Part shown: positions 1 to 64,000 of the stretch, one piece after another
How the letters are laid out: the number at the start of each line of letters is the position of its first letter
How positions within the stretch are numbered: the first letter of the stretch is position 1
Sequence record: MK327931.1
DNA: 64,000 nucleotides
From: Escherichia phage vB_EcoM_G17
Reading direction: 5' to 3' (one strand)
Position numbers and translations under genes: made by a program
Notes under the pieces: model-generated
What the model saw: only the letters and a program-made list of their open reading frames with translations
What the model was told of the DNA's origin: nothing
Database searches by the model: none

Positions 1-341
1 TTTGCAATACAATATATTCTTTCTGTATTAAGTATCTGATAACTATTCCTTGCAAGTAAGTTGTAAACATAAGAACCAGGTTTTGGTACTTTTCGCTGCA
101 ACGAGTAACATGCAATGTTTAGTTGATTTAATATAGAAATATCAGATAGAATATTGGATGGTATTTCTAATATAGTACTTTCATCTACACTATGCTCATG
201 ACCTTTGAATGAAAAATTAATAACTTCAAATCCATTATTTTTTGCATAGATAGAAAAAAGGCGGTCAGCACCTGCTGCCCCGCCACTAAAACATACATTA
301 GATAAACCTTTAATTGCTTCATCTAATTCATTCTTTTTCAT
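1..341 (-). CDS. partial CDS (5' part only; continues past window start); Rossmann-like protein with GGAAGAD motif (SLOG/DprA-like)
   Basis: ATG at 341..339; N-terminus MKKNELDEAIKGLSNVCFSGGAAGADRLF; ORF runs off window edge. Confidence 0.4.
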   Translation of the reverse strand, partial: MKKNELDEAIKGLSNVCFSGGAAGADRLFSIYAKNNGFEVINFSFKGHEHSVDESTILEIPSNILSDISILNQLNIACYSLQRKVPKPGSYVYNLLARNSYQILNTERIYCIA

Positions 342-344
342 ATT

Positions 345-1001
345 TTATTTTGCTTTACGTTCTGCAAATAGTTGTTTTACTTTCTCAATAGCTTTAGTCT
401 GTGAAATACCTTCTGGAATTTCTAGATAAATTGTTTTACTATCTTTCGGTTGTTCAACAACTTGTGTTTGCGGACGCAAGCTTGGCTCTAAATTGTATGC
501 ACGTTCATAATGTTCTTTAGCCAGTTTTTCATATTTTTGTGCATCAGTGAGAAGTTGTTCTACAATAGTAGCTTCTTCTACTTTAGTGTCCGCTTCTTGT
601 GGATTGAATGGGTTAAAGTCTTTTACTTTACCATCTTCTTGTACTTTCGCTTGATTTTCATCTAATGCTTTGTTTAGAACATCAAGAGAAATTTTATTAT
701 TACCACCAGTGTGCATATCAATGTCACAAGTACGAACGCGACGTAGATGCTGCATGTTGTGTAGAACATCTAGCATTTTGCGTCCATCGAGATAACCAAT
801 TTTATGCATTACTTCCCACAAATCAATATTAGATTGACCATGACCCATAACAATATCAGTTACTGCGTGAACATATGCTTCTGGTAGTGAATCACGATAA
901 ACGATAAGGCAGTGTTCAGGATCATCTGGTAGTGAACGCCAAACAACAAAAACACGAGAACCTGTATTACGCATTACACCAACATGACGAATAGCTGCCA
1001 T
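345..1001 (-). CDS. hypothetical protein (218 aa)
   Basis: Long ORF tightly abutting neighbours; no motif recognised. Confidence 0.6.
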   Translation of the reverse strand: MAAIRHVGVMRNTGSRVFVVWRSLPDDPEHCLIVYRDSLPEAYVHAVTDIVMGHGQSNIDLWEVMHKIGYLDGRKMLDVLHNMQHLRRVRTCDIDMHTGGNNKISLDVLNKALDENQAKVQEDGKVKDFNPFNPQEADTKVEEATIVEQLLTDAQKYEKLAKEHYERAYNLEPSLRPQTQVVEQPKDSKTIYLEIPEGISQTKAIEKVKQLFAERKAK

Positions 1002-1003
1002 AA

Positions 1004-1264
1004 TTATTCTCCTTTATCTTCTTGAGTTTCACTATCTTGTGATTCAGCTTCTTCTTTAGCTGCATCTTCTTGTGCTTTAATATCTTCAAGAGCTACATTT
1101 GCAAAAGAAACAAATTTAGATACAACTGGAGCAACCTCAACAAGTTCTTCAACTTTAAAGGTGTTTCGTGCAACAGCAGCTTCCATGATTTTTGCAGCAT
1201 TGATTAGGTCTAGAAGGGTTAGTTGAATTTGATTATTTTCTTGTTCCATTTTAATACTCTCCAT
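1004..1264 (-). CDS. hypothetical small acidic protein (86 aa)
   Basis: ORF 3 nt upstream of next gene; acidic C-terminus. Confidence 0.5.
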   Translation of the reverse strand: MESIKMEQENNQIQLTLLDLINAAKIMEAAVARNTFKVEELVEVAPVVSKFVSFANVALEDIKAQEDAAKEEAESQDSETQEDKGE

Positions 1265-1313
1265 GTATATTGGTACATTAACTATTATATCATATTTTTA
1301 TAAGTTGTCCCAC

Positions 1314-1346
1314 TTATAAAAGAAGAGAACGGAAAATTCCGTTCTC
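1314..1346 (-). terminator. rho-independent terminator after vWA gene
   Basis: Hairpin GAGAACGGAA/TTCCGTTCTC (1325..1346) followed on minus strand by T-rich run. Confidence 0.55.
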
Positions 1347-1358
1347 TTTATTTAGTAC

Positions 1359-2783
1359 TTAACTACGTTGACGCTTTTTATCAGCTTCATATTCGTAGTG
1401 TACAGTCTCACCAAATGGTGCAACTTTATTTGGGTTACTGTGAATCACGAACAGTGTTTTACAGTAGTTTGGATCACCCCATGACTGCCACGGTTCACCA
1501 TCAGTAAACATTACAAGCTGTTTAGGCTTGTAGTTGTCGTTCTTCATATGAACCCATACTGCTTCAAAGTCAGTACCACCACCACCTTTTACTGGATATT
1601 CCAGAATCTTACGTTCTTCGCCAGTTTTGTAATCCTTTACAGTATAAACTTCAGTATCAAAAGTCATGATACGAATCTTAAACTGTTTGAATTGTTTAGT
1701 GATGCCAAGAACTTCACTAATGAAATCACGAAGCATATCTTCAGAAATAGACCCAGAAGCATCTAGTGCAATCGCAATATCAATATCATCATCTGGTTTC
1801 ATCCCTGGGTAAATTGGATTACCATAGAATGAACCATTAGAACCAAAACCAGCACCCCATGAACGACGAGAAGGACTTTGATACGTTGCATCAGACTTCA
1901 ACCAACTACGAAGTGTACGTTGAAGTTTTGAACGCCAGTCAATCTTTGGTTCTTTAAAGTTGTTAATCATACGAGCGATTTCTGCTGGTGTACCACCTGC
2001 ACGTGCAGCATTCATCATTGCTGTTTTGAAATCATCCATATAATCACGTTTTTGCTGTTCACTTGAACCACCTTCTTGACCTTCTTGTGGAACGTCATGC
2101 TGGTCAATGGTAGTACCTTTTGGTTTACCCTTACCATCTTTAATATCGCCAAAAGTACCGCGATTTTTACCTTCACCTTCACCGCCACCACTTTGTGGTT
2201 GACCTTCACCTTCACCATCTTCTTTTTGTTCTTCTTCTTCAAGAAGAATGTAAATCTCTTCTGCGGTCATACCTTCATATTTTTTATCATACAACCATGA
2301 ACTTTGGATTTTTCCAATTTTCTCACGAACGATGATTTGGTTAATGGCATAATCCGCTGCACGGTTATAACGTTGTGGATCACGCATACCACGACGAAGG
2401 AAGTGATCGTAAGCACAGTGTAGAATTTCATGACAAATTACAGCAATAAGGTTTTCATCAGTCAAACCTTCAGTCATTTCTTTTAATTGTTCGTCTGTAA
2501 CTTCAGGATGCTTTTCACGAATAGCTTCTTCATATTCTTTCTTTTTAGATGGGTCTTGAATACCCATTACAAATTCTACGTTGTAGAATAGATGTTTACC
2601 ATCAACTGCTAGAGTACGACACCATGTATTATTAGGAACTGGACGTAAACGTGAAGCGAGTACACCAAAGAATGGTGCAGTTAACATCAAAGATGTACGA
2701 GCCAGAACCAGACGATCTTGACATTCTTTCTGGAGTGCCGGAGATACTTCATTGAATCTGGAAGTAGATTTGTTATCTGACAT
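1359..2783 (-). CDS. vWA domain plus HExxH metallopeptidase-like protein (phage CobT-like, partner of MoxR ATPase)
   Basis: HEILHCAYDH (HExxH) in N-terminal half; MIDAS-like DASGSIS in C-terminal half; G/E-rich linker. Confidence 0.8.
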   Translation of the reverse strand: MSDNKSTSRFNEVSPALQKECQDRLVLARTSLMLTAPFFGVLASRLRPVPNNTWCRTLAVDGKHLFYNVEFVMGIQDPSKKKEYEEAIREKHPEVTDEQLKEMTEGLTDENLIAVICHEILHCAYDHFLRRGMRDPQRYNRAADYAINQIIVREKIGKIQSSWLYDKKYEGMTAEEIYILLEEEEQKEDGEGEGQPQSGGGEGEGKNRGTFGDIKDGKGKPKGTTIDQHDVPQEGQEGGSSEQQKRDYMDDFKTAMMNAARAGGTPAEIARMINNFKEPKIDWRSKLQRTLRSWLKSDATYQSPSRRSWGAGFGSNGSFYGNPIYPGMKPDDDIDIAIALDASGSISEDMLRDFISEVLGITKQFKQFKIRIMTFDTEVYTVKDYKTGEERKILEYPVKGGGGTDFEAVWVHMKNDNYKPKQLVMFTDGEPWQSWGDPNYCKTLFVIHSNPNKVAPFGETVHYEYEADKKRQRS

Positions 2784-2799
2784 GTATATTTCCTCGTTT

Positions 2800-2838
2800 A
2801 GTTAAGATAAAAGAAGGATACCATTAGGCATCCTTCTT
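2800..2838 (-). terminator. weak terminator-like imperfect hairpin after ATPase gene
   Basis: AAGAAGGATACC..GGCATCCTTCTT imperfect stem, T-rich tail on minus strand. Confidence 0.35.
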
Positions 2839-2857
2839 GTCAACAACTCTTTGTTAA

Positions 2858-4183
2858 TTAGCCAAGAGAGCGTGCTTTACGTACAAGTTCAGAGTACTTA
2901 GCGATGAAATCTTTAAACGCTGGTACATCTTTAATGGAAATCGCAACCTTATGAAGCGTGATGGTACGAATTGCCAGTACTGCCAGTTCTGCTTGAGTTG
3001 CAGAGAAGTTATGGTCTAGGAAGGTGATGAAGTTGTTACACAGTTTACCCCATTCTTCCACTGGTAGACGTTGTTCTTGCTTCTCATTGAACAGGTCGAT
3101 AATTTTATAAACCAAGTTCAGAGTGATAAAGTAGTTCGCAGAAATATCCAGCGTTGCGTCGATTTCTTTGATTTCACCAGACAGAATAGACATAGTATCT
3201 GGTAGTTTAGCAACGTTCTCAACGTACTCAATGTATTCAGTTGCAACACCTTCACCAACACGACCAGCAATCATTGCACGGAACACTTCTTTATCAATTG
3301 TCTTAGTTTTCTTGAGATCTTCGTAGCGTGCTACTGCTTCCCATGAACGTGGAGAAGTACCACCACTGTGAGAAGGATCTTGTGGACTAAGTGTGTTAAA
3401 GTACTTAGAACCAGTGTTGTTGATGAACGCAACAGTTGCTGGGTTCAAACGTTTTGCAATCGCATAATCGTTAATCCAATCTTGATGATAAGGAATCATC
3501 TCAATGTGAGTCATACGGTCACGCAGTGGTGTAGCAAGAGAGAAAGTTACACCGCCATCAGTTTCACGGTTACCTGCTGCAAGAATCAGTGCAGTCTTAG
3601 GTAGCTTCATCTCACCAACACAACGGTCGAGGATTAGCTGATAAGACGCTGCCTGAACAATAGGCATTGCAGAGTTAATTTCGTCAAACAGAATAACACC
3701 TTTCCAATCTTCGGACAATTTCAGAACTTTAGGTGCAGCCCATACTACCGCAGTTTCAGCTACATAATCTTTTGCTTCGGCAAGCTCAGATTCTTTCAGA
3801 AGAGAACCGTCAGTTTTACGGAAAAGCTTCTCTGGTACTGGAATACCGCGAAGGTCACTTGGTTCGATTTGAGACAAACGGAAATCGATAAAGTTAGTAT
3901 CTTGGTCGATTAGTTTTGCTTCAAATGCAGCCAGTTCACGGCGTAGCTGATCAGCATTTTCAGGGTCAGCTTCGATTTGTTGTTTCATGAACTCGATTTT
4001 AGCTACGTTATCTTTACGCAGTGGGTAATTTTCATCAGCGTATTGACGAGCGATTGCAGACTTACCGATACCTGGGCTACCCCAAATCATCAGGCTATCT
4101 TGAATCATGTCAGCTAGTGCCATTGCTTCTTTAGCTTTCTTTGGAGTCAGTTTAACGTTCAGGATATCGTTTTGAGTAGTCAT
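2858..4183 (-). CDS. MoxR-like AAA+ ATPase (phage CobS-like)
   Basis: Walker A GSPGIGKS, Walker B ILFDEIN, sensor AAGNRE; visibly GC-richer codons than neighbours. Confidence 0.85.
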   Translation of the reverse strand: MTTQNDILNVKLTPKKAKEAMALADMIQDSLMIWGSPGIGKSAIARQYADENYPLRKDNVAKIEFMKQQIEADPENADQLRRELAAFEAKLIDQDTNFIDFRLSQIEPSDLRGIPVPEKLFRKTDGSLLKESELAEAKDYVAETAVVWAAPKVLKLSEDWKGVILFDEINSAMPIVQAASYQLILDRCVGEMKLPKTALILAAGNRETDGGVTFSLATPLRDRMTHIEMIPYHQDWINDYAIAKRLNPATVAFINNTGSKYFNTLSPQDPSHSGGTSPRSWEAVARYEDLKKTKTIDKEVFRAMIAGRVGEGVATEYIEYVENVAKLPDTMSILSGEIKEIDATLDISANYFITLNLVYKIIDLFNEKQEQRLPVEEWGKLCNNFITFLDHNFSATQAELAVLAIRTITLHKVAISIKDVPAFKDFIAKYSELVRKARSLG

Positions 4184-4352
4184 GTATATATTTCCTTTTG
4201 TTGGATAAAATCGTTTAAGTTTCTATTATAGCCAATCCGTGGGCAAAAGTAAAGGAACTGTGTTAAAATAATTTAACTTATCAGTTCCTTTGTTACTTCA
4301 TGAATCATCCGTGTGTTTAAAAGGTAAATCTCTTTGCTGTCTTGATGTGAAC

Positions 4353-4380
4353 ATTATATCACATCGTTTCAACTTGTCAA
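4353..4380 (-). promoter_or_regulatory. sigma70-type promoter TTGACA-16-TATAAT
   Basis: Minus strand reads TTGACAAGTTGAAACGATGTGATATAAT. Confidence 0.5.
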
Positions 4381-4446
4381 TCACTTTTTTTCTTTTTTTT
4401 TCAAACTCACATCTTGTGTCGCTTGAAAACTTTATGTCTGATGCTT

Positions 4447-4474
4447 ATTGTATCACATCATTCTATCTTGTCAA
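4447..4474 (-). promoter_or_regulatory. sigma70-type promoter TTGACA-16-TACAAT (tandem with previous)
   Basis: Minus strand reads TTGACAAGATAGAATGATGTGATACAAT; shares GATGTGATA spacer core with first copy. Confidence 0.45.
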
Positions 4475-4498
4475 CATTTATTTTTAATTCATTTTTTC

Positions 4499-4879
4499 TT
4501 ACATATGAATAGAAAATAACTGTTTAAAATCGTCACAACACAATGTTAATTCAGTTATTATCATTGCATCTGTCAGATATATGTACTGACCTTCAACATA
4601 ATAAGGTGAAGTACATATTCTGTCAAGTGATGTAAACATTATAGAACTTTTAAATTCTCTTTGCAAGGGGATTTTTGTAAATTCATAAAGATTATTTTCT
4701 TTACAAATTCCATACCCAAACTTGCTAAGACGTAAACCACCGCCAGTTCTGAAATTTTCAAAAATTGACATCAGAAGCATACGGTCTGTTATTTCTGAAT
4801 CTGATTCATGTACTTCCCTAACTTTGGAAAGTACATTATTTTGATATTCAGTACTGTTATGTGATGGTTCTGGAAACAT
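4499..4879 (-). CDS. hypothetical protein (126 aa)
   Basis: ORF on minus strand, 3 nt from next gene. Confidence 0.5.
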   Translation of the reverse strand: MFPEPSHNSTEYQNNVLSKVREVHESDSEITDRMLLMSIFENFRTGGGLRLSKFGYGICKENNLYEFTKIPLQREFKSSIMFTSLDRICTSPYYVEGQYIYLTDAMIITELTLCCDDFKQLFSIHM

Positions 4880-4882
4880 ATA

Positions 4883-5278
4883 TTAGTCTCCAACAAAACC
4901 TTGACGTGCAGCATATGATGGTGCACCAGGCTCATTATAGTGTTGTACGCCTTCTTTGTCAATTGTTGGTCCCATACCTTCAGTTCCAAAACAACCTGCA
5001 ATGGCTTCCAACACTTCTTCATCAGCAACTTCAGTACTTTCATCATTATATCGAATGTCAGACAAAATGTCACAGGCTTTTTGTAGTTTATCTACAATTT
5101 CTTTTTGGTCTTCACCAGATTTAATCTTATCAACAATATCAATAAGACATTTGGTAATATCCTTAAGAACATCAACTGCTACAACATCGGATTCAACTTC
5201 AACTGAAAAACTTTCGTCTTCATCTCTTCCGGTAATTTCGTCTAACGCTTCAACTAGTTCACGATAATTATATTGCAT
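4883..5278 (-). CDS. hypothetical acidic protein (131 aa)
   Basis: ORF tightly packed; D/E-rich. Confidence 0.5.
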   Translation of the reverse strand: MQYNYRELVEALDEITGRDEDESFSVEVESDVVAVDVLKDITKCLIDIVDKIKSGEDQKEIVDKLQKACDILSDIRYNDESTEVADEEVLEAIAGCFGTEGMGPTIDKEGVQHYNEPGAPSYAARQGFVGD

Positions 5279-5279
5279 A

Positions 5280-6260
5280 TTATTTGTCTCCTAAAAATTT
5301 CTTGTATTTTTCTTGGAGACTTTCAAAAATATCTTCTACTTCTTCATCAGAATCATCTTCCAAGTCAATGTTACCTTCAGGTGAATCATCTTCTTCACTT
5401 TCATTAACATTTAGTGGGTTATCTCCTAATGCAGTGCCTGGGAATTTTGGTTCAAATTTATGAACACGATTTTCGTTCCCTTCATTATCATAATACTCAG
5501 GTTCTGGACGATTGTCAAGATCTTCATCTACAACACGTCTCCAATAAAATTGATTGCCTTTTGCAATTACAACAAAATGGTCACCTTCAACACCATTAGT
5601 CTTTAGTTGACCATCACGAACGGCATCAGCTTCTGTATCATATGGACCATAATCAGTACTGTTAGATGGTTCTTCATCTTCAGAGATACTTAGATCTGGT
5701 AGAAATTGGGTATCTTTCATTTCTTTATCGGTAGCAGGATTACCCTCTACTGAAAAATCTTCGTCTTCTTCTTCGTTAATACCAGCAAGAGATAGCATAC
5801 GACTAAAATCGAATTCTTCTTCAATAATTTCTTCTTCTTCCTCATCGTCTTCTTCAACTGATTCTAGTTGAGGTTGACCACTAAGGTCAAGAGAAAAATC
5901 TTCTTCACCTTCTACACCTGGTTCTGAAAATTCAGCATCCATACTAACTTCATCTGTGTCAGCACCAAAATCACCAACATCAGCGGAAAGATCATCAACT
6001 GCCGCTGCTAGTGGGTCTTCAACTGAAGTTTCAATTCCACCAATTTCTTCTTCAGCACCAATAGAATCGAGATCTAGTGGAGCAATAGGTGGAAGAGATG
6101 GAGTCATAGACCCCATAGATGGTACTGGAGCGGCAACTACTGGGTCTTGACGTTCAGCTTGACCAGCAAGAGCTAACATACGTGATAGAGTTTCCAAATC
6201 ATCAGATTCTAAACCTGCGATATCGATTTTAACTTGTGCTTCATTAATTTTTTTAGCCAT
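5280..6260 (-). CDS. highly acidic protein (326 aa), D/E-rich low complexity
   Basis: Long ORF; runs such as EEDDEEEEEIIEEE. Confidence 0.6.
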   Translation of the reverse strand: MAKKINEAQVKIDIAGLESDDLETLSRMLALAGQAERQDPVVAAPVPSMGSMTPSLPPIAPLDLDSIGAEEEIGGIETSVEDPLAAAVDDLSADVGDFGADTDEVSMDAEFSEPGVEGEEDFSLDLSGQPQLESVEEDDEEEEEIIEEEFDFSRMLSLAGINEEEDEDFSVEGNPATDKEMKDTQFLPDLSISEDEEPSNSTDYGPYDTEADAVRDGQLKTNGVEGDHFVVIAKGNQFYWRRVVDEDLDNRPEPEYYDNEGNENRVHKFEPKFPGTALGDNPLNVNESEEDDSPEGNIDLEDDSDEEVEDIFESLQEKYKKFLGDK

Positions 6261-6282
6261 TTTAAATAAATCCTTTTAGTTA

Positions 6283-7800
6283 TCAATCATTATTATTTAA
6301 TGATTTTAAAATTTGCACTGTTTCATCCTTTTTACCTGAAAGTAAAATGTCAGCAGCAAGTAGAGAAACCTCATCACCACGAGTTAGTAGTACTGTGATT
6401 TTTTTAGCATAAGGTGACTCTTTAATTTTAGAAGCTAATGATTGTACATCATCACCAGCAATTGTTTCAGATTTAGTTTCTGGTTCAGAAACTTCGTCTG
6501 GTTTTTGTTCAGATTCTGGTTCTTTCTTAGGTTCTTCTTTTGATTGAATTTGCTCAGTACCAGAGTCTACTTCAGGTGTTTCATCACTTTTAACTTCTTT
6601 ATCTTGTTCATATTTGGCAAGTAATTTAGCAGCAGTTGCTTTTGGTATAAACTTACCATCAGCACTAATGAATCTGTCACCACCAACATACGAATATTCT
6701 TTGCCTTGTTTGGATTTAACTTTTGTACCGATTTTCATAGCACCGGAATTGTTATGACGGAAAATATCACGCTGTGCTGCTCGTTCAACACTTTTAGAAG
6801 CACTTGTGTTAAGTTGCTTTTTACTTTCGATATCATACCACAAGTTATTTTTCTTAGCGTATGTTTTTCCTTTAGAAGAAGTCATTCTATAACCGTCAGG
6901 AACAGTAATGCTTTCAAATTCTTCAATTTCTTCATCTGCTTCATTAATTGATTCTTTAGTTGCAAATACTGGCTGTTTAGCAGGGTGTGAAGCTTTATGT
7001 GGCTTTTCACCTGAACCAAAACGTTGCTCACTATGTTCTTGTTCACCCGTTAATGTAGGAAAATCACTTGGGTTATTCTTAACAAATTGCTGATATGCAT
7101 TAATAATTGCATGTGCATTTTGTTCTGGAATTACTACATTACCATCATTATCACAAAATTCTTTACCATTCCACTCACAACGTGTATTGCCTTGAACTAA
7201 GGTTGATTTGATTGGAATTAGTTTATTTTTAGAAGCTAACTGACGAGCAATACGCATACCTTCATCTGATAGTTTACGGGTCATTGCTGGATCAACTGCT
7301 CGTCCTGATTTCATATCAACAAAACGGTGATTCTTTGGCACAAATTTAAAACCACTTACTTCCATACCTGCTGGAATTGATATATCATCAGCATATGGTG
7401 GAAGAATGTAAAATTTTAATGCATTCCATTCTTTTTGTAGTGTTTCTTTAGAAACATTATATACTCGATGATCATCTGCCATTAATTCAGTGATGAATTC
7501 ACTTTCAGTTAATAGAATTCCATCTTTTGAATTGAAACGGTTTTCACCAATAAATGTACACTCTTTACCTTCAACAATATATTTGTTACCAATCTTATAT
7601 TCATTTGAAGCTAGATTGTGCTCGACAATCTGTTGTCGAGCACTTGCGTACATGGATGGGTATTTTCTAGGGTCTACCATTAACATATTATTGTCATTGA
7701 ACCAGAATCCTTCAAGAAATACATATTTTGCACCAGTATGTGACGTATATACATATCCATTAGGAACTGTGGTAGTTTCAGTACTGAAAAAATTATCCAT
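6283..7800 (-). CDS. hypothetical protein (505 aa)
   Basis: Long ORF, minus strand, no motif recognised. Confidence 0.6.
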   Translation of the reverse strand: MDNFFSTETTTVPNGYVYTSHTGAKYVFLEGFWFNDNNMLMVDPRKYPSMYASARQQIVEHNLASNEYKIGNKYIVEGKECTFIGENRFNSKDGILLTESEFITELMADDHRVYNVSKETLQKEWNALKFYILPPYADDISIPAGMEVSGFKFVPKNHRFVDMKSGRAVDPAMTRKLSDEGMRIARQLASKNKLIPIKSTLVQGNTRCEWNGKEFCDNDGNVVIPEQNAHAIINAYQQFVKNNPSDFPTLTGEQEHSEQRFGSGEKPHKASHPAKQPVFATKESINEADEEIEEFESITVPDGYRMTSSKGKTYAKKNNLWYDIESKKQLNTSASKSVERAAQRDIFRHNNSGAMKIGTKVKSKQGKEYSYVGGDRFISADGKFIPKATAAKLLAKYEQDKEVKSDETPEVDSGTEQIQSKEEPKKEPESEQKPDEVSEPETKSETIAGDDVQSLASKIKESPYAKKITVLLTRGDEVSLLAADILLSGKKDETVQILKSLNNND

Positions 7801-7813
7801 GTGTTGATTCTCC

Positions 7814-8356
7814 TTAAGAAAGCATACGTAACAGTTGGTCGCGTTGCTCTGGACTTAATTTTTGTAGAGCATCAGGGATACTGGAACCTTGTGCTTTTGG
7901 TTGTTCTTGTTGTGCTGGTTGCTCAGTTGAGGTCGATTGTGATGGTTGTGATTCTGAACTTTCTTCGCCACCTTGTTGGTCACGGTAGTCATTCATTATA
8001 TCACGAGCAGCATTTAATAGAGCAGTACCTACATCTTTTGGTGTAAAAGAACGACGAGGATTGTTCCCTAAATGTTTAATATCAAGATTGTTACCTTTAA
8101 AAAACTGTGCCACATCAGCGTAAGGTACTGATGGTTGAGCTTTACCATATTTACGTCCAACATAACGTTTAAACTCTGCCCATAAGCGGTTGGCTTCAGC
8201 ACCAACTTCTTGTGCACCTTGTTCAATCTGTCCACTACCAAAAAAGCCTTTTACTTTTCCTTTTGCACTATCAACTGCACTTTGTGAACGACTATAAGGA
8301 CGAGCTTCATTTAACTCATTGTCTTCATAATCTAACATTTCATTAAGTATACTCAT
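7814..8356 (-). CDS. hypothetical protein (180 aa)
   Basis: ORF, tight spacing. Confidence 0.55.
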   Translation of the reverse strand: MSILNEMLDYEDNELNEARPYSRSQSAVDSAKGKVKGFFGSGQIEQGAQEVGAEANRLWAEFKRYVGRKYGKAQPSVPYADVAQFFKGNNLDIKHLGNNPRRSFTPKDVGTALLNAARDIMNDYRDQQGGEESSESQPSQSTSTEQPAQQEQPKAQGSSIPDALQKLSPEQRDQLLRMLS

Positions 8357-8359
8357 GTG

Positions 8360-8896
8360 TTAATCCTTTTTACCAAAACCAGCACTCATATATTGAGAGT
8401 ATTTATTGTCTTTTTTCGATGCTTCAATTGCATCATCAACGGCAGTGTTTGCACGTTGTTGTCCAGCTAAGTCATAACTGTCTTCTGGTTTACCAAAATC
8501 CACTCCAATAACTGGTTCATCAACATCATCAAAATCGATATCATCTTCCAAATCAGTCATTTCAATTTGACGAGGTTCATCTTTACTACGAACACGAATC
8601 AATGCTTCTGTCATGCTTAGTAAATTGCCAATTTCATACATTAGTACATTTGATTGAACGCCACGATGACATTTAAAGTCAAACATCCAAATTTCACCAC
8701 AATCTAATTCATAGAAATCTAATGGTTTTTCCATAAAAATTGTTTTCTTTAGTGCTCCAATTTCAAACGCATCATAGCGATCCATTAGTCGCTGGGTTAC
8801 TTTACTAAGTTGCTCAGGTGTTGGTTCAACTGCAAACTTAACTCGGTATTCATAAACTGGTTTCTTTTCAGTTAGGATTTGTTGTAATCTATTCAT
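8360..8896 (-). CDS. hypothetical protein (178 aa)
   Basis: ORF, tight spacing. Confidence 0.55.
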   Translation of the reverse strand: MNRLQQILTEKKPVYEYRVKFAVEPTPEQLSKVTQRLMDRYDAFEIGALKKTIFMEKPLDFYELDCGEIWMFDFKCHRGVQSNVLMYEIGNLLSMTEALIRVRSKDEPRQIEMTDLEDDIDFDDVDEPVIGVDFGKPEDSYDLAGQQRANTAVDDAIEASKKDNKYSQYMSAGFGKKD

Positions 8897-8923
8897 TTTA
8901 ATAACTCCATAAGGTCGTTTAAG

Positions 8924-11031
<2,108 letters not shown>

Positions 11032-11042
11032 TCATTATCTCC

Positions 11043-11819
11043 TTAAAATCCTACACTACCAAAAACACGATCAATGATATCTAAACCTTGATTGACATTT
11101 TCAGGTAAAAGTGAATTAATTCTGGTACTATACATTTCTTCAATGTTATCAAATTGTATACAATTATCTGGTTTGATAGTCACTACCATTTCAACTGGAG
11201 AACTTGAACTATAGTCTAATGAATCGTATGATATGTTTTGAATAACACATCCGGTTAAAACAAAGTATTCCATAACACCAGCACTGTTATAAGAAGAACC
11301 ACCAATAAATTGATCTACTGCATTTACTAAGCCAGCATTATTTGTTGCAGCAGTTGCAGCATCTACTAGTGTATCTCTTCCTAGATTTTCTAGTGTATCA
11401 TCTGAGTTACGACCACTCAACATCTGTATAACTAAACCAAATTTATAAGAACCATAATCTTGGTCATTTCTTGAAGTTATTCTGCGTTGAAAGTCCAGTT
11501 GTTTTTGTAGTTGGCGTGATAATGCTTTTGCTGATGCATTTCCAACTGAATCACGTATAGATATAGTAATTGGTTCCCAATCATGACTACCTATATAGGA
11601 AGTATTAGTAGTAAATTGATATAGTTTATGAGTACTAAATGTTACAGTAGGTCTATCAATTTTATCAACATCTAATGCGATGTGATCACGTTCATCTATA
11701 TCAGTACCGAAATTATACACAATAACACGAAACTTGTATTTTGCTTTCGGTTGTAGCATTGAACGATTACGCCCCGATGGTAAAGGAACGCCATATTTAT
11801 TAATCATGTTATTTGCCAT
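11043..11819 (-). CDS. tail tube-like protein, paralog 2
   Basis: Paralogous to 11914..12600 (shared YGVPL, KAKYKFRVI, RDSVGNASAKAL); follows sheath gene. Confidence 0.5.
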   Translation of the reverse strand: MANNMINKYGVPLPSGRNRSMLQPKAKYKFRVIVYNFGTDIDERDHIALDVDKIDRPTVTFSTHKLYQFTTNTSYIGSHDWEPITISIRDSVGNASAKALSRQLQKQLDFQRRITSRNDQDYGSYKFGLVIQMLSGRNSDDTLENLGRDTLVDAATAATNNAGLVNAVDQFIGGSSYNSAGVMEYFVLTGCVIQNISYDSLDYSSSSPVEMVVTIKPDNCIQFDNIEEMYSTRINSLLPENVNQGLDIIDRVFGSVGF

Positions 11820-11862
11820 AGCAACCTCTTTTTATTTTATAAGGCATTATACTTTATTTAGC

Positions 11863-11892
11863 ATAAAAAAAGCCCCGAATAGATTCGAGGCT
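11863..11892 (-). terminator. rho-independent terminator after tube-like gene 1
   Basis: Hairpin GCCTCGAATCTATTCGGGGC followed by TTTTTTT on minus strand. Confidence 0.6.
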
Positions 11893-11913
11893 ATATATTA
11901 AGTTTAAATAAAA

Positions 11914-12600
11914 TTAATTTTCGTAGAAGTTACTATCTGGTAGAGTAGTACTACTAATATTAGTTTGTGCACCAGAAATAGAGGTAGCAGTTGATGGATT
12001 ACCGAAGCCACTAACTTCATCACCGAACGCTTCGCCGTTTGGACCCAATTTAGCACAACCATCTGGTTGAACAGTCATTGAAATAACTTGTGCTTCACTT
12101 GAGGAATAATCCCAATCACCAAAGTTGCTGGATTCAATAAAGCAACCTTGACATACCCAAGTACTCAATGTTCCTTCAAACAAGTTTGTTGTATTTTCAC
12201 TATTAGAACCATCAAGCTCTTGAATCCACATTTCAAATTTAAATTGTGAATCTGTCATGCGAGATTCTTGACTGTAGTAGTTAAATTCTTTACGCATTTG
12301 GTTGTATAGTGCTTTAGCAGAAGCATTACCTACAGAGTCACGGAAAGCAACATCAATTGTATCCCAAGTGTATTTCCCTTTGTAGTGTGCAGAACTGTTG
12401 TAACTATGAACAGTGACGTTTTCATGTGATACAGATACTGCCCCAACTGTATTGGTGTCTAGTGTAATCATATTACCATCATCATTAGTACCAAAACCAA
12501 AGAAAATAACACGAAATTTGTATTTTGCTTTTGGTTGTTTCATAGAGATACGACCACCGCCAGCGAGCGGTACGCCATATCGATCAAGCATTGTAGCCAT
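11914..12600 (-). CDS. tail tube-like protein, paralog 1
   Basis: Directly downstream of sheath; TWDTIDVAFRDSV..ASAKALYNQM resembles tube-protein core; strong AGGAG RBS; terminator follows. Confidence 0.55.
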   Translation of the reverse strand: MATMLDRYGVPLAGGGRISMKQPKAKYKFRVIFFGFGTNDDGNMITLDTNTVGAVSVSHENVTVHSYNSSAHYKGKYTWDTIDVAFRDSVGNASAKALYNQMRKEFNYYSQESRMTDSQFKFEMWIQELDGSNSENTTNLFEGTLSTWVCQGCFIESSNFGDWDYSSSEAQVISMTVQPDGCAKLGPNGEAFGDEVSGFGNPSTATSISGAQTNISSTTLPDSNFYEN

Positions 12601-12961
12601 TTATATTCTCCTATTATGGAATGACATCTTTATATTATTTATCTATCTGGAAGTATATTTTTAATTAACTAAAGTGTCATCAACAGGGAACCAATTAATA
12701 TTAACACAATATAAGTATCTTTTTCGTTTAGTGTGGTCAATATAGTTTACTGATATAGACCATTTTCCATTTGTGTATACTTCGTATTTTTCAATTATAC
12801 CGACAATCTTCTAAATTTTTTAAAAATATATTTAGTATGTGTATTGATTCTAACTGAGTTAAAACTATTTTACTGACATCTTGTATTGTTCTTTTTAGTA
12901 TTTCTTCCATATCCATAATGTCCCTTTATAACATCAATATAAAGGTATTTAATTTTAAACA

Positions 12962-12987
12962 ATAAAAAAGGGAACCAAAAGGTTCCC
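12962..12987 (-). terminator. rho-independent terminator after sheath gene
   Basis: Perfect hairpin GGGAACC-TTTT-GGTTCCC followed by T-run on minus strand. Confidence 0.65.
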
Positions 12988-12995
12988 TTAGTGTT

Positions 12996-15659
12996 TTATT
13001 GAGTTTTTTCGATACGGATTGGTACGTAAATGAAGTTAATACTCTTAGTTGGTTGGATTGCAATATCCATCCAAAGTTCATTACGGTCAATACGCTCTGC
13101 GGTATTGTTACTTTCATCACAAACTACTGCGAAGTTATAAAGACCCTGTTGTTGAACAATTTCAGCCAAGAAACTATTAACTACACCACTAAATTCCTGA
13201 CGAGTACTTGGAGTATTCAAACGGAATAGGAATGGTTCGGAAATAATTTCTAGTTGACGACGAATATAAACAACTAAACGAGCAACGTTAACACGACTTA
13301 GTGCAGAAGTTTGATTAGCAGATAGAGTTTTATCTCCATAAACAAGCAAACCACGGTTAGGACGCATTGCAATTGGGTTAATGTTGTTAGTATACATAAC
13401 GTCACGTTGACCTTGGTTATATACTACTGGTTGATATTCACCTTCGCTGTTGATAAAACCAGTACTTGCAGCGTTTGTTACAACACCACGAGTTGTACCA
13501 GCAGGTGGATACCATACATAACTAACACTATCACTATATGCATATGTACGCATTGCAATAGTACTACCAGGAACTGCAACTTCTTCACCATCAACGTTAG
13601 TACTTAGACACCAACCCATATACTGAGCAGCATAATCATAAGCAGTTGTGCGACCAACTGAACCGTTACTTGGTGCATTGTTAGCATTAGTAGCCCATTG
13701 TTGTACAGCACTACCGTTTCCGGTTGGATTCAAACGTGCTGGAACGTCAGTAACAATAAATGCAGTTTCTTTACGATCAGTGTTTAAAGTTACACATTCA
13801 TCAAGTGTTTCAACGTAACCAGGTACACAAATTAGGTTAAAATCAATAAATTCAGAACGAATGTCATCATTACCAATAATAACAGCAGCTAGTGCTTCAA
13901 CTACTAGTTGACGTTGTGCAGCACGACCAAATAGACCAGCACCATCAAGACTTACACCACTAACAACTTCCCATTGACCATTAACCATTTTCTTAACAAC
14001 ACCTTCAGTGTTACCTAGGTCAACAGCAAGCATACCATTTTGATATAATGCCGCAGCAGGAACTTGGCTTGGGAAATTAAAGTCTTGGAAAATCATACCA
14101 TTTAGTGTACTTTGGTCAGTACTGTCAAGTTTAACCCATTCACCATCAACGTTACGATAGAAATCATAACCATCAATGCCTTGAGACAAAGGACAAACCC
14201 AAATTAAACGGTCAGCCGCTGGTTCATCAACTTGTACATATTTGTTTTCTTCTTGTACTAGATCCCATTCATCATTAGCAACATCAGCAACATACATAGT
14301 TACAGTTAGATTATCGGAGTTCCCGAAATCATACCAGAGAGTTCCTTCTTTTGCTACACTACGTGGTACTGAATAACTAACACGGAAGTTATTAACGTTA
14401 ATTAGAGAGTAGTTGTTACTATCTACAGTTAGTTTTTGTAGTTCAGATTCAGCAAAAATATCATCACCACTTTGTGTGATTTTGAAACTGTAACCTTTTG
14501 TATTGGAAACAACTAAACCACCATTAGTTTCACGTTTAAATTTAAAACCATCGTTAATAATTTCAGCATTTGCATTTAGATTATTGATGATAGTTTGGGT
14601 ATTAATAACACCGCCTTGTGGAACTGCTAGTACTTTAACTGATTTATTCAAATAAACAAAAGTCATATAACTATCAGCACCTGCTTGTTCAATAATAGTT
14701 TCACCAAGTGGCAAAGCAGGAGCACTAATTGTTGTTAGTTTTGCACTTTGAATATAGAAAGAGAAACTCTTACTATCTTCATCAAAACGAGATGCGATAT
14801 AACTATTGTTTAGTACACCACTTTTCGCTTCAATTTCTTGGAATGAATTACCAGTATATGCTGGTACAATATTCCAAACTTGAGTTAGGGATGCATAACG
14901 TTTAATAACAAAACGAGTACCAAAATAGTTTGAACCATTTTGGGTGTAACCATCACGAATCCAAATGTTACCTTTTTCTACAGTTGAGCCAACTGGAACT
15001 TTGTTAATTGGTGATAGATAAGTTTCCATTTGCACTAGCCCAGAAGCAGAACGTTTATACATTAGCATCTGACCATTGCTTGGTTTGTAACGTAGAACTA
15101 AATCATCAACATTTAAACCTACTAGACTTACATCTTCAACTTCTTCAGCACTTACAATAGTTACTGGCTTAAGTTGCCAATCATAAAAACTGCTTGGACT
15201 ATCTTTCTTCGCTACATACGCTTCTACTTGTGATTGTGCGGTATCAAACCACAAAGTACCATTGGATACTGGGCCAGTTGGTGCTTCAGCACTTGGTGCT
15301 AGTTGTGCTAGATCGATATCAGCACGAATTACATATGCACGGTTAGTAATGCCTAGATAAGAATATACTGCATGTAGGCCATATTCGTTTAGTTCATCAC
15401 CTTGAACAACAGAACCGTTATTCATTTGAAAAATTGGTGTACCATAGGTATCAAGTGAACTTTTTTGTGATGTTAGAAGCTGTAGTTTTCCAGCGTTTGC
15501 TTTAGTAGTTCCCGCAGCTATTGCACTGCTTCCTGGGACAAGTTTGTCTTCAGCAGTAGCGATTACAAATAGTGGTACAGTGCCAGGAGCAGCAGCGGTA
15601 CTCATACTTTCATCAGTTACTGAAATGGAAACGCCAGGTGAGAGTAGATCTCCTGCCAT
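12996..15659 (-). CDS. contractile tail sheath protein (T4 gp18 family), 887 aa
   Basis: N-terminal LLSPGVSISVTDES matches gp18 LLSPGIELKETT; C-terminal VVCDESNNTAERIDRNEL..IQPTKSINFI matches gp18 C-terminus; GGAGG RBS. Confidence 0.9.
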   Translation of the reverse strand: MAGDLLSPGVSISVTDESMSTAAAPGTVPLFVIATAEDKLVPGSSAIAAGTTKANAGKLQLLTSQKSSLDTYGTPIFQMNNGSVVQGDELNEYGLHAVYSYLGITNRAYVIRADIDLAQLAPSAEAPTGPVSNGTLWFDTAQSQVEAYVAKKDSPSSFYDWQLKPVTIVSAEEVEDVSLVGLNVDDLVLRYKPSNGQMLMYKRSASGLVQMETYLSPINKVPVGSTVEKGNIWIRDGYTQNGSNYFGTRFVIKRYASLTQVWNIVPAYTGNSFQEIEAKSGVLNNSYIASRFDEDSKSFSFYIQSAKLTTISAPALPLGETIIEQAGADSYMTFVYLNKSVKVLAVPQGGVINTQTIINNLNANAEIINDGFKFKRETNGGLVVSNTKGYSFKITQSGDDIFAESELQKLTVDSNNYSLINVNNFRVSYSVPRSVAKEGTLWYDFGNSDNLTVTMYVADVANDEWDLVQEENKYVQVDEPAADRLIWVCPLSQGIDGYDFYRNVDGEWVKLDSTDQSTLNGMIFQDFNFPSQVPAAALYQNGMLAVDLGNTEGVVKKMVNGQWEVVSGVSLDGAGLFGRAAQRQLVVEALAAVIIGNDDIRSEFIDFNLICVPGYVETLDECVTLNTDRKETAFIVTDVPARLNPTGNGSAVQQWATNANNAPSNGSVGRTTAYDYAAQYMGWCLSTNVDGEEVAVPGSTIAMRTYAYSDSVSYVWYPPAGTTRGVVTNAASTGFINSEGEYQPVVYNQGQRDVMYTNNINPIAMRPNRGLLVYGDKTLSANQTSALSRVNVARLVVYIRRQLEIISEPFLFRLNTPSTRQEFSGVVNSFLAEIVQQQGLYNFAVVCDESNNTAERIDRNELWMDIAIQPTKSINFIYVPIRIEKTQ

Positions 15660-15753
15660 ATTAAATCCTCCAAAAATAATTGGTTATTCGAAATATATTC
15701 GTATAGTCTTATTTATTGAAGGATTTAATTGTCCAGTCCTTATTGTTTATAAT

Positions 15754-16380
15754 TTATGTATTAGAATAAATAATGTCCATTGCTTTTTTATGTAAATCAT
15801 CAATAGTACTGTTATTCTGTACAATTATATCAGGATTGTTTATTCCAATCCAAGCCCACTCAGATTCGTGTACTGATTCAAGTTCAACTGGTTTAATATT
15901 AATATCCCCTTTATTATAAGAGGCAGCCAAACCATACCAATGTGGTAGAACACGTTGAACTTCAATAATAGTCCCATTATTCGATCTAATCATTTTTAAT
16001 TCATTTGGAAAACGGCAATCAGTGATGATGATATTTCCATCTATGTCTTGCATTGATTTTTCTAAACTGAATACCCAAATATCATTATGAAAATACTTAC
16101 GCAAAATATTAGTACCATAATTCTGCAATACCCATCGAGGGGATACATCATTACGACCTAACTTATCACACCAGTACTGATCCGGTTCTTCACGAATCTT
16201 ACGACTTTCCTTAGTTGACCCCTCAAGCATTTCACGGTCCCATCCAAAGATGGCAGAAACTGAATCTTTTAGATTGGTTGCGAATGACATTCGTGTGTAA
16301 CCATTATTAATAAAAGATTCACCAAATGTATCTTTACCACTTCCAATAGTTCCGTTAATTGCAATTATTTGTCTTCCCAT
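15754..16380 (-). CDS. deoxynucleoside monophosphate kinase (T4 gene 1-like)
   Basis: P-loop IAINGTIGSGKDT and ITDCRFPNE matching T4 dNMP kinase motifs. Confidence 0.85.
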   Translation of the reverse strand: MGRQIIAINGTIGSGKDTFGESFINNGYTRMSFATNLKDSVSAIFGWDREMLEGSTKESRKIREEPDQYWCDKLGRNDVSPRWVLQNYGTNILRKYFHNDIWVFSLEKSMQDIDGNIIITDCRFPNELKMIRSNNGTIIEVQRVLPHWYGLAASYNKGDINIKPVELESVHESEWAWIGINNPDIIVQNNSTIDDLHKKAMDIIYSNT

Positions 16381-16398
16381 TATACTACTCCATGTATT

Positions 16399-16668
16399 TT
16401 ATATAATTTCTATTAAATCCTTTCCTACTAAACTTTCAAGTAATCCAAGAATTGACTCATTACCATAATATATAGAAACATAAGTAATAAAAAATGTTTC
16501 CCCATCATCATCACGATATATACTCGCCCATGCATTTATTCGATCTCTACCGATAACATCAATGATTGAATCTTTGATAAATTTCCAGTACTTTTCAGTT
16601 GATTCATAATCAAGCGTTGGTCTACCACAACGATATCTGTTATACGTTACATTTATGTTATTATTCAT
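16399..16668 (-). CDS. hypothetical protein (89 aa)
   Basis: ORF, minus strand. Confidence 0.5.
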   Translation of the reverse strand: MNNNINVTYNRYRCGRPTLDYESTEKYWKFIKDSIIDVIGRDRINAWASIYRDDDGETFFITYVSIYYGNESILGLLESLVGKDLIEII

Positions 16669-16712
16669 GACAAGTTCCTTTAGATTAATATTATCATTAT
16701 ATCACATAATAT

Positions 16713-16737
16713 GAAAAAAGACCCCATATAGGAGTCC
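16713..16737 (-). terminator. terminator-like hairpin with T-run
   Basis: GGACTCCTATATGGGGTC then TTTTTTC on minus strand. Confidence 0.5.
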
Positions 16738-16744
16738 TTTTAAT

Positions 16745-17551
16745 TTAACCAATAATCATACCGAGTGGTTCAGCACCATCTTGATAACGTTTCAAACGCT
16801 CTTTAAGCTGTTCTTGAAGCTGTAAACCTTCATTGCGTAAGGTATCACCATCCATAGAAAACGTTCCCTGTGGTCCAGGAAGCGATGCAAATTTAGCACG
16901 GTTACGACCCAACATAATCATTGCTTCGGATAAAGCCCAATCACGCAACCAAGGATAACTTTGCTGCCTTTGGAACAACAATGGTTCAGGAATATTATGA
17001 TAGACGTGTAATAGTACTTCTTCAGTACCACGAATATCACGATCTATAATTAATTTTTTGGTCATTGGGTTAAATTGAAATATAATATCACGACCAAACA
17101 TACGACCTACCAGTTCTTGGAACTGAAAACTAAAATCATATGTAGTTAGATCATATCCACCAGCATTTCGTGCTGAAGTCAATAAGTAAGTGTTGGTGAA
17201 TGCTAGAGAAAACGGGTCTACTGAGTTCCCACTACCAGAACTTAAGTAACCATTACCATAACGATAAATCTTTTTAACAATTTCAACTTCAGTTGGTAGC
17301 ATATATACAGATTGTGAATCATAAAATTTCATATTTAAAAATGCTTCTTCTTTAGAAGCAGAACTCCACGCTCTGTAATTCGATACCGCATTATCAATTG
17401 CAATTTCTAATTGACCATCAGTAATTTCTACCTCAACGGCCCCAGCACCCAACATTTGAGTGATAACATCTTTCAGTTTTTCACGATGGTCAAAGTTAGG
17501 AGCATCAGGGTTTCCACCCATATAATCGTAAGACATAAAAAAGCACCTCAT
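16745..17551 (-). CDS. hypothetical protein (268 aa), possibly virion or tail associated
   Basis: Long ORF two genes upstream of sheath; followed by terminator. Confidence 0.55.
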   Translation of the reverse strand: MRCFFMSYDYMGGNPDAPNFDHREKLKDVITQMLGAGAVEVEITDGQLEIAIDNAVSNYRAWSSASKEEAFLNMKFYDSQSVYMLPTEVEIVKKIYRYGNGYLSSGSGNSVDPFSLAFTNTYLLTSARNAGGYDLTTYDFSFQFQELVGRMFGRDIIFQFNPMTKKLIIDRDIRGTEEVLLHVYHNIPEPLLFQRQQSYPWLRDWALSEAMIMLGRNRAKFASLPGPQGTFSMDGDTLRNEGLQLQEQLKERLKRYQDGAEPLGMIIG

Positions 17552-17586
17552 TAATGTTTATATACATTATTTAGAGGTGCTAATAG

Positions 17587-17805
17587 TTATTTTGAATTAT
17601 ACAAGCAGTACAGGTATACCAATGGAGTAAAATGTTCGGAATCTATTATATATATTAACTGAGTAACATATATTCCATATAGATCTCGTGATTTATCTCT
17701 GTACATTAACAATGATTTATTTAAGTAAGGATCAACCCAGTACTTAATATCATTGTACTTCAACGTGTTGTTACGGTAACCTGATAGTTTTGAATTTTTA
17801 TTCAA
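17587..17805 (-). CDS. hypothetical protein (72 aa)
   Basis: Short ORF, 8 nt overlap with upstream gene. Confidence 0.4.
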   Translation of the reverse strand: MNKNSKLSGYRNNTLKYNDIKYWVDPYLNKSLLMYRDKSRDLYGIYVTQLIYIIDSEHFTPLVYLYCLYNSK

Positions 17806-18175
17806 TTTTCTTACAATTACTCAGTAAGTGAATGATATCATCAGCAGTGAATGGTCCCAATACCAGAACTTCTTCACCATTACCGAAAATGCTCAATGGC
17901 ACTGATTGTTGACCAGCTAGATATTCAATTTGTTCCAGTTCGAAAATGTCATCAGCAGCATATACTACCTGCTCCATTTCATTATCTTTAATCCATGACT
18001 GCCAATGTTCTTTAAACTTCTTAGCTTCGTATTCTTGAACATAGTTAGGTGATTCAGGGTTGTATTGATGTAACATAGTCATCCCAGCCATTACTAATTC
18101 TTTAGGGGATGGTGTAGAATCTTTCAGTACTACGATAGCTTGGATAGTTTTTACTTTAACGTCATTAGCAGCCAT
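17798..18175 (-). CDS. hypothetical protein (125 aa)
   Basis: ORF, tight spacing. Confidence 0.5.
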   Translation of the reverse strand: MAANDVKVKTIQAIVVLKDSTPSPKELVMAGMTMLHQYNPESPNYVQEYEAKKFKEHWQSWIKDNEMEQVVYAADDIFELEQIEYLAGQQSVPLSIFGNGEEVLVLGPFTADDIIHLLSNCKKIE

Positions 18176-18187
18176 TATATACCTCTA

Positions 18188-18505
18188 TTATAGAATGATT
18201 TTATTCTCAGGAACGAAAACTTTTGGAGTGTTTTCGATTGCTTTAATAGCATCAACATAAGCATCAACTAATGCAGGGTTTGCATCACTAACACTAATAA
18301 TGTTGGATTTATAAAAAATAACATTTTTCTCCATACTAACAAACTCTAGATAATCACGAAGAATGATTTCACCATTTTCGTCAGTCCCTAGTTGTGCTGG
18401 GTAGTTAACTACAACAGCTTCAGCAGAATCGGTTTGAAGAACTGCTAGTACTGGGCCAATGTTATTGATGTTTAGTAGTTTAACGGTCATAGTCATTTTT
18501 GTCAA
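18188..18505 (-). CDS. hypothetical protein (105 aa)
   Basis: ORF, tight spacing. Confidence 0.5.
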   Translation of the reverse strand: MTKMTMTVKLLNINNIGPVLAVLQTDSAEAVVVNYPAQLGTDENGEIILRDYLEFVSMEKNVIFYKSNIISVSDANPALVDAYVDAIKAIENTPKVFVPENKIIL

Positions 18506-18515
18506 GTCCTTTTGT

Positions 18516-18992
18516 TTATTTTAGAATGTATAAGTGTTTTTCTGCATTGACCAGACGGTGATCAATGATTTCTTTGATAACGTTCCAGTTACCGCCGCCC
18601 AAATCGGCTCCAATTTTCGGGAAATGTACATGAACATCTCGATCAACTTTACAAAAATAATTTAGATGTTTGAACACATCGTCAATTGCATCATAACTGA
18701 CATATTTAGCACCGTCATTACCGTACATTTTTTGGGTAATACAGTTTGCAATAATCAAATTATCGTTAATTGCTGAATATGCAATTTGTCCAATTCTAAG
18801 AAATCCCATTTCCTTTTCATATGCTTTATAATCATCATATGCCATTGGGTAGCGATTCCTTAGTTCCTTTGCGAAACCAGAACCCATCTTACCTTGAGCA
18901 TTACATCCGTGAGCAATAATATGTAATGCATTTTGATCATCGGTAACAGTACTGAATAATTCAAACAGATTACCTCGGTGTTCATGAATCAT
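18516..18992 (-). CDS. macro domain protein (ADP-ribose binding or processing)
   Basis: ALHIIAHGCNAQGKMGSGFAKEL and GADLGGG resemble macro-domain phosphate-binding loops. Confidence 0.7.
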   Translation of the reverse strand: MIHEHRGNLFELFSTVTDDQNALHIIAHGCNAQGKMGSGFAKELRNRYPMAYDDYKAYEKEMGFLRIGQIAYSAINDNLIIANCITQKMYGNDGAKYVSYDAIDDVFKHLNYFCKVDRDVHVHFPKIGADLGGGNWNVIKEIIDHRLVNAEKHLYILK

Positions 18993-19041
18993 TATATTCT
19001 CCGAAAAGAAAGGACTCTGTGGTCAGAGTCCTTATTTTAAA

Positions 19042-19299
19042 TTATTCTTCTTCACCGAAACGGATTTTCTTTAATTCTTTTCGATGCTTTCTAGCTATTG
19101 TACTTTTGTGAAGTCTATTACTGCGTTTTGTGTCTTTTGTAATGTACCATGAATCTTCTGGTGCATCATAATCACAAAATCCATCTTCCGTAATTGTTCC
19201 TAAAAATGCAGATTTTTTAGGAATATTAGTTTGAGCTTTAGCCTGAAATTGACCTTTTGCTAATTGTTCACGAAAACTGAGCATAATAGTATCTCCCAA
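19042..19299 (-). CDS. hypothetical basic protein (85 aa)
   Basis: ORF, minus strand. Confidence 0.5.
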   Translation of the reverse strand: MGDTIMLSFREQLAKGQFQAKAQTNIPKKSAFLGTITEDGFCDYDAPEDSWYITKDTKRSNRLHKSTIARKHRKELKKIRFGEEE

Positions 19300-19330
19300 A
19301 TTGTTAAGAAGAACTTTTTGTTCTTCACAT

Positions 19331-19582
19331 TTATTTAGGGTTGCCAGAAACCTTCACATGTTTGATAAATGCCAAAATATCATCTTTACTAAAAGATTTT
19401 ACAATAAATTCTACAGCCGAATCATACTGTTCTTGTTTAGATAGATATTCTTTCATTTTGTTAATTTTAATCTGGGCTTTTTCTTTAGCTATTGAAATAT
19501 CAGGAATTTTAAACTCTACTCCCAACGTATCAGCTAGTTGTTTTGCACGAGATGATACTTTTTCAATATCCATTAGTTCCAA
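19331..19582 (-). CDS. hypothetical protein (83 aa)
   Basis: ORF, minus strand. Confidence 0.5.
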   Translation of the reverse strand: MELMDIEKVSSRAKQLADTLGVEFKIPDISIAKEKAQIKINKMKEYLSKQEQYDSAVEFIVKSFSKDDILAFIKHVKVSGNPK

Positions 19583-19821
19583 CGACCTTCTTTAAGACCT
19601 TCAATAAATCCAGTACAACCACCTGGTACATAAATGTCATTTACGAAAATTTGAGGAACTTGACGAACTGGTTCACCACAAATTTCAGACAGTTTTGAAC
19701 CATCGATACCTTCAGCAACAATATCTACAAACTCCATTTCAAATTTATTTTGTTCACATACAGCTTTTGCAGTGTCGCAAAATTTACAACCAGTCTTGCG
19801 ACCATAAATTTTAACTTTCAT
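19573..19821 (-). CDS. glutaredoxin/thioredoxin-like protein (NrdH/NrdC-like)
   Basis: Redox motif CKFC near N-terminus, ~80 aa, resembles T4 NrdC layout. Confidence 0.7.
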   Translation of the reverse strand: MKVKIYGRKTGCKFCDTAKAVCEQNKFEMEFVDIVAEGIDGSKLSEICGEPVRQVPQIFVNDIYVPGGCTGFIEGLKEGRWN

Positions 19822-19822
19822 G

Positions 19823-20224
19823 TTATTTCCTTCTATTTCTTTGAAAAGCTTTAACAGCTTTAATAATACTGTTACACATTCGTTCAGTCAAATACTTTTG
19901 ACATTCTCGTACATCAATGTACATGAACTTATCCAATTCTGGATGACTCTTACCATATCTATTAGTGTAAGTACTTTTACAAACTAATTCATCTGGTATT
20001 GGTTTGTCTTTGGCAGTATAAAAGAAAAGTACTAACCTTTTTCCCTTTCTATAGGATACATCACCAAGAAACAGAAGATCATCTTCATCGATTTCGTATC
20101 CTGTCTCTTCGAAACATTCACGTACAGCAGCTTCTTTGAAAGTTTCATTACCCTCAGCTTTCCCTTTAGGTAAATCCCAATGATTCTGTCCGTGTTGTAT
20201 GTCCGATAAGTATCTGACCATCAC
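19823..20224 (-). CDS. Nudix hydrolase
   Basis: Nudix box GKAEGNETFKEAAVRECFEETG; GTG/ATG start; short N-terminus. Confidence 0.75.
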   Translation of the reverse strand: MMVRYLSDIQHGQNHWDLPKGKAEGNETFKEAAVRECFEETGYEIDEDDLLFLGDVSYRKGKRLVLFFYTAKDKPIPDELVCKSTYTNRYGKSHPELDKFMYIDVRECQKYLTERMCNSIIKAVKAFQRNRRK

Positions 20225-20296
20225 GATAAAATATTATACCACAACTATAACGCATATCTTATCTCTTTGTCATCAATCGATGTTCAGATACTAATA

Positions 20297-20324
20297 ATTA
20301 TATCAGTTATTGGTTTTTTGTCCC
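20297..20324 (-). promoter_or_regulatory. sigma70-type promoter GGGACA-16-TATAAT
   Basis: Minus strand GGGACAAAAAACCAATAACTGATATAAT between CCA gene and Nudix gene. Confidence 0.45.
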
Positions 20325-20331
20325 ACTATTT

Positions 20332-21444
20332 TTAGAACATTTGTTTGATTGCTTCGTAACGAAGTTCACAAACAAAATCACGAATTTCTGACGTTTCAAG
20401 TTCACCATCTTTGACCATTTGCTGAATATCAGGCAATTCAACATCAGTATAACGATCATAAACTTTAATAATTAGATCTTCAAGTTCTAAATCAATTTCT
20501 TTTCGCAAAATGAAGTATTCCAAAACTTTATAAAGGAATTCTTCACCTCCGTTATTTTTAATATTCATATCCAATAAAATATTACCCATTTCAATAGGGG
20601 TCTTTTTACGGAATGTTTTGATATCATCACGGAAACGTTTGATATAATTACTAAATTTAACATACTTAACTGGAACTTTAATAGCACCGTTAAGTACTGA
20701 ATCATTATTTACTTCTTCATTTTCAAGAAGAATAGACCACAGAAAATATGGTTTATATACATCAGTACAGTTATCTGAAATATAATCAATAAGGTCTAAA
20801 TTCTTTTTGGTCAAAGATGTATTAAACACCTTTTCGTAATAACCAAATTTACTTAGCGTCTTAAGGAACTTTGAAGGCTTTTCTTCAGAAAATGATTTTT
20901 CGAATTCCACAAAAACACGGTCAGGAACAAGATGATTTAGCTCACCACTATTGACCATTCCAATAGCGAGTTCCTCAGTGCTTTCATGGATAGTAAAGTC
21001 TGAATAACGAGTAGCAAATCGAGCAAGACGTAACACGCGTAATGGATCTTCTTTAAAATGGTCAGAAACATGACGTAGTATCTTGTTCTTGATATCAGCT
21101 TTACCACCGTATGGATCGATGTGAATTTGTAGTACTGGATCATACGCAATTGCATTAATTGTAAGGTCACGGCGATACAAATCTTGTTCTAGTGTTACGC
21201 CTTTTGTATCCACTTCAAAGCCACCATATCCAGTACCAGTTTTACGCTCAGTACGGGCTAATGCGTGTTCATTACCTTCTGGACTTAGATATACTGGGAA
21301 ATCCTTACCTACTTGCTTATAGCCAATACTTTGCAAGTACTTAAGATCAGATTCGGATGCACCAACAATGACATAATCTTTGTCTTTTGCACGGATGCCC
21401 ATTAAACGGTCACGGACGTAACCGCCAACCAAATACTTTTTCAT
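20332..21444 (-). CDS. cca: tRNA nucleotidyltransferase (CCA-adding enzyme/poly(A) polymerase family)
   Basis: N-terminal GGYVRD, DKDYVI and RRDLTINAIAY motifs. Confidence 0.85.
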   Translation of the reverse strand: MKKYLVGGYVRDRLMGIRAKDKDYVIVGASESDLKYLQSIGYKQVGKDFPVYLSPEGNEHALARTERKTGTGYGGFEVDTKGVTLEQDLYRRDLTINAIAYDPVLQIHIDPYGGKADIKNKILRHVSDHFKEDPLRVLRLARFATRYSDFTIHESTEELAIGMVNSGELNHLVPDRVFVEFEKSFSEEKPSKFLKTLSKFGYYEKVFNTSLTKKNLDLIDYISDNCTDVYKPYFLWSILLENEEVNNDSVLNGAIKVPVKYVKFSNYIKRFRDDIKTFRKKTPIEMGNILLDMNIKNNGGEEFLYKVLEYFILRKEIDLELEDLIIKVYDRYTDVELPDIQQMVKDGELETSEIRDFVCELRYEAIKQMF

Positions 21445-21579
21445 GTTATTCCCCCATCAACCAATCACGTAGACGTTCCCAGAAGCCTTTTGGTTGGTAT
21501 TCTGGGTATTCATATTCATCTGTGCCTTGCTCGGAAACACCCCAATCTTCTTCTAACATAGCAATCATAATGCCTCCAA

Positions 21580-22002
21580 TTAAATTAATCTATCACGTAG
21601 ACGGTCGTAATATTTTTTGTGTATAGCTAGTATACACTGATATGCAGAATAGTCAATACCAAATGTATCATCAATGAACATGTACTGATCAAGTGTTTCC
21701 GGTCCATTATCATCAACTGGTAATGTCCCTTCTTTTTTTGATAGTGTGTGCCACATCAACTCACTTTCAATATGGTGAGTTGCGTATGTCAATTCTATCT
21801 TACTTTTTCGTAGTAAAATTAACAATTCATCATTGTCGTCGAGTGCATTACGAAATTTAATACGAACTGTACCCTGGAAATTATTAGTGTACATAACACG
21901 ATGATGATTGTATGAAATCAAACCACGTCTTTCAGTACTGATTTCGTGTTCAGCAAAGTACTTTAACGTTTCATTAAATTTTGGAATTTTAGTAACGTCC
22001 AA
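21580..22002 (-). CDS. hypothetical protein, tandem paralog A (140 aa)
   Basis: Shares YMFIDDTFGIDYSAYQ-type motif with 21989..22405. Confidence 0.5.
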   Translation of the reverse strand: MDVTKIPKFNETLKYFAEHEISTERRGLISYNHHRVMYTNNFQGTVRIKFRNALDDNDELLILLRKSKIELTYATHHIESELMWHTLSKKEGTLPVDDNGPETLDQYMFIDDTFGIDYSAYQCILAIHKKYYDRLRDRLI

Positions 22003-22405
22003 TCACATAATCCTCATAAAGTTCGTATACCCTCATTATACTCTGATATGTATCAAAGTCAATACCAAAGGTATCCTCAATGAACTGATATTGCAAAAAC
22101 TCTTCCTCTGTAGCAGCAATAGGAAGAGTCCCGTTTCGTTGTTCTGTGGATTGAACATCCTCAATATACATCAACACTATACCTTCATCCAGATTTATAT
22201 CTATCATAAAAACATCTTCACTATAAAATATGTTATATGTACGGATGAAGAGATTTCCTGTTCTATCATAACTTGACACGTGTGTTTCATAATACATTTT
22301 ATCTAAACTAAAGAACAAACCTGTACTATCTGGCTTTTTAGTATTTTTTAATTTAATTTCGATAGCATCAATAATAGGTTTAATATCAAACTTTTTCATA
22401 GACAA
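21989..22405 (-). CDS. hypothetical protein, tandem paralog B (138 aa)
   Basis: Shares YQFIEDTFGIDFDTYQ motif with 21580..22002. Confidence 0.5.
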   Translation of the reverse strand: MSMKKFDIKPIIDAIEIKLKNTKKPDSTGLFFSLDKMYYETHVSSYDRTGNLFIRTYNIFYSEDVFMIDINLDEGIVLMYIEDVQSTEQRNGTLPIAATEEEFLQYQFIEDTFGIDFDTYQSIMRVYELYEDYVIGRY

Positions 22406-22581
22406 ATCTCATATCGATTAGTGTTTGGATCATAGCAATAATTATCATTAACTTTAACACCAGGTTTAAGTGTTATTGTTGTTCCTACTTCAGTACTGGG
22501 TTCTGCATCACAATAAATCATCACACCAACCCCGACTAGTAAGGATATGATACATATAACTATACATATTGTATATTCCAT
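22396..22581 (-). CDS. small membrane protein (61 aa)
   Basis: Hydrophobic N-terminal segment IVICIISLLVGVGVMIY. Confidence 0.4.
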   Translation of the reverse strand: MEYTICIVICIISLLVGVGVMIYCDAEPSTEVGTTITLKPGVKVNDNYCYDPNTNRYEICL

Positions 22582-22594
22582 ACATTTATCTCCA

Positions 22595-22990
22595 TTATAA
22601 AAAGCAATTATACAGTTTATTGTACAATATAAAAAGGTCTTTCACATTATCATAAGTAATATCAGATACATCATGAATTAATGATAACTGAAAAAATGAA
22701 GCTTCGTCTATTTCTGCTGGAATTATAACATCACCATCTTCTTCGTCCATTTTATTGGTGTAGTATTTTATGTGATCTACATTCAACTCAATAGAGAACG
22801 CAATGTTGGTTTTTGTATAATCTTCAATTAATCCAATATATTGAGATTTTTCATTAATAAAAAATCCAATCCCAACACAACGGTTATCTGGATATGGATA
22901 GTACCATCTATTAATAACTAGGTGTTCAGGTAAGTCCATATCATGTGTTGATATTAGAGATTTTACAATTTCCATCCAGGAATAATTCAT
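22595..22990 (-). CDS. hypothetical protein (131 aa)
   Basis: ORF, minus strand. Confidence 0.5.
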   Translation of the reverse strand: MNYSWMEIVKSLISTHDMDLPEHLVINRWYYPYPDNRCVGIGFFINEKSQYIGLIEDYTKTNIAFSIELNVDHIKYYTNKMDEEDGDVIIPAEIDEASFFQLSLIHDVSDITYDNVKDLFILYNKLYNCFL

Positions 22991-23004
22991 AATTAAAACT
23001 CCAT

Positions 23005-23033
23005 AAGAAAAGGGACAGAATTAATCTGTCCCT
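23005..23033 (-). terminator. rho-independent terminator after HPF-like gene
   Basis: Hairpin GGGACAG-ATTAATT-CTGTCCC followed by T-run on minus strand. Confidence 0.6.
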
Positions 23034-23043
23034 TTAGTATATA

Positions 23044-23376
23044 TTACTCTTCGTTTTCTGTCAAATCATCAAGAACTGGGTGTTCTGGATGGTTTCGGCG
23101 GTGTAATTTAATGCTTTTGTCTTTACTGAATACAGTTTCCATCTTATCAAAAGATTCAACAATTGCTTTATACAAATCAGCATCATCAGCAGTTACTGAT
23201 TTACTACCAGCAGTTAAAGTTACAGCATATTGAGTTTTATGCTCTTTCTTAACATGAACACCAATGTCTAGTACTGAAGAAGTACGGTACTTATCCAGAC
23301 TTTTTGCTTCATTGTAAATAGCATCTTGGATTGCTGGAGTGATATCAACGTTGCCTTGGATATTTAGATTTAGCAT
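23044..23376 (-). CDS. hpf: ribosome hibernation promoting factor homolog (HPF/RaiA/YfiA family)
   Basis: MLNLNIQGNVDITPAIQDAIYNEAKSLDKY aligns to E. coli HPF MQLNITGNNVEITEALREFVTAKFAKLEQY; later DLYKAI..DK as in HPF. Confidence 0.75.
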   Translation of the reverse strand: MLNLNIQGNVDITPAIQDAIYNEAKSLDKYRTSSVLDIGVHVKKEHKTQYAVTLTAGSKSVTADDADLYKAIVESFDKMETVFSKDKSIKLHRRNHPEHPVLDDLTENEE

Positions 23377-23393
23377 ACTTCACCTTCCTTTTT

Positions 23394-24320
23394 TTAGAGT
23401 GAACTTAACAACAAATCTGCTCGGTTTGTAACTTGACGATACCATAAGGAATTCATAATTTCTTTTTTAAATTTCTTAGGGTTATCATTTTTCACACTTT
23501 TCCAAAGTTTATTAAACGTTGCTAATTTATCAACACCCATTGTATAGGACATTTCATAAAGAATACGTTGTTGTTCTTTGGTCAGATTTACTGCTTCTTT
23601 TTTCTGCATCAATAATAAAAAGTCATTATATGTTCTTTTCATATCTTGCATTAAAAGTTTATTGGCTTGAGCTTTGGTAATACCGTTTCTGTACTTAATC
23701 GCATCAGATTCTTTTCTACCCAAATAATGCCCATAACCTATTGTATAATTACCTTTCATGTCCTTGTAGGGATGAAATTTAGAATTGTGGAAAGGAACTC
23801 CGACTTTCCCACCAAGTAAACGGCGTTTGTTCTTGGACTGAAATTCAATTGAACCTTCAGCTTCTTTGATGTGATTGACAATTTCTGGATCATTATAATC
23901 AAACAGTACAGTCACATCTGGTAACAATACGTTCTTCAAATCCTCTTTTGTTGGGATAAAGATACCCTGAGAAGTATGAAGAGTAGCATTTAAATTGATA
24001 TTTTTCAACAAAATAACATACTCTTCAAGTTGTACATTTTTAGGTTTAAACTTTTTAGCAATAGAATAATAACTATCACCAGGTTGAACCGTATAATGCT
24101 TCTCGCCGCGTGGAACATCCTTTGATATTTCTACCTTTGGTAATTCCTGCTTTTGAATTTGCGTAACTTGTGGTTTTAAATTGTGTACCTGACTTTCGTC
24201 CGATGATGATACACGATCATTTTGAGAAAAACCATAAAATCCAATCGCAGCGACAAGTACTGTGCAAACTAGAACACCATAAGTAGTCTTAGTTTTCAGT
24301 GCTTTTTTCGCTTGTTTCAA
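23394..24320 (-). CDS. LysM plus T4-lysozyme-like (GH24-like) domain protein with N-terminal membrane anchor; putative endolysin
   Basis: TM segment VLVCTVLVAAIGFYGF; LysM YTVQPGDSYYSIAKKF; GNYTIGYGHYLG..SLWYRQVTNRA resembles T4 lysozyme; likely TTG start at 24320 after AAGGAGG (ORF extends to 24353). Confidence 0.7.
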   Translation of the reverse strand: MKQAKKALKTKTTYGVLVCTVLVAAIGFYGFSQNDRVSSSDESQVHNLKPQVTQIQKQELPKVEISKDVPRGEKHYTVQPGDSYYSIAKKFKPKNVQLEEYVILLKNINLNATLHTSQGIFIPTKEDLKNVLLPDVTVLFDYNDPEIVNHIKEAEGSIEFQSKNKRRLLGGKVGVPFHNSKFHPYKDMKGNYTIGYGHYLGRKESDAIKYRNGITKAQANKLLMQDMKRTYNDFLLLMQKKEAVNLTKEQQRILYEMSYTMGVDKLATFNKLWKSVKNDNPKKFKKEIMNSLWYRQVTNRADLLLSSL

Positions 24321-24436
24321 AACGCCTCCTTTGTTGATTGTTAAGATGGGCAATCACAAAGATGGCAAAGAGGCCATTTGTAAAAGCCTCATCGGACTTT
24401 CTACAGTACAAAAACGTTCTTTTCAAATGTTTAAGT

Positions 24437-24464
24437 AGTATAGCATATTTTTATTTTATTACAA
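24437..24464 (-). promoter_or_regulatory. candidate promoter TTGTAA-16-TATACT
   Basis: Minus strand TTGTAATAAAATAAAAATATGCTATACT upstream of lysozyme-like gene. Confidence 0.3.
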
Positions 24465-24488
24465 GACATATTTACTGTAAAAACCACA

Positions 24489-24899
24489 TTAATCGTAGTA
24501 GGTTCTACCTACAGTGATGTGATATTTAAAGTACTTGGTTGGTAGTCCTAGTTCATTTCTAATATGTGTGATGAAATCATCTTCAAATTCAATGATAAAG
24601 AATGAACCTGGATTCTTTTTATCTTTTACTATCTCAATACAAGGATTGAACTTTATCTTTACTTTCATTCCATCGTACTTTTTCCAGTACTCTGGATTTG
24701 GTGGCACTTCACCACGAACGATACTGACATGTGCTCCCCATTGTGGGTCTTTAATATCAATATGTAAGTCAGTTCTGATGAAGTACTGGTAGTATCGAAC
24801 CAACTGTAATGGAAGTTGTAGTACTAACCAGAAGTCCTTCTTCTTTTTCATAGTGCCACGTTCTGGATCATACACCAGAGTTCCTTCCATTTCAATCAT
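24489..24899 (-). CDS. 2H phosphoesterase-superfamily-like protein (two H-x-[ST]-x motifs)
   Basis: HVSI and HITV motifs about 70 aa apart; small size (136 aa). Confidence 0.45.
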   Translation of the reverse strand: MIEMEGTLVYDPERGTMKKKKDFWLVLQLPLQLVRYYQYFIRTDLHIDIKDPQWGAHVSIVRGEVPPNPEYWKKYDGMKVKIKFNPCIEIVKDKKNPGSFFIIEFEDDFITHIRNELGLPTKYFKYHITVGRTYYD

Positions 24900-24906
24900 A
24901 TGTTAC

Positions 24907-25110
24907 CTATAAAATTACATATATGTTTTTATTTTCAATACGAACATATGTTTCCAAAACATCTTTCGGAATTTTATTACTTGTTTTGAACCATGTAGTA
25001 TTCTCTACTAAAACAAAAGTTTCACCTTCAGTTTCACCAAATGTACTTAGTGCATAAATGAAGTAATTGGGTGATGCACTACAATATATATCAGCATTAA
25101 TTTCAATCAT
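24907..25110 (-). CDS. hypothetical protein (about 67 aa from ATG at 25110)
   Basis: ORF; first ATG at 25110 (track ORF extends to TTG at 25125). Confidence 0.4.
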   Translation of the reverse strand: MIEINADIYCSASPNYFIYALSTFGETEGETFVLVENTTWFKTSNKIPKDVLETYVRIENKNIYVIL

Positions 25111-25114
25111 ACTT

Positions 25115-25246
25115 TTACACCACAATAAAACTTAATACAACAAGTGTAATAAACACACCCACAATAGCAGTCATTTCTGGGTTTGCATCATATGTATAGC
25201 GTATACATTTTAGAAAATCTTTACCAAATTTCTTTAGTCCATTCAT
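25115..25246 (-). CDS. candidate small membrane protein (43 aa), not in ORF track
   Basis: ATG 12 nt downstream of upstream stop, preceded by AGGAAA; MNGLKKFGKDFLKCIRYTYDANPEMTAIVGVFITLVVLSFIVV with C-terminal hydrophobic helix. Confidence 0.3.
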   Translation of the reverse strand: MNGLKKFGKDFLKCIRYTYDANPEMTAIVGVFITLVVLSFIVV

Positions 25247-25257
25247 ATATTTTCCTT

Positions 25258-25614
25258 TTATTTCTTGTGTAAAGGTTCATCACTTTCATAATAAATTGTA
25301 TCATTATTTCGCTCTATAGTAAAGCTCTTTTGACACAACTCTTCAGCTAAACCCTTTGCATAGTTTAATACATCTCGGTTGAGATATACTTCTTCTTTTG
25401 GAAAGCGTGGGTACTGAATAATACGAGCACACATCCCACTTTCAAGACCGCCAGTGTAGATATATTCACAGGGAATTAATTGTACACAAAAGCCATGCTT
25501 AAACGCAAATTTTCTTGTGTACTCTCTTGCTGTTTGAATATCACCAGCAATATGGATATTCCAGTACTGTGTCTCCACTGTACCTTTATCGATGTATTTC
25601 ATACTCATCTCCAA
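25258..25614 (-). CDS. hypothetical protein (118 aa)
   Basis: ORF, minus strand. Confidence 0.5.
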   Translation of the reverse strand: MEMSMKYIDKGTVETQYWNIHIAGDIQTAREYTRKFAFKHGFCVQLIPCEYIYTGGLESGMCARIIQYPRFPKEEVYLNRDVLNYAKGLAEELCQKSFTIERNNDTIYYESDEPLHKK

Positions 25615-25631
25615 TTATAGCACTAAAAATC

Positions 25632-26021
25632 TCACTTTCCCAACTCTTCTATGATTCTTTTTATTGAATCATGGTTTTCCAGACATAAAGTACTGAAATT
25701 TCTACCTGTTTTTTCATTTAGTTCGCTGATTTCAAGCATAAGATATCCATATGTAATATCTTGAACCCTACTTCGTTTTACCCTTGAGTACAGCTTGATT
25801 GGTACTGATACACGAGTATTCAAAAAGAATTCTGGCAAATCATAACGATATACCAGGTATTCATTCTTGTAACGTTTACGACTGTACGATTCGAAACACT
25901 GCGGATAACGTCTATCAAACATACTACTTCTTAGTTGAAGTATGATTGGATCTAACTTATGTGAGTAATATTTTTTGATTATTTTATCAAATCTTTTTAC
26001 ATGTCGTTTACGCCATCTCAT
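25632..26021 (-). CDS. hypothetical basic protein (129 aa)
   Basis: ORF; basic N-terminus. Confidence 0.5.
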   Translation of the reverse strand: MRWRKRHVKRFDKIIKKYYSHKLDPIILQLRSSMFDRRYPQCFESYSRKRYKNEYLVYRYDLPEFFLNTRVSVPIKLYSRVKRSRVQDITYGYLMLEISELNEKTGRNFSTLCLENHDSIKRIIEELGK

Positions 26022-26515
26022 GTTCTAACTCCTTTCAATAATACAATAGGAAAATACTGTGTATCTGTATCAGAAATACTATTACAGTACTCAATAATTT
26101 CTTGATGGAGTGTGTTTATATAAATGCTAGGATATGGAATTGGTGTTTGTATTAGTCCAGAACTATAAACACAATCAGTTCTTTGACAATCAATATAGTG
26201 TGTTGTTGGTATATCTTTACCACGTTCCTCAACTACAATTGAGTACGAGTCAGCAATAAAAATGAACGCATTGTTAATTGATACATATTGTAGGGAATAC
26301 ACATCATCATGAACTTCAATCAAAGGACCATCAAAATTCATCAATACCGAACGACGATATCCTAACACATCACTCATTGCATCGAACTGTTCTTGTGATG
26401 AAAGATAACAAAAACACGTATCACGACATACGTCAATAAAACGCTTAAATGTTTCTGTTTCTATAAGCATATAATTTTCCTTAAAAAAGACCCCACATAG
26501 TGAGGTCAAATACAT
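26018..26515 (-). CDS. hypothetical protein (165 aa)
   Basis: ORF; 4-nt start/stop overlap with upstream gene. Confidence 0.5.
   Translation of the reverse strand: MYLTSLCGVFFKENYMLIETETFKRFIDVCRDTCFCYLSSQEQFDAMSDVLGYRRSVLMNFDGPLIEVHDDVYSLQYVSINNAFIFIADSYSIVVEERGKDIPTTHYIDCQRTDCVYSSGLIQTPIPYPSIYINTLHQEIIEYCNSISDTDTQYFPIVLLKGVRT
26482..26508 (-). terminator. terminator-like hairpin plus T-run
   Basis: GACCTCACTATGTGGGGTC then TTTTTT on minus strand. Confidence 0.5.
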
Positions 26516-26740
26516 TTAATCGTTATCATCATCCAATGCGTCACGGTAAACATAATAAACATGTGCACCTAGCAGAGCAATAAGTACAATAAAGATTAAC
26601 CAGAATGGTACAAAATGCAGTACTAGTGAAAACGCCAGTACTGTAATAACCATTACAACTGAACTGAAAATAAGACTTACTGCTTTTTCAAATCCAGATA
26701 GTAATTTTTTAAAGATTTTTTTCATAAATGAATCAACCAT
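26516..26740 (-). CDS. small membrane protein (74 aa, two predicted TM helices)
   Basis: Hydrophobic stretches VVMVITVLAFSLVLHFVPFWLIFIVLIALLGA. Confidence 0.5.
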   Translation of the reverse strand: MVDSFMKKIFKKLLSGFEKAVSLIFSSVVMVITVLAFSLVLHFVPFWLIFIVLIALLGAHVYYVYRDALDDDND

Positions 26741-27083
26741 TTTTAATCCTCAAGAAAGTATGCTTACATTTTAGTTTATTACCATAGAATGAAATAGGAA
26801 CATTAAACATTTCAATCTTATCTTCTTTCAACAAACGTAGAATATCAGGATCGTTTTTTGTTTGAATGCAATGAAGACCATTAACCTGAATTTCTAAACC
26901 TTTCTTTAGATATTCATAAATTTTTTGACGACGCATCCCACCATAACTATCATTATGTACCACATCACGTAATTCTTTATATTCTTGCTTCAATGCTCGG
27001 TCTACAAGTGTTCCATCTTTCTTCCTGATCTCTGCAATACATTTATATTGATTTGAACCTCTAAGAGCCATGTTGTACCTCAT
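26733..27083 (-). CDS. hypothetical protein (116 aa)
   Basis: ORF. Confidence 0.5.
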   Translation of the reverse strand: MRYNMALRGSNQYKCIAEIRKKDGTLVDRALKQEYKELRDVVHNDSYGGMRRQKIYEYLKKGLEIQVNGLHCIQTKNDPDILRLLKEDKIEMFNVPISFYGNKLKCKHTFLRIKNG

Positions 27084-27540
27084 TAGGGTATTTTTTCATC
27101 AATTCGTGTAAACGCTGAATCTCTTGTTCTTTTTTTCTATCACTCTCGTATTTTCGAGAAAGTTTCTTTTTTGTATTTGCTTCTTCTAATCTAATATCAG
27201 TACAGAATTTGTCATTTTTAAAAAAATTGATACGCAATGCATCGAAAACAGACTTGAAATCGTTTCCTAATTCTTTAGATGTGTCAGTATGATTATGAAA
27301 ATACATATTATTTGTCATATTTACATGTTCAATTACTGCACCATTGTGCGTTACGATAAACATTATATCTCCATACTGTTCACGTGGTTCTGTACGATAC
27401 AGATATATATGTTGACGTAAATAATCTTTTAATTCATGTTCAATGCCACTTTGTTCATAACTTTGATATACTAAAACCTCACCATCAGTTGAACTGTTGT
27501 CAGATTCATATGGTTCGCGGATAATTATAAGATTATACAT
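27061..27540 (-). CDS. hypothetical protein (159 aa)
   Basis: ORF. Confidence 0.5.
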   Translation of the reverse strand: MYNLIIIREPYESDNSSTDGEVLVYQSYEQSGIEHELKDYLRQHIYLYRTEPREQYGDIMFIVTHNGAVIEHVNMTNNMYFHNHTDTSKELGNDFKSVFDALRINFFKNDKFCTDIRLEEANTKKKLSRKYESDRKKEQEIQRLHELMKKYPNEVQHGS

Positions 27541-27548
27541 ATTACTCC

Positions 27549-27830
27549 TTATACCGGAGATACGGTACTCAACATTAGTAAAGCTGTATTTTCATCAATT
27601 TCATGATAGTTGTCGCATACAAGTGTTTCCAACAAATCAGGATGATAATAATAATGTTCATAATCAGTATCATTAGGAATATGATGATATACAAATACAA
27701 TATCAAAAACATCATCATCATTTTCACACTTGAAACGCTTTAATTCATCGACACTTTCAACAAAGCCATATTCTTCAAAAGCAGTTGTACCATCTGGTAG
27801 TTTCATCCATGCACTTGCAACAATTTTCAT
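27549..27830 (-). CDS. hypothetical protein (93 aa)
   Basis: ORF. Confidence 0.5.
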   Translation of the reverse strand: MKIVASAWMKLPDGTTAFEEYGFVESVDELKRFKCENDDDVFDIVFVYHHIPNDTDYEHYYYHPDLLETLVCDNYHEIDENTALLMLSTVSPV

Positions 27831-27847
27831 AAATTTGTGAATCCTTA

Positions 27848-28432
27848 TTATTTTGTAATGTTTAGTTTAGAAACGAAGTATTCTTTGGCTTCTTCATATG
27901 TCATTGAAGTATACATAGGATTCCATTTATCGTCAATATCGATAAGTACTTTAACTTCCATTACATCTTCTGGTGTATAGAATTGCCATGTATTGTGATC
28001 TGGCTCATAGTTAGGGTCCAGTACAAAAACCGTACCATCCTGACCATAAACTTCTCCATCCTCTAATAGCTCACGGAAGAAATCTTCTCCAGTAGTTGGG
28101 TCTTCGTATGCATTATAAAAACGAAAAACAACATTCTCAACATCTGTTCGGGTAGTACCATCGTCTTCATCATATTCCACCAAACGGTCCTGATGAAATA
28201 CTAGGTCAATTGCACCAATGCGAGGTTTATTATGTGGAGTTTTGATTTCTTGCTGGGAATTGTAATCAATACGTTCAGTACTGATGAATACTCCACTAGG
28301 GGTAATTTCAATACCAGACACATTTTCTGGTGAATAGTAAGCGTCACACATGTCATCAATGTGCATGTGCTCATGATACACTTCCATTTCAGGATTCTGC
28401 AACAACAGTGCTGCTAAGTCTTTTGCTTTCAA
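27848..28432 (-). CDS. hypothetical protein, paralog of 29168..29815
   Basis: Shared N-terminus MKAKDLAALLLQNPEMEVYH vs MKSHELAKLLLSQPNLEIYH. Confidence 0.5.
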   Translation of the reverse strand: MKAKDLAALLLQNPEMEVYHEHMHIDDMCDAYYSPENVSGIEITPSGVFISTERIDYNSQQEIKTPHNKPRIGAIDLVFHQDRLVEYDEDDGTTRTDVENVVFRFYNAYEDPTTGEDFFRELLEDGEVYGQDGTVFVLDPNYEPDHNTWQFYTPEDVMEVKVLIDIDDKWNPMYTSMTYEEAKEYFVSKLNITK

Positions 28433-28821
28433 TCTACAATCTCCATAGAATTATCATCATCATAATCATCACTGGTGTACTTAGTTTTTACCTCAATACC
28501 ATTCTCATGTAGGTATGTGATAAAACCATTACCATAAACGAATTGATTATAATATGTATTTTCTTCTACATGTGCATCATAATCATCTTCATAATATGTG
28601 GGTATTGTAACATCATGACCTACACTTTGCAAGTACTGGAACAATTCTTTCAGTACTACTTCGATATCACCTTCTTCTGTGCCATAACAATATGCAGGTT
28701 CACCGTGAGTGAATTTGAAACCTTTACAGGAAACTGTATAAATGTCACTCATTTGTATACCACAATCATCACATTCATGTATAGAACAATGCTGGTGGAA
28801 TTTAATCTTTTTGATTTGCAT
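28429..28821 (-). CDS. hypothetical Cys/His-containing protein (130 aa)
   Basis: ORF; HQHCSIHECDDCG N-terminal Cys/His cluster. Confidence 0.5.
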   Translation of the reverse strand: MQIKKIKFHQHCSIHECDDCGIQMSDIYTVSCKGFKFTHGEPAYCYGTEEGDIEVVLKELFQYLQSVGHDVTIPTYYEDDYDAHVEENTYYNQFVYGNGFITYLHENGIEVKTKYTSDDYDDDNSMEIVD

Positions 28822-29161
28822 TTAGAAAATCCTGTAAAGATGTAGTAGACATTGGACTATCAGCACCATCATACCACAGTGATGTATATGGCTGAACTGA
28901 ACTAATATCAATACAGAATCCTTCACGCTCACATTTTCGAGCGAATTCTTCAGTAGTTAGTTTGTTACCAAAAGAAATCTCAAATTCATAACTAGACATA
29001 TCAATATCAGTACTGTAAATCAATGCACCATCATATGTAATATGGAGTTTAGAATCTGCGTCAAAAAGACGATCTGAAATAGCTTCATAATCATCTTCAG
29101 GAACTGCTTCAATAAGACGTGCCATTAGTCCAGATGTTACGCGGTAATCACTCATGTTCAA
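28802..29161 (-). CDS. hypothetical protein (119 aa)
   Basis: ORF. Confidence 0.5.
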   Translation of the reverse strand: MNMSDYRVTSGLMARLIEAVPEDDYEAISDRLFDADSKLHITYDGALIYSTDIDMSSYEFEISFGNKLTTEEFARKCEREGFCIDISSVQPYTSLWYDGADSPMSTTSLQDFLNANQKD

Positions 29162-29167
29162 CCTCTT

Positions 29168-29815
29168 TTATTTTTCAATTTTATCAATCATAGAAGGTGA
29201 TACTTTAACATTGAATTCAGAATCAGGAAAATCTTTAGAAAATGATTCATTTTGTTCTTGTGAAAGTTCTTTTTTCGGTGGAAATAACATTTTGGCTAAA
29301 TTTTTACCACATTCAATTGCTTCATCATATGACATATTTTCCCATGTTTCATGCCAAGTATTAGGATCATATTCTGTCAGTACTGAAATGAAATCAATAT
29401 CATCAGATGTATAACAAACAGCATGTTGATTAGAGAATTGTGTTGATTTATTTTTACCTAATAAAACAATTGGCTTTTCATAAGGAATGTTAAATACCAA
29501 CCCATATTCTAAGCTAAGAACAGTTTGAATATGTGAACCCTCCAATTTTGGAGTAATAGTACCATCCTTAAAGAAAATTTGCACATGACCCAAGAGGGGG
29601 GTTTCGTATGGTGTAAGTACATTTTCAGAAACTGATGTAGGTTTTACCGTTGTGAAAATACCAGATGGTGTAACCATTAATCTATTATCAAAATTCTGAT
29701 AATGCAAGTCACTCTCTGCATCATAATGATAAATTTCTAGATTTGGTTGAGATAGTAGTAATTTTGCTAACTCATGCGATTTCATATTATTTCTCCAAAA
29801 GAAAAGGAGAGTCAT
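29168..29815 (-). CDS. hypothetical protein, paralog of 27848..28432
   Basis: Shared N-terminal region; see paralog. Confidence 0.5.
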   Translation of the reverse strand: MTLLFFWRNNMKSHELAKLLLSQPNLEIYHYDAESDLHYQNFDNRLMVTPSGIFTTVKPTSVSENVLTPYETPLLGHVQIFFKDGTITPKLEGSHIQTVLSLEYGLVFNIPYEKPIVLLGKNKSTQFSNQHAVCYTSDDIDFISVLTEYDPNTWHETWENMSYDEAIECGKNLAKMLFPPKKELSQEQNESFSKDFPDSEFNVKVSPSMIDKIEK

Positions 29816-29827
29816 AGCGACTCTCCA
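29796..29827 (-). terminator. rho-independent terminator
   Basis: Perfect hairpin GGAGAGTC-GCTAT-GACTCTCC followed by TTTTCTTTT on minus strand. Confidence 0.65.
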
Positions 29828-29833
29828 TATAGT

Positions 29834-30274
29834 TTATTGTAAAACTTTAAGTTTGTAAAGTGTTCCTTCAACAAAACTCATAATATCTTCTAATGTGTTT
29901 ACACTGCCGTAATCACCCGATTCTTCAAGCATATCATGAATTGCTCTGCATTGCTCAACATATTCTTCAAGAATTGGTACACAATCTTCAATTGGTGTAA
30001 AACGATAACTATTACCAGTCCCAACTTGCAAAGCACCACGATTATTCATGATACCTTCAACAAATGCGTCTACATATTCTGGTAATTCTTTATATAGTTC
30101 ATCTAATTGTAAATGCTTTGTATAAAAATGACATTGTAAGTGCCAGTTATGTGCAGCAGAACTTAAAAACAAACTATTTTCAATAAAAGTTAATAGTACT
30201 TCATCATATGAATTATCTTCTTCAGTACTTCCGATAAAGTCCATTACGTGTCGTAAATCATTAATATCTTCCAT
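29834..30274 (-). CDS. hypothetical protein (146 aa)
   Basis: ORF. Confidence 0.5.
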   Translation of the reverse strand: MEDINDLRHVMDFIGSTEEDNSYDEVLLTFIENSLFLSSAAHNWHLQCHFYTKHLQLDELYKELPEYVDAFVEGIMNNRGALQVGTGNSYRFTPIEDCVPILEEYVEQCRAIHDMLEESGDYGSVNTLEDIMSFVEGTLYKLKVLQ

Positions 30275-30306
30275 AATATCTCTCCTTAGAGTTATTCTCT
30301 TATTAT

Positions 30307-30735
30307 TTAGTTAATAATAAAGGTAATTTCAGGATTCATTTCCGAAACTGCATTGCGTTTACTTCTATCCCATAGTATTCTGTTATTATACAAAGAAGAA
30401 TCACATACTACAAGTAAGCAATTTCTTAATCTACTTACAGTACTTTGATTATTTAAATCAGTTTCTGAAATAAAAAATACATTTTCAGGAACTACTAAAG
30501 GAATAGATTTATCAAAAAACAAAACTACAATAGGTCTTGTTGTATGAACTGATTTAACGAAATCCAAAATACTATTATAAAAATTAGTTTCTTTAGTAAT
30601 TACTGACGGATCTTTAATTCTTTTCAAATATTGCTGTGGTAATTGATGTTCGTCTTTTATCTGAAACTCAAAATATTCTTTGAATAACATTTGTGTTAAT
30701 TCGGATTTATCGGATATTTTCGTTGTGTTACTCAT
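30307..30735 (-). CDS. hypothetical protein (142 aa)
   Basis: ORF. Confidence 0.5.
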   Translation of the reverse strand: MSNTTKISDKSELTQMLFKEYFEFQIKDEHQLPQQYLKRIKDPSVITKETNFYNSILDFVKSVHTTRPIVVLFFDKSIPLVVPENVFFISETDLNNQSTVSRLRNCLLVVCDSSLYNNRILWDRSKRNAVSEMNPEITFIIN

Positions 30736-30873
30736 TCACTTCGTTCTCTCGTAACTCAAGAAGTCACTGCGTTTACTTCGTAAACTAGTTCCTTCTGAAA
30801 ATGATAATGTACTTTAAAAACTTGACGGGATTTGTTGAGGACTATTACATCCCCCCGCAGGGGAATGAAGGTA

Positions 30874-30900
30874 ATAAAAAAGAGACAATTAAGTCTCTCT
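30874..30900 (-). terminator. rho-independent terminator closing the non-coding locus
   Basis: Hairpin AGAGAC-TTAATT-GTCTCT followed by TTTTTTATT on minus strand. Confidence 0.55.
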
Positions 30901-31389
30901 TGACGATGATGGCATCGGATATTATCGAATTGCGAATTTCTCAAATTTTGGACGGATCTTTCTTGTACCAAAATTTAGAGAGCGAAAGCGGGTTGCTCGG
31001 TTTCTCTCTATCGCAGTCATATGCAACGGTCGCTGGTCTTTTCATCAACAGCACTCAGTACTAACTCTATTCGATCAAAGTAGTACTTGTTCTCAAATTT
31101 TGGACGCAACTTTCTTGTAAAAATTGCGTCCGCTATTCTTGAACTCCCTTAGCAAATCTGGTAAGGTGCGAACCTTATACATCTATCTAGGAACTCTCTG
31201 TATGCTTATCGGAGTTCTTTATACAGCCGTGTCGCCGTGATTCGTGGTCTTACATCGTGTTTGTTTGAATGCCAGTACTCTAACAGGTTTCTTCTGCTGT
31301 TCGCTACAACGGTAAAGCTCATCTATCCTTTACATTTTCAAGAGAAGTAGGTTCTCAGTGTCCATTTTTCAATGTCCGTTGTCATTTTC
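30874..31389 (-). ncRNA. candidate structured non-coding transcript (~0.5 kb) between promoter and terminator; function unknown
   Basis: No ORF over 40 codons with credible RBS; GC visibly above flanks; multiple hairpins including CGAAAG tetraloop stem; direct repeat TCTCAAATTTTGGACG at 30946 and 31093; bounded by promoter 31397..31424 and terminator 30874..30900. Confidence 0.3.
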
Positions 31390-31396
31390 TATATAC

Positions 31397-31424
31397 ATTA
31401 TATCATTGGAACATATAATGTCCC
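31397..31424 (-). promoter_or_regulatory. sigma70-type promoter GGGACA-16-TATAAT
   Basis: Minus strand TGGGACATTATATGTTCCAATGATATAATG; near-copy of element at 56614..56642. Confidence 0.5.
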
Positions 31425-31425
31425 A

Positions 31426-31902
31426 TTACATGTATACTTTTTTTAAATCCTTAGAACAACGATCAAAAATTGTGTTTATGAATTCAACATCTTCGATAAT
31501 ATTCGAATCGTTAGCAACATTTTCATTTCTTGTCGTGTTCCTATATGTGTGTTCAGGATGATTGTATACCACCTTGACTACATTATTTAGGTCTATAAAA
31601 TTTGACGTTTTTTGCGTATAGGAAGCCTGAAGCTTGATGAGTTTACCATCATTCTCAAGATTGGTTTTATGAATTAGTTCTTCAATGCCAGTTAAATGGC
31701 TATAGCTATCTTTTTCTTTTACAAAAGTAATAGTAACAAGAACTGCTTTCTCATCTCCCATATCGGAAATGTTTTTTACAGCACTGATAATTTCTAAGTT
31801 TGAAAAATCTAATTCTTTAAGCATTTTACAAATATTTCCACAAAGTTCGATAAGTGATAATTTCTTCTCTGGTAACAGAAACTTCATTGCACTTAACACC
31901 AT
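31426..31902 (-). CDS. hypothetical protein (start uncertain; ATG at 31824 would avoid 77-nt overlap)
   Basis: ORF; alternative in-frame ATG 31824 abuts upstream stop. Confidence 0.45.
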   Translation of the reverse strand: MVLSAMKFLLPEKKLSLIELCGNICKMLKELDFSNLEIISAVKNISDMGDEKAVLVTITFVKEKDSYSHLTGIEELIHKTNLENDGKLIKLQASYTQKTSNFIDLNNVVKVVYNHPEHTYRNTTRNENVANDSNIIEDVEFINTIFDRCSKDLKKVYM

Positions 31903-32182
31903 CAGTTTCAGTACTGAATGGTTGTACTGGTCTATCTTCTGTTAAACCTCGTTCATAAGTACAATGATAAAACTTATTTGTGCTCATGTCAAGAAATACG
32001 AGATCAAATTCTTCAGTCCACCTTCTGTGCCCTTTGCTTTCATTGCAGATGATTTTATATTTTACATCTGGTTTAAAAGTTTCAGTACTGTCATCCCATG
32101 CACCATAGTCAGTATATTCATCATTTTCATCTAACTCTGCTAGATGCCACATTAATTGTGGTAAAAAGATTTTAGATTTCAT
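31826..32182 (-). CDS. hypothetical protein (118 aa)
   Basis: ORF. Confidence 0.5.
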   Translation of the reverse strand: MKSKIFLPQLMWHLAELDENDEYTDYGAWDDSTETFKPDVKYKIICNESKGHRRWTEEFDLVFLDMSTNKFYHCTYERGLTEDRPVQPFSTETDGVKCNEVSVTREEIITYRTLWKYL

Positions 32183-32192
32183 TTATTTTCTC

Positions 32193-32222
32193 CAAAAAAA
32201 AGGACTTGAATACTCAAGTCCC
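32193..32222 (-). terminator. rho-independent terminator after HNH gene
   Basis: Hairpin GGACTTGA-GTAT-TCAAGTCC followed by TTTTTTTT on minus strand. Confidence 0.6.
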
Positions 32223-32234
32223 TATAATATCATA

Positions 32235-32891
32235 TCAATCATGTTTATTCAATTTCTTCTGTTCTTTTTTCAAAGCTTTCATATGACGACCAAACTCTCG
32301 AACATGCCATAGATGATCGGTTTCCCATAATTCTTGACGTAACCTACGTTCTTCTAGTAGTTTCGACTTGTCAATGTTATTTTTCTTTTTTTGTACATTA
32401 AAGAAATTATTCATATGTTCTTGGAGAAGATTACGACCTTTAACTTTCTCAAGAAACTCATCAACTGTTTCAGTTTTATTCGAACGTAGTTGATTACATC
32501 TGGAGCACATAGTATTAAAGTTTGACTCTAAATCAGGTCCACCCTTAGATGCCAGATGATTATGGTCAACTGTCATTAAAACTTCATAAAGACCACATAC
32601 AGCATATACATTTAAATGTGGTTTACCATATACTGGATCAGAACATAATGAACGTTCAATGCGTACTTCAGTAGCTTCAATCCCACATGCCACGCATTTT
32701 GGATTCTTAACAAAAGTAAGAACTTTTTGTGGGAAATATCGAAAAGTAATACCATTTAAAGTGTAGCGTTTCATCTTAGTACTTCGTTGATTTAATTCGT
32801 CAAGAAGTGATAATTTTGTCGTATAGTAAACATGATATTTGTTCATTTTATTCCTTGATATTGATTTTAATATCTTTACCTTGTAAATCAC
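32235..32891 (-). CDS. HNH homing endonuclease
   Basis: HNH core VDHNHLASKGGPDLESNFNTMCSRCNQLRSNK. Confidence 0.8.
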   Translation of the reverse strand: MIYKVKILKSISRNKMNKYHVYYTTKLSLLDELNQRSTKMKRYTLNGITFRYFPQKVLTFVKNPKCVACGIEATEVRIERSLCSDPVYGKPHLNVYAVCGLYEVLMTVDHNHLASKGGPDLESNFNTMCSRCNQLRSNKTETVDEFLEKVKGRNLLQEHMNNFFNVQKKKNNIDKSKLLEERRLRQELWETDHLWHVREFGRHMKALKKEQKKLNKHD

Positions 32892-33156
32892 GAATAGTTT
32901 TAATCAATGCGTCGTGTTTTAAAGCACATTCATTGTAGACTGCATCCCAACGAGTAAGTACTTTAAGAATTTCTGCACCATCATAACCTTTAAAACCATT
33001 TTTGTCAATCATAATTTTTTGTGGTAGAGGTGTATCATCATCACATCTTTCTAACAGAATTTCTTGTTTAATTGGTGCGGGGGATTGTAGTTTTACTTGC
33101 TCGGCACACCCACTTATAATTAAAAAAGAAATCATTGGAACTAATAATTTTTTCAT
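32848..33156 (-). CDS. lipoprotein, putative o-spanin (outer membrane spanin)
   Basis: Signal peptide with lipobox IISGC; immediately downstream of TM plus coiled-coil i-spanin-like gene, 4-nt overlap. Confidence 0.5.
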   Translation of the reverse strand: MKKLLVPMISFLIISGCAEQVKLQSPAPIKQEILLERCDDDTPLPQKIMIDKNGFKGYDGAEILKVLTRWDAVYNECALKHDALIKTIRDLQGKDIKINIKE

Positions 33157-33527
33157 TTGAATTTATTCCTCGCTGCTTGAGAATTTTGTTTTAGTTCATT
33201 CAGTACTTTTACACCATCTTCATCTAAACATACATTCTTATAAACTTCACGTTCTACAATAAAAGGAACCTTTGTTTCAATAACTTTAGCATTATCTTCC
33301 ATGATTTTTTTAGTTTCAAGGTAATTTTTTGCATTTTCTTGTTGCATTTTATCCAAGGCGGTATCAACTTTTTTAGCTATTTGTTGCTCTATGCTTTGTT
33401 GATATCCACTGTAATAAGTATTAGCTTCCCAACCAGCATAAGCTGAACCGCCAATTAATAATACAAAAGAAATTGGTTTCCAAAATGGAATAAGAATTTT
33501 TGAAACAATTATTTCTAACATACTCAT
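33153..33527 (-). CDS. putative i-spanin (N-terminal TM helix plus periplasmic coiled coil)
   Basis: TM segment ISFVLLIGGSAYAGW then charged helical region; paired with lipoprotein. Confidence 0.5.
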   Translation of the reverse strand: MSMLEIIVSKILIPFWKPISFVLLIGGSAYAGWEANTYYSGYQQSIEQQIAKKVDTALDKMQQENAKNYLETKKIMEDNAKVIETKVPFIVEREVYKNVCLDEDGVKVLNELKQNSQAARNKFK

Positions 33528-33580
33528 AATAATATCTCCTATAGTTGATGATATTATTTAGAGTATACAATTGTATAGTT

Positions 33581-34000
33581 TTACAACATTTTTTGAATAT
33601 GTTCTACTAGTTCATACAGCTTCGTTTCATTATTCTCGAACTTTTCATCAACTTCAACATTGAATTTTTCTTCTAGTTCCATGACCATTTCAATCCAATC
33701 AAGCCAATCAAAATTGAATTTTTCTTCGACTTCCAATTTAGTAAGATTGAAGTTCGCTGATACCTCATTCTCTGATGTATCACAGTAACGAGTAGTGATG
33801 AATTTGACAATTTCTTTTTCAACATCGTTTAATTCACGAGTTTGATATTCGGGCTGAAGATACCACCATTCTCCCTTATTAATAGATTCCAATTCTTGTT
33901 TGATTTCATGCATTACTTTATAACGGTCAGTACTTTTATCAATAGAATTTACTTCTTGGTTCAATACATGTAGTGCATTTTTAATACGTTCATTTAACAT
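33581..34000 (-). CDS. hypothetical protein (139 aa)
   Basis: ORF. Confidence 0.5.
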   Translation of the reverse strand: MLNERIKNALHVLNQEVNSIDKSTDRYKVMHEIKQELESINKGEWWYLQPEYQTRELNDVEKEIVKFITTRYCDTSENEVSANFNLTKLEVEEKFNFDWLDWIEMVMELEEKFNVEVDEKFENNETKLYELVEHIQKML

Positions 34001-34011
34001 TTTATCACCTT

Positions 34012-34043
34012 ATAAAAAAAGAGAACTCCATATGAAGTTCTCT
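34012..34043 (-). terminator. rho-independent terminator after large depolymerase-like gene
   Basis: Hairpin AGAGAACT-TCATATGG-AGTTCTCT followed by TTTTTTTAT on minus strand. Confidence 0.6.
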
Positions 34044-34074
34044 GATTATACATAATTACTTTTTCTATGTCAAG

Positions 34075-36864
34075 TTATAAATCACGGAAACGATTTGGTG
34101 TGTTTAAGCGGTACATTGAGTATAATCCCAATCCACGCATAATCTCACCTGCCCAGAAACCAAAAAACATACCATTATCAGTACCTTCTCTAACTGCTGG
34201 ACTCCATGAACCATTCATTGGAGAACCTGGACTTACAATAACATAGTTCTTTTGAAGTTCGAGAACTAAGTTATCAGCGAGTGTTGTTAGACCTTCTATT
34301 TTACATCCAGCCAATCCAGCAGCACAAGCCCCAGCTAACCACAACCCACACATATGACCTGTAAAGTCCCAATCTGGACCTTCAACTGTGCCATCTTTAT
34401 TGAAGATTGTTGGTGAACGACCATCATTATCTTTTTGAAATTGAATTAAAAAGTGAATCCAATTCTCACAAAATTCAACAAGATCTGCTGGTGGTTCAAT
34501 TCCTCTCTCTGCGAGTTCTTGCCATGCTCTGGCAGCCCCAAAGAACGCACGTGGTTCATACCCACTCCATGCTTGATCACCCCAATGTAGCATAGTAAAT
34601 GTATCTGGTTCACCATATTTTAAGTTATCCCAGCGGTTCCAAACATATGCTTGTGCACATGGACCAACAGTACCGAATTGTTGAGTAAACCATGTTTGAG
34701 AATCTTTCATAAAGCTTAACATGTTGCCTAAACGTGTGTTATCAACTGGTTGGTCTTTAAAACAATATATCACAGGATATTGATAACCTGGATACGGTAA
34801 ACCACGCCATCCTGAATACTGGTTCGCATACGGGTCAGTGATGTTAGAAAATGGTATTGTTCCTGGTGTGTAATGCAATGAGTTTAACAAATAATCCTTG
34901 ATTACACAATCCCCTAACTGTGCAGTATATGGTGATTCACCTGCAATTGTTATTGAAAATGTCATAGTATAGTCATCACCGTCAGCATCCGTGTATAATT
35001 CTGGAATGTCATTAATACAATACCAATCAATTATTGCAGCAACACCATCTACTGGGGTTGTATCAGGTAAAATAGTAATATCTTCTAGTTCACTATAAAC
35101 TGGTGCATCTGGTCTTGGGTCAGAACTTGGATGATTTGGCTGATACCCAGATAAACGTAATGTATCGGAACTTAGTGTGATTGTAGTCCATTCCCCGTGT
35201 GTTGCAGGAATCATCCACCACCATCTCCAACCATTATCATCTACAATTCTTATATTGTAATCATCTTCATATGAACGATAGGTAAAAGATTTAACTTCAG
35301 ACTTATTTGTTGCTAATAGCCAAAATCCAATAACAGCACCATCATCTTCACCACAAACTAACTGATTAATGGTATCGCGGCGTGTAACTAATATATCAGT
35401 ACTATATATCATTTCGGACGTAGCTGCACCATAAGGAACAACAATTCTACTATCAGCAATTATATAAGGGGAACCATCTGCTTTCTTTTCTCTAACAAAT
35501 GCACTTAAAGGTGTTAATGAATGTGTGATATTTTGGTCTTTACTTTCCGGTAAGCCACAACGATAACGAACAACATCATGGTCATTTTTTGTTTTTGACA
35601 ATTCCAGTACTGGTTTAAATGATAACGGCTTACCATCATCACATACACCACCATAGTCTACAAGTAATTTAGAATCAGCATTGACCCTGAACCAAATAGC
35701 TTGTTGTTCCATAGTACTTTGTGCACTTTGGTCTTGCCTGATAGTAATATATCCTAGAGAATTTCTACCAAACTTAGCAATAGCATCACTAGGATAAAAA
35801 TATTCATAGGAAATACCATCAGTGAATGGTGTGGTTACAATTGTACTTTGTCTGAAAAATTTATCTCTGGAGTCAATATCACCATAAGCATAACACGTTA
35901 GTAGTGAACATTTCCAACCCAAATAATGTTTTCTTTCTTTTGTTATTTTATATAACAAATAAGAAGCATCACTAAACCATAATTCTGCATCTGATGCGTT
36001 ATCAGCAAATTCCAAATCAATTGGAACATGAAGAGGGCGGTTGTGTTGCATTTCATTTCGTTGAATTATCACACCACCATATTCTACTGGTTGACGATTT
36101 GCAAAATTTAATTTATATACACCATTAATTGTTGTATTCTTTAATTGAACAGTTCCTTTTTCCGATTCGTCAAAACCTTCTGCTAAAATATTACCATCCC
36201 AGTCGATTTTTCTACCCATGAAATCGATAATCCAGTCAACATCATATTGTTCACCTGGTGTATCCCAATCAACACTACCATCTGGTAATAATGCTTTTAC
36301 TGACGCATTTATTTGGTTCCATGCTAAAGCACCTTTGAATGCAAATGTTACTTTATCCAAGAACTGACCATAATAAGGTGCACCATGTGGTATTTTACAT
36401 TGTCCATTTGTAAATGTAAATTCTACACCCTTGAAACCACCATGTGTAGGCCATCCATCATCAGCTAAAGGCCAGTTAGCCAATATAGGTTCTTTGGCAT
36501 TAACTATCCAGTTACATTGTAGTGGTGTAGGTGGATCTGGTAATTCACGTCCAGCATAAAAGTACTGATGATATGCGTCCCAATACCACTTTGCCTTATC
36601 TAAAAACATTGGATCATTTGTTGCCAGATACGCATAAATGTATCCTAAAATTAATAGACTTTGACCTTCTGTTGTCCCGTCACCGTTTGGTTGACCTTCC
36701 ATTGCAGAATAGTTAATAAAATGACGGTTGTTCGCCAAAACACCCTGATTATTCACCACATAATGTTGTACTGTTGGATCTATAGTATCACCAGTATTTC
36801 TTTCAATAAACTTATGATGCCCATAAAGAAGTTGTACTATATTATCAATATTATTGTTTAACAT
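34075..36864 (-). CDS. large Trp/aromatic-rich protein (929 aa), candidate carbohydrate-active tailspike/depolymerase
   Basis: Long ORF; Trp, Tyr, Gly and Pro enriched; composition unlike neighbours; last gene of nucleotidyltransferase operon. Confidence 0.45.
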   Translation of the reverse strand: MLNNNIDNIVQLLYGHHKFIERNTGDTIDPTVQHYVVNNQGVLANNRHFINYSAMEGQPNGDGTTEGQSLLILGYIYAYLATNDPMFLDKAKWYWDAYHQYFYAGRELPDPPTPLQCNWIVNAKEPILANWPLADDGWPTHGGFKGVEFTFTNGQCKIPHGAPYYGQFLDKVTFAFKGALAWNQINASVKALLPDGSVDWDTPGEQYDVDWIIDFMGRKIDWDGNILAEGFDESEKGTVQLKNTTINGVYKLNFANRQPVEYGGVIIQRNEMQHNRPLHVPIDLEFADNASDAELWFSDASYLLYKITKERKHYLGWKCSLLTCYAYGDIDSRDKFFRQSTIVTTPFTDGISYEYFYPSDAIAKFGRNSLGYITIRQDQSAQSTMEQQAIWFRVNADSKLLVDYGGVCDDGKPLSFKPVLELSKTKNDHDVVRYRCGLPESKDQNITHSLTPLSAFVREKKADGSPYIIADSRIVVPYGAATSEMIYSTDILVTRRDTINQLVCGEDDGAVIGFWLLATNKSEVKSFTYRSYEDDYNIRIVDDNGWRWWWMIPATHGEWTTITLSSDTLRLSGYQPNHPSSDPRPDAPVYSELEDITILPDTTPVDGVAAIIDWYCINDIPELYTDADGDDYTMTFSITIAGESPYTAQLGDCVIKDYLLNSLHYTPGTIPFSNITDPYANQYSGWRGLPYPGYQYPVIYCFKDQPVDNTRLGNMLSFMKDSQTWFTQQFGTVGPCAQAYVWNRWDNLKYGEPDTFTMLHWGDQAWSGYEPRAFFGAARAWQELAERGIEPPADLVEFCENWIHFLIQFQKDNDGRSPTIFNKDGTVEGPDWDFTGHMCGLWLAGACAAGLAGCKIEGLTTLADNLVLELQKNYVIVSPGSPMNGSWSPAVREGTDNGMFFGFWAGEIMRGLGLYSMYRLNTPNRFRDL

Positions 36865-36865
36865 G

Positions 36866-37402
36866 TCATACTCCTGCTCTAATCAATGCACCGTACCATG
36901 TAACTCCTTTATCGTATGTTTCTAATGAAATAATATCTTTTTCACCAATTTCATAAGAAAGAACAACTGGTCTATTATATGACCATTTAACATTAGATCC
37001 CCAATTAACGAGGTTAGACCCTGTTTGCTGAGTTAATAGGATAGTAATTGAATAAACTTCAGTAGGAGCAGCACCAATAGCAATAGTGGTATTTCTGTCA
37101 GATAAATTAATATTAAAAACTGTATTACCTGATAGGGGATTAATTAAAATATTATTAGAACTCAATACATTATATAATTTGTTACTAGCACTATCATACA
37201 ATGTTACCCATTCTGTTTCATGATTCTCATTAGTAGCTTTAGCTTTTATTTTTACATTATTTTCGGAAGAAGTCATTCCAGTCCAGCCAGAAATAATAAA
37301 AGAACTGTTTTTATTTGTTCCAAATGATGCAATTACTGAATCACTAAGAGAACTATCTTCACCGTCAATAGATCCGAGTACTGACAATGTTAAAACCATC
37401 AT
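36866..37402 (-). CDS. hypothetical protein (178 aa), possibly the C-terminal part of a frameshift-split gene
   Basis: Overlaps 37365..37565 in another frame across an A5 run. Confidence 0.4.
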   Translation of the reverse strand: MMVLTLSVLGSIDGEDSSLSDSVIASFGTNKNSSFIISGWTGMTSSENNVKIKAKATNENHETEWVTLYDSASNKLYNVLSSNNILINPLSGNTVFNINLSDRNTTIAIGAAPTEVYSITILLTQQTGSNLVNWGSNVKWSYNRPVVLSYEIGEKDIISLETYDKGVTWYGALIRAGV

Positions 37403-37565
37403 TTTTAATGTCTACACCAGTTGCACCTGAAAAATTATTTTGAAATTTAATAACTCCGGTAGTGTGGATATCTGTGAAAATTTGTTGTGCCATACTTAAT
37501 CCTTGCGTTAATTTATATTGAGTATTTATTGAGTATAATGGCATTTTTAGTACCATTATACTCAT
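37365..37565 (-). CDS. hypothetical protein (66 aa), possibly the N-terminal part of a frameshift-split gene
   Basis: Starts just after nucleotidyltransferase stop; ends inside overlap with 36866..37402. Confidence 0.35.
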   Translation of the reverse strand: MSIMVLKMPLYSINTQYKLTQGLSMAQQIFTDIHTTGVIKFQNNFSGATGVDIKNDGFNIVSTRIY

Positions 37566-37570
37566 GTATG

Positions 37571-38803
37571 TTACTTATACCATTGCATTTCTCTGATATC
37601 AATGATAATTTTTGATGCTAATTTAATGTTTGGTTTTTTGGGAAGTACTGATTTCTTATATAGAACATCACGAATGTATTGTACTTTATCATCGAAATAT
37701 TCTAATACTTCTTCATACTTCCACTTACCATTACGAATATCCATCAACATTTGTGCATCAGGTCGTTTAACTTGAATAATTCCACTCTGTAAAGCTTCTT
37801 CTGCACTATTCAAAAGTCTAATTGTGTGCATAGCATGTTTACAATCGTATCCGTGTTGTGATTCTAAAACAGCACGTTTGGCATTACGATTTTCTTTCCA
37901 TTTATGATAACTTTTCCTATTCTCACTATTCTCCTGATATTCTTTTTCGTTAAATTTTACAATTAGTTCTGGTTTGGTTTTCAACTCTTCAGTACTACGT
38001 TCTTTTGAAAAATAACGCAATGAACCATCATGGTTAATAGTGCTTTCATTAGGATTCTTAACAATCGCAAAAATGTTTTCTCCGTAATGAATTAGTTCAT
38101 AACCATTATTAAAATTCAATAAATTGAAATCACGATCAAGAATTTTTTCAGTAGTGTAGTTATGCACTAATCTTACGAAATGATATTGCTTTAATGGATT
38201 TTTCGAAACTAACTGCAATGATGTATCACGCATATATTTTTCAAAATCAATCTTTTTAGCATTAAATGGATGTAAGTTGGATGTATCTAAACGTTCAACA
38301 AGATACTGTGGGAATGAATCATACATCCACGCAAGAACCTCATCGACAGGGTGTTCTTCTAAAATCTCATTTAATCGTTTTTCAGCAATACGCTCTTTAT
38401 CCATCCAACCGTGATGATTTGTCATACGCTTAATCTGATTATATGCATATCCAGTGTATGAAAATGCAATCTTGGAACTAAGAAGTTTTTGGTTAAATGA
38501 ACGAAGATAGTCATAAATTTCAGTACTTTCCACAATGTGTTCAGGTTCAACCCAAAGTGATTCAAGAATATTAGGGTTAGCTTCAGTGTATAATTTTAAA
38601 TACTGATTCAACTCATAGAATTTAGTATCTTCTTCGCTTTTGTCAGCTACCTCTTTGACCTTATAGAAGGGTGTAAGAATAAATTCTTTATTAGCAAGAA
38701 AAATACCACGATAATCAGTATCACTTTCCGGTGTACTGGTTCCGTAGGCTTGTGACCCAGCCAAGTGTTTCACTATTGTTTGTTCAATATATTGGTTATT
38801 CAT
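37571..38803 (-). CDS. Pol-beta-superfamily nucleotidyltransferase (predicted NTase of RNA-repair-associated type)
   Basis: N-terminal hGSxAYGxxxxxSDxDxRGIF signature: LAGSQAYGTSTPESDTDYRGIF. Confidence 0.65.
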   Translation of the reverse strand: MNNQYIEQTIVKHLAGSQAYGTSTPESDTDYRGIFLANKEFILTPFYKVKEVADKSEEDTKFYELNQYLKLYTEANPNILESLWVEPEHIVESTEIYDYLRSFNQKLLSSKIAFSYTGYAYNQIKRMTNHHGWMDKERIAEKRLNEILEEHPVDEVLAWMYDSFPQYLVERLDTSNLHPFNAKKIDFEKYMRDTSLQLVSKNPLKQYHFVRLVHNYTTEKILDRDFNLLNFNNGYELIHYGENIFAIVKNPNESTINHDGSLRYFSKERSTEELKTKPELIVKFNEKEYQENSENRKSYHKWKENRNAKRAVLESQHGYDCKHAMHTIRLLNSAEEALQSGIIQVKRPDAQMLMDIRNGKWKYEEVLEYFDDKVQYIRDVLYKKSVLPKKPNIKLASKIIIDIREMQWYK

Positions 38804-39201
38804 AGATAAATTGTTAACTCCTTTAAGAAACCATTATAATAACGATTAAAGTCATGTTCTAATGTTTTATAATCATCAAAACTAAAACCTAAATTGATAA
38901 TTGTATCTTCTTGAAAGAAAGTTTCTTCATTCATACATTCAATAGGTTCGTAATTAATTCCACCTTTGAAAACTTTTGTAAAAAACATTCCATCATTATT
39001 AATTTCAACATACATAAAATTATTTTCTGGGTCACGAGGACAGACGATATTCAGTGAACTATTTCCACTTGTATTGTACTCATAAGAAATTATATCAAAA
39101 GAATCAATACCATAACACTTAGATTTTTCTTTATCGCCAAATACTTTTCTATCTGTACTCATATTGCGTATAGTGCTATAGATATCATCAACTGTAGTCA
39201 T
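38800..39201 (-). CDS. hypothetical protein (133 aa)
   Basis: ORF; 4-nt coupling overlaps on both sides. Confidence 0.5.
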   Translation of the reverse strand: MTTVDDIYSTIRNMSTDRKVFGDKEKSKCYGIDSFDIISYEYNTSGNSSLNIVCPRDPENNFMYVEINNDGMFFTKVFKGGINYEPIECMNEETFFQEDTIINLGFSFDDYKTLEHDFNRYYNGFLKELTIYL

Positions 39202-39203
39202 AG

Positions 39204-39713
39204 TTAACCACCATACTTTGACTTGTATGTTTCAAGTGATAAAGATATACGATTTTGCTTTTTAATTCTTTCATCAATATCCTTTGAATTCTTCACACTT
39301 CGGTATACGTCAGCTAATAAATTATAATCTTCTTTATTTGAGCTATGCTGTGTCCAACCTATGTCTGTTTTAATACGAACATTTGCTTTATTTGACGAGT
39401 AAAAGAAACTGAAACCATTTGACCCATCAAAAATATCAAAAGTATCTACCCAATCACCATAAGGAAAACTCATCGGGACTGACTCGTGGTCGATTGTGAT
39501 ATCCGATAAATTTTTTGAACAGTACTTCGCAAAGTGATAAACAATTGGATCACATTTAGATAATTCATATTTGTATTCAATGATAGTTTTTCTATTAGCA
39601 TCATTGATAGCATATTCTTTCATCAATGGGCTTTTTTTGATGATAAGAGTCCACAGAAACGATTCTAATCCGGTTTCATCAACTTTTTGTTTCTTTTTGA
39701 AAAATGAAATCAT
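39204..39713 (-). CDS. hypothetical protein, tandem paralog 3 of 3
   Basis: Shared motif DANRKTIIEYKYELSK with two upstream genes. Confidence 0.55.
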   Translation of the reverse strand: MISFFKKKQKVDETGLESFLWTLIIKKSPLMKEYAINDANRKTIIEYKYELSKCDPIVYHFAKYCSKNLSDITIDHESVPMSFPYGDWVDTFDIFDGSNGFSFFYSSNKANVRIKTDIGWTQHSSNKEDYNLLADVYRSVKNSKDIDERIKKQNRISLSLETYKSKYGG

Positions 39714-40231
39714 TTATATAAACCCTTAATTTTCTGTCTATTATGTATATCATTTTGCTGGATTTTCAATTTAGTAAGGTTGTTTCTTACACCTTCAACT
39801 CCACGCATTATTTGTAACATAATTAGTGATTCGTCATATGTTAGTACATTGCTATTATTATCGATATATACTTTCACTCCACTTTCAAGATAATCATTTT
39901 CTTTGGAGTTAAAGTTTCTAATAGCAAACTTAACGCCATTTGATGTATCACTGAAAACATATCGTTCCGCACCGTAGAATGTTTTTCCACGAAATAAACC
40001 GCCGTCTTCCCACTTCCAACGACTAGATTCATAATCATTAACGTAATCAATGATTAAAGAAAGTAAAGGGTGTTTGCTCAATTTATATTTTGCATCTAAC
40101 AGGATACGTCTATCATTATCTGTGGTGATAATATCCTTTAGTGAGTAGCTTTTAGATATAATTTTAAAGATAATTTCATGCCAAATTAAAGTACTGTTTT
40201 GTTTTCCAACTGATCCAAAAAACATATCCAT
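39710..40231 (-). CDS. hypothetical protein, tandem paralog 2 of 3
   Basis: Shared motif DNDRRILLDAKYKLSK. Confidence 0.55.
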   Translation of the reverse strand: MDMFFGSVGKQNSTLIWHEIIFKIISKSYSLKDIITTDNDRRILLDAKYKLSKHPLLSLIIDYVNDYESSRWKWEDGGLFRGKTFYGAERYVFSDTSNGVKFAIRNFNSKENDYLESGVKVYIDNNSNVLTYDESLIMLQIMRGVEGVRNNLTKLKIQQNDIHNRQKIKGLYK

Positions 40232-40237
40232 TCCTCA

Positions 40238-40804
40238 TTAGTATAAATCAGTAATGTCTTTGTATGCATTAATCTGTTTTTGTTGTAATGAAAGTTCATT
40301 GAGTTTAGTTACCATTTTATCTACACCAACACGTGTATAGAAAATAATAAATGAATCTAAATTGCCTAGAGTAATTCTTGAACTGAAATTTGAAAGTTTT
40401 CTTGCATAAACATAAATTTCTTCTTCACTTGGTAAACGTTTCTCAATCGGCCAGCTTTCCACACCATTCGGCTCATAATCGATTTCAAATTCAACTCCCA
40501 TCACTGTGTCTTGAATGAGATCCGTATATGAACCACCGTAAAAATACTCTCTTGGTTTGGCTCTCCAACGAGGACTAAATGGGTCAGATGCGTATTCTTT
40601 TACAAATTTGTAAAAGGACATTTTACTGAGCATATACTTCATCTCAATTAGTGCTTTGCGGTCATCATCAGTTTTAAACTCTGCTTTGAGCGATGGACTT
40701 TTACACAGTAACTTAACTAAATTGATGTACATCTTTAATGTACGTTGTTCTTTCATTTCTTTGATTTTGTGACGTTTTGGTGGCGGTAATAAAGATTTGA
40801 CCAT
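40238..40804 (-). CDS. hypothetical protein, tandem paralog 1 of 3
   Basis: Shared motif DDDRKALIEMKYMLSK; AGGAGG RBS. Confidence 0.55.
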   Translation of the reverse strand: MVKSLLPPPKRHKIKEMKEQRTLKMYINLVKLLCKSPSLKAEFKTDDDRKALIEMKYMLSKMSFYKFVKEYASDPFSPRWRAKPREYFYGGSYTDLIQDTVMGVEFEIDYEPNGVESWPIEKRLPSEEEIYVYARKLSNFSSRITLGNLDSFIIFYTRVGVDKMVTKLNELSLQQKQINAYKDITDLY

Positions 40805-40826
40805 AATTTCCTCCTATTTTTATTCA

Positions 40827-40855
40827 ATTATACACATAAAAGAAAAGCCCGTCAA
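40827..40855 (-). promoter_or_regulatory. sigma70-type promoter TTGACG-17-TATAAT driving the paralog/NTase/depolymerase operon
   Basis: Minus strand TTGACGGGCTTTTCTTTTATGTGTATAAT, then AGGAGG RBS and ATG at 40804. Confidence 0.5.
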
Positions 40856-40867
40856 TAGACGAGCTTT
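40837..40867 (-). terminator. terminator-like hairpin after tail-fibre-like gene (overlaps -35 of next promoter)
   Basis: GCTCGTCTATTGACGGGC then TTTTCTTTT on minus strand. Confidence 0.45.
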
Positions 40868-40871
40868 AAAT

Positions 40872-43601
40872 TTATTTCCAACGTGTACCTGGACCTGATG
40901 GTACACCAGTACTGGCAGGTATCGCTGAACCACGTTTCGTTGTACTTGGACGATATGTCAAAAAACGAGTTACTTTTTCTGTATCAATTGAAGTTATTCC
41001 TGAAGTTCCAGTAACTATCTTACCAATGTAAGTGCTAGTTAAAGATTCATCAATTGTTTCAGTACTAATAACATATGACGCTTTCTTAGTATTCCTGTTC
41101 ATTTGTATATACAAATAGAACGTAGTATTAGCTGGGTTACTTTTTACAGTACTTAAATCAACACTTTGTATAGGTAGTCTGTCGAAAATTCCACCTAAAA
41201 ACACCGGAACTTCACGTGTAAAGTACACTGAGAATCCTTGTGCAACGTCTTGTGATACTACCACAATCTTTTCTTTAACGCTACCATTTCCACTAATTAA
41301 ACCATCCATTTCAGCAGATGTTGTACCAAAAACGCTGAATACAGATTTGGTTTGATAGTCAGAATCTTGAAAATTGTAATATCCAAAACCAACACCAGGA
41401 ATAACACCATGTTGATATGCTGCACCAAGTTGGATGTAACTAGATGATAAAAAACGATTTGATGTTATGACACCATCTACTGTTTTAGCTATCATCATCT
41501 TAAATTGTGCATTACCTGGTTGTGAAAATTGATGAACAGCATCAACACCAATGTAACCAAATCCTGAATATTTTGCAACTGTTAGACCAGTACAACGTTT
41601 CATATATGCTTCAGTAATAATTCCTGTAACAGAACTAAGTGTCTCATATCTAGTACTTACCAATGTAGCTGAAGTTATGTTAGATCCAGATAATACAACA
41701 TCAACTTCGGCATAGATTGCATAACCTTGGTTATTGTTAAGATTATATGCTGAAACTACTGCAATGGATTTAGAAAAAGTATTATCAGGTACATAATATA
41801 ATACAATTTGTCCAGATAGTGTACCAACAATGCCAGAGTTTCCTAGATTAGCAAAAATATCTTGTTTTAATGATTCTAATACCGTTGGTTCTATTGTATA
41901 TGTTTCATCAAATTCTAAAGTATCTGGGTTTAATAATCCACCACTTGTTTTATATACACCTTCAATGAATGATGTTCCATAACATCTAACACTACCATCG
42001 GTATCAACAAGAGAAATCATAGCAGTGTATGTAAAATCATCACCTATTTGTTTACGATTAGATTGTGGTGCAAAACCATTTAATGTAGTATTATTTTGAA
42101 CTGAGTTATATTGATATGTTGGTTGTGAGCCTATTTCAGAAAAAACAGTATTATTATAATTATATGTTACATCATCATACGTACCAGAACATGCTAATAA
42201 TATTTTTCTATTATCGATGAAACGTACACCTAATAGGTTTGCACCAACAGCACTACCAAAAACTGGTAAAACGTTTGCATTTATAACGTTACTTGCGGAT
42301 CTAGTACTAGCAACCCATGAATCAAACGGTGTACCACTAACCTTATATCGTTGTAGACCATAAAATTCAGTTGAACTCCATCTAAATTTAGATGCAAATA
42401 CTAAACCATCTTTGGTTTGACATAAACCACCTGCGTTTCCTAATACACCAGCAGCAGTTGTCCCAGTAAAGTTGACCATATTGATTTCAAATGGGTTAGA
42501 AACTTGAAATCCATTATCATATGAAACTGTAGCAGGAGCACGAGCAGAACCATCTAGTGACATAGATTTTGAGTTTATATTATAAACAAAACTGATACCA
42601 GTACCATACACTGTTGAAATATATAAAGGTGTAACCATTCTATGGGTTGGGTATAAAGTTACACGTATTTTGGATAAATCAGTACTAACGTTTGCTTGTA
42701 TATTAAAGTCTGTATAATCCGAAAATTCTACACGTGAGACTGGTGATGTAACTTCGAATAATGAATCCGAGCTAGTACCAACACTATATAATCTATCAAA
42801 CACTCTTATGTTATTAGATGCAGAATAACTTGTATTTCGAACAGTTTGCCCTGATAATCCAGTAACTTTTGTTAATGATGCCATTGAGCTTGCTTTCACA
42901 TCACTTAGCTCTACTGTATAAATTGAAAGTGCTAATCCTAAATTAGAAACACTTTTATCTTTACACCAAATATATACTTTTGTTCCAACAATATGAGTAT
43001 ATATAGGCATATCATTACCAAAAGAAGTACTTGGTACTTTAGCATGAATATGTGATACTTCGTTGAATGTACCATTAGTTATAGTAAAAATATAATTATC
43101 TTCTGTACTTAAACATCCAAGCATTTCATAACCATTAGAGCCAATAAAATACTTAATATTCTCTGTACTACTCATAATTGAAGGTTTATACATTGAATTG
43201 GTTGAAATAACACTTTCTTGTGAAATCATGGTTATATTTCTGATTTCTCGTATAAATGAATAATAAAAACCTTTAGTACTACCATTGGTTCCGCTACGCA
43301 GAACAACGGCGGTTCCATCATCTTCAATAATTGTTGGCTGAACTACTTGGTCACTTGACATAGGTGTAGCACCTTCATACGACCCACTTACGTTTAATGG
43401 CAAGTAATCCATTTCTCCTACACGTGATATAGGCAACATATCTAAAATACTTTGAACTTCTGAACGCTTATATATTGGATATTGAACAATTCCAGTATTG
43501 GCATTCGGTGAGGTTCCATTAAAAGTACGCATAGCGTACCTTTGTCCAATTGCCAAGTTCCCAAGGATCTCGGCACTTCCTATAATTCGTTTTGATGACA
43601 T
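40872..43601 (-). CDS. large tail-fibre-like structural protein (about 909 aa from ATG at 43601), paralog of 44217..46913
   Basis: S/T/N/G-rich; N-terminal and C-terminal regions paralogous to 898-aa gene; start chosen by paralog alignment (ORF extends to 43691). Confidence 0.55.
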   Translation of the reverse strand: MSSKRIIGSAEILGNLAIGQRYAMRTFNGTSPNANTGIVQYPIYKRSEVQSILDMLPISRVGEMDYLPLNVSGSYEGATPMSSDQVVQPTIIEDDGTAVVLRSGTNGSTKGFYYSFIREIRNITMISQESVISTNSMYKPSIMSSTENIKYFIGSNGYEMLGCLSTEDNYIFTITNGTFNEVSHIHAKVPSTSFGNDMPIYTHIVGTKVYIWCKDKSVSNLGLALSIYTVELSDVKASSMASLTKVTGLSGQTVRNTSYSASNNIRVFDRLYSVGTSSDSLFEVTSPVSRVEFSDYTDFNIQANVSTDLSKIRVTLYPTHRMVTPLYISTVYGTGISFVYNINSKSMSLDGSARAPATVSYDNGFQVSNPFEINMVNFTGTTAAGVLGNAGGLCQTKDGLVFASKFRWSSTEFYGLQRYKVSGTPFDSWVASTRSASNVINANVLPVFGSAVGANLLGVRFIDNRKILLACSGTYDDVTYNYNNTVFSEIGSQPTYQYNSVQNNTTLNGFAPQSNRKQIGDDFTYTAMISLVDTDGSVRCYGTSFIEGVYKTSGGLLNPDTLEFDETYTIEPTVLESLKQDIFANLGNSGIVGTLSGQIVLYYVPDNTFSKSIAVVSAYNLNNNQGYAIYAEVDVVLSGSNITSATLVSTRYETLSSVTGIITEAYMKRCTGLTVAKYSGFGYIGVDAVHQFSQPGNAQFKMMIAKTVDGVITSNRFLSSSYIQLGAAYQHGVIPGVGFGYYNFQDSDYQTKSVFSVFGTTSAEMDGLISGNGSVKEKIVVVSQDVAQGFSVYFTREVPVFLGGIFDRLPIQSVDLSTVKSNPANTTFYLYIQMNRNTKKASYVISTETIDESLTSTYIGKIVTGTSGITSIDTEKVTRFLTYRPSTTKRGSAIPASTGVPSGPGTRWK

Positions 43602-43617
43602 CTTTCTTTTCCTTAAT

Positions 43618-44205
43618 TTACCAACCAATTGTACCAGTTTCTGATGGTTTTCCAGTACTGACTGGGAATGAAGAACCTTTTTGTGTAACACTAGGTCTAT
43701 ATGTACTAAATCTGGATACTTTATTAATGTTTATATTTGTAATACCACTTGTACCAACGGTCAGTGTTCCAATAAACATTATAATTTCAGATTCTTGTAT
43801 TTGTGTTGGTGATATTTTATAAATTGGTTCACCGAGAACTAACGTTGCATATACATATTGTGTTTGTGTTCCAGATGAAACAGTTGAAGCAAAAATAGAA
43901 ACTGCTGGAAATTTATAAAGATAACCACCAATAAATGATGGTATCTGTCTATTAAATGTAAGACTATAGCCTGATGAAGTAATATTTAGACTAGCGTCAT
44001 CATACAATTCTCCGTATTGTGTAAGTGGTAATCCATTGACAATAAAGTTAACTTCATCTTTGGTAATAGAGGGGAATGTACATTCCCCATTTGAATTTGT
44101 TGGGTAATAAGTCATATTATTACCTAATACACCAAGTCCAGTACTTTTACCCTGTACTGTAACTTGTTGCATTGCCTTAAGGTCTGCTCTTATTTTAAAT
44201 GCCAT
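43618..44205 (-). CDS. small structural protein carrying the shared C-terminal module alone (195 aa)
   Basis: C-terminus TVGTSGITNININKVSRFSTYRPSVTQKGSSFPVSTGKPSETGTIGW matches C-termini of both flanking large proteins. Confidence 0.55.
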   Translation of the reverse strand: MAFKIRADLKAMQQVTVQGKSTGLGVLGNNMTYYPTNSNGECTFPSITKDEVNFIVNGLPLTQYGELYDDASLNITSSGYSLTFNRQIPSFIGGYLYKFPAVSIFASTVSSGTQTQYVYATLVLGEPIYKISPTQIQESEIIMFIGTLTVGTSGITNININKVSRFSTYRPSVTQKGSSFPVSTGKPSETGTIGW

Positions 44206-44216
44206 TATGTAATCCT

Positions 44217-46913
44217 TTACCAGTTTATGGTTCCTGTTTGTGATGGTAGACCGTAGCTAACTGGGAACGATGAACCTGCTGATTCAAGTGAAGCACCAAA
44301 TATATCTAAACGTGAACGTTTTTGTATATTAATAGTTTCGATTTGAATTGCGTTAGTTTGAATAGTACCTATCCAAAAAATATTATATGCAGTTGTTCCT
44401 GTTTCGGAAATAACATCAGTAGTTATGTAGTAGTTTGCCAACCCTTGTTCTAATTTAACATATACATAAAATGTTGTATTTGCTGGATTAGATTTTATAG
44501 TTCTCAAATCAATATTTGAAACTGGTAGTGTAAAAGACTTACCTGATAGTATAACTGGTGTTTCCTCTGTAAAATAAACAATAAACCCTTGAGCAACGTC
44601 TTGTGATACTACGTTAATTGGGCTACCTTGTGGAGTCCAGTTATTATAGTCGGCTATCGTTGTTCCATATTTTTGAAATGACATTTTATTTGTATAATCC
44701 AGTGGATCAAAAATACCAAATCCAATACCAGGCAACGCAGTGGGTTGTCTTCCTTGTTCATAACTGGCATGAGAACCAGTAATAACAAAACTTGTAAATT
44801 GTGCAGTTGATTTAGTTACATATGCTCTAAATTGATGAGTTGCTGTATTTCCTATTGTTGGATGTGTTAATGGGTCAGAACCACCAATGAAGTAGAATGA
44901 ACCACCATCATAAATTGTTAACCCAACAGAAGAAGATGCAATCGAACCATTACCATTAGGTGTAAAGTTTTCACCATATGTATTTTCTAGTACTAAACGC
45001 TTAAAGGTAATAGATGTTATATTTCCAACTCTAGTATTAACGTTAACTTCAGCAATTCTAATATAGTTTTTATAGTCATTTGTTATAGTACTCAACATAA
45101 CAAAAGCCGGAATGTCAGTTTGTTGTGGAACAAATAATGTCATATCACGATAAGCTTGTGAAGATAAGTTCCAGTCACTTAGAACTTTAGCATATTCTGT
45201 ATTTCTAAAGTTATCTAGAACTGATTGTGTAACACTAATAACACCAGTACCATTTAAGTTTTTATCATATGAAAATGATTGTGAATAACGTTGACCAACC
45301 ATAAAAATACCGCCATTAGTTGTTACAGTTGAACCTGAAATACTACTAATGAAAATTCTATTATTGGCATTATCATCTACATAACCACGTTCAGTTGTAG
45401 GTTCATAACCTTGTATGGTTCCTAAAGATAATGATTTAAATGTAAAATTAGGAGTACTTTTATGAACTGCATATGATGGTCTAAACCCACCACTACCAGA
45501 CGCACGTGAATATTGTTTAGTACTATTATCTGGTAACAACTCCACACCATTAATAAATGAACCAACTGCTGAACCAAAGGATGGTCTAACAACTCCACCT
45601 TTAAAATCAGTTGATTGTACTGCACGAACGTTAATCATACTATAAACAATTTGTATAGGAAACTTTGCTTTTTGCATAAGTAATGGTTCTGCTAAGTTTG
45701 GACACACAGTACAAAAAGCTTCACCTGAACTTAAGTAAAAATAAGAACTATAAATGTTTCTTGCATTAGCATGATTATATAATGGATCATTATTTAAAAC
45801 GTTACCTGTAGGCACTAATGCAGAACCAGTATTGGTTATAACCAATGGTGCTTGATATGAACCTATGTCATTCCCAGCGTCTAGGGTGCATTGTTTAGTA
45901 CTCATATTAAATGCAAAGCTGTAGCTATGTTGTGGTCGGGCATTATATGTCGCCATTGTAAACCATGCATCACCATTCATTCTAAAACGAAAGTTCTGTG
46001 TTCCTGGTTGCTGTGCAACATACAAATCAATGGATGTCATATAAATCCCAATACCACGTAGGTTTTGTGGTACATACACATAAGGCTTATCTGCTATATT
46101 AGTTGAAGTTACTTGATTAGTAATAACCATGTTATTCTGTGCAGAATAAGTTGTATTATAGAATGTTTTTGTAGTCCATCCTGTAATACGAGTTGCCGTA
46201 TATGTTCCATTGCTAATATTATATACAACTCGGACAACAACTAACTGTAGTTGGTTATTTTCATTAAGAACACTAAAGACATAGATTGAACCATCTTCAG
46301 CCATCATTGCAAATTCTATACCACCTTCAGGGCAAATATCTGCTTGATTTACAAAAAAACCAGTATGTAATTTATCATCTAATGTACCATTAGTAATAGA
46401 AATAAACAATCCATTAGTACTGTTAGAAGTGTCTACATATCTACCGAGTAAAATATTTGGATCAGTATTGTATAAGCCAATTGCGACGCGATTTGAACCG
46501 AAAAAACCAGGCTTGTATTGACGACTGGTGTTAATTGTACGGCTCATGTCATCAACTGATAATGCGTTAGCCAAATATGAATAATATAATCCCTCAACAC
46601 TACCGTTTGTACCACTACGTAATAATACGAGTGTACCATCGTTTTCTAATAAAATTTTATTTCTACGTTGGGACTGGTTTTCAGATGCACCATTGAAATC
46701 ACCAGATACACCAGCAGGAAGATAGTTTTGTGACCCATAATGGGAAATTGGCATCATACTGACGATATCTAGTACTTCATCTCTTGAATAAGTATCTAGC
46801 TCCATATTGCCATTAGCATCAAATACTTGATCATTGATACCTTGTATTGTTCTTTTACCATTAACTGTCACATTATGTGTGACATCCAAGCCACCATATA
46901 TTTTCTTTGACAT
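44217..46913 (-). CDS. large tail-fibre-like structural protein (898 aa), paralog of 40872..43601
   Basis: Shared segments VVSQDVAQGF, TIKSNPANTTFY, PISHYG..YLP; TATAAATA motif upstream. Confidence 0.55.
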   Translation of the reverse strand: MSKKIYGGLDVTHNVTVNGKRTIQGINDQVFDANGNMELDTYSRDEVLDIVSMMPISHYGSQNYLPAGVSGDFNGASENQSQRRNKILLENDGTLVLLRSGTNGSVEGLYYSYLANALSVDDMSRTINTSRQYKPGFFGSNRVAIGLYNTDPNILLGRYVDTSNSTNGLFISITNGTLDDKLHTGFFVNQADICPEGGIEFAMMAEDGSIYVFSVLNENNQLQLVVVRVVYNISNGTYTATRITGWTTKTFYNTTYSAQNNMVITNQVTSTNIADKPYVYVPQNLRGIGIYMTSIDLYVAQQPGTQNFRFRMNGDAWFTMATYNARPQHSYSFAFNMSTKQCTLDAGNDIGSYQAPLVITNTGSALVPTGNVLNNDPLYNHANARNIYSSYFYLSSGEAFCTVCPNLAEPLLMQKAKFPIQIVYSMINVRAVQSTDFKGGVVRPSFGSAVGSFINGVELLPDNSTKQYSRASGSGGFRPSYAVHKSTPNFTFKSLSLGTIQGYEPTTERGYVDDNANNRIFISSISGSTVTTNGGIFMVGQRYSQSFSYDKNLNGTGVISVTQSVLDNFRNTEYAKVLSDWNLSSQAYRDMTLFVPQQTDIPAFVMLSTITNDYKNYIRIAEVNVNTRVGNITSITFKRLVLENTYGENFTPNGNGSIASSSVGLTIYDGGSFYFIGGSDPLTHPTIGNTATHQFRAYVTKSTAQFTSFVITGSHASYEQGRQPTALPGIGFGIFDPLDYTNKMSFQKYGTTIADYNNWTPQGSPINVVSQDVAQGFIVYFTEETPVILSGKSFTLPVSNIDLRTIKSNPANTTFYVYVKLEQGLANYYITTDVISETGTTAYNIFWIGTIQTNAIQIETINIQKRSRLDIFGASLESAGSSFPVSYGLPSQTGTINW

Positions 46914-46947
46914 TATATATCCCTTATAAATTAGATATTAGTTAATG

Positions 46948-46955
46948 TATTTATA
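46948..46955 (-). promoter_or_regulatory. T4-type late promoter motif TATAAATA
   Basis: Exact TATAAATA on minus strand about 35 nt upstream of tail-fibre-like gene start. Confidence 0.4.
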
Positions 46956-46962
46956 TACATAA

Positions 46963-46986
46963 CAAAAAAGCACCCAATGGGTGCTT
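46963..46986 (-). terminator. rho-independent terminator after nrdG
   Basis: Hairpin AGCACCC-ATT-GGGTGCT followed by TTTTTTG on minus strand. Confidence 0.6.
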
Positions 46987-46989
46987 ATG

Positions 46990-47460
46990 TTAAAAATCTT
47001 TATTTTTATATAGTATTCTTTGATTATTTGAACCACGGAAAGGTAATTTTAAATTCTTTTCGGACTCGATAAACTTACCATCAACTAATACATCTAAGTA
47101 CTGAAGTATATCTTTAGCATGATTTTTCATAATCTCATCTAAAGTATACCCACTCCAGCACCAAATAGTTTTACTAGGATAAGTTTCTTTAACTACTTTG
47201 CATAGATTTAAAACTTCATCTATATTCTTTTTCATTAATGGATCGCCGCCTAGAAGTGACAAACCACTAACATATGGTTTTTTTAGTTCCTGTAGTATAA
47301 TCTCAACTGTTTCAGTACTGAACTCTTGTCCACTTCGGTAGTCCCATGCTTCTTCATTGAAGCAACCATCACATCCGTGCGAACACCCACTAACAAATAA
47401 AGAGCAGCGAACGCCCTCTCCATTTACTAAATCATCCTTGATTATCGTCTGGTAATTCAT
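46990..47460 (-). CDS. nrdG: anaerobic ribonucleotide reductase activating protein (radical SAM)
   Basis: Radical SAM cluster motif CSHGCDGC; 156 aa; adjacent to nrdD. Confidence 0.85.
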   Translation of the reverse strand: MNYQTIIKDDLVNGEGVRCSLFVSGCSHGCDGCFNEEAWDYRSGQEFSTETVEIILQELKKPYVSGLSLLGGDPLMKKNIDEVLNLCKVVKETYPSKTIWCWSGYTLDEIMKNHAKDILQYLDVLVDGKFIESEKNLKLPFRGSNNQRILYKNKDF

Positions 47461-47764
47461 CTAATATTGCACTCACTATTTCGACAAGAACATCGCCGTG
47501 ACATGATTTTGGTTTACAGAAACAACCAAGGCGTTTCCCTGCGAGTTCAAGTAATTCATCAATCTTAACTTCTCCACAAGAAATACGTTCAATAATGTAT
47601 TCTCTGAATTTTTCAATTGATTCTTCTCTTGTACTAACAATGAATTCGGCTTTAGTTTGTTTATCTTTAATATGGGTAAATGGGTTTCCCCATTTAGACC
47701 CACGTCCAATATACACATCATACGGTTCTTTGTATTTGTTAACCACAATTGGCTTTAAATCCAT
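47432..47764 (-). CDS. DUF4326-like protein (110 aa)
   Basis: YIGRGSKWGNPF and LGCFCKPKSCHGDVL motifs as recalled for DUF4326. Confidence 0.55.
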   Translation of the reverse strand: MDLKPIVVNKYKEPYDVYIGRGSKWGNPFTHIKDKQTKAEFIVSTREESIEKFREYIIERISCGEVKIDELLELAGKRLGCFCKPKSCHGDVLVEIVSAILDELPDDNQG

Positions 47765-47772
47765 AATTTACC

Positions 47773-49578
47773 TTATTTGTGCTGAATACGCTCACAACAC
47801 TCTTGTTGTTTGCCTTTATTGAATCCACGCGAAGAAGGATTACCCAAGTAACCAGAAACACGACGAATCACTGAGATTGTCTTCTCATTACGATTATCAC
47901 ATACCGGACAGTGGAAACCATGTTTATCTACACTGAACTCACCCTGGAAGCCACATTCATAACAATGGTCAACTGGTTGGTTAATACCAAAATATGGTAT
48001 CTTAGTGTACGCATAGTTAACTAATGTTTCAAGTGCTTGAATGTTGTTTGCTAAGTTTGGAGATTCAACATAACTGATGTTTCCACCGTTACTTAGGTAA
48101 GCAAACCCTTCTTCATAACTCCATTTATCAAATGGAGAACTTTCTACCCATACTGGTTGATGGAAGGAATTTGTGATGTAATCACGTTTTAGTACTGAAG
48201 GATATTTTGCTTCAATGCAACGTGCAAATTTATAACAAAGCGACTCTGCTGGAGTTCCATATAGACTAAAAGCAATATTACTTTCTTTTTTGAACTCATC
48301 ACATTTTACTTTCATATAATTCAGTACTGACATACAAAACTCCTTACTGATAGAACCAGTGAGGATTTCTGAACATTCAACAAGACCAACATAACCAATA
48401 CTAATACTAGCATAACCATTGTAAAATAGCTTGTCAATGGTTTCTTCTGCACCTAAACGTGCTAATGCACCTTCCATGAACAAAATTGGATTCTGCTTCG
48501 CTTTAGTGCCTTTTAAACGCTCCACACGGTTCATCTGAGCACGATATGCAATATTCATGTGCTCGTCTATCTTATCAAAAAACTCTCCATCAGAAGCACT
48601 CTCAAGAGCAATTAGAGGTAAATTGATAGAAACTACGCCTAAATTGAAACGACCGTTGTATTGTTCATTTCCATTTGAATCTTCCCATTTTCCTAAGAAT
48701 GAACGACAGCCCATCGGTGTTACAGCAGTACTACTACTTCCAGTCACTTTGTGATTTAATGGAACTGAAACAAAGTCTGGGTAGATTCGTTTTGATGCAC
48801 AACGCATAGCTAACTGTTTAAGGTCATAATTACTATCATTGGTATTCATGTTTATACCATCTTGTAAAAAGAAAATTACTTTAGGAAACACTGGAGTAAT
48901 CTTATCTTTACCTAAACCATTCTCATGAACTTTTAAGTACTGTTCAGTGATTAATTTACCAAATTTAGAAGTATTAAGCCCTAAACTAAGAGAAATGAAT
49001 GCAGCTTGTCCATTAGTGCTAATCATTGAATTAGTCTGGTAAAGTAATGTTTGACATCCATCGTATACTTCTTTTCGTAATTCTTCTTCAATGAACTCAT
49101 CACTTAGATTATATTTCTTTTGTTTTTCTAACAGCTTATCCCATGACTTTTGGACGTAAGGTTCAAGACCAACGTCAATATGAGCCAACGATTGTCCACC
49201 GTACTGGGAACTGGCAACAGCTTGGACAATTTGTGTCAGTACTGTGCAAGCTACACTGAAACTTTTTGGTTCTTCAATTTTAGCACAACCAATAGTGAAG
49301 CCGTTTTTAAGCATATCAGGATAGTTAACCAAGCAACAATTGGTCAATGGGCTAATATAGTAATCTAAATCATGAATATGACCATATCCATCATTATGCC
49401 ATTGCATTAACTCGGTGGGAATAACATCTTGTGAATAATGCTTAGATAGAATACCTGCTAGTAAATCTCTATGTGTATTGACGCATTTTGCATCTTTATT
49501 AGCGTTTTCATTAGTAAGATCAGTATTACTCTGATTTAGGAAATTTGTTACATCGGTATATAATTTATCTAATTGCAT
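47773..49578 (-). CDS. nrdD: anaerobic ribonucleoside-triphosphate reductase (class III)
   Basis: C-terminal glycyl-radical motif RRVSGYLG with Cys cluster; N-terminal NENANKD..RDLLAGILSKHY matches T4 NrdD; start set at ATG 49578 after AGGAA (ORF extends to 49641). Confidence 0.9.
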   Translation of the reverse strand: MQLDKLYTDVTNFLNQSNTDLTNENANKDAKCVNTHRDLLAGILSKHYSQDVIPTELMQWHNDGYGHIHDLDYYISPLTNCCLVNYPDMLKNGFTIGCAKIEEPKSFSVACTVLTQIVQAVASSQYGGQSLAHIDVGLEPYVQKSWDKLLEKQKKYNLSDEFIEEELRKEVYDGCQTLLYQTNSMISTNGQAAFISLSLGLNTSKFGKLITEQYLKVHENGLGKDKITPVFPKVIFFLQDGINMNTNDSNYDLKQLAMRCASKRIYPDFVSVPLNHKVTGSSSTAVTPMGCRSFLGKWEDSNGNEQYNGRFNLGVVSINLPLIALESASDGEFFDKIDEHMNIAYRAQMNRVERLKGTKAKQNPILFMEGALARLGAEETIDKLFYNGYASISIGYVGLVECSEILTGSISKEFCMSVLNYMKVKCDEFKKESNIAFSLYGTPAESLCYKFARCIEAKYPSVLKRDYITNSFHQPVWVESSPFDKWSYEEGFAYLSNGGNISYVESPNLANNIQALETLVNYAYTKIPYFGINQPVDHCYECGFQGEFSVDKHGFHCPVCDNRNEKTISVIRRVSGYLGNPSSRGFNKGKQQECCERIQHK

Positions 49579-49713
49579 TGTACATTCCTTGTATTTTGAA
49601 ATCATCTGGGGGTGAAGATATTTAATATCACCAGACAACATTATAGCGTCAGAACAGGTTATTTCTCTTGACCTATATCAAGGAAAAGTCACATTGCTTT
49701 TTATTTGCACAAA

Positions 49714-49738
49714 TAGAAAAAGCACCACAAGGGTGCTT
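49714..49738 (-). terminator. terminator-like hairpin plus T-run
   Basis: AGCACCC-TTGTG-GTGCT then TTTTTC on minus strand. Confidence 0.5.
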
Positions 49739-49841
49739 TTAAAGTACTGCTAATATAACAACTGCCCAAATTAGCAGTAATACATTGGTTGGTGCGGAAA
49801 AAAGCATATATGCAGCAAGTGCACTGCAACCTATGACAAGT

Positions 49842-50078
49842 TTAGCTAGTCTCATCTGGACTCCATGTAATAGTTACTGTGAACGTCCCTTCTTGAAAAC
49901 CAAACTCATCTTGTGGGATTTGTTCAGCTAATGGGTTAAATCTTGAATCGAAGGCTTCATGCACATCTCTCTGAATATCATAGAGACTTTCACCATCGTA
50001 TTCTTTTTTAAAGATTTCATTCTGCATTGATACGTAACGACCCTCGTATTCTGTCTGGATAGCCATCAAATAGTTCAA
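49842..50078 (-). CDS. hypothetical protein (start uncertain)
   Basis: ORF overlapping upstream ORF end; in-frame ATGs at 50066 and 50027. Confidence 0.4.
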   Translation of the reverse strand: MNYLMAIQTEYEGRYVSMQNEIFKKEYDGESLYDIQRDVHEAFDSRFNPLAEQIPQDEFGFQEGTFTVTITWSPDETS

Positions 50079-50427
50079 TAAGTTGGTTTAACGCATAAGA
50101 ACTGAAGAATGGATTATTCTTTGCAATTTCTATTCGTTTTTCAATATCCATTAATATAATCTCTGGTCTACTGAAATTACCTTTACGTCTATATGTTAGT
50201 AAACGCTCTTTGTGTCCGTTGAACTGAAATTCAAAATATGTTGATGATGTATAATCACTTCCATCAGGAATCGGAATTGAGAAATCAACATTGTACTTAT
50301 AACCAAATGCAAAAAAATAACCACCATCTTCGAACGGTATAGTTGTATCATTTAGGTGGAAATCTATTTCATCTCCTAATATATCAAATATCTTGGTACT
50401 TAGAGACATAAAATCATCGGCTAACAT
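50017..50427 (-). CDS. hypothetical protein (136 aa)
   Basis: ORF. Confidence 0.5.
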   Translation of the reverse strand: MLADDFMSLSTKIFDILGDEIDFHLNDTTIPFEDGGYFFAFGYKYNVDFSIPIPDGSDYTSSTYFEFQFNGHKERLLTYRRKGNFSRPEIILMDIEKRIEIAKNNPFFSSYALNQLIELFDGYPDRIRGSLRINAE

Positions 50428-50437
50428 TTTTTTTACC

Positions 50438-50656
50438 TTATTTTATAACTCGACAGTAGTACTGAATAATGTAAGGAAATAATGGATTATTCACGTATGT
50501 AGCGAAATTAGCTATTGTAACTTTTTTATAGTACGAATTATGAATTGTTATAAGAGTGTGGGGATCTATTGATTCTCTATTAGAGAGTTCAACATAACGC
50601 CCACACTTCATATAAGCCTTACCATAATAATCGTAAATTATGTCATATTTTTCCAT
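50438..50656 (-). CDS. hypothetical protein (72 aa)
   Basis: ORF, abuts next gene. Confidence 0.45.
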   Translation of the reverse strand: MEKYDIIYDYYGKAYMKCGRYVELSNRESIDPHTLITIHNSYYKKVTIANFATYVNNPLFPYIIQYYCRVIK

Positions 50657-51016
50657 TTATTCTGGATCTTTGTTTTTATCAACTGTGTTGTTTTTATTTA
50701 AATCAATTTGTAAAGCCATTGCAGCTTCAGCATTTTCTTCATGTGTGCCATTGAATTTATACCCATTCTTAATGAGATTCACTGTGTAGTACTTATTGTA
50801 AAGAAATGCCCACACGACCATTGCAATTGTACCCACAATCCAAAATGACACTGCGTTGAGGATGAAGTAAATTACAAATGCACCGATGAACGTAATAAAG
50901 TCACCACGAAACAATGCAGGGAATGGTCCAAAGAATAGTGTTGTCCATGAGAATCCAAAGAAACCATCTTTGCGTTGTCCTACATTTTCATTTTTTAAAG
51001 AAATAGTTTTAGCCAT
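50657..51016 (-). CDS. membrane protein (119 aa, two hydrophobic helices)
   Basis: FFGFSWTTLFFGPFPALFRG and VIYFILNAVSFWIVGTIAMVVWAFL. Confidence 0.55.
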   Translation of the reverse strand: MAKTISLKNENVGQRKDGFFGFSWTTLFFGPFPALFRGDFITFIGAFVIYFILNAVSFWIVGTIAMVVWAFLYNKYYTVNLIKNGYKFNGTHEENAEAAMALQIDLNKNNTVDKNKDPE

Positions 51017-51025
51017 TTTAATCTC

Positions 51026-51250
51026 CTACTTATTATTTGGGTTTGGTATACAGTACACATATACTAGATTACTAAAGTGTTCAGTACTGGAATATTTTGC
51101 TAACTCAGTAATGTGAAAGTTCTTGTCATAAAACCTTCCACTATTGAATGTTGTTATTTGGCAACAATGTATAGGTCTGAAAATATAATAATAAAATATA
51201 TCATTTTCAACTACAACAGTATGGTTTGTATAACGCTCGATTTTCTTCAT
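51026..51250 (-). CDS. hypothetical protein (74 aa)
   Basis: ORF; 4-nt overlap with upstream deaminase-like gene. Confidence 0.4.
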   Translation of the reverse strand: MKKIERYTNHTVVVENDIFYYYIFRPIHCCQITTFNSGRFYDKNFHITELAKYSSTEHFSNLVYVYCIPNPNNK

Positions 51251-51615
51251 GTGTGGATAATTTCCTTAACCCCGTATTCCATAATTGCTAATGTGCAAAT
51301 TTCACATGGTTTGGCAGGTACAGGAATTCCATCTTTACTTATCCGTGCAATCAGTAAAGTATGAACATCAGCACGAGCAGCCAGTAAACATGAAATTTCA
51401 GCATGAAGAAACTCACCTTGCGGTCGCCCAGCACGAATGGCGAAACCCTTCTGTACTGGGTGAGTCTGTGTATAAGAATTTGTGCGAGTTGCCAGTACTC
51501 GACCTTTTTTATCCAGTGCACGAGCAATCACACGATACCGCTTGTAGTTCCCTACTTGCTCAATAGGTGGCATCCGGCGTAATTCTTCAACAAGTTTCTC
51601 CAATTTACTATTCAT
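51247..51615 (-). CDS. CDA-fold zinc-dependent deaminase-like protein (HAE...PCxxC), substrate unknown
   Basis: LHAEISCL and PCEICTLAI about 30 aa apart; Arg-rich; GC-richer codons than neighbours. Confidence 0.6.
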   Translation of the reverse strand: MNSKLEKLVEELRRMPPIEQVGNYKRYRVIARALDKKGRVLATRTNSYTQTHPVQKGFAIRAGRPQGEFLHAEISCLLAARADVHTLLIARISKDGIPVPAKPCEICTLAIMEYGVKEIIHT

Positions 51616-52238
51616 AAGTCTAAGTCTATACCCTTTTCAAGTGATTTTTCTAGAACCCAAAGTTTACATTCTTCACTCTCCAAATGTATCTTTGCCTCTT
51701 GCTGTTCTCCTATTGTACAAGACTTTATGAATGCACGCAAGGCTTGGATTGTATTTTTTAAATTTTTTATGTCATCGATGATTTTTTCTTTGGTTTCTTC
51801 ATCGATTACACATGAACTCCAACTGTGTCGTTCCTCCCAAACTGTTTTAGCGGGATTATATATTGATTGTGATGCATTGAATGAATGTATTTTATGAAAT
51901 TTATCATCTGCTTCCTGTTGGGTATAATCCCCATATGTGTTCAGAACATTTTTGTATAATTCATCAATGGCCTCTTCATACGTATCACCACCACAATCCA
52001 ATTGATAATCATGTGCTTGTACCCATTCGTCGTCTTGCTCAATATACATTGGTGAAAGAAATTCTACCCAAAATTGAGTCTTTGTATTCAATGCTTTGAA
52101 ATCTTCAATTCGATTTGTCATTGGACACACATCATGAGGTTCAATATCAATCCTAGCTGGAACCATATCTTTGTTTATGAATTTAGGATGACCCAAAATC
52201 CACCAGTACTTTTCCGATGTAGTCATAGTAATCTCCAA
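51612..52238 (-). CDS. hypothetical protein (208 aa)
   Basis: ORF. Confidence 0.5.
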   Translation of the reverse strand: MEITMTTSEKYWWILGHPKFINKDMVPARIDIEPHDVCPMTNRIEDFKALNTKTQFWVEFLSPMYIEQDDEWVQAHDYQLDCGGDTYEEAIDELYKNVLNTYGDYTQQEADDKFHKIHSFNASQSIYNPAKTVWEERHSWSSCVIDEETKEKIIDDIKNLKNTIQALRAFIKSCTIGEQQEAKIHLESEECKLWVLEKSLEKGIDLDL

Positions 52239-52272
52239 TTAAAAAGTACTGCACACGATGGCAGTACTGATG

Positions 52273-52632
52273 TTAAACGTAACGTTTCTTTTTATAATCA
52301 TACCCTACTGCTTTGTAAAAGTCAAACAAAGAAGCATGTTCAAATGTAGGTAATAGATCATATGGGTGCTGATAGTTCGCAATACCAACAATAGCCATCA
52401 TTGATTCAGCAGTTCTTACGTTATCACTATCCCATTCATCTAAACGCCAAAGTGAGCAAAGTACCTCTCGTTCATGTTGCTTACCCAGAAAGAATCCAGC
52501 TTCACGGTCACGAAATGCACCTACACTGACAGTACTTTTGTACCAGTCTTTTTCACCATATAATGGCATACGGATAATATGTTTTTCTTTAGCTTCTCCA
52601 AAGCGATGAAGAAATGCTACATAATCACTCAT
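52273..52632 (-). CDS. hypothetical protein (119 aa)
   Basis: ORF. Confidence 0.5.
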   Translation of the reverse strand: MSDYVAFLHRFGEAKEKHIIRMPLYGEKDWYKSTVSVGAFRDREAGFFLGKQHEREVLCSLWRLDEWDSDNVRTAESMMAIVGIANYQHPYDLLPTFEHASLFDFYKAVGYDYKKKRYV

Positions 52633-52799
52633 AATTTATAACCCATTACAGGTTTGGTATGATCCGGTTCGTAAGACTTTTCAGTACTGAACCCTCTGAA
52701 ATTTCCACGTCCTGGATTTGGACAAGCCATCCCTTGTATTGAATGCTTACCCTTATCTTTGCCACAATTTTTACATTTGTAGCCAATTACTTCTTTCAT
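52629..52799 (-). CDS. candidate small Cys-containing (zinc-ribbon-like) protein, 56 aa, not in ORF track
   Basis: ATGA start/stop overlaps with both neighbours; MKEVIGYKCKNCGKDKGKHSIQGMACPNPGRG... Confidence 0.4.
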   Translation of the reverse strand: MKEVIGYKCKNCGKDKGKHSIQGMACPNPGRGNFRGFSTEKSYEPDHTKPVMGYKL

Positions 52800-53044
52800 T
52801 GTGCATCCTTCGGAACAGTATTAAGACGTTTGCGATTCACAATCTTCCTGCACATGAGGTTAAGATCTTGCCCATGACGCATAGTATGACATGCGTATAG
52901 TGTTCCTTGATGATTTAGTTTTGTTAAACCTTGACGGATGATTTCAGCATCCATCTCATCAACTTTAGGAGCACAACCACAGAGAATAATGGATACAAAT
53001 ATTGTTAATGTAATGAATATATTTTTCATGATATTTTTTCTCAT
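52796..53044 (-). CDS. putative lipoprotein (82 aa)
   Basis: Signal peptide with lipobox ILCGC. Confidence 0.5.
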   Translation of the reverse strand: MRKNIMKNIFITLTIFVSIILCGCAPKVDEMDAEIIRQGLTKLNHQGTLYACHTMRHGQDLNLMCRKIVNRKRLNTVPKDAQ

Positions 53045-53421
53045 TTAGTAAAACACGAATTATTACTGATAAGTTCATCAAGTACTTTTTGTACTTCGAT
53101 AGAATTAATATCAACTTTGTAATAATTATAGTTTTTAACTCTAAAATGTTCTTTTGATATATCAACTTTAAATTCAATAATATCAAGATTACCAATAAAA
53201 TCAGACTTATCAGTTCTTAAATCCAAAATACCTAATTCCGGTTTTTGTGGTTTACATAAAATCAAACCAAATTTATTTTCTTCAAATGCCTGATTAAACA
53301 TATCATAATAATCACTAATAACAAATCTAATATTATCAGTGCTTAACTTTCCTGATTTTCCTTTTTTATAAACAGAAACAATGTTTAGTTCAAAGGTTTT
53401 ACCAAAGCGTGTGATTTTCAT
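53041..53421 (-). CDS. hypothetical protein (126 aa)
   Basis: ORF. Confidence 0.5.
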   Translation of the reverse strand: MKITRFGKTFELNIVSVYKKGKSGKLSTDNIRFVISDYYDMFNQAFEENKFGLILCKPQKPELGILDLRTDKSDFIGNLDIIEFKVDISKEHFRVKNYNYYKVDINSIEVQKVLDELISNNSCFTK

Positions 53422-54389
53422 TTTGGGCTATAACCACTTTTAATTTTAGAAATTACTTTCTTCTCGAAGAACTTACGTGCTTCTTCAATAGTTTCGAATT
53501 CTTCACCATCTGTAGTACTGGTTTTACCAATAGCACCGTACTCAATAATTACTTCACACACTGGAGCATTCAATTCAATATTATAGAATTTGTTTGAAGA
53601 ACCGTGAACATATTCCAAATGTACATTATCAGGAATGTTCTGTACATAATCATAGTTCTTGAAGATAATATCAATCATATTTTCTTCGCCGCGATCAGGA
53701 AATAGTTCAGTATTATTCAGTACTAAACGCTGTGCAGCACGGAACATATCAAAATATTGTTCGCCTTTTTTCAGTTCTTTTGTATCAGAACAGAAATGAC
53801 CATAGTATTCTACATAATCATTCCAAGGATAAATTCCTTCATCAGCAGTTTCAGACACGTAAGTTTCATCTTGTGGAACTTTAAAACCACGAGTTTTTGG
53901 ATGAGAAATTAAGCACAGTGAAATATTATGACCGATATCTGAATCATCAGTAATACTACCACCAACCATATGAACAACATTTTTAATACTTTCAAAATCT
54001 ACATCTTCAATTTCATGATACATTAAATGTTCTTCAATATTACTTACTAGTAATGAATTACCATTTCCGGCATCGAATTCAAAAATGAAAAGTTCTACAC
54101 AATCTTCTTCTTTCATTTCAATAGTATCACTGAGTTTAATATACTCATTTTTTAATTGTTCAATATTTTCATGAGAACCAAAACTATAACGTGAACTGAT
54201 ATAACTACTACCGTCCAACCATCCCATATCCCAAGGTTCTTCTGACATGTATTCTGAGCTATAGAAATCAGTCAAATCATCTCTCTGAGTACAAACCGTA
54301 AGAGAACGAACATTACTAAGACCTTGAACTTCAAGATTCAGTACTGTAGTATTGCCAATTTTTTGTTCAGAAATAATTTTAGTTTTCAT
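53418..54389 (-). CDS. WGR-domain-containing protein (323 aa)
   Basis: C-terminal KFYNIELNAPVCEVIIEYGAIGKTSTTDGEEFETIEEARKFFEKKVISKIKSGY fits WGR pattern. Confidence 0.5.
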   Translation of the reverse strand: MKTKIISEQKIGNTTVLNLEVQGLSNVRSLTVCTQRDDLTDFYSSEYMSEEPWDMGWLDGSSYISSRYSFGSHENIEQLKNEYIKLSDTIEMKEEDCVELFIFEFDAGNGNSLLVSNIEEHLMYHEIEDVDFESIKNVVHMVGGSITDDSDIGHNISLCLISHPKTRGFKVPQDETYVSETADEGIYPWNDYVEYYGHFCSDTKELKKGEQYFDMFRAAQRLVLNNTELFPDRGEENMIDIIFKNYDYVQNIPDNVHLEYVHGSSNKFYNIELNAPVCEVIIEYGAIGKTSTTDGEEFETIEEARKFFEKKVISKIKSGYSPK

Positions 54390-54602
54390 TTAAAATACCT
54401 ATTGAATTGATTTACGCCATTTGGCTAGTTTAACATTCATGTAAGTAACTCACGTTCCATCTCTTCTGAACTCATATTATCGCATTACAAAGCGAACATG
54501 TCAAGTGCACAAATGCAAAGATCTACAGCTTCACCTTTGACACCATCTTTACCTGCTTCTTTATATGATAACCCATCACGGATGTTCATATTTCATATCA
54601 TC

Positions 54603-55253
54603 CTACTTTTTCGATTGGAACAATGCAATCTGTACGCGTGTAATGAACTCACGCTCTACTTCTTCAGCACTGTGTCCTTCATATTGTGTCTTGAAAAGTT
54701 CCATTGCTTTTAGTGCCATCTGTACAGAAATGTCTGTAATACTTTCAGTACTGGTACTTTCAAATACATTTTTGAGGCTTAGTTCATCATCACTAACATC
54801 ATCAACTTCAACTGGGTTGTTGTTTTGTTCATCAATGTAACGTAAAGCTTTGTACTCTGCTTTTGTTAGATTTTCATACCAACGTGGGTGGTGGAACAAA
54901 TCATGCATTGTAACTTTTGCTGCTTCCATGAGAAGTAATAGCTCTTCATTTCTGCGAATATGTTTTTCTTCACCTTTATGATTTTTGTAAGTATATGCAC
55001 AACGCATAATGGCTAATCGAACTTCACCTGCTTTGGTGATAGTGTATGAATGTATTGCATTATCATAATCACTTTCCCATTTCTGACCAGCATATTCGTA
55101 CCAAAGTTCATTAGTTTCCCATTTAATGAAATCAAATTCTAACAAACTGTCAATCAACTTAGCCAAATTACCACTGTACTCACGGCTAATGATATTGAAA
55201 CCACCATTGTACTTTGCAAGGTACAGAATCTTTTCTTGAGTTACATTTTTCAT
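54603..55253 (-). CDS. hypothetical protein (216 aa)
   Basis: ORF. Confidence 0.5.
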   Translation of the reverse strand: MKNVTQEKILYLAKYNGGFNIISREYSGNLAKLIDSLLEFDFIKWETNELWYEYAGQKWESDYDNAIHSYTITKAGEVRLAIMRCAYTYKNHKGEEKHIRRNEELLLLMEAAKVTMHDLFHHPRWYENLTKAEYKALRYIDEQNNNPVEVDDVSDDELSLKNVFESTSTESITDISVQMALKAMELFKTQYEGHSAEEVEREFITRVQIALFQSKK

Positions 55254-55591
55254 TACATGTAATCCTTGATGTATTTTAGCAGTTTAGATTTCTCTTCGGT
55301 ACTTAATGATTTCTTGTTCATTAAGTGTTTCATTTCTTGACGTTCAATTTCTTCACATCTTTTAGATTCAGCTTCAATTCGTGTATTATATTCTTCGTCA
55401 GTTTCTTCTCTGGTCCAAATTACATTGTATCCATGAAAACCGCCGTAACCACTGTCTGGTGAAAGACTAATGTGACCGTTATATTCAGCACGATACTTAT
55501 TAAGAGTGTCAATAAAGGTATCAATGCCACACGGTTCAATTTCAATATAACCAATCACTACAGTAACGTCAATTTTGTTCATAAAGTTCAC
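55253..55591 (-). CDS. hypothetical protein (112 aa)
   Basis: ORF. Confidence 0.5.
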   Translation of the reverse strand: MNFMNKIDVTVVIGYIEIEPCGIDTFIDTLNKYRAEYNGHISLSPDSGYGGFHGYNVIWTREETDEEYNTRIEAESKRCEEIERQEMKHLMNKKSLSTEEKSKLLKYIKDYM

Positions 55592-55609
55592 CTATAAAAT
55601 TAGGGAGCA

Positions 55610-56167
55610 TTAGCTCCCTTTGTATTGATGTTTACGTTTAGTACTGTATTTCCAGCCAGTACTATGTCTTGTTCTGATATCGTCCCAATACGATGGTAAT
55701 GAACGCATCTTACGTCTTCCACGTATATCAGGTTCCCCCTCATCCTTCAGTACTGCACAAGCCATACGACGCTCTTGTTGTGTCTTAGGACGCTTGTATC
55801 GGGAGTGGTTATGTTTGTACATATACGAACGCTTATGTCGCCATTCCGTATCACGAGCTTTACGTTTATGTTCCCAGTACTCATTATAGAGTATCATGTA
55901 TTCACCCATAAGTAAATCAGGAGATACAAGTAATCCTTTTTCAGTACAAAGATAATAACCCACAAACTTTTCTGGAAACATTTCGTAATAGAAACGGTTC
56001 TTCCAAAATGTTTCACGATTCTTTTTGTTGAATTCAGCTAAATCGAATTTCATCTTACTGTGGAAACGGTCTATACCGTCATGTTCCGCAATGTACTCTA
56101 ACAGATTATCAATAATCTCAACTTTACCAGAATCGTGATACAACGTAAATGTTTGGTCAAAAAACAT
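55610..56167 (-). CDS. hypothetical protein with highly basic C-terminus (185 aa)
   Basis: ORF; R/K-rich tail. Confidence 0.5.
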   Translation of the reverse strand: MFFDQTFTLYHDSGKVEIIDNLLEYIAEHDGIDRFHSKMKFDLAEFNKKNRETFWKNRFYYEMFPEKFVGYYLCTEKGLLVSPDLLMGEYMILYNEYWEHKRKARDTEWRHKRSYMYKHNHSRYKRPKTQQERRMACAVLKDEGEPDIRGRRKMRSLPSYWDDIRTRHSTGWKYSTKRKHQYKGS

Positions 56168-56262
56168 ATGAAATCTCCTTTAAGTTAAAATAACCTAATG
56201 GAAAGTCATTCTTCCTTTAATACATGTTCTCATGATTTGTTCCTTTTGTCAAGATATAGATA

Positions 56263-56290
56263 TAAAAAATCCCTGCCAAAAGACAGGGAC
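56263..56290 (-). terminator. terminator-like hairpin plus T-run
   Basis: GTCCCTGTC-TTTTGG-CAGGGAT then TTTTTTAT on minus strand. Confidence 0.45.
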
Positions 56291-56393
56291 GAAAAACTGA
56301 AATAACACATGGAGTTCTTTTTAATTTAATAAAAAGTATTATTATTCTTATAAAAGTATTTATTAAGAACTCCACAATATGTCTTCAAATGAA

Positions 56394-56582
56394 TCAAAAA
56401 CCTTTCTGAGCTACTAGTTCACGGTACTGTGCACGAGTTAGTACACCTTGTTTGCGTAGAGCTTGAAGACCGGATAGGGTTTCACTCTTACGTTGTTCGT
56501 ACATACGTTGTTCTTTAGATTGAATAACTTTCTCTTTCTTAACTTTTGCTACTGGTTCTTTTTTCTTAGGTTGTTTAGCCAT
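56394..56582 (-). CDS. small highly basic protein (62 aa)
   Basis: ORF with GGAG RBS; K/R-rich; directly downstream of promoter/palindrome. Confidence 0.5.
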   Translation of the reverse strand: MAKQPKKKEPVAKVKKEKVIQSKEQRMYEQRKSETLSGLQALRKQGVLTRAQYRELVAQKGF

Positions 56583-56613
56583 TTTATATCTCCTTCTGTA
56601 TTATGATAACAAC

Positions 56614-56646
56614 ATTATATCATGTATGGGACATAATGTCCCATAC
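56614..56646 (-). promoter_or_regulatory. sigma70-type promoter GGGACA-17-TATAAT overlapping a 22-bp perfect palindrome
   Basis: Minus strand GTATGGGACATTATGTCCCATACATGATATAATG; palindrome GTATGGGACAT/ATGTCCCATAC. Confidence 0.5.
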
Positions 56647-56650
56647 AATA

Positions 56651-58090
56651 TTACATATTTTCTTCAGCAAATTCTGCAAGTGGTGAACGAACAACACCTT
56701 CTAGTTCGATGACACGACAACCTGCCCAATCTTTAAACTTCTCAGTTACATATGTCAAACCACTGTTAACAGGACTAATAAACTTACTGTCAATCTGACT
56801 CAAGTTACCCATAATTACTACTTTACAGTTTAATCCTGCTCGTGTCAAGATTGTTTTGGCTTGTGCAGGTGTAATGTTTTGGAATTCATCAACTACTAGA
56901 ATAGTGTTGGTGAATGAACGTCCACGTACAAAGTTTAGTGCTTTAAATTGAATAACATTACGTTTCATAATCTCTTCAATACTACCTTGAGGGTTAGCAT
57001 CATCTTTATGAAGAAACTCTAACGCGTCAATTGCGGCTCCACAGAATGGAATCACTTTTTCTGCTTCTGAACCTGGCAAGAAACCAATATCTTCAAACTG
57101 TGAGTCTTGAGTTTTAGAGAAGATGATTCGGTCGTATTTACGTTTTTCCAGTACTAATTCTAATGCAGTCGCAATCGTAATTAGTGTTTTACCAGTACCA
57201 GCAGAACCTAGCAGTACTGTTAGATGTACATCAGGATCGAGAATACTGTTGATGGCGAGTGCTTGTTGGATATTCTTTGCTTTAATATCCCATACTTTAG
57301 CACGTAAAGCTACTGATTGTCCAATATCTTGGAATACCAAAATATCTTCTGGTGTTAGTGTTCCATCATCTTCCTCAATTGCTGATTGACCTTCGTACAC
57401 AAATAATACGTCTGCATCATCATATAGATAATCCCCGATGCATAGATTTTGTGGGAGCAAATGCTCAATCAAGCTTTTGGAAATGTAATGATACAAACGA
57501 CGACCAACTTGTTCGGATTGAATATTAGTATTGGTTAAGTTGCTATATACTTCCCAAAAATTGATTTCCAAATGGTGTTGACCAATGTGAATCAAATCAC
57601 TATCACCAATAACAATATCATGGCGATAATCTTGTACCTCGACACCATAACTTAGTGCTTTGATACGCATGTTGATATCACGAGTTACCAGTACTGATTC
57701 TGTTGCTAAAGCTACCAGAATGATTTTATCATCAGGTACTGTGCTTTTGAGAAGGGTTTGAACTTTCTCTTCTGAACCTTTAGTACGAATTAGTGCTTCA
57801 GCTTCTTCGTTTGTAATAACAAACAATTTGCTATCAGGATTCATATTGGTATGAACATCAGCAATATTAACACCAGTACTACTAATCTCATCATGTGATG
57901 CATCTGCAATAATTGCTTCAATGTTACGAATAGCAACACGAGCATCGCGTGAAACATCTACATTACGACTCTTAATTGAATCCAATTCTTCCAGTACTGT
58001 AAATGGTAGAATGATTGCAGCACCATCAAAAGCAATAGATGCATTAGGGTCAGATAGTAGTACGTTTGTGTCAATTGTATATTTTTTCAT
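56651..58090 (-). CDS. phoH: PIN-domain/PhoH-like ATPase fusion protein
   Basis: N-terminal PIN (IDTNVLL); Walker A LLGSAGTGKT; Walker B VVDEFQN. Confidence 0.85.
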   Translation of the reverse strand: MKKYTIDTNVLLSDPNASIAFDGAAIILPFTVLEELDSIKSRNVDVSRDARVAIRNIEAIIADASHDEISSTGVNIADVHTNMNPDSKLFVITNEEAEALIRTKGSEEKVQTLLKSTVPDDKIILVALATESVLVTRDINMRIKALSYGVEVQDYRHDIVIGDSDLIHIGQHHLEINFWEVYSNLTNTNIQSEQVGRRLYHYISKSLIEHLLPQNLCIGDYLYDDADVLFVYEGQSAIEEDDGTLTPEDILVFQDIGQSVALRAKVWDIKAKNIQQALAINSILDPDVHLTVLLGSAGTGKTLITIATALELVLEKRKYDRIIFSKTQDSQFEDIGFLPGSEAEKVIPFCGAAIDALEFLHKDDANPQGSIEEIMKRNVIQFKALNFVRGRSFTNTILVVDEFQNITPAQAKTILTRAGLNCKVVIMGNLSQIDSKFISPVNSGLTYVTEKFKDWAGCRVIELEGVVRSPLAEFAEENM

Positions 58091-58150
58091 AAAACATCCT
58101 TGAGTTATGAGTACATCCTTGTACTCGACTAATGTTATTGACTCGGATTA

Positions 58151-58453
58151 TTACATATTTGGTTCGTATTCAACATAGCAACGTGAACCTCGAACCTTTT
58201 CTTCCCAGCACTCCTGGTAAACAAGTTGACCAATTGAAACTGGTTCTCTTGATAGTCCATTACGTACTTCACCATTTTGGGTTTTATACATAAATGAACA
58301 TTTGGACTCGCTACATTGTCCTAAACTAACAACTTCTGCGGTATTGTAGTGAATGTTGGTACGCTTAGTGTTCTCGTGATACTGTCCGAACCAAAGAACT
58401 CCTGCACCTAACAGAACAGTACAAATAAGACTTTTGATGTGTGTTTGAATCAT
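58151..58453 (-). CDS. small secreted or membrane-anchored Cys-containing protein (100 aa)
   Basis: N-terminal hydrophobic segment LICTVLLGAGVLWF; paired cysteines. Confidence 0.5.
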   Translation of the reverse strand: MIQTHIKSLICTVLLGAGVLWFGQYHENTKRTNIHYNTAEVVSLGQCSESKCSFMYKTQNGEVRNGLSREPVSIGQLVYQECWEEKVRGSRCYVEYEPNM

Positions 58454-58770
58454 AATGAGTTAAATCCATTGTTTAAGTATGTTTCAATATTAATTTTACC
58501 AACAGGATTACTACTGTGAACAAAGTACTCAAACGGTTCTTTAATATTATTATCAAACATATAATCAATAAGAAACTTAGCAAAAGAATATCCAGTCTTT
58601 TCGTCTTCGCTCACATCACCCAAGTCATGGTCGAATGATACAAATGCTGGAATTCCATTTTCAATAACATATTCACATGCACTTTTAAAGTCACGACATA
58701 CCACCATATCTTGGTTTGGATAATATAGATTTGCATCACGAATATCATCCAAAAACATTGAGTAAGACAT
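58450..58770 (-). CDS. receiver-like small protein, possibly CPR (cyclic-phosphate processing receiver) domain
   Basis: MFLDDIRD, SFDHDLGD and HSSNPVG recalled as CPR-like; recalled from memory only. Confidence 0.4.
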   Translation of the reverse strand: MSYSMFLDDIRDANLYYPNQDMVVCRDFKSACEYVIENGIPAFVSFDHDLGDVSEDEKTGYSFAKFLIDYMFDNNIKEPFEYFVHSSNPVGKINIETYLNNGFNSL

Positions 58771-58779
58771 GTTAAACTC

Positions 58780-59331
58780 CTATAGATAACTAATTAGTAA
58801 GTTTTCTTTTTGAACCAGATACTCCAATTCTTGTTTTGCTGTACCGATGAAGTTCTGTGTCATAAGATTATTATATCCCGCTTCTCGATTTTGTCCCTTA
58901 GAATAACGAGAAATATGACATAAATTTACACCAGCAACTTCTGCACTTGCATGTTTAGCATTAGTGTATCCATCTCTAATGTGTTTCAACTCGTCATAGG
59001 TTACTTCATAGCTAAAACTGTGACTGTTTGCACCTGGGTAAATTTCAAAAGTTTTGAGTGGTCGAAGATGGGAAACAAAAATATTGTAATCCATTTCTTC
59101 TTGAACTTCACGACGCAACGCATCTTCTAGTGAGATATCAGTACTTTCTACGGTTCCACCACATCCACCAAGAAGACCATCCCATCGTAATTGCAGTAAT
59201 ACTAAATTTACTTCTGGTATATCATTCAACTCATAGTTTTTGTAAGGGTTGCATTTTCTTGCAAAGAAATAACAAAATACAAAATTTGCACGTGTGCCAT
59301 ATTCACCAAAGGGAACTTCTTTAACACTCAT
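58780..59331 (-). CDS. Nudix-like hydrolase
   Basis: Nudix-box-like GGCGGTVESTDISLEDALRREVQEEMD. Confidence 0.5.
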   Translation of the reverse strand: MSVKEVPFGEYGTRANFVFCYFFARKCNPYKNYELNDIPEVNLVLLQLRWDGLLGGCGGTVESTDISLEDALRREVQEEMDYNIFVSHLRPLKTFEIYPGANSHSFSYEVTYDELKHIRDGYTNAKHASAEVAGVNLCHISRYSKGQNREAGYNNLMTQNFIGTAKQELEYLVQKENLLISYL

Positions 59332-60086
59332 TTCATACGTTCCTTAATTATAGTCTCTAGATGCGGTATTGCTTTGGTTGCTGGCTTGATAACTTTTTCA
59401 TTAAACAAAAAATCATTATCATTTTTACGAATGTTAACATTAACACTATAACATGGTAATGCTGCTGCTAATCTCGACCATACCAGTACTGTATCGCTAC
59501 TACCAATTACAATAACTGTATCATTTTCATTAAGAGATTTCAACACATTATTTCGTTCTTCGTAAATTGGTAAGCGAATACCATCAACATAACGATGATA
59601 TTCTCCAATCATTACTACATTTGGTTTAGCAAAAACATCATGTTTTGGTATGTATGGTTCGTATCCGCAGTTAATAACATTATAATCATCGGAATTGATA
59701 CTATAATTTTCAATAACTTCGCACAAGTTTCCATGAAGTTTAAGCTCATGACCACCAATACGAGTATAAAGATCGTCCATGTTAGAAGTCATATGAAGGA
59801 AGCAATCACCATATTGATCTTCTAACGATTTTATAAAATAATGCATTGCATTCGGTTCGCATTGTCCCAATTTTACACGTAATGTATTATAGAAAGAATG
59901 AACAACATGATATTTTGTAGTTAAACTAGCAATGTTACATACATCATTAATTTTAAATGTATCCCACAAACCATCATCAAATCGAAAAGGTTCCATACCA
60001 CTTTCAACAGAAAGTCCTGCACCTGATATAATCAGTAATCGCTTTTTACCTTCATTGCTTATAAATTTTTCTGATATCATATTCAA
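59328..60086 (-). CDS. Sir2 (sirtuin) family protein, no obvious zinc ribbon
   Basis: Rossmann motif GAGLSVESGMEPFRFDDGLW, TSNMDDL, catalytic-His region KLHGNL, VIGSSDTV. Confidence 0.7.
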   Translation of the reverse strand: MNMISEKFISNEGKKRLLIISGAGLSVESGMEPFRFDDGLWDTFKINDVCNIASLTTKYHVVHSFYNTLRVKLGQCEPNAMHYFIKSLEDQYGDCFLHMTSNMDDLYTRIGGHELKLHGNLCEVIENYSINSDDYNVINCGYEPYIPKHDVFAKPNVVMIGEYHRYVDGIRLPIYEERNNVLKSLNENDTVIVIGSSDTVLVWSRLAAALPCYSVNVNIRKNDNDFLFNEKVIKPATKAIPHLETIIKERMK

Positions 60087-60283
60087 TCCTTATAAAAAAC
60101 AATTAAATATATTGATAATAACAGAATGATTCCAATATGATAGGCATACATAAAATTATTATCTTTGTGATAACCATTGGATTTCAAGTCCCTATATAAG
60201 CATTTAGCATTGTTATAAATTACAACAATAGAAAAAACTATAAAAAAACTCAAAACCCATTCATAAATTGTGTATGCCATCAT
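60083..60283 (-). CDS. small membrane protein (66 aa)
   Basis: Two hydrophobic helices. Confidence 0.4.
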   Translation of the reverse strand: MMAYTIYEWVLSFFIVFSIVVIYNNAKCLYRDLKSNGYHKDNNFMYAYHIGIILLLSIYLIVFYKD

Positions 60284-60310
60284 CTATTCTCTCTTATAAT
60301 ATTAGTACTT

Positions 60311-60904
60311 TTAATATTTTAAAACATCAAACTCTTCGCTTACGCTTGTTACATTATCACTAACAATTTTAAAAATTGATTTGATACGTTCGTGTAGTGG
60401 TTTTTTAGATTCGTTCTCAACTTCAATATATGCTTGCATTGCTGCAATTGCATGATATGTCCCACTACCTACTGCGGTAATTCTTGTTTTAGGTTGTAGT
60501 ACTGAAAAGTCTTCTTGAACTTCATAGATTGTATGATTGTGGAGAATGATAAATTGTCCACCTCCTACATCTTGTGATGCATCTCGTGCACCCCATTCTT
60601 CTTTAAACATTTGACGAATAATTGGAATAACTTTAAGAACCAAATATTGTGAAAATGTTTGACTAGCATCTTGTTCAGGTAAATTAAGGTTATAATTTAA
60701 CAACTGACCCATACGAAATGATGTAGTATAACCCAATGCCATTACTTCTTTAGTTCTAGTTAGTCCATCATCATGTAACTTGATAAATTCTTTCTCGAAT
60801 ACCTTTGGCTCAGTTTGAACAGTTTTTGTAAATCCATTGCTTCCTAACTTATCCCCAGCAATAAAAGAACTTACTCCGTCAGTGTGTGCAATAATACAGG
60901 TCAT
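60311..60904 (-). CDS. HslV/proteasome-beta-like Ntn peptidase homolog (about 197 aa from ATG at 60904)
   Basis: MTCIIAHTDGVSSFIAGDKLGSNG aligns to HslV [24 protein letters not shown] with Thr after Met; ITAVGSGTYHAIAA aligns to HslV IAIGSGGPYAQAAA; ATGA overlap with upstream gene. Confidence 0.6.
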   Translation of the reverse strand: MTCIIAHTDGVSSFIAGDKLGSNGFTKTVQTEPKVFEKEFIKLHDDGLTRTKEVMALGYTTSFRMGQLLNYNLNLPEQDASQTFSQYLVLKVIPIIRQMFKEEWGARDASQDVGGGQFIILHNHTIYEVQEDFSVLQPKTRITAVGSGTYHAIAAMQAYIEVENESKKPLHERIKSIFKIVSDNVTSVSEEFDVLKY

Positions 60905-61161
60905 AAAATAGCTCCAATTGCAAATAATGTTGTGTATAAGATATAAATTAGTGCTCCTAACAACATTAGGCACACCAAGTATGAAGTTGATAGTACATAA
61001 TAAATTATTGCTTCGAATTTTGAATTGAACTTCATTGTAGTTGAATCAATAAAGCCATTACGATAATCTTTGTAAATGAAAACTGTTAGAAAAATAACTG
61101 TAGCATACATTACTACAGTAGCATAAAAAATAATAGATGTCAAGTTTTGGATGTTTGTCAT
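60901..61161 (-). CDS. small membrane protein (86 aa)
   Basis: Multiple hydrophobic helices. Confidence 0.5.
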   Translation of the reverse strand: MTNIQNLTSIIFYATVVMYATVIFLTVFIYKDYRNGFIDSTTMKFNSKFEAIIYYVLSTSYLVCLMLLGALIYILYTTLFAIGAIL

Positions 61162-61231
61162 AGTTATATAATCTCAATATAATTAATAACAAAGGAAGTA
61201 CATCATAATCATCCTGTTATTTTAATTATTT

Positions 61232-61855
61232 TTATTGTTTGACTGAACCGTAAAAAACCAGTTCTGGTTTTGTTAATATTACAACATCTTCACCACGAGA
61301 ACGACTAACTCTAAATAGAACTTCTGGTGGGATTCCATTTGCTGCATATAGTGAAAAAAGGAAACCTACCTTTGTTGCCATTTCTTCGGTAAAAGTTGAT
61401 AACTGTCTTACAGACACAAATGAATTATCACCATCAGTAACATTACTTTTAATCGAAATGTTATGAAGACCCAGTACTGAGCGATTTGTCATATATCGCT
61501 TTTCGGGAGATACACTAAAGAATACCACAGTACATGCTGAATTGCAATACCTAGAAACAATTAAATTTATCCCATTGTCTCTAACAAAGTTTGCCATTCG
61601 AATACCTGCATCAAAATCACCACCAGGAGATGTAATTGTGATGGTATCATAGTGTTCTTTATCATACAACTCTATCATACGCTTGAGTGACCCATCTGTA
61701 ATATCTGATATGAAATATACATTTCGGGTTTCAGGATTATACTTTATCACATTTTTACTTTCAATACCAGCACTGGCTGGAAAATTTATTAACAATAGAA
61801 ACATTGCTGCTTGTATCACTTCAAGCCATAGTCTTTTCATATAACAAGTCCTCAA
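61232..61855 (-). CDS. secreted ClpP/S49-like serine-protease-fold protein
   Basis: Signal peptide LLLINFPASAG; ITITSPGGDFDAGIRMANFV resembles ClpP INSPGG..AG motif; candidate Ser in CNSAC. Confidence 0.5.
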   Translation of the reverse strand: MRTCYMKRLWLEVIQAAMFLLLINFPASAGIESKNVIKYNPETRNVYFISDITDGSLKRMIELYDKEHYDTITITSPGGDFDAGIRMANFVRDNGINLIVSRYCNSACTVVFFSVSPEKRYMTNRSVLGLHNISIKSNVTDGDNSFVSVRQLSTFTEEMATKVGFLFSLYAANGIPPEVLFRVSRSRGEDVVILTKPELVFYGSVKQ

Positions 61856-62065
61856 TTTTGTTTAGGAAGATATAAATAATATAGTACTTAAACACTTAAG
61901 TCAAACTTTTTCTGTACTTAACTCAAATTTTTAAAAATAAAACTTAAGGTGTACAGTTTATAACAGATCATATCATACCACTGATGTTTTGTCAACTAGT
62001 TCATGGTGCATCTGATGTAAAAAACAAATATATTTCATACTTATATTTAAAAAAGGAAATAAAAT

Positions 62066-62443
62066 ATGAAAGCTATCGCAGCACAAGGTAAACTACCATT
62101 CAATATCGGCGGGTTTTGTGTAACCGCAGCTAATATAAACGGTGAATTGAAATATAACTTGAACATCTTTAATCAACGTTCTAGTTGTGTTTACGATCTC
62201 ATTGATACTGATTTTAATGTTTATCGTTTTGTAACTATCACTAGTTATGATAAAGATAAAATTAGATTAGATGCATCTAAAACAGCATTGGAAATTGCAC
62301 CAACTCTAGCCAAAAATACTTTTTGTATTAAGATTGACGATAGTGCATTTGCTGAATCATTCCAGTTTCATAAAATTAAATTGAGTACTGGGGCGATGAA
62401 ATATCACCCTTGGGATTTGTATTATTGCAACCTCCCAGGTTAA
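62066..62443 (+). CDS. hypothetical protein (125 aa), the only convincing plus-strand gene
   Basis: AAGGAA RBS 9 nt upstream of ATG; followed by bidirectional terminator. Confidence 0.5.
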   Translation: MKAIAAQGKLPFNIGGFCVTAANINGELKYNLNIFNQRSSCVYDLIDTDFNVYRFVTITSYDKDKIRLDASKTALEIAPTLAKNTFCIKIDDSAFAESFQFHKIKLSTGAMKYHPWDLYYCNLPG

Positions 62444-62474
62444 CAAAAAAGGAGCCTTGTGGCTCCTTTTTTTA
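62444..62474. terminator. bidirectional rho-independent terminator
   Basis: AAAAAA-GGAGCC-TTGT-GGCTCC-TTTTTTT between convergent genes. Confidence 0.7.
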
Positions 62475-62729
62475 TTCTACAGTATTAAGCTTCTGACAAA
62501 TCATATCAGCTTCTACTCGGTCTTTATAATAAATGGTAAATCCAAATCTACTTGTTACCCTTTTCTCACTACGGTGTATACAGTTTACAATATAGTACTT
62601 ATTATTTTGTGCAGAAAAACGAACTTCATAATTTCGAAAAGAAGTATTAGGTTCATCCATAGCAACTATATATAACATAAAAATAAAAAACACTGTTATT
62701 AGAAAAGCAATAATAATTATTACTGTCAT
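62472..62729 (-). CDS. small protein with N-terminal TM helix (85 aa)
   Basis: MTVIIIIAFLITVFFIFMLYIVAM; 4-nt overlap with dCMP deaminase gene. Confidence 0.45.
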   Translation of the reverse strand: MTVIIIIAFLITVFFIFMLYIVAMDEPNTSFRNYEVRFSAQNNKYYIVNCIHRSEKRVTSRFGFTIYYKDRVEADMICQKLNTVE

Positions 62730-63217
62730 TTATCAAGACCCTTATCATAAATGCAATTAACAATAATTCCAGCATCTTCCAGTACTTTAATAGCTTCTGG
62801 TGGTGTACGAGGATAATTTTTGAGATAAATTACACGTGAAATCCCACTACCTGCGATCAACTTAGAACAAGTATAACATGGTTGTAGTGTTGTGTAAAGA
62901 GTAGCACCTTGACGTTCAGTAGGAGAACTATAGAGTAAAGCGTTCATTTCAGCATGGATTTCATGAATATTACTCCACTCATGATGTTCATGCTTTGCTT
63001 CATCACTAACCCAGTCTTGAAAACGTCCATCATTGACTAAGTGTTGATTCACATCACAACAATTTGGTTGTTTTGATGGAGTACCATTGTATCCAGTACT
63101 CAATACTCGGTTATTTTTAACAATAACACAACCAACTTTTTGTGAAATACATTTACTTTCCTCAGCAACTACTTCTGCTATCTTCAACCAAGTCGTATGT
63201 TTCATTATAAGCTCCAA
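62726..63217 (-). CDS. cd: dCMP deaminase (T4 cd-like)
   Basis: HAEMNAL and PCYTCSKLI zinc motifs; N-terminal AEVVAEESKC..KVGCVIVKNNRVLSTGYNG matches T4 Cd. Confidence 0.85.
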   Translation of the reverse strand: MELIMKHTTWLKIAEVVAEESKCISQKVGCVIVKNNRVLSTGYNGTPSKQPNCCDVNQHLVNDGRFQDWVSDEAKHEHHEWSNIHEIHAEMNALLYSSPTERQGATLYTTLQPCYTCSKLIAGSGISRVIYLKNYPRTPPEAIKVLEDAGIIVNCIYDKGLDK

Positions 63218-63686
63218 TACTTAACAATGCGTTTTTACACAAATCATGAATTTTCATAACTCGAATATAGTTTAACACATCTGTTTCATTAATTTCAAAT
63301 GGTTTATCTGCATATGTAGACCACGTTTGATTTAATTCAATAACAAATGTAATTTTATCTGTATCCATAATATTATCACAAAATCTACGAAAATCTTGCT
63401 CTTCATCGGAAAGTCTGAAATTTAAATCATTTTTTAAACCATTAACTGTGAAGCAAATACCAGTACTGTAACCGATGCAAATATCTTCAATATCATATAA
63501 TCCATAAATTAATTTAGAGATAAACGTGCTATATTTGTTTCTATGATAATAGTTTAATATTTCTTGTTTAATATTAATTTCAATATCAGTAGTTTTTTGT
63601 AATGTAAGTTTAATTAATTCTAATGTCTTGATTATGTTATCTAACCAGATATTAGTATCATCTATACTTAGGTGTGTGTATTTCAT
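63162..63686 (-). CDS. hypothetical protein (174 aa)
   Basis: ORF. Confidence 0.5.
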   Translation of the reverse strand: MKYTHLSIDDTNIWLDNIIKTLELIKLTLQKTTDIEINIKQEILNYYHRNKYSTFISKLIYGLYDIEDICIGYSTGICFTVNGLKNDLNFRLSDEEQDFRRFCDNIMDTDKITFVIELNQTWSTYADKPFEINETDVLNYIRVMKIHDLCKNALLSIGAYNETYDLVEDSRSSC

Positions 63687-63945
63687 TATGTCCCTCTAGA
63701 TTCCAATCATCAACGAGTTTAGAACAAACTTCCATATGATTATAGTACTTTTCATCCAATACATACGGTTTATTATGATATTGTCGTACATCAGTGAATA
63801 TATCATAATTTCTATATATGAATGACATATTTTTATGCATTAATTCTATAGTTTTCCAAATTTTCTCAATATCATATAGAATTGTTTCTAATGACAAACC
63901 TGTTAACTTGGAAATTCTTTCAACTTTAAACCCTGATAACATCAT
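63658..63945 (-). CDS. hypothetical protein (95 aa)
   Basis: ORF. Confidence 0.5.
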   Translation of the reverse strand: MMLSGFKVERISKLTGLSLETILYDIEKIWKTIELMHKNMSFIYRNYDIFTDVRQYHNKPYVLDEKYYNHMEVCSKLVDDWNLEGHNEIHTPKYR

Positions 63946-64000
63946 AGTACTGTTGTGTTTAGTTAAGTAACTATATCCAATAGAACTATGTATTAACTCA

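Follow-up and report, generated by a model that had tools for sequence, protein, structure and literature searches.

This study analyzed a 64,000-nucleotide stretch of Escherichia phage DNA (the window) and characterized the partner module of a phage WGR domain as a confidently folded orphan that is only ever fused to WGR. The module has been lost secondarily in some relatives, and the locus that carries the gene is an indel cassette. These three points are new; the WGR assignment itself is correct, yet it is already public annotation, and WGR in jumbo phages is already in the literature. The domain identity, architecture, and distribution of the protein were established, as were the exclusivity of its fusion, the purifying selection on it, its dispensability, and its modularity; every functional statement about it is one that we infer, whether it concerns binding to nucleic acid, a site for a ligand or metal, or a part in regulation.

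The region from 52000 to 56000 of the window was 100% identical to Escherichia phage Sharanji (OR545507.1), an Asteriusvirus jumbo phage of 350 kb, and 98-99% identical to PBECO4, phAPEC6, slurp01, and UB. Subtracting 239630 from a position in the Sharanji record gives the window position. The Sharanji counterpart of the WGR gene is gp474 (WNN14755.1), which GenBank labels 'WGR domain protein', and the same label is used in PBECO4, phAPEC6, BF17, UB, slurp01, UE-S1, and fEgEco12; the Sharanji genome paper (PMC11895373) does not discuss the protein. Comparison with orthologs yielded dN/dS values of 0.13-0.23, and both the N-terminal module (N-module) and the WGR domain were under purifying selection. 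The features of the locus are listed in Table 1.

Table 1. Features of the WGR locus, in window coordinates.
Feature	Position	Strand	Details and basis
WGR-domain protein gene (complete)	53418..54389	-	323 aa, two modules; ORF list
Orphan N-module	53640..54389	-	aa 1-250; predicted models, pLDDT 90 and 88.9
WGR domain	53424..53624	-	aa 256-322; PF05406 match
Hairpin motif F-D-A-G-N-G ... L-L-V-S-N	54039..54077	-	aa 105-117; alignments
Motif G-G-S-x-x-D-D-x-D	53937..53963	-	aa 143-151; alignments
Indel cassette relative to 121Q	52987..54589	.	1,603 bp; blastn of window against 121Q and 121Q annotation
Decayed MazG-like pyrophosphatase C-terminal segment (gp476 family)	54399..54589	-	tblastn, DNA alignment, PHROG matches
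Sigma-70-like promoter match	54476..54504	-	TTGACA-17-GATAAT, extended -10 TG, 11/12; consensus scan, pattern match only

WGR is a widespread small nucleic-acid-binding module known from PARP enzymes. To our knowledge, no function of WGR outside PARPs has ever been demonstrated experimentally, and we found no binding experiment on any prokaryotic or phage WGR protein in the literature. The original prediction placed a WGR domain at the C-terminus of the protein, and the HMM search bore this out: PF05406 scored 41.9 bits (cutoff, 22; E=1.1e-10) and aligned over model positions 3-74 of 79. This was the sole Pfam match of the protein, it was present in all homologs, and the modelled fold superposed on experimentally solved WGR domains. 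The position of the eponymous motif reads Y284-G285-A286 and not Trp-Gly-Arg; across the family alignment the motif is Y/W-G-A/G/P, with the Gly invariant and Arg present in no member. The corresponding motif of PDB 2ra8 is Y-G-K, and a strict WGR motif is therefore unnecessary for WGR membership. The lysines K267, K289, K310, K311, K315, and K317 were invariant or nearly so in the family and were aligned with lysines of the PARP3 WGR domain, and the net charge of the WGR core was -2, whereas the corresponding stretch carries +5 in PARP3 and +4 in 2ra8. Residue 323 is the last of the protein and lies three positions past the 'SGY' of the WGR domain, which we take to align with the 'NNW' of PARP2 and PARP3; because the protein stops there, the PARP2 segment bearing Y188, the reader of the 5'-phosphate, is likely absent from the phage protein. 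The conserved features of break recognition named for PARP2 are W138/G139/R140 and Y188 (PMC7608914).

The approximately 250 residues preceding the WGR domain had been described as unrecognized, and our searches agreed with that description. The N-module had no match in Pfam, PHROGs, or NCBIfam, its profile retrieved nothing from all PDB sequences, a Foldseek search against viral models returned nothing below E=0.03, and no fold match was convincing. Structure prediction, which had been proposed as a check on this region, gave confident models (pLDDT 90 and 88.9) of an orphan fold. In these models, residues 1 to ~165 form a seven-stranded alpha/beta part and residues ~175-250 a helical bundle; the strand order is a three-stranded meander (residues 2-34) followed by a ferredoxin-like beta-alpha-beta-beta-alpha-beta unit (residues ~66-144), and the ferredoxin/ACT-like similarity is generic. 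An exhaustive HMMER profile search of 1.84 billion representatives retrieved only eight proteins, namely four family representatives, three distant relatives of 342-354 aa that also terminate in WGR, and one FN3-repeat giant (P0030), which was rejected as a homolog on account of its short, repetitive, and spurious match. A broadened profile added two further members, both with WGR. All genuine matches carry WGR, and the module has therefore never been seen without WGR or with another partner.

Several other assignments for the N-module were rejected. A TIR-like identity was proposed by a PADLOC ThsB match (E=0.021, 12.7 bits), which we regard as noise, and no TIR or flavodoxin-like entries were found among the fold matches listed. 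A SidE_mART match occurred in 1 of 15 members (E=0.055) and was likewise dismissed as noise. DUF4132 was not matched in the WGR protein, and profile comparison revealed no relationship between the N-module and either neighboring gene. Two ORFan-rich contigs, L007 (9121-10350) and L015 (12112-13341), encode a distant 342-aa subfamily comprising the N-module and WGR, near a 409-aa adenylosuccinate-synthetase-like gene; in contig L009, a weak HD_4-like gene adjoins the N-module and WGR copy.

Within the N-module, the residues G60, G71, N117, G144, D148, D149, and P164 were invariant down to ~20% identity; N117 of the hairpin motif was unchanged even in the most distant family members, and G144, D148, and D149 across the extended family. 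The G-G-S-x-x-D-D-x-D motif is a candidate metal- or ligand-binding site. A ferredoxin-fold topology would bring together, along one edge of the sheet, N117 at the end of beta3, G144 followed by D148-D149 at the end of beta4, and G60 where beta1 begins; topology reasoning of this kind suggests that they form one conserved polar site. A distinctly unlikely explanation of the protein places catalysis there: it would be a nucleic-acid end-processing or repair enzyme whose WGR domain brings it to nicks or termini of DNA or RNA, in the manner of WGR-ligase fusions, and whose N-module is a novel metal-dependent catalytic domain using Asp148, Asp149, and Asn117. The persistence to ~20% identity of an Asp-Asp pair after a beta-strand and of the Asn is consistent with such an enzyme, as are the fusion of WGR to break-acting catalytic domains in PARPs and bacterial ligases and the presence in the window of an RlaP-like nucleotidyltransferase, a CCA enzyme, PhoH, NrdD, and a dCMP deaminase.

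To determine the distribution of the gene, we searched phage records by tblastn. The WGR protein was found in 17 records, comprising 16 Escherichia Asteriusviruses and Erwinia phage Hallingskeid (39.6% identity), and the flanking gene gp478 occurred in 69 records across the RaK2-like group, 31 Escherichia phages among them. Phage 121Q has no WGR gene; its homology to the window ends at 54590 and returns at 52986, and 216 bp with a 59-aa ORF lie between. The cassette thus delimited contains the MazG-like remnant, the WGR gene, gp473, and the 5' end of gp472, and this 1.6-kb segment is polymorphic, being present in some and absent from other E. coli Asteriusviruses that are near-identical. Because the gene occurs in 17 records compared with 69 for its flanking gene, and because the 121Q indel is clean, the WGR gene is accessory and dispensable. 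Mass spectrometry had detected 62 virion proteins of phAPEC6, and the ortholog (gp336c, QDF13960.1) was not one of them; we therefore rejected the possibility of an injected virion protein that binds DNA ends.

Metagenomic homologs with 38-55% identity shared the same PhoH...NrdD synteny. In two contigs from related jumbo phages, the same syntenic slot was occupied by a WGR gene alone (L013, 5001-5240, 79 aa; L014, 2124-2348, 74 aa) whose product shared 62-73% identity with the WGR domain encoded in the window. Searching these contigs by tblastn with full-length family members revealed no N-module remnant, and only residues ~240-323 were matched. The solo gene of L014 has the same upstream ribosome-binding and start context as the gene in the window, and the solo forms retain linker residues from the last helix of the N-module. 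The retained residues point to secondary loss of the N-module, and the solo genes appear to have been derived by its in-frame loss. Three natural states of the locus thus exist: the N-module with WGR, WGR alone, and no gene.

We further investigated the genes adjoining the WGR gene. Its only recurrent neighbor was the upstream gene, which has a MazG-like C-terminus (phrog_15672/phrog_1247). In the window, gp476 lies at 54603-55253 (minus strand), and the MazG-like remnant, which includes the annotated 34-aa 'gp475', contains a premature stop codon and has lost 4 nt in comparison with intact homologs of 282-289 aa; the intact homologs in contigs L004 (4580-5428) and L003 (4935-5804) match phrog_1247 (MazG-like). 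The DNA of the remnant is highly conserved despite the decay. This gene was rejected as a conserved operon partner because it is syntenic but decayed in the window. On the other side, gp473 (53041-53421) overlaps the stop codon of the WGR gene; UE-S1, EC.P1, and the distant relatives do not have it beside their orthologs, and it was for that reason also rejected as a conserved operon partner and represents a further independent indel. Of the sigma-70-like matches in the region, the best is located inside the MazG-like remnant, 87 nt upstream of where WGR translation would start. The region contained 26 such matches, which is not above the shuffled expectation of 20.2 +/- 5.1, and the same DNA encodes ...ALDMF... 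in relatives.

The protein as a whole has a net charge of -31 (-0.096 per residue). The N-module of the window protein is acidic (net charge -28, pI 4.4), and every family member has an N-module with a net charge of -24 to -34 and a pI of 4.1-4.5. This family-wide acidity, together with a non-basic WGR core, would suit an anti-defense or host-takeover protein acting through protein-protein interaction, in part as a nucleic-acid mimic or decoy, in which the acidic N-module, possibly with the near-neutral WGR domain, binds and neutralizes a basic protein of the host, for example a nuclease, a nucleoid protein, or a defense component that contains WGR. We consider this explanation unlikely. The variable presence of the gene among near-identical phages and its position on an indel cassette, amid small genes without assigned functions, fit such a protein; the loss of the WGR Arg and the seeming lack of the PARP2-type 5'-phosphate-reading tail fit as well, and a WGR component does exist in a defense library (PADLOC WGR_XIII; weak match, E=0.022). 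However, the acidity is unexceptional for the phage: the protein ranked 11th of the 78 window ORFs, a deviation of approximately 1 SD, and a pI below 4.6 is shared by 22% of these ORFs. Comparison with the phage's own proteome thus weakened the argument from charge for a DNA mimic. In addition, no PADLOC, PHROG, or anti-defense family, Ocr/ArdA-type anti-restriction proteins included, was matched significantly, and in the solo WGR forms there is no acidic module at all.

The window encodes one protein far more acidic than any other. This 326-aa ORF at 5280-6260 (minus strand; Sharanji gp398, hypothetical) has a net charge of -75, 29% Asp+Glu, and a pI of 4.05, and it is a better candidate for a DNA mimic or a condensation protein than the WGR protein.

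The original prediction also held that the WGR gene extends an ADP-ribose-related theme formed by macro, Sir2, and Nudix genes; this part was not supported. The Sir2 gene (59328-60080, 73 bits) and the Nudix gene (19823-20221, 48 bits) are genuine, lying ~5 kb and 33 kb from the WGR gene, respectively. The gene annotated 'Macro domain protein' (18516-18992, minus strand) scored only 16.4 bits against a Pfam cutoff of 22 and lies 34 kb away, and dozens of genes separate the WGR gene from the three. Phage 121Q keeps the Sir2 gene but lacks the WGR gene, and the two are therefore not co-inherited. Within the protein itself, no ADP-ribosyltransferase catalytic domain was found, and a helical regulatory (HD) domain following WGR is absent, the C-terminus being reached three residues after the 'SGY'; the helical bundle at residues 175-250 precedes WGR and has no PARP match. 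The N-module showed no profile or fold similarity to ART, HD, macro, Sir2, or Nudix. In PARPs, WGR detects DNA damage and does not handle ADP-ribose (PMC10450202). The theme is thus unsupported because WGR is linked to ADP-ribose solely through neighboring PARP catalytic domains, and because the Sir2, Nudix, and sub-threshold macro genes are far off.

An ADP-ribose or NAD network could nevertheless be imagined in which the protein serves as a split-PARP-like break sensor working with a separate ADP-ribosyltransferase, Sir2, or macro protein, or in which the N-module binds NAD or ADP-ribose. WGR is best known beside PARP catalytic domains, Sir2, Nudix, and an annotated macro protein are encoded in the same 64-kb window, and some jumbo-phage genes were labelled 'PARP1' in a survey (PMC11662467). 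We consider such a network highly improbable: the profile and fold comparisons described above, in which the SidE_mART match was noise, the 5-35 kb distances with a sub-threshold macro gene, and the Sir2-positive 121Q all argue against it, and the conserved neighbor of the WGR gene is the MazG-like gene, not an NAD enzyme. These findings indicate that a WGR match alone is no sign of ADP-ribose biology and that a 'PARP-like' label should not be propagated in phage genomes. The survey of gut jumbo phages reported its 'PARP1' genes as DNA-damage sensors (PMC11662467); if these calls rest on WGR-only matches, they would be over-annotations.

We compared the phage protein with known WGR systems. 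PARP1-3 detect DNA damage through WGR (PMC10450202, PMC7608914); relative to them, the phage protein lacks the helical regulatory domain, the ADP-ribosyltransferase domain, and the motif Arg, its WGR core is non-basic, and the extension that carries Y188 in PARP2 is seemingly missing. WGR is also fused to bacterial ATP-dependent DNA ligases in an NT-OB-WGR arrangement (PMC7470946); in these ligases, as in the phage protein, WGR is coupled to another module whose presumed target is nucleic acid. It further occurs in MolR-like proteins and DNA-damage regulons (PMC8533742). In the bacterial proteins (Bacteroides fragilis Q64V53, PDB 2ra8, WGR with LRR; MolR-like WGR with DUF4132), WGR is N-terminal and is followed by LRR or DUF4132/HEAT-type modules, whereas in the phage protein an acidic orphan alpha/beta and helical module precedes WGR. 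In contrast to the bacterial stand-alone and fusion WGR proteins, the phage family has fully lost the basic residue of the motif. A further parallel comes from Iyer, Anantharaman, Krishnan, Burroughs, and Aravind (2021), who counted WGR among the DNA-binding domains of proposed transcription factors in jumbo phages (PMC7824862; QAY00573.1, which differs from the phAPEC6 ortholog); there, too, WGR is the sole recognizable domain of a jumbo-phage protein. The DNA-binding regulator role is a computational proposal and is compatible with the explanation that we favor, whereas the acidity and dispensability of the present family are atypical of a core transcription factor.

On the basis of these comparisons, we tentatively favor a dispensable accessory factor whose WGR core docks onto nucleic acid and whose N-module is an optional regulatory or ligand-sensing addition, with no role in ADP-ribosylation. 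The protein would be an accessory protein of Asteriusvirus/RaK2-like jumbo phages with the C-terminal WGR domain as its functional core. By analogy with every characterized WGR context, this domain would dock the protein onto DNA or RNA, at a particular structure, an end, or a nick, through the conserved lysine-rich sheet and helix, and it would not read the 5'-phosphate in the manner of PARP2. The acidic, lineage-specific N-module, with its ferredoxin/ACT-like sheet and helical bundle, would be the added part, and the cluster of invariant Asn117 and Asp148-Asp149 could bind a metal or a small ligand. Relatives keep WGR alone, and the N-module would therefore be optional. Its likely role would be to modulate nucleic-acid transactions of the phage or the host, whether by regulating in the manner of a transcription factor or by interacting with the host.

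The docking of WGR onto nucleic acid is supported by the nucleic-acid-linked contexts of WGR elsewhere, by the invariant lysines, and by WGR being the retained core. Against it stand the lost motif Arg, the seeming absence of the Y188 segment, the slightly acidic WGR core, and an overall net charge that is atypical of a DNA-binding protein. The solo WGR genes, moreover, may be recent deletions en route to loss and not proof of autonomous function. The probability left over by the favored explanation and its three rivals belongs to something else.

A bolder version, which we regard as very unlikely, supposes that the N-module is a sensing or catalytic domain of a new kind, which arose only in combination with WGR, and that the pair forms an undescribed phage-encoded sensor of nucleic-acid structure. 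Host immune nucleic acid (for example, retron msDNA) or damaged phage DNA would then be recognized, and recognition would be coupled to a novel activity dependent on the Asp-Asp and Asn residues. If this is true, a WGR protein other than a PARP would for the first time have a function open to experiment. The three natural variants in otherwise near-identical cultivable coliphages (Sharanji and phAPEC6 compared with 121Q) constitute a convenient natural experiment on the binding target of a prokaryotic-type WGR domain and on its contribution to infection.

The analysis also touched other genes of the window. The Sharanji 'hypothetical' gene at 51247-51615 (minus strand) encodes a dCMP/cytidine deaminase (PF00383, 29.4 bits), which the 121Q annotation calls a dCMP deaminase, and that at 23394-24320 (minus strand) encodes a protein with LysM and phage lysozyme domains (PF00959, 45 bits). 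The gene gp452 (37571-38803, minus strand), annotated 'putative nucleotidyltransferase', matched Pfam RlaP with 59.6 bits; RlaP denotes the RNA repair pathway DNA polymerase beta family. The window also encodes a CCA-adding enzyme and a tRNA deaminase, and the presence of these two genes and the RlaP-like gp452 in one window suggests an RNA-repair or tRNA-maintenance gene set.

Follow-up and report, generated by a model that had tools for sequence, protein, structure and literature searches.

The closest described counterpart of the promoters considered here is the 'divergent RpoD-like' class, which was described in Pectobacterium phage CBB and noted in Cronobacter phage GAP32 (Buttimer et al. 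2017, PMC5259590). In CBB, these promoters combine the -35 sequence TGAAACG with a classic -10 element and are located upstream of DNA-synthesis genes, with one copy found just upstream of a gp55-like gene (PMC5259590). No such class is described for Asteriusvirus in the literature that we searched, and the papers on phages Sharanji, phAPEC6 and UE-S1 carry no promoter analysis.

Several classic systems also offer points of comparison. The extended -10 (TGnTATAAT) sigma-70 promoters of E. coli and of T4 early and middle genes do not need a conserved box at -35. The MotA/AsiA middle promoters of T4 retain a sigma-70-type -10, often with TGn, and replace the -35 with a non-canonical sequence, the MotA box (TGCTTtA), which is centred at -30 and lies 11-13 bp from the -10. 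These promoters serve replication genes and gene 55. Finally, perfect dyads positioned over a -35 box and spacer, with a small basic protein encoded adjacent, are familiar as the repressor operators of phage P22 (Arc/Mnt) and of lambda-type phages.

The locus described below carries features of more than one of these systems. Our overall reading of its sequence, which we rate as somewhat better than an even bet, is that a promoter of a phage-wide class overlaps a terminator-derived RNA hairpin at the end of a PhoH-like gene.

Layout of the locus

The window (the whole stretch of 64,000 nucleotides that was analysed) is 100% identical in the tested stretches to Escherichia phage Sharanji (OR545507.1, 350 kb), an Asteriusvirus and Rak2-like jumbo phage, and 97-99.9% identical to PBECO4, 121Q and phAPEC6. 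The minus strand is the coding strand and GC skew is negative throughout. Because the genes are on the minus strand, the palindrome and the promoter are to be read on that strand as well. The locus has the following features.

56651..58090, minus strand: PhoH-like gene with a PIN-like N-terminus, 479 aa (Sharanji_gp480, ybeZ / PhoH-like protein)
56653..56651, minus strand: stop codon TAA of the PhoH-like gene, 3 nt upstream of the hairpin
56623..56647, no strand assigned: perfect palindrome TGTATGGGACAT-T-ATGTCCCATACA (12+1+12), whose minus-strand RNA would form a hairpin of about -16 kcal/mol
56637..56642, minus strand: GGGACA, the -35-position box of the 62-aa gene promoter, inside the 5' arm of the hairpin
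56614..56622, minus strand: TGATATAAT, a consensus extended -10, invariant as TG[A/C]TATAAT in all Asteriusvirus relatives examined
56590..56594, minus strand: AGGAG, the Shine-Dalgarno sequence for the 62-aa gene, taken from direct reading of the sequence and annotated as a ribosome-binding site in UE-S1
56394..56582, minus strand: gene for a 62-aa basic protein (Sharanji_gp479; phrog_24119, unknown function; pI 10.4)
56269..56290, minus strand: canonical intrinsic terminator, GTCCCTGTCttttGGCAGGGAT + TTTTTTAT, at the end of the short unit from which the 62-aa gene would be transcribed

The intergenic gap from the PhoH-like stop codon to the ATG of the 62-aa gene is 68 nt. Following the TAA, the minus strand reads tat-TGTATGGGACAT-t-ATGTCCCATACA-TGATATAAT-gttgttatcataatacaga-AGGAG-atataaa-ATG, in which the final ATG starts the 62-aa ORF and the 3' arm of the palindrome falls in the promoter spacer. 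As originally predicted, the ORF directly downstream of the palindrome (56582..56394) encodes a very basic protein, with 12 K and 5 R versus 6 E. With its own predicted promoter and a canonical terminator, the 62-aa gene appears to be a short and probably strongly expressed unit.

The box and its promoter class

The original prediction centred on a 10-mer, GGGACATTAT, that was thought to occur four times, including as the -35 region of two promoter-like sites (56614..56642 and 31397..31424). The coordinates of these two sites hold, and both are located on the minus strand. The 10-mer is indeed over-represented, with three exact copies (12924..12915, 31424..31415 and 56642..56633) where shuffled sequences give an expectation of 0.20. 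All three are on the minus strand and none is on the plus strand, and the copy claimed near 15770 is an inexact match of 9/10 (atGGACATTATt). The 7-mer GGGACAT is not enriched in the window, with seven seen versus 5.0 expected. One of the exact copies appears to have arisen by chance.

12915..12924, minus strand: chance copy of the 10-mer; here GGGACATTATG comprises a ribosome-binding site and a start codon, and a canonical terminator lies immediately before it

We rejected this copy as a promoter based on its ribosome-binding site and start-codon context (aaaGGGACATTATGg). We likewise rejected the 10-mer as a functional unit, since one copy is a ribosome-binding site, another is inexact, and 121Q, TH47, JNE01 and A4 do not keep the TTAT extension at the 31424 site. 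At this site, the same four relatives keep the box [T/C]GGGA[C/A]A and the TG[A/C]TATAAT while 6-10 of the 13 spacer bases differ, and TTAT therefore looks coincidental. The same holds for an imperfect palindrome at the site (GGGACAT-TAT-ATGTTCC), which is not conserved in the four relatives and was set aside as a chance feature.

What stands is GGGACA itself as the -35-position box of GGGACA/TATAAT promoters; it is enriched and strand-specific, is kept in relatives and can be exchanged for TTGACA at the same locus. The composite GGGACA-N16/17-TATAAT occurs five times in the window (at 58897, 56642, 31424, 20324 and 1311) versus 0.04 expected. All five are on the minus, coding strand, which holds only 13 GGGACA hexamers. 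Besides the promoter of the 62-aa gene, the members in the window, including one variant, are as follows.

31397..31424, minus strand: second GGGACATTAT site, a promoter of the form (T)GGGACA-N13-TGATATAAT (GGGACA at 31424..31419, TGATATAAT at 31405..31397), abutting the stop codon of a 158-aa gene
58870..58897, minus strand: GGGACA-N16-TATAAT without TGn, preceding the gene cluster whose last member is the PhoH-like gene
20297..20324, minus strand: TGGGACA-N13-TGATATAAT, upstream of NUDIX-like and glutaredoxin-like genes
1284..1311, minus strand: TGGGACA-N13-TGATATAAT, directly after a canonical terminator (1323-1348)
25614..25641, minus strand: variant member TGGGAAA-N13-TGCTATAAT

A 10-bp AT-rich inverted repeat at 1296-1321 carries the GGGACA of its site in the loop.

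For a genome-wide survey of the class, we used the assembled 350 kb of the unannotated and near-identical phage ECO103 4-12-1. Hexamers located 16-17 nt upstream of TATAAT in this genome include TTGACA (30 sites), aaaaaGTACTTGCA[A/T] (21 sites) and G[G/A]GACA (16 sites). The aaaaaGTACTTGCA[A/T] sites are nearly all in the short-ORF early region, and each has a 5' hairpin after it. The G[G/A]GACA sites are all on the coding strand and are dispersed over the genome. The extended form TGnTATAAT accompanies 16 of 19 G[GA]GA[CA]A boxes versus 3 of 48 TTGACA/TTGCAW promoters (Fisher p = 7e-10). With the broader consensus T-G-G/A-G/A-A-C-A, 13 nt, TG[A/C]TATAAT, the genome holds about 29-35 sites.

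Genes downstream of class promoters code for a gp32-like SSB (behind two tandem promoters), DNA primase, a 5'-3' exonuclease (RNase H-like), a PD-(D/E)XK nuclease and a gp55-like late sigma factor (phrog_12791, E = 3e-154). In the window they further include the NUDIX-like and glutaredoxin-like genes and the cluster ending with the PhoH-like gene. Four non-coding RNA paralogs and a tRNA region also lie behind such promoters. This profile, with replication, nucleotide metabolism and late-sigma genes in it, suggests a pre-late (early or middle) promoter class. The site at 56622..56614 has TATAAT with TG at -15/-14 and is intergenic and on the coding strand, as expected for a sigma-70-type extended -10 promoter. 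Judged by these features, the promoter element of the 62-aa gene is real, and the promoter predicted there belongs to the phage-wide class, which is a fairly ordinary one.

Relation to described promoters

The orthologous promoters of the late-sigma gene connect this class to the one described in CBB and GAP32. This promoter is TGGGACA-N13-TGCTATAAT in Asteriusvirus and TGGAACG-N13-TGGTATAAT in GAP32 and Erwinia phage Kaldavass. Given that the GAP32 promoter reads TGGAACG, the element in the window can be assigned, by sequence, to the 'divergent RpoD-like' class as its Asteriusvirus member. Both sets of promoters are found in Rak2-like jumbo phages, carry their box at the same position (TGAAACG/TGGAACG versus TGGGACA/TGAGACA), share the TATAAT -10, and have DNA-synthesis and gp55-like late sigma genes downstream, with orthology at the late-sigma gene. 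The Asteriusvirus box differs in that it is G-richer and ends in A rather than G; both classes are bioinformatic predictions.

With the classical extended -10 promoters, the class shares a perfect TGnTATAAT, an intergenic location on the coding strand and A/T-rich upstream sequence. Unlike those promoters, it carries a conserved non-TTGACA box at -35. The middle promoters of T4 are similar in having a sigma-70-type -10, a non-canonical box in place of the -35, and replication genes and a gene 55 counterpart downstream. However, the box differs in sequence and position from the MotA box, (a/t)(a/t)(a/t)TGCTT(t/c)A at -30, because TGGGACA ends 16 nt from TATAAT and thus occupies the -35 position. 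The likeness to T4 middle promoters is one of logic only.

What might read the box

Since TGnTATAAT is perfect, we infer that the host sigma-70 holoenzyme reads the -10 part of these promoters. The box could be read through a weak region-4 contact or by a phage factor. At the promoter of the 62-aa gene (the 56642 site), phages A4, Turkey5 and RaK2 have TTGACA in place of GGGACA. This exact replacement suggests that the two hexamers fill the same functional slot.

GGGACA might be only a weak sigma-70 -35 hexamer that is tolerated at extended -10 promoters, and would then define no distinct element or class. The hexamer matches TTGACA at four of six positions with the same 16-17 nt spacing, it exchanges with TTGACA at the 62-aa gene locus in the three phages just named, and TGnTATAAT alone suffices for sigma-70. 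A dispensable box should drift, yet T-G-G/A-G/A-A-C-A/G is kept across genera at orthologous promoters: within Asteriusvirus it is found at the 31424 site, in GAP32 and Kaldavass it precedes the late-sigma gene, and in Yersinia, Serratia and Cronobacter phages it precedes the ncRNA paralogs. The tight coupling of the box to TGn in ECO103 (the same p = 7e-10) is also not expected of such a hexamer. This possibility strikes us as somewhat unlikely.

The phage encodes an RpoD-like sigma factor of its own (321 aa, with Pfam regions 2, 3 and 4), which was recovered by phmmer and not by tblastn with sigma-70. In an alignment to sigma-70, the residues that read the -10 and extended -10 have changed (WW433/434 to SS, H455Y and E458V). 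Because of these changes, the phage protein is an unlikely reader of TGnTATAAT. Its region 4.2 carries E585S, R588H and Q589R. In sigma-70, the corresponding residues E585, R588 and Q589 make contact with the upstream half of the -35 hexamer, and it is in this half that GGGACA and TTGACA differ. We treat these replacements as a lead on the box reader and not as evidence.

A bolder proposal is that TGGGACA is the site for a phage-encoded specificity factor that would switch host RNA polymerase from TTGACA/TACTTGCAA early promoters to the replication, late-sigma and ncRNA genes. Candidates for this factor are an activator that works with a remodelled sigma-70, in the manner of T4 middle transcription, or the phage RpoD-like sigma. 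The conserved dyad at the promoter of the 62-aa gene would then add a second layer of control as an RNA hairpin, a cruciform or a protein site. We regard this proposal as speculative and unlikely.

The hairpin at the end of the PhoH-like gene

The palindrome was originally given as 22 bp. It is perfect and real, and the segment at 56624-56646 is 23 bp long (11+1+11), within a full extent of 25 bp. No inverted repeat in the window ranks higher, and perfect arms of at least 12 with a loop of at most 6 were seen in 2 of 30 shuffles.

As a candidate intrinsic terminator, the structure has a stable stem (about -16 kcal/mol) that begins 3 nt after the TAA. The tail that follows, UGAUAUAAU, has three U in its first eight positions, short of the U tract expected of such terminators (at least five U in eight), and a terminator scan makes no call. 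With the U tract missing, termination by the hairpin is doubtful, and we have not filed it as an intrinsic terminator.

Comparison with relatives suggests where the hairpin came from. All relatives examined carry a stable hairpin (-12 to -17.6 kcal/mol) between the PhoH-like gene and its downstream neighbour, irrespective of the identity of that neighbour. Salmonella phage Munch, Escherichia phage EJP2, Serratia phage BF and Erwinia phage pEa_SNUABM_12 carry a canonical terminator with a T tract at the aligned position, and these terminators align with the window hairpin as TAAT-N5-6-(T/G)GGG...CCC(C)AT. Their stems differ between relatives yet always pair (GGGGCA/TGCCCC, GGGGGAGT/ACTCCCC, GGGGATAC/GTATCCCC). 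The Munch sequence ...TGCCCCATTTCTTTTAAAG-TGATATAAT corresponds to ...GTCCCATACA-TGATATAAT in the window, and the Munch tail ATTTCTTTTAAAG is reduced to ACA. Thus, the window hairpin resembles the PhoH-gene terminators of Munch, EJP2 and BF in position (theirs lie 5-7 nt after the stop codon), in its GGG...CCC stem core and in stability. It differs from them in being without a T tract and in also supplying the next promoter with its -35 box and spacer.

This positional homology, the replacement of the Munch tail by ACA and the missing U tract would also be expected if the palindrome were a functionless leftover, namely a former terminator that lost its T tract through a small deletion and whose 3' arm has not yet decayed. 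The stem would survive because its 5' arm is now a promoter box, and the available lineages are few and related. The pattern of change within the palindrome clade nevertheless makes such a leftover quite unlikely. Core arms of 9 bp, GTATGGGAC/GTCCCATAC, are kept in UE-S1, EC.P1 and TH47, and the 9-nt 3' arm GTCCCATAC has accumulated no changes in four lineages (Sharanji/121Q, UE-S1, EC.P1/CMSTMSU and TH47). Over the same lineages the loop varies in sequence and length (ATTAT, GTACT, ATTC), and only 12 of 31 positions of the 31-nt leader are identical in the clade. The spacer of the 31424 site has diverged as well, as noted above. The single arm change in TH47, A to G, keeps a G.U pair in the sense RNA. 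The 5' arm would be conserved anyway as a promoter box, so only the 3' arm is informative, and for only four lineages.

In A4 and Turkey5, which have TTGACA, there is no such palindrome and a different 8-bp hairpin lies around the -10. Between the two phages this hairpin changes from GTGTTCAT/ATGAACAC to GCGTCCAT/ATGGACGC, which amounts to two compensatory pair changes. In RaK2, a separate hairpin follows the stop codon, and the TTGACA promoter beyond it is an ordinary one. As the A4 and Turkey5 hairpins sit around the -10 and not at the gene end, the description of a gene-end hairpin is imperfect genus-wide. A scan of IMG/VR with a DNA pattern, together with protein-guided scans of IMG/VR and JGI metagenomes for diverged junctions between the PhoH-like and basic-protein genes, returned only 121Q-like and RaK2-like sequences and added no covariation power.

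These relatives also bear on the suggestion, made in the original prediction, that the palindrome is an operator for the 62-aa protein. More generally, a dimeric protein (the 62-aa protein regulating its own gene, or another phage or host regulator) might block the -35 box and spacer. Arms of 12 bp in perfect dyad symmetry about a 1-nt centre, lying exactly over these elements, do look like a dimeric repressor site, the arms are conserved in four lineages, and the next gene downstream encodes a small, very basic protein. The likeness to the P22 Arc/Mnt and lambda-type operators ends with these features. Here the palindrome is unique in the 350-kb genome, with no second site even when five mismatches in 23 are allowed. 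The dyad and the protein are also not conserved together. Identity of the 62-aa protein across Asteriusvirus is 87-94%, and this covers A4 and Turkey5, with their different dyad that centres on the -10. RaK2, which has no dyad at the promoter, encodes a version that is 53% identical. Because the protein sequence was kept while its supposed operator changed completely, the protein is an unlikely reader of the palindrome. In addition, the compensatory changes between A4 and Turkey5 imply selection on pairing and not on a recognition sequence, and the TH47 change makes a G.T pair that breaks the symmetry of the DNA and is tolerated in RNA.

The predicted fold of the protein, a disordered Lys-rich tail plus a two-helix hairpin (single-sequence AF2, mean pLDDT 77, moderate confidence), contains neither HTH nor RHH and is none of the known sequence-specific DNA-binding folds. 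A SHOCT match is weak (E = 0.013, below the cut-off), and there is no match in PDB or NCBIfam. The operator interpretation is not supported, and we consider it distinctly improbable.

The hairpin might instead act as DNA, as a cruciform or intrastrand hairpin that modulates the promoter under supercoiling, or it might be a site for RNase III or another endonuclease that parts the upstream and downstream mRNAs. In both clades a dyad lies across promoter elements, namely the -10 in A4 and Turkey5 and the -35 box with the spacer in the palindrome clade, and a few other promoters are situated within inverted repeats (window 1296-1321; ECO103 307208, 319492 and 110759). However, inverted repeats bracketing the -10 are no commoner at predicted promoters than elsewhere. 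Stem lengths at 74 predicted promoters and at 380 other TATAAT sites are alike (p >= 0.07), and we dropped such repeats as a general theme, which visual inspection of several sites had suggested. A stem of 12 bp is also short for RNase III. We consider action as DNA or as a processing site very improbable.

The reading that we prefer, a class promoter overlapping a terminator-derived RNA hairpin, draws on the position of the hairpin, the hairpins of relatives, the constraint on the arms, the compensatory changes and the uniqueness of the palindrome. Taken as a whole, this evidence indicates that base pairing is under selection at the end of a transcription unit, most simply as an RNA hairpin, and does not indicate a site for a sequence-specific protein. 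The locus would carry two superimposed minus-strand signals, the promoter of the 62-aa gene and the 3'-end hairpin of the upstream unit. In the ancestral state, a canonical intrinsic terminator with a GGGG...CCCC stem and a T tract would have closed the PhoH-like gene, as in related genera. The T tract would then have been lost in the Sharanji/121Q/UE-S1/TH47 clade, and through its loss the 5' arm, which is TGGGACA-like today, would have come to lie at -35 relative to the downstream TGATATAAT. The hairpin would still be selected for pairing and act at the RNA level, probably as a leaky terminator and/or by shielding the 3' ends of read-through transcripts from exonucleases. It could not form in RNA started at the overlapping promoter. 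The original prediction had offered a processing hairpin as its alternative; of its proposals, this RNA-level action comes closest to what the comparative data favour.

A candidate structured RNA behind the 31424 promoter

The second GGGACATTAT site revealed an additional candidate of a different kind.

30850..31396, minus strand: ORF-less, conserved, structured RNA-like element of about 500 nt, one of four paralogs in the genome, located behind the 31424 promoter

The element ends in a canonical terminator. It is 72-80% identical in jumbo phages of Yersinia, Cronobacter, Erwinia, Serratia and Pectobacterium, where it is unannotated, and a pattern scan of IMG/VR returned 20 loci. Nearly all copies sit behind the same promoter type. 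An alignment of 18 sequences analysed with RNAalifold gives 78 pairs, 42 of which have compensatory double changes, including long-range closing helices. Rfam reports no family at gathering score anywhere in the window and only a noise match in the region of the element (E <= 1), and there are no tRNAs in the window. We considered homology to the RNA-seq-defined ncRNA001/002 of Pseudomonas phage PA5oct and rejected it, as a covariance model of the 3' domain found no match in PA5oct 7900-22800. The element seems to represent a family of large structured RNAs of Rak2-like jumbo phages that has not been described, and we judge this family to be more interesting than the palindrome and promoter themselves.

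Implications

The palindrome illustrates how, with shrinking intergenic space, a terminator stem might come to serve as a promoter box. Such overlap of signals in a compact phage genome is tidy and not surprising. The promoter class has broader uses. This is its first explicit definition as a pre-late class for Asteriusvirus, a group that comprises PBECO4, 121Q, Sharanji and others, several of which have been proposed for therapy. The Asteriusvirus class is now linked to the prediction for CBB and GAP32, the class itself being already known in sister genera. It can be used to annotate transcription units and to find unannotated RNA genes, one of which surfaced here, and it can guide the design of experiments on how phages without their own RNA polymerase reprogram the host enzyme. 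If TGGGACA does prove to be the site of a phage-encoded specificity factor, this would define the mechanism of middle transcription in Rak2-like jumbo phages.

A candidate structured RNA behind the 31424 promoter

One minus-strand member of the GGGACA-N16/17-TATAAT promoter class, predicted at 31424, would drive transcription of an element of about 500 nt that carries no ORF and ends in a terminator. Its location and those of its relatives are as follows.

30850-31396, minus strand: ORF-less element of about 500 nt
L010:28406-28560, L013:11573-11720 and L008:18327-18474: 3' domains of paralogs
L120-L139: loci of the element in IMG/VR

There are four paralogs per genome, with an identity of 70-74%, and the element is retained in jumbo phages of Yersinia, Cronobacter, Erwinia, Serratia and Pectobacterium, where annotation is absent at this position. 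An RNAalifold model built from 18 sequences includes 78 base pairs, 42 of which exhibit compensatory changes. A search of Rfam with the element gave no match, and a covariance model of the 3' domain detected no kinship to ncRNA001 and ncRNA002 of Pseudomonas phage PA5oct, which were defined by RNA-seq. The element is a candidate for a new family of large structured RNAs.

The late-sigma leader hairpin

Outside the window, a hairpin whose AAGGAT loop is conserved is present in the late-sigma (gp55-like) gene leader (L117, L118 and ECO103 134586). The stems are fully compensated, reading GGTACA/TGTACC in Asteriusvirus versus TAAAAC/GTTTTA in the Cronobacter phage GAP32 and the Erwinia phage Kaldavass.

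Inverted repeats and terminators within the window

1296-1321: AT-rich inverted repeat of 10 bp
1323-1348: canonical terminator with 12-bp arms
34020-34050, minus strand: predicted TTGACA-N17-TATAAT promoter and terminator hairpin
40597-40616: perfect, loop-free AT-rich palindrome of 20 bp, CTTTTACAAATTTGTAAAAG

The first two features are perfect inverted repeats arranged back-to-back across 1296-1348. The loop of the AT-rich repeat is the GGGACA box of the predicted 1311 promoter, and its 5' arm doubles as the T tract of the neighboring terminator. At 34020-34050, the -10 element stands immediately ahead of the terminator, whose hairpin AGAGAACTtcatatggAGTTCTCT, followed by TTTTTTT, adjoins the promoter directly downstream. 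This arrangement would either yield a very short transcript or place the terminator of the upstream gene 3' of the next promoter.

The center of the palindrome at 56623-56647 (position 56635, minus strand) is T in phage Sharanji and in L143, a metagenomic contig, whereas 121Q and ECO103 4-12-1 have A there. A single-base substitution and an inversion of the entire palindrome would each produce this difference.

The NUDIX-like gene

19823-20254, minus strand: NUDIX-like gene with the 20324 promoter upstream

The frame reading MRYSCGIIFYRDGQILIGHTTR... reaches a stop after 29 codons; the continuation, ...GQNHWDLPKGKAEGNETFKEAAVRECFEETGYE..., lies in the +1 frame. The gene appears to be frameshifted: the sequence may contain an error, the gene may be a pseudogene, or the shift may be programmed.

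The RpoD-like sigma factor and early-promoter cassettes

ECO103 ORF from 19788 (L008), minus strand, outside the window: the phage's own RpoD-like sigma factor of 321 aa

Compared with sigma-70, this protein has SS in place of WW433/434 as well as H455Y and E458V, and is without the residues that sigma-70 uses for melting and reading the -10 and extended -10 elements. Its region 4.2 also differs, by an insertion and the substitutions E585S, R588H and Q589R.

Also outside the window, L014 (ECO103 301-320 kb) contains 21 near-identical early-promoter cassettes of the sequence aaaaaGTACTTGCA[A/T]-N16-TATAATgttttacat. Downstream of each, at roughly 12 nt in the predicted transcript, comes a GGGGA...TCCCC hairpin. 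The cassettes precede short ORFs, and this stretch is presumed to be the host-takeover region.

Follow-up and report, generated by a model that had tools for sequence, protein, structure and literature searches.

A sirtuin, NUDT16-like Nudix and cREC gene cluster of a jumbo coliphage as a candidate NAD+-consuming RNA-end or ADP-ribose processing module

Three adjacent genes of Escherichia phage vB_EcoM_G17 (MK327931.1) encode a zinc-less sirtuin, a NUDT16-like Nudix hydrolase and a cREC protein with a receiver fold. They were analyzed in a stretch of 64,000 nucleotides (hereafter, the window), which matches the Asteriusvirus jumbo phage Sharanji (PBECO4/121Q group) at 100% identity; the trio is indeed phage-borne. 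We tentatively interpret the block as an NAD+-consuming module of Rak2-like jumbo phages that processes RNA ends or ADP-ribose, and adopt for it a published, KptA-like model; this interpretation is possible rather than probable. The neighborhood itself is already known. Iyer, Burroughs, Anantharaman and Aravind (Iyer et al. 2022, Viruses 14:1977, PMC9503650, section 3.7.3) described a sirtuin-centered phage "NAD+-utilizing RNA-repair" neighborhood, in which the sirtuin was proposed to act like KptA/Tpt1 on RNA 2'-phosphates, while cREC and Nudix would dispose of ADP-ribose cyclic phosphate. cREC had been defined in Iyer et al. 2021 (PMC7824862). The original prediction for the present cluster, a candidate NAD+/ADP-ribose or RNA-end processing module, fits this in-silico reading and the contexts described below, and its novelty is lower than was implied, since the neighborhood has been published and GenBank records already annotate the genes. 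Literature searches for experimental work on cREC or phage sirtuins yielded only these two comparative-genomics papers.

All three open reading frames are on the minus strand in the ORF list (Table 1), which starts the sirtuin at a TTG (59328-60086, 252 aa). The ATG at 60080 is more likely to be the start, judging by its sequence context, because an AAGGA Shine-Dalgarno motif lies 6 nt upstream. The start codon of the Nudix gene overlaps the sirtuin stop codon (ATGA), and the start of a gene for a 100-aa membrane protein overlaps the cREC stop codon in the same way. The 4-nt overlaps that had been proposed are thus present at these junctions, but not between Nudix and cREC, which share a frame and do not overlap. 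Here, the sequence TAT CTA TAG GAG TTT AAC ATG places an AGGAG ribosome-binding site within a TAG-plus-9-nt spacer ahead of the cREC ATG, and in alignments with fused Nudix-cREC orthologues, the TAG falls on an Asp of their 7-8-residue linker. Re-initiation at cREC is the simple reading because of this strong AGGAG. Read-through of the in-frame TAG by a suppressor tRNA was considered and rejected, the window having 0 tRNA genes.

The cluster reaches past the interval initially assigned to it, with the 100-aa membrane protein and PIN-PhoH genes downstream and a 66-aa membrane ORF adjoining its upstream side. The stop codon of the latter lies 2 nt before the sirtuin ATG, and its membership in the module is uncertain. 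In Rak2-like phages, a small membrane protein is encoded between cREC and PIN-PhoH; orthologues of the 100-aa protein follow cREC in BF, K64-1, GAP32 and related IMG/VR loci, and are missing from this position in contigs L100 and L101. The PIN-PhoH gene, whose product partially matches the NCBIfam model "RNA 5'-3' helicase PhoH2", is found after cREC in every Rak2-like locus as well as in L100 and L101, and is the most constant neighbor of Nudix-cREC. A promoter and terminator scan was uninformative for promoters, as the 39 promoter-like sites compare with an expectation of 33.6; only a hairpin resembling a terminator, at 56269-56290, gives a hint of where the unit ends.

Table 1. Features of the cluster and its flanks, with window coordinates
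Feature	Coordinates	Strand	Basis
Predicted membrane protein, 66 aa	60083..60283	-	ORF list, sequence; weak PHROG membrane-protein match phrog_18969
Zinc-less CobB-like sirtuin, 250 aa from ATG 60080	59328..60080	-	PF02146 at E 3.7e-20
NUDT16-like Nudix hydrolase, 183 aa	58780..59331	-	PF22327 at E 8e-19, PF00293 at 5e-7
Nudix/cREC junction	58771..58782	-	In-frame TAG, AGGAG ribosome-binding site, 9-nt spacer (sequence, read-through translation)
cREC protein, receiver-fold predicted phosphoesterase, 106 aa	58450..58770	-	cREC_REC PF20274 at E 1.5e-22
Single-pass membrane protein with Cys-rich tail, 100 aa	58151..58453	-	phrog_14661 at E 1e-44
PIN + PhoH (PhoH2-like) predicted RNA helicase/RNase, 479 aa	56651..58090	-	PIN_4 E 7e-20, PhoH E 7e-44

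Profile and structure searches upheld every domain call that had been made by eye, and PHROGs assignments agree with Pfam for the trio. The sirtuin matches Pfam SIR2 (PF02146) with 73.1 bits (cutoff 24) over profile positions 1-178 of 180, and its closest PDB sequences are those of E. coli CobB (6rxj/1s5p, E 3e-22). Its AF2 model (pLDDT 91.7) has the predicted two-domain sirtuin fold; Foldseek placed CobB first (TM 0.77-0.86, E 7e-17), followed by Sir2Af and SIRT5. The motifs GAGLSVESG, FR, TSNMD (Ser replacing Gln in TQNxD) and LHG (His116) align to CobB, and GLW is likewise real and on a conserved position. N100, D102 and H116 are invariant in 27 homologues; in the alignment, the NAD-site motifs and catalytic His, Asn and Asp are kept. 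The K64-1/RaK2 sirtuin has lost FR and GLW. As had been noted, there is no zinc ribbon: the four zinc Cys of CobB have no counterpart in the window protein or in six other phage orthologues, and the two Cys that are present are not conserved. Adding to the published account, we find from these alignments that the zinc cysteines are apparently missing throughout the phage clade. Around a thousand sequenced phage records carry this clade, T5-like and rV5-like model phages among them. CobB, a class III sirtuin (PDB 1S5P/6RXJ), is the best match in sequence and fold and has the NAD-site motifs and catalytic His in common with the window protein, which differs from it in being 28-35% identical, in lacking the zinc cysteines, in a hairpin insertion of ~10 residues, and in scoring 85-93 bits against NCBIfam CobB equivalog cutoffs of 243-320. 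The suggestion that the protein might resemble the NADases of conflict systems proved inapplicable. A defense-type SIR2 NADase (ThsA, DSR1/2, SIR2-HerA, pAgo-associated) was rejected because no PADLOC family matched at E <= 0.01 and because both fold and sequence are canonical and CobB-like.

This close relationship to CobB and SIRT5 in sequence and structure raises the alternative that the sirtuin is a protein lysine deacylase for host takeover, acting on acylated host or phage proteins, while Nudix, helped by cREC, clears O-acyl-ADP-ribose. Nudix and Macro enzymes clear O-acyl-ADP-ribose in cells, and Ysa1 and NUDT5 hydrolyze O-acetyl-ADPR. The catalytic and NAD-site residues are all present, the VVxxGE loop, which holds the substrate backbone, survives as VVMIGE, and GenBank records label the protein cobB or NAD-dependent deacylase. 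We nevertheless consider the alternative improbable. The zinc module whose Cys are lost across the phage clade builds the peptide cleft in known sirtuins, the scores do not reach the CobB cutoffs, and the succinyl-binding Arg at Y+3 is replaced by Leu or Met in Rak2-like members. In addition, O-acyl-ADPR metabolism has no need of the phosphoesterases and RNA ligases that recur beside the clade.

The Nudix protein was also correctly called. It matches the Nudt16-like family PF22327 with 68.6 bits (cutoff 27), and its nearest solved relatives are human NUDT16 and Xenopus X29 (5wji, 1u20 and 2xsq, E 3e-12 to 9e-12, as compared with >0.04 for bacterial Nudix enzymes). The Nudix box REUxEE is intact, with RREVQEEM aligning to NRELREEL of NUDT16, and the C-terminal NFIG(T/S)A motif also aligns with these proteins; overall identity is ~30%, and the phage protein differs in being coupled or fused to cREC. 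NUDT16 and X29 are known for U8 snoRNA decapping and for hydrolysis of IDP and ADP-ribose. The family is small (237 clusters at 50% identity in an exhaustive search, which was used for family size as a word-indexed search gave 12 matches), has RExxEE in 138 of 150 representatives, and consists almost entirely of metagenomic sequences in the cluster look-up. Some members are fused to cREC, Ham1 or HD_4; the latter two partners point to plain nucleotide substrates, and taken together the fusions are compatible with several substrates (RNA caps, ADP-ribose or IDP).

The NUDT16/X29 affiliation, which is specific to an RNA-decapping family, is also consistent with RNA 5'-end decapping and decay. 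Nudix would then remove NAD, ADPr or other nucleotide caps, or 5' di- or triphosphates, from host or phage RNA; the sirtuin would recognize or convert the NAD cap and cREC would trim terminal phosphates, leaving the PIN-PhoH2 5'-3' helicase/RNase to degrade RNA exposed in this way, for example during host shut-off or turnover of transcripts. Host mRNA is decapped by Nudix enzymes of poxviruses and ASFV, and NAD caps are among the substrates of NUDT16. Moreover, Nudix-cREC-PIN/PhoH is the most constant core of the cluster, kept even where the sirtuin is absent (Nudix-cREC-PIN/PhoH in contig L101, with no sirtuin within 5 kb upstream), and the PhoH part resembles PhoH2. However, the trio proteins are acidic and their RNA binding is only supposed, other cREC contexts indicate repair and not decay, the sirtuin would have a purely speculative role, and the Ham1 and HD_4 fusions suggest free nucleotides. 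We regard decapping as quite doubtful.

The third protein, originally flagged as receiver-like with a question mark over its assignment to the CPR domain, matches the cyclic-phosphate processing receiver domain cREC_REC (PF20274) with 80.5 bits (cutoff 27), and fold searches agree on a receiver (CheY-like) fold. The quoted motifs LDDIRD, DHDLGD and HSSNPVG, like those quoted for the sirtuin, fall on conserved positions and hold the invariant D8, D9, R11, D47, H48, D49, S86 and N88. D8 and D9 follow strand 1, D47-H48-D49 strand 3, and H85-S86-x-N88 strand 4; these active-site positions are invariant or nearly so in 57 sequences, and coincide with the Mg2+-binding and phosphate-accepting sites of receiver domains. 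There is no histidine kinase near cREC in the annotated region. We further note, in addition to the published account, that cREC has a HAD-like set of Asp, Ser and Arg residues. Homology to HAD-SAK was rejected, as a profile comparison gave a probability of 0.4%; the two are therefore better viewed as analogous partners than as homologues.

Across viral genomes, the neighbors of cREC include sirtuin, Nudix, RNA ligases, kinases, phosphoesterases and NAD salvage genes. In a census of 45 unrelated viral-contig clusters, wider clustering at ±8 kb revealed RNA ligases in 11, PNK-like kinases in 6 and the phrog_547 phosphoesterase in 8 of the 45, and a Pfam census of ±2 genes in 45 unrelated viral contigs found no sirtuin or NUDT16-like Nudix beside cREC. 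In Aeromonas phage 65, cREC is near a CCA-adding enzyme and an HD hydrolase, and one bacterial copy lies immediately after a Metallophos gene.

Synteny of the trio and the PIN-PhoH gene after it extends over ~70 records of Rak2-like jumbo phages, with protein identities of 44-65%. The trio is co-conserved in at least five genera of these phages, and in several genera (GAP32, BF, CBB-like and other loci), Nudix and cREC are joined in one polypeptide of 301 aa. As the order is kept in so many records at this level of divergence, and as Nudix-cREC fusions occur, the arrangement is conserved far more than chance would produce. Nonetheless, flanking genes are likewise syntenic among Rak2-like phages, most cREC genes outside this group have no sirtuin or NUDT16-like Nudix nearby, and the sirtuin and Nudix occur without their trio partners in KVP40 and Aeromonas phage LAh_6, respectively; three auxiliary genes with no joint function might therefore be adjacent only through backbone synteny. 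Given the fusion of Nudix and cREC in several genera, the overlapping start and stop codons, and the recurrence of sirtuin-cREC adjacency in unrelated Vequintavirus phages, this is very improbable.

An independent linkage of sirtuin and cREC is seen in Vequintavirus JES2013, which encodes an Rnl1 RNA ligase, cREC (E 5e-8) and Sir2 and, next to these, an AAA_33 kinase and a metallophosphoesterase. In T5-like NBEco002, a single gene separates a sirtuin of the same clade from a HAD_SAK_2 "RNA repair" phosphatase. Together with the Rak2-like loci, these place the sirtuin clade beside phosphoesterases in three lineages, an association that we add to the published account. A deacylase product, which carries no extra phosphate, fails to explain this company.

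In the preferred, KptA-like model, the sirtuin would spend NAD+ to ADP-ribosylate a phosphate-bearing acceptor, which we infer to be an RNA 2'-phosphate at a broken or re-ligated tRNA or other RNA, as with Tpt1/KptA, and would release nicotinamide together with ADP-ribose 1'',2''-cyclic phosphate. In sirtuins as in Tpt1, C1'' of NAD+ is the point of attack and the reaction proceeds via a 1'',2''-cyclic species. cREC would serve as an Asp-nucleophile phosphoesterase, in which DHD, Ser, Arg and DD mimic the four HAD phosphatase motifs, and would open the (cyclic) phosphate or remove it; the Asp-nucleophile phosphatase of T4 Pnkp can heal 2',3'-cyclic phosphate ends (PMC3592404). Nudix would then split the diphosphate to AMP and phosphoribose, preventing a toxic or signaling by-product from accumulating and returning building blocks, which in sister genera could feed adjacent NadV/NadM NAD+ salvage genes. 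PIN-PhoH2 may supply RNA unwinding or trimming.

The same chemical logic is known from eukaryotic tRNA splicing, where the by-product pathway runs from Tpt1/KptA through Cpd1 (2H) and Poa1 (Macro), plus Nudix ADPR hydrolases. The role of Poa1p is cited in 10.64898/2026.01.28.702374. What is shared, as proposed, is an NAD+-dependent transferase producing ADP-ribose cyclic phosphate, followed by a phosphoesterase and then a pyrophosphatase. The proteins are not homologous: a sirtuin replaces the Tpt1 ART fold, cREC replaces 2H/Macro, and Nudix is of the NUDT16 type; no KptA was found in the Rak2-like group, and the Tpt1-like action of the sirtuin is a prediction. The closest published neighborhood, configuration 1 of PMC9503650 (Serratia phage BF), is from the same Rak2-like group and has the same order of sirtuin, Nudix, cREC and PIN protein. 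It is itself a published prediction and not a characterized pathway, and differs from the present locus, in which Nudix and cREC are separated at an in-frame TAG and the 2H, NadV and NadM genes are absent.

Evidence counted for the KptA-like model includes the catalytic residues, the folds, the ATGA coupling, the Nudix-cREC fusion and the RNA ligase, kinase and phosphoesterase neighbors. Also counted are a PNK and an Rnl1-type ligase encoded by the window phage 16-19 kb away, a CCA-adding enzyme encoded within the window, and the distribution of KptA. A tblastn search with E. coli KptA matched 98 phage records, among which there were no phages of Escherichia or Salmonella and none of the sirtuin-carrying Rak2-like genomes of 310-386 kb. 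This complementary distribution could be a lineage effect alone; the expected overlap is only ~2 records counting all phages. In three jumbo phages, KptA is surrounded by hypothetical proteins and a radical-SAM gene only, with no cREC or Nudix.

Other observations speak against the KptA-like model. No RNA ligase adjoins the trio in Rak2-like phages. Repair by the T4-type PNK/Rnl1 route does not generate a 2'-phosphate, and the 5'-P/3'-OH ends made by PIN nucleases require no cyclic-phosphate healing. Tpt1 is a basic protein, whereas the trio is all acidic (pI 4.6-5.9 for Sir2 across orthologues, 4.2 for cREC and 5.4 for Nudix), which weakly favors small-molecule or protein substrates. The Acb1-family 2H gene described below, the sirtuin-less contig, the loss of FR and GLW in K64-1/RaK2, the Ham1 and HD_4 fusions of Nudix relatives, and KptA loci without parallel partners were also noted on this side.

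A small-molecule role is further suggested by the loci of sister genera and metagenomic contig L100, where the array comprises NadM, NadV (NARP2), an Acb1-family 2H gene, Sir2, Nudix, cREC and PIN/PhoH. NadV and NadM lie 2-5 kb upstream in the sister genera, and the 2H gene adjoining the trio belongs to the anti-CBASS Acb1 family and is not a LigT-type RNA enzyme. Because of this adjacent 2H gene and the upstream NARP2 genes, we add a further alternative to the published account: Nudix and cREC would dismantle NAD+-derived products of host defense (ADPR, ADPR-1''-phosphate, cyclic-phosphate or cyclic ADPR species), stopping toxicity or signaling and allowing AMP and phosphoribose to be reused for NAD+ reconstitution. 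On this view, an anti-defense island would include the block, and the sirtuin would have a separate or regulatory role. Acidic proteins suit nucleotide substrates, and NUDT16, recovered here among the PDB matches, has been crystallized with ADP-ribose. NARP2 is an experimentally validated counter-defense (10.1101/2024.02.11.579819), and a precedent is offered by the phage Macro phosphatase Adpp, which converts ADPR-1''P to ADPR within NARP1 operons (10.64898/2026.01.28.702374). In that NARP1-AP operon (Adps, Adpp and Namat; Osterman et al. 2026 preprint), a phosphoesterase for an ADP-ribose derivative sits beside NAD+ reconstitution genes; similarly, in contigs L080 and L077, cREC is 1-2 genes upstream of a Prs-like and Nampt-like (NARP1-like) pair, and in L059 and L051, a distance of 1.3-2 kb separates it from NadM and NadV. 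However, cREC is unrelated to Macro, its activity is predicted, and the window phage has no NAD+ reconstitution genes.

We consider counter-defense rather unlikely. An NAD+-consuming sirtuin translationally coupled to Nudix fits poorly in an NAD+-sparing pathway, and the window Asteriusvirus has lost NadV, NadM and Acb1 and yet keeps the trio: no homologue of the GAP32/BF 2H protein was found in the 64-kb window, NadV and NadM (NARP2) are not in it, and no PBECO4/121Q-type phage was among the NadV orthologue matches. The adjacency in sister genera may reflect only descent within one syntenic phage backbone, and NAD salvage genes occur near cREC less often than do RNA ligases, kinases and phosphoesterases. 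In addition, a screen of lysates of 72 phages found only RyR-domain enzymes to cleave 2'/3'cADPR (10.64898/2026.05.28.727677); jumbo coliphages of the PBECO4/121Q-type group are not mentioned in that report. Neither the aRES/Adpp nor the RyDEP preprint mentions cREC or Nudix, and a phage sirtuin is discussed in none of three papers examined.

The cluster in this genome is a re-discovery of a published prediction in an already annotated genome, and its genes are small and soluble. In the most far-reaching form of the KptA-like model, which we consider unlikely, the zinc-less sirtuin would be the first of its family known to use nucleic acid as a substrate, a non-homologous replacement of Tpt1/KptA that takes 2'-phosphates off RNA at the expense of NAD+, and cREC would be the first receiver-fold domain known to be a true enzyme, an Asp-phosphate phosphoesterase of cyclic or terminal phosphates; with the fused NUDT16-like Nudix, they would form a complete phage pathway repairing defense-cut RNA and disposing of ADP-ribose cyclic phosphate. 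If the counter-defense interpretation were true, Nudix-cREC would represent a new way of handling NAD+-derived immunity products and would join NARP1/2, Adpp, Tad and RyDEP. Should the KptA-like model hold, sirtuin chemistry would be extended to RNA, the receiver fold would gain a catalytic role, and an NAD+-dependent branch would be added to phage RNA repair against host ribonuclease defenses.

The window comes from an Asteriusvirus jumbo myophage, and its bases 58100-60300 are 100% identical to those of Escherichia phage Sharanji and 98.5-100% identical to those of the next 20 PBECO4/121Q-group records. Open reading frames on the minus strand and profile matches confirmed the presence of the sirtuin, Nudix and cREC genes (see table). 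The original prediction had described a tight cluster with 4-nt overlaps. This holds for the sirtuin and Nudix genes, whose stop and start codons overlap as ATGA, but not for Nudix and cREC; the cREC stop and the start of the next gene again share ATGA. Nudix and cREC lie in one frame and are separated by TAG-GAG-TTT-AAC (58771-58782), a spacer with an AGGAG ribosome-binding site that serves the cREC ATG. An amber-suppressor host, such as the supE laboratory strains, would restore a Nudix-cREC fusion protein by reading this TAG. For the sirtuin, the most probable start codon is ATG 60080, which an AAGGA site precedes by 6 nt, and not TTG 60086.

Features of the window and of related loci (coordinates without a prefix are those of the window)
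Feature	Coordinates	Strand	Remarks
Membrane ORF, 66 aa	60083-60283	-	
Sirtuin	59328-60080/60086	-	Pfam SIR2
Nudix protein	58780-59331	-	Pfam PF22327
cREC protein	58450-58770	-	PF20274
Membrane protein, 100 aa	58151-58453	-	
PIN+PhoH protein	56651-58090	-	60 nt after the 100-aa membrane protein gene
HslV-like protein and secreted ClpP/NfeD-like protease	60311-61855	-	HslV-like: phrog_1040, weak NCBIfam HslV match
323-aa protein, C-terminal WGR domain	53418-54389	-	PF05406, E 1e-10
Macro-like protein	18516-18992	-	PF01661, E 0.009, below cutoff; annotated macro in PBECO4
Glutaredoxin	within 18516-21444	-	
Second Nudix	19823-20224	-	PF00293, E 1e-12
CCA-adding tRNA nucleotidyltransferase	20332-21444	-	
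PNK and Rnl1-type ligase	L090:2977-5866 (PBECO4 82276-85165)		just outside the window
Acb1-family 2H protein	L004:3936-4382; L002:3940-4386; L100:3366-3815		NadM and NadV just upstream

By tblastn, the Nudix gene was detected in 74 phage records, 70 of which are Rak2-like jumbo phages (Asteriusvirus, Alcyoneusvirus, Eneladusvirus, Mimasvirus, CBB, XbC2 and the Munch group). cREC was present at no less than 60% identity in 69 records and was adjacent to Nudix by coordinates wherever both were listed. Co-conservation of the three genes in related phages was borne out: the order sirtuin, Nudix, cREC, membrane protein, PIN/PhoH was kept in all 12 Rak2-like loci examined, with lowest protein identities of 44%, 50%, 65%, 43% and 70%, respectively. 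That the trio has no joint function is very improbable. Nudix and cREC are joined into a single protein of 301 aa in GAP32, BF, CBB-like and other loci; at the position of the window TAG, the 7-8-residue linker of these fusions has an Asp. In Klebsiella phage K64-1 and in RaK2, Nudix and cREC are in different frames, with an overlap of 4 nt. A distant metagenomic contig (L100; Nudix 47% identical) carries NadM, NadV, Acb1, SIR2, a 103-aa ORF, Nudix, cREC and PIN/PhoH. A second contig (L101, 5001-7309; Nudix 40% identical) retains Nudix, cREC and PIN/PhoH, but the 5 kb upstream contain no sirtuin, and the upstream ORF of 248 aa is not one either; Nudix, cREC and PIN/PhoH therefore represent the tighter core.

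The sirtuin matches the full Pfam SIR2 profile (E 3.7e-20), and its nearest solved structures are E. coli CobB (E 3e-22), then Sir2Af and SIRT5. A confident predicted model (pLDDT 91.7) superposes on CobB with a TM of 0.77-0.86. Sirtuin motifs are kept in the alignment (GAGLSVESG, FR, GLW, PN..H, T-S-N-M-D, VVMIGE, GSS and a terminal Asn), as is the catalytic LHG histidine, and N100, D102, H116 and G117 are invariant among 27 homologues. The zinc ribbon is missing, as originally predicted: none of the four cysteines that bind zinc in CobB has an equivalent in the window sirtuin or in its orthologues from K64-1, BF, GAP32, a V5-like phage, a T5-like phage and KVP40. Judging from these sequences, the zinc-less state is a feature of the whole phage sirtuin clade. 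The window protein matched no defence-type SIR2 model and scored far below the NCBIfam CobB equivalog cutoffs. CobB-like protein deacylation with clearance of O-acyl-ADPR is an unlikely role for the trio.

Rak2-like sirtuins have a beta-hairpin insertion of ~10 residues in the small domain (residues ~162-171 of the window sirtuin), which CobB and the V5-like, T5-like and KVP40 sirtuins lack. In the K64-1 orthologue (L003:4707-5444), and similarly in RaK2, GNG replaces GAG, and the FR and GLW of the cofactor-binding loop are missing; the His, Asn and Asp residues are retained. The Alcyoneusvirus sirtuin may be impaired or re-purposed.

The Nudix protein is specifically NUDT16-like (Pfam PF22327, E 8e-19) and has an intact REVQEE Nudix box. 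It matches human NUDT16 and Xenopus X29 structures with an E of 3e-12, compared with E > 0.04 for bacterial Nudix structures. The trio could serve RNA 5'-decapping and decay together with PhoH2, a role that we consider decidedly unlikely. The family is small, with 237 clusters at 50% identity among 1.84 billion representatives. Its metagenomic members P0229, P0293 and P0268 are fused to Ham1/ITPase or RelA/SpoT-type HD_4 domains, which hints that the family may also act on non-canonical purine nucleotides or alarmone-like 3'-pyrophosphates.

cREC matches PF20274 (E 1.5e-22), and a sequence search of solved structures returned no relative. Its invariant residues coincide with the active-site positions of a receiver: strand 1 is followed by D8-D9, strand 3 by D47-H48-D49 and strand 4 by H85-S86-x-N88. 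R11 is invariant as well. The active sites of CheY and HAD proteins have a known similarity, and the DxD, Ser, basic residue and DD of cREC together appear to mirror the four HAD phosphatase motifs. The comparison suggests that cREC acts as an Asp-phosphate phosphoesterase rather than in signalling. Iyer et al. 2021 (PMC7824862), who named cREC, predicted that it processes cyclic phosphates.

The sirtuin clade occurs in 974 phage records. In Vequintavirus JES2013, the gene order is Rnl1-type RNA ligase, divergent cREC (E 5e-8), sirtuin and a protein annotated as pyrophosphohydrolase, with a PNK-like AAA_33 kinase and a metallophosphoesterase transcribed divergently alongside. In T5-like NBEco002, a HAD_SAK_2 'Swiss-army-knife RNA repair' phosphatase is located one gene away from the sirtuin. 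These contexts confirm configurations 2 and 3 of Iyer et al. 2022 (PMC9503650). The KVP40 sirtuin locus had no ligase- or phosphatase-type neighbour. Outside the Rak2 group, cREC had neither a sirtuin nor a NUDT16-like protein as a neighbour in 45 dereplicated viral-contig clusters; RNA ligases (11 clusters), PNK-like kinases (6), the phrog_547 phosphoesterase (8, directly adjacent in 3) and the phrog_335 phosphatase (4) occurred within 8 kb of cREC. A CCA-adding enzyme and an HD hydrolase lie near cREC in Aeromonas phage 65, and cREC directly follows a metallophosphoesterase gene in Malaciobacter mytili. The window phage encodes a T4-style tRNA repair pair, polynucleotide kinase (PNK) and an Rnl1-type RNA ligase, on the strand of the sirtuin and 16-19 kb beyond it.

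A second ADP-ribose/RNA-end cluster (18516-21444, minus strand) lies 38 kb from the trio. In addition, a gene for a protein with WGR, the nucleic-acid-break-sensing domain of PARPs, is present ~2.3 kb downstream of the PIN-PhoH gene.

NadM and NadV are encoded 2-5 kb upstream of the sirtuin in BF, K64-1, GAP32 and L100. This pair constitutes NARP2, a pathway that reconstitutes NAD+ and has been shown to counter NAD+-depleting defences (10.1101/2024.02.11.579819). In all of these loci but K64-1, the second gene upstream of the sirtuin encodes a 2H protein of the Acb1 anti-CBASS family (PF23474, E 6e-16; PDB Acb1 9q2g, E 4e-6). The sister-genus array is a possible anti-defence island. The window phage lacks NadM, NadV and the Acb1-family 2H protein, so the trio is independent of them; in their place are the HslV-like protein and the protease. 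In two unrelated contigs, L080 (1130-4516) and L077 (8007-15052), cREC is 1-2 genes upstream of a Prs-like (PF14572) and Nampt-like pair, a NARP1-like signature, and sits where the Macro phosphatase Adpp is encoded in some phages. In L059 and L051, NadM and NadV are 1.3-2 kb from cREC. A phage Macro phosphatase removes the ADPR-1''-phosphate that RES-domain defences make (10.64898/2026.01.28.702374), and recent work describes RyR-domain enzymes that cleave cADPR signals; trio proteins are involved in neither. Small-molecule counter-defence and NAD+ economy as the role of the trio is somewhat unlikely.

Our tentative preference is for an NAD+-dependent RNA-end processing module that includes PIN-PhoH2. 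The sirtuin would move ADP-ribose onto an RNA 2'-phosphate, cREC and Nudix would take apart the ADP-ribose cyclic-phosphate by-product, and PIN-PhoH2 would deal with the RNA. Iyer et al. 2022 (PMC9503650) proposed that the sirtuin is KptA-like, acting on 2'-phosphates, and assigned the resolution of cyclic phosphates or the processing of ADPr>P to 2H, cREC, HAD and Nudix enzymes. The RNA-end model is best supported by the fusion of Nudix with cREC, translational coupling between the sirtuin and Nudix genes, the recurrence of the sirtuin clade beside phosphoesterases and RNA ligases in three lineages, and the RNA-repair company of cREC. The main objections are the acidic nature of the trio proteins, the absence of an adjacent ligase, the Acb1 type of the neighbouring 2H protein, the lack of a sirtuin in L101, the degenerate cofactor loop of the K64-1 sirtuin and the fusions of the Nudix family to Ham1 and HD_4 domains.

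Overall, these data support the cautious reading of the trio as an NAD+/ADP-ribose or RNA-end module. The literature already describes the module, and GenBank entries of identical genomes carry its annotation; our literature search turned up no experimental work on phage sirtuins or cREC. The remaining interest lies in the biochemistry of the zinc-less sirtuin clade, with about a thousand phage records, and of a putative enzyme with a receiver fold. The counter-defence context (Acb1, NARP1/2) around relatives of the trio is new.

Follow-up and report, generated by a model that had tools for sequence, protein, structure and literature searches.

Neighbouring genes for an HslV-like peptidase and a predicted exported ClpP-fold peptidase in an auxiliary gene block of a jumbo coliphage

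Described relatives of the two peptidases and layout of the locus

The closest described relatives of the two phage peptidases considered here belong to two folds. HslV (ClpQ), an enzyme that uses the Thr left at its N-terminus once Met1 is cleaved off, has the partner gene hslU, forms two hexameric rings and is activated by the HslU tail; its Lys28 contacts the HslU C-terminus. BPH (PDB 5OVS, 5OVT, 5OVU) is a stand-alone double heptameric ring with a long acidic pore loop and no known unfoldase. Phage proteasome homologs without an unfoldase have been described by Fuchs, Alva and Lupas (2021), whose AAH, PPH and CPH groups are group I proteasome homologs carried by phages; these retain the catalytic triad and possess neither a propeptide nor an AAA+ partner (PMC8665760). 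The AAH proteins (~180 aa, group I, helices H1-H4, no propeptide) range over Alphaproteobacteria, Actinobacteria and many phages and are phage-borne into Firmicutes, whereas the PPH proteins (about 140 residues) are devoid of helix H2 (Fuchs et al., 2021). Among the ClpP-like enzymes, ClpP itself (S14) is cytoplasmic and works as a tetradecamer with a ClpX/ClpA-type ATPase, whereas NfeD (1510-N) and SppA (S49-type) face the membrane or periplasm and employ a Ser-Lys dyad. In large phages, orphan ClpP-fold genes of auxiliary regions are gathered in phrog_1827 ('ATP-dependent protease'; 1,577 records), whose products are cytoplasmic, non-structural proteins.

The window analysed here, 64,000 nucleotides of Escherichia phage vB_EcoM_G17 (MK327931.1), belongs to a 350-kb Asteriusvirus jumbo coliphage, and the 5 kb that we searched is 100% identical to phages Sharanji and phAPEC6. 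The HslV-like gene, a small membrane-protein ORF and the ClpP-like gene all lie on the minus strand where an initial sequence-only reading had placed them (Table 1). The HslV-like protein starts with ATG (MTCII...), a 220-aa GTG extension being used in no annotated record, and the ClpP-like protein starts with the ATG at 61840, which has a GAGGA ribosome-binding site, not with the TTG at 61855. A second 'MTCII' start seen in two of the collected loci (L001 and L012) is that of a 19-codon chance ORF.

Downstream of the HslV-like gene, a 66-aa ORF terminates 2 nt ahead of the Sir2 ATG at 60080 and has a homologous counterpart of 63 aa at the equivalent position in locus L009 and phage EJP2; the gene order of the block that follows, from Sir2 to PIN-PhoH, is matched in L008 and L009. 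The order ClpP-like, 86-aa membrane protein, HslV-like, Sir2, Nudix, cREC and PhoH is conserved clade-wide, down to ~50% protein identity. Moreover, the arrangement of the two peptidase genes is already annotated in the RefSeq entries of PBECO4 and 121Q, under the labels 'peptidase HslV family' (PBECO4 gp096 and 121Q gene 475) and 'protease', so that the sequence-only reading went too far in calling it unusual for this phage type. Neither peptidase is new in itself: public records already carry annotations for both, and the families in question are large and described.

Table 1. Coordinates of the peptidase genes, their active-site codons and associated features, counted from the first letter of the window
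Feature	Position	Strand	Remarks
HslV/proteasome-like N-terminal-threonine peptidase gene, 197 aa	60311..60904	-	phAPEC6 gp345c, PBECO4 gp096
Catalytic Thr codon, HslV-like	60901-60899	-	
Asp17 codon, HslV-like	60853-60851	-	
Lys33 codon, HslV-like	60805-60803	-	
G-S-G codons, HslV-like	60469-60461	-	
86-aa ORF, two predicted membrane segments	60901..61161	-	directly upstream of HslV-like gene
ClpP-fold serine peptidase gene, 202 aa, predicted exported	61232..61840	-	phAPEC6 gp346c, PBECO4 gp097
Predicted signal peptide, ClpP-like, ~residues 1-24	61840-61769	-	predicted cleavage between A-S-A and G
Ser101 codon, ClpP-like	61540-61538	-	flanked by C99 and C103
His126 codon, ClpP-like	61465-61463	-	
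66-aa ORF, two predicted membrane segments	60083..60283	-	directly downstream of HslV-like gene
Co-oriented, tightly packed downstream genes	56651..60080	-	same block
Sir2 gene	59328-60080	-	downstream block
Nudix gene	58780-59331	-	downstream block
cREC_REC gene	58450-58770	-	downstream block
Gene for 100-aa protein	58151-58453	-	downstream block
PIN-PhoH gene	56651-58090	-	downstream block
Putative sigma-70-like promoter, TTGACT-17-TATTAT	61876..61904	-	consensus match and conservation
Second, stronger sigma-70-like match, TTGACA-17-TG-TATGAT	61967..61995	-	11/12 positions and extended -10

The HslV-like N-terminal-threonine hydrolase

Sequence comparisons and a structural model place the 197-aa protein among the N-terminal-Thr hydrolases of the HslV/proteasome type, with a complete catalytic constellation, in agreement with the original claim of similarity to HslV, including a Thr after the initiator Met and a GSG motif. 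Residues 1-196 match the PHROG family phrog_1040 ('peptidase HslV family'; E 4e-24, 86.7 bits), and an hhalign comparison with E. coli HslV (95.5% probability) aligns Thr1, Asp17, Lys33, the oxyanion Gly and GSG. A family profile was required for a match in PDB, since the single-sequence search yielded noise only (recoverin, E 0.17); with this profile, HslV is the top match (1.4e-7), followed by proteasome beta and BPH, the latter at E about 3e-3. The AlphaFold model of the monomer (pLDDT 92.6) displays the alpha-beta-beta-alpha Ntn fold, with strands S1-S11 and helices H1-H4, and a Foldseek search with this model retrieves 780 PDB matches at E <= 1e-3, among which HslV, BPH and proteasome beta lead, the top ones being HslV (6e-10) and BPH (TM 0.69-0.73, the best TM-scores obtained). 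Across 35 diverse homologs, M1, T2, C3, D18, K34, G146 and G148 are invariant and G58 is conserved in at least 90% of the sequences (these numbers include Met1, whereas Thr1, Cys2, Asp17 and Lys33 are counted without it); the Thr/Lys/Gly constellation, the possible loss of which had been raised along with the original claim, is thus retained.

Nevertheless, the protein is only distantly related to HslV proper, with about 16-20% identity over a similar size and the same fold; HslV carries Thr2 at the site of the invariant Cys2. The HslV equivalog models TIGR03692 (cut-off 157.75 bits) and NF003964 (cut-off 137 bits) score 18.9 and 19.9 bits and are thus missed by >115 bits. The Pfam model PF00227 (Proteasome) does not match the protein at E <= 0.1, and precomputed matches exist for only a few family members; the family is too divergent for this model. 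The sole Pfam signal is a sub-threshold one, to the connectase N-terminal domain (E 0.088; 12.8 versus 26.8 bits). Given that connectase is a proteasome homolog whose fold supports ligation, and that Cys2, adjoining Thr1, is invariant, the phage protein could be envisaged as a transpeptidase or ligase, or else as a catalytically silent scaffold. We consider such a non-proteolytic role very improbable: the helical insertion of the connectase type between S3 and S4 is absent, the similarity to HslV, BPH and proteasome beta is much greater, and a silent scaffold is hard to reconcile with the invariance of the complete Thr/Asp/Lys/Gly set.

The family is large (4,543 clusters) and widespread. It is represented in 197 phage records, including T5-like phages, Aeromonas and Vibrio phages, XacN1 and SCTP-2, in 373 IMG/VR contigs, and among cellular genomes in 387 matches that are rich in Azospirillum and Polyangiaceae and likewise begin with MTC. 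By distribution and size, the family most likely corresponds to the AAH group: compared by description, its size, helices and alphaproteobacterial and phage distribution agree with those given by Fuchs et al. (2021). Actinobacteria, however, were not encountered in the 80 best cellular loci. Identity with the PPH group was rejected because the phage protein is 197 aa long and possesses helix H2 (residues 84-103 in the model).

With respect to the partner gene of HslV proper, no HslU-like gene was found in the neighbourhood of the HslV-like gene, as had been claimed at the outset. In a tblastn search with E. coli HslU, four Escherichia phage records match, compared with >31 Asteriusvirus-type Escherichia records; by this search, the clade generally appears to be without HslU, and HslU homologs seem to be essentially absent from Escherichia jumbo phages. 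Furthermore, no recurrent AAA+ neighbour was detected in 81 HslV-like loci, in agreement with Fuchs et al. (2021), and unbiased clustering of neighbours revealed no universal partner in phage or cellular loci; for the latter, this result is weak because the basic ORF caller that was used copes badly with high-GC genomes and called 38 of the 80 loci.

The lack of a phage partner lends itself to a reading under which the HslV-like protein borrows the HslU of the host to form a hybrid ATP-dependent protease, or titrates HslU, and so redirects host proteolysis. This would fit with HslV being the closest solved relative by sequence and with the shared MT start, Thr1, Asp17 and Lys33; to our knowledge, the main hosts (Escherichia, Salmonella, Aeromonas, Vibrio and Xanthomonas) all possess HslU. 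We regard this reading as unlikely, however. Apart from the failure of the equivalog models and the best TM-scores being those to BPH, HslV has a very short loop after H2, in contrast to the net acidic loop of 12-20 residues found family-wide in the phage protein and its relatives; the position aligned with Lys28 is hydrophobic in the family consensus (hhalign); the proteins of this clade carry a ~20-residue beta-hairpin insertion after Lys33; and bacterial chromosomes also encode family members, where nothing points to a dedicated ATPase. The loop length and the lack of a Lys at the Lys28 position point away from the HslU-activated hexameric arrangement and suggest independence from host HslU. 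A broader version, in which the HslV-like ring docks on host HslU or another host AAA+ protein and retargets degradation while the 86-aa membrane protein localises or gates it, appears distinctly improbable; the targets would in that case be host regulators or anti-phage defence proteins.

Instead, we favour an unfoldase-free mode of action. The HslV-like protein would be made in the cytoplasm, where its Met1 would be cleaved off by the methionine aminopeptidase of the host. Thr1, thus freed, would complete a proteasome-type active site with Asp17, Lys33 and the Gly/GSG elements. The product is likely to be a ring-shaped, self-compartmentalised peptidase operating with no phage-encoded unfoldase and, in this respect, closer to BPH or an uncapped 20S proteasome than to HslVU. 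During infection, it would act on peptides or unfolded proteins. The likeness to BPH is one of structure, sequence similarity being weaker than to HslV, and it concerns a monomer model of the phage protein alone, whereas BPH is a double heptameric ring.

The ClpP-like protein and its predicted export

The second protein, originally noticed for a signal peptide and a ClpP-like SPGG motif, indeed has both: its N-terminus consists of MKR, a hydrophobic stretch and P-A-S-A followed by G, and the SPGG motif is present. In the predicted structure (mean pLDDT 66, confident in the core only), it has a fold of the ClpP/crotonase type, and the structure closest to it is that of ClpP. In an alignment of 20 members, S71, G73, G74, C99, S101, C103, H126, N127, Y165, G169 and P171 are invariant, and Ser101 and His126 align with Ser97 and His122 of ClpP. 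These observations speak against membership in a non-protease family, an outcome that had been contemplated for the SPGG protein. As judged from the conserved residues, this protein, like the HslV-like one, looks catalytically intact.

The differences from classical ClpP are nonetheless substantial. The triad Asp of ClpP is not conserved, the position equivalent to Asp171 being occupied by D, N, E or K in close homologs, whereas an invariant pair of Cys flanks Ser101; confidence in the modelled handle region is low; and the score against PF00574 (CLP_protease) is 17.4 bits, below the gathering cut-off of 20.2. There is no match to phrog_1827, whose members differ from the phage protein in having neither a signal peptide nor the CxSxC motif. 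From NfeD and SppA, the protein and its relatives are distinguished by an invariant His, no invariant Lys and no membrane or OB domains.

By exhaustive HMM search, we defined an unnamed exported CxSxC ClpP-fold family, with 1,870 mostly bacterial representatives at E <= 1e-3. The CxSxC motif is present in 28 of 28 close and 133 of 134 distant members, SxGG in all, and the downstream His in 120 of the 134 distant ones; the export signal is conserved throughout. The phage protein possesses each of these features, namely the export signal, SxGG, C-x-S-x-C and the His. Ten members were spot-checked, and none attained the threshold of any Pfam model. Among phages, the ClpP-like gene was found in 49 records.

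Because of the signal peptide, the protein is predicted to reside outside the cytoplasm. We propose that it would be exported via Sec, lose its signal peptide and act as a periplasmic Ser/His peptidase in which the two invariant Cys are probably oxidised; a partnership with an AAA+ ATPase of the kind that serves ClpP would be impossible in the periplasm.

Some GenBank records label such proteins 'head maturation protease', and there is a weak match to an NCBIfam ClpP-related head-maturation model (20.5 bits against a cut-off of 120). A role as the prohead protease is nevertheless exceedingly improbable: the signal peptide is retained in all family members, the wider family is mostly bacterial and exported, and the gene belongs to an auxiliary block behind a sigma-70-like promoter. 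Moreover, neither gp345c nor gp346c, the phAPEC6 counterparts of the two peptidases, is present in the 62-protein phAPEC6 virion proteome, in which the products of the flanking genes gp341c and gp347 were detected and gp227c fills the role of the prohead protease.

Arrangement, expression and possible roles

Between the two peptidase genes lies the 86-aa ORF, which is kept as a protein in 35 phage records (38-100% identity), is gene 474 in 121Q and is unannotated in RefSeq PBECO4. The small polytopic membrane protein claimed for this position is a membrane ORF indeed, but with two predicted hydrophobic segments it resembles a hairpin and is not truly polytopic. Its TGA stop overlaps the HslV-like ATG (ATGA), with a GGAG 7 nt upstream of this ATG, inside the ORF, which implies translational coupling of the two genes. 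The ATGA overlap is present in PBECO4, 121Q, L008 and L009 and absent in EJP2 and the 7t3-like phages (L013-L015).

The conservation of this trio to ~50% identity, together with the overlap, would be compatible with a functional link. The three genes could constitute one cassette in which the membrane protein links or regulates both peptidases, for example, as a tether that holds the HslV-like ring at the inner membrane or as a relay for a signal across this membrane. The second small membrane ORF downstream of the HslV-like gene would suit such a scheme, as would a membrane protein directly upstream of the HslV-like gene in the T5-like phage S132 and a ClpP-like gene directly upstream of it in two unrelated lineages (L002 and L004). 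The last of these, however, belong to a different, cytoplasmic subfamily (phrog_1827), and small membrane ORFs as general neighbours of HslV-like genes were rejected, as they are not enriched outside the clade (1/69 and 3/70 versus a 4.8% background).

The wider distribution of the two genes also argues against a dedicated pair, which we consider quite unlikely. The HslV-like gene is found in far more phage records than the ClpP-like one; in EJP2, ~5 kb of NAD-salvage genes separate the two; the syntenic region of RaK2 has the ClpP-like gene without an adjoining HslV-like gene; and in the 7t3-like phages, no ClpP-like gene occurs within 7 kb of the HslV-like one. When 80 IMG/VR loci were searched with HMMs for the ClpP superfamily, a general pairing was rejected: a ClpP-superfamily ORF lies within 7 kb in about 9 of 81 HslV-like loci, and adjacency is confined to this clade and the L002/L004 type. 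The two-protease system implied by the sequence-only reading is therefore not borne out, the more so as the two proteins are predicted to act in different compartments. Given the differing distributions, the EJP2 split, the RaK2 arrangement and the separate compartments, independent accessory peptidases are the most likely solution.

Thus, by a modest balance of probability, we favour the view that two separate accessory, non-virion peptidases head a co-oriented block of auxiliary genes, their adjacency being a conserved feature of the lineage and not the mark of a dedicated two-protease machine. The block probably relies on host RNA polymerase for its transcription, which would be compatible with early expression. 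The likely promoter is the sigma-70-like one that precedes the ClpP-like start codon by ~35 nt; its -35 element and upstream context are kept in 121Q, L008 and L009. For the second, stronger match further upstream, conservation in divergent relatives was not seen. As a promoter class, the motif GTTTGACTTAAGT shows no enrichment across the window, with 5 matches versus 3.8 expected.

Large virulent phages commonly encode orphan peptidases of the proteasome and ClpP types. In the literature, we came across neither experiments on phage HslV-like proteins nor biochemistry for either peptidase or any member of either family, and no paper giving a substrate or role to any HslV-like or phage non-structural ClpP-like protein. 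Since this coliphage clade infects E. coli K-12, these questions are directly testable. A periplasmic ClpP-fold peptidase might, speculatively, serve envelope functions such as receptor removal, superinfection exclusion or lysis timing, and the exported ClpP-fold family with its CxSxC signature may merit a description of its own. If docking of the HslV-like protein on a host AAA+ protein were true, it would represent the first case in which a virus is shown to take over a bacterial machine of the proteasome type. The sequence-only reading also suggested that host or defence factors may be degraded in a targeted manner, and we found no evidence that speaks either way on this. Furthermore, should either enzyme target defence or stress-response proteins, a proteolytic arm would be added to phage counter-defence.

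Arrangement and expression of the two protease genes

The sequence-only reading placed an HslV-like peptidase, a small membrane protein and a secreted ClpP-like protease in a row, and its coordinates are essentially right, all three ORFs being present on the minus strand. For the ClpP-like gene, a TTG start at 61855 was rejected and the ATG preceded by a GAGGA ribosome-binding site was used. The TGA stop of the 86-aa ORF overlaps the ATG of the HslV-like gene (ATGA), and a GGAG is located 7 nt upstream of that ATG.

Features of the protease region
Feature	Position	Strand	Remarks
Sir2 / Nudix / cREC_REC / 100-aa protein / PIN-PhoH	56651..60080		downstream block
HslV-like gene	60311-60904	minus	197 aa, MTCIIAH...
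86-aa ORF	60901-61161	minus	two predicted hydrophobic segments
ClpP-like gene	61232..61840 (start ATG 61840)	minus	202 aa
Sigma-70-like promoter	61904-61876	minus	TTGACT-17-TATTAT, ~35 nt upstream of ClpP-like gene
Paired 12-mers	61894..61928	minus	22 nt apart
125-aa gene (phAPEC6 gp347)	62066..62443	plus	divergent; virion protein, 75% sequence coverage in published mass spectrometry

Positions 58000-63000 of the window are 100% identical to the Escherichia phages Sharanji and phAPEC6, 99.4% identical to PBECO4 and 93% identical to 121Q; Asteriusvirus, the genus concerned, consists of jumbo myoviruses with ~350-kb genomes. Both protease genes were already annotated in public records, as 'peptidase HslV family' (gp096) and 'protease' (gp097) in RefSeq PBECO4, and correspond to genes 475 and 473, respectively, of 121Q. 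RefSeq PBECO4 lacks any annotation for the 86-aa membrane ORF, and the labels of the exported ClpP-like gene disagree among OQ708376, PP777464, OQ718158 and PQ471516 ('nudix hydrolase', 'head maturation protease' or 'ATP-dependent Clp protease proteolytic subunit').

121Q and two divergent relatives retain the promoter's -35 element, and the genes downstream of it are co-oriented and closely packed, which suggests that the block is transcribed by the host polymerase, that is, early. Two near-identical 12-mers, TTTGAGTTAAGT and TTTGACTTAAGT, overlap this -35 element and are shared with 121Q; elsewhere in the window, the motif shows no enrichment (5 matches, 3.8 expected). With respect to the virion, neither the HslV-like (gp345c) nor the ClpP-like (gp346c) protein is among the phAPEC6 virion proteins identified by mass spectrometry, which include the flanking gp341c (PhoH-like) and gp347, as well as the prohead protease, gp227c. 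Thus, both peptidases are non-structural, and gp347 is a structural gene embedded among auxiliary genes.

A proteasome homolog distinct from HslV

The HslV-like protein matches phrog_1040, 'peptidase HslV family' (E 4e-24). A PDB search with the single sequence returned only noise; a profile of 35 diverse homologs retrieved HslV first (1.4e-7), followed by proteasome beta subunits and the beta-proteobacterial proteasome homolog (BPH). Residues 1-170 align to E. coli HslV in hhalign (95.5% probability), and the confident AlphaFold model (pLDDT 92.6) has HslV (E 6e-10) and BPH (TM up to 0.73) as its best PDB matches. The family alignment shows no variation at M1, T2, C3, D18, K34, G146 and G148 and almost none at G58. 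In mature numbering, these residues supply Thr1, Asp17 and Lys33 together with the oxyanion Gly and the GSG loop's G-x-G, which make up the full proteasome-type catalytic constellation; the proposed kinship with HslV therefore stands, the alignment revealing no loss of the catalytic Thr, Lys or Gly.

Nevertheless, the protein is not an HslV ortholog, because it scores only 19-20 bits against the NCBIfam HslV equivalogs (cut-offs 137-158), is not matched by the Pfam Proteasome model, and has a long acidic loop, a ~20-residue beta-hairpin extension after Lys33 (in the window's clade) and a Cys directly after the catalytic Thr that is invariant even in cellular members. The loop, which follows helix H2, spans 12-20 residues and is net acidic throughout the family, whereas HslV has a very short pore loop; in this respect the phage proteins resemble the unfoldase-independent BPH, whose pore loop is long and acidic (Fuchs et al., PMC8665760). 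Some family members reach 266-330 aa through a C-terminal extension (P0053, P0254-P0264 and P0274, e.g., 327 aa in Vibrio phage 166E36-1). Aeromonas phage 2L372X (L006) carries two adjoining 'peptidase HslV family' genes (5001..5552 and across the record origin), whose products could form a hetero-oligomeric ring.

The family is large (4,543 clusters at E <= 1e-3), with members in 197 phage records (T5-like Epseptimavirus, Aeromonas, Vibrio, Xanthomonas XacN1, Salicola SCTP-2 and Geobacillus E3 phages), 373 IMG/VR contigs and bacterial genomes (387 matches, mostly in Azospirillum and other Alphaproteobacteria, and in Polyangiaceae). Phage proteasome homologs without an unfoldase have been published as a class: Fuchs, Alva and Lupas (2021) described the phage-associated groups PPH, AAH and CPH, with uninformative gene contexts and no co-occurring AAA+ partner (PMC8665760), and HslV genes lacking HslU were remarked upon in a jumbo-phage genome paper (PMC7823757). 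Size, helices and distribution, the features compared here in place of reference sequences, fit AAH and exclude PPH.

As the sequence-only reading had noted, no HslU-like ATPase is found in the neighborhood of the gene, and no AAA+ neighbor recurs across 81 HslV-like loci, where the neighbors differ by lineage (HD-domain protein, NAD-ligase, Thg1, PhoH, Sir2/Nudix). Distant phages tend to have PhoH, dCMP deaminase or NAPRTase close to the gene. HslU homologs are present in jumbo phages similar to Erwinia Ea35-70 (with Simmy50 and Caitlin) and Salmonella SPAsTU; only 4 Escherichia records match.

A probably exported relative of ClpP

The ClpP-like protein matches phrog_26024, 'protease' (E 4e-119), and falls slightly below the Pfam CLP_protease cut-off (17.4 against 20.2 bits). 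Its close relatives are few (13); an exhaustive HMM search recovered 1,870 representatives, mostly bacterial. All 20 full-length relatives share S71, G73, G74, C99, S101, C103, H126 and N127. Alignment places Ser101 and His126 opposite Ser97 and His122 of ClpP, whereas the position of ClpP Asp171 is not conserved. The ClpP-like identity of this SPGG protein thus holds, no fit to a non-protease family being seen. The S, G, G, C, S, C and H are retained in 120-134 of 134 distant relatives, mostly 230-300 aa long, the N-termini of which are mostly signal-peptide or lipoprotein-like. The signature SxGG...C-x-S-x-C...H is near-universal in the exported family (including P0090-P0238) and accompanies export signals; none of ten scanned members matched a Pfam model at threshold. 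Given its N-terminus (MKR, a hydrophobic stretch and P-A-S-A|G) and invariant Cys pair, we infer that the protein is a Sec-exported, disulfide-containing periplasmic enzyme.

One proteolytic system or two enzymes

The sequence-only observation is correct and well above chance, and the two proteases could be envisaged as a single system. The order ClpP-like/86-aa/HslV-like/small membrane ORF/Sir2/Nudix/cREC/100-aa/PIN-PhoH is kept even where the ClpP-like proteins are only ~50% identical, the ATGA overlap is retained in the PBECO4/121Q type, and a cytoplasmic ClpP-like gene (phrog_1827) lies directly upstream of an HslV-like gene in two unrelated phage contigs. However, the HslV-like gene is present in 197 phage records and the exported ClpP-like gene in 49 (Asteriusvirus, RaK2/K64-1, XaC1). 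In RaK2, NMNAT, NAMPT and Sir2 come after the ClpP-like gene and no HslV-like gene adjoins it; in EJP2, 5 kb with NAD-salvage genes separates the two and the ATGA overlap is absent; and the 7t3-like phages carry the HslV-like gene with no ClpP-like gene within 7 kb. A ClpP-superfamily ORF lies within 7 kb in only ~9 of the 81 HslV-like loci, and small membrane ORFs beside HslV-like genes are not enriched outside the window's clade. Moreover, the compartments differ: the ClpP-like product is probably exported, whereas the HslV-like product is cytoplasmic, since it requires Met removal in the cytoplasm and lacks a signal peptide.

RaK2 (L010) and EJP2 (L011) have the NAD-salvage genes NMNAT and NAMPT inserted into the Sir2-to-PhoH block. 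Genes of phrog_1827, 'ATP-dependent protease', sit between PhoH and the HslV-like gene in contigs of 87 kb and 62 kb (L002 9107..9757; L004 9103..9933), and 1,577 phage records contain this group, among them T5-like phages that also carry an HslV-like gene ~27 kb away. A third protease-fold gene, PBECO4 gp105 (L001 13126..13821), lies ~3.3 kb upstream of the exported ClpP-like gene, ~1.1 kb past the right end of the window, and encodes a genuine, cytoplasmic homolog of ClpP (PF00574, 141 bits); its label, 'head maturation protease', may be wrong, since the virion proteome names gp227c as prohead protease and includes nothing between gp347 and gp549.

Thus, the suggestion that two adjacent proteases may carry out targeted proteolysis is partly right, in that both fold identities survive, but a two-protease system is not supported: the ClpP-like and HslV-like proteins are most likely independent accessory enzymes encoded in one lineage-specific gene block.
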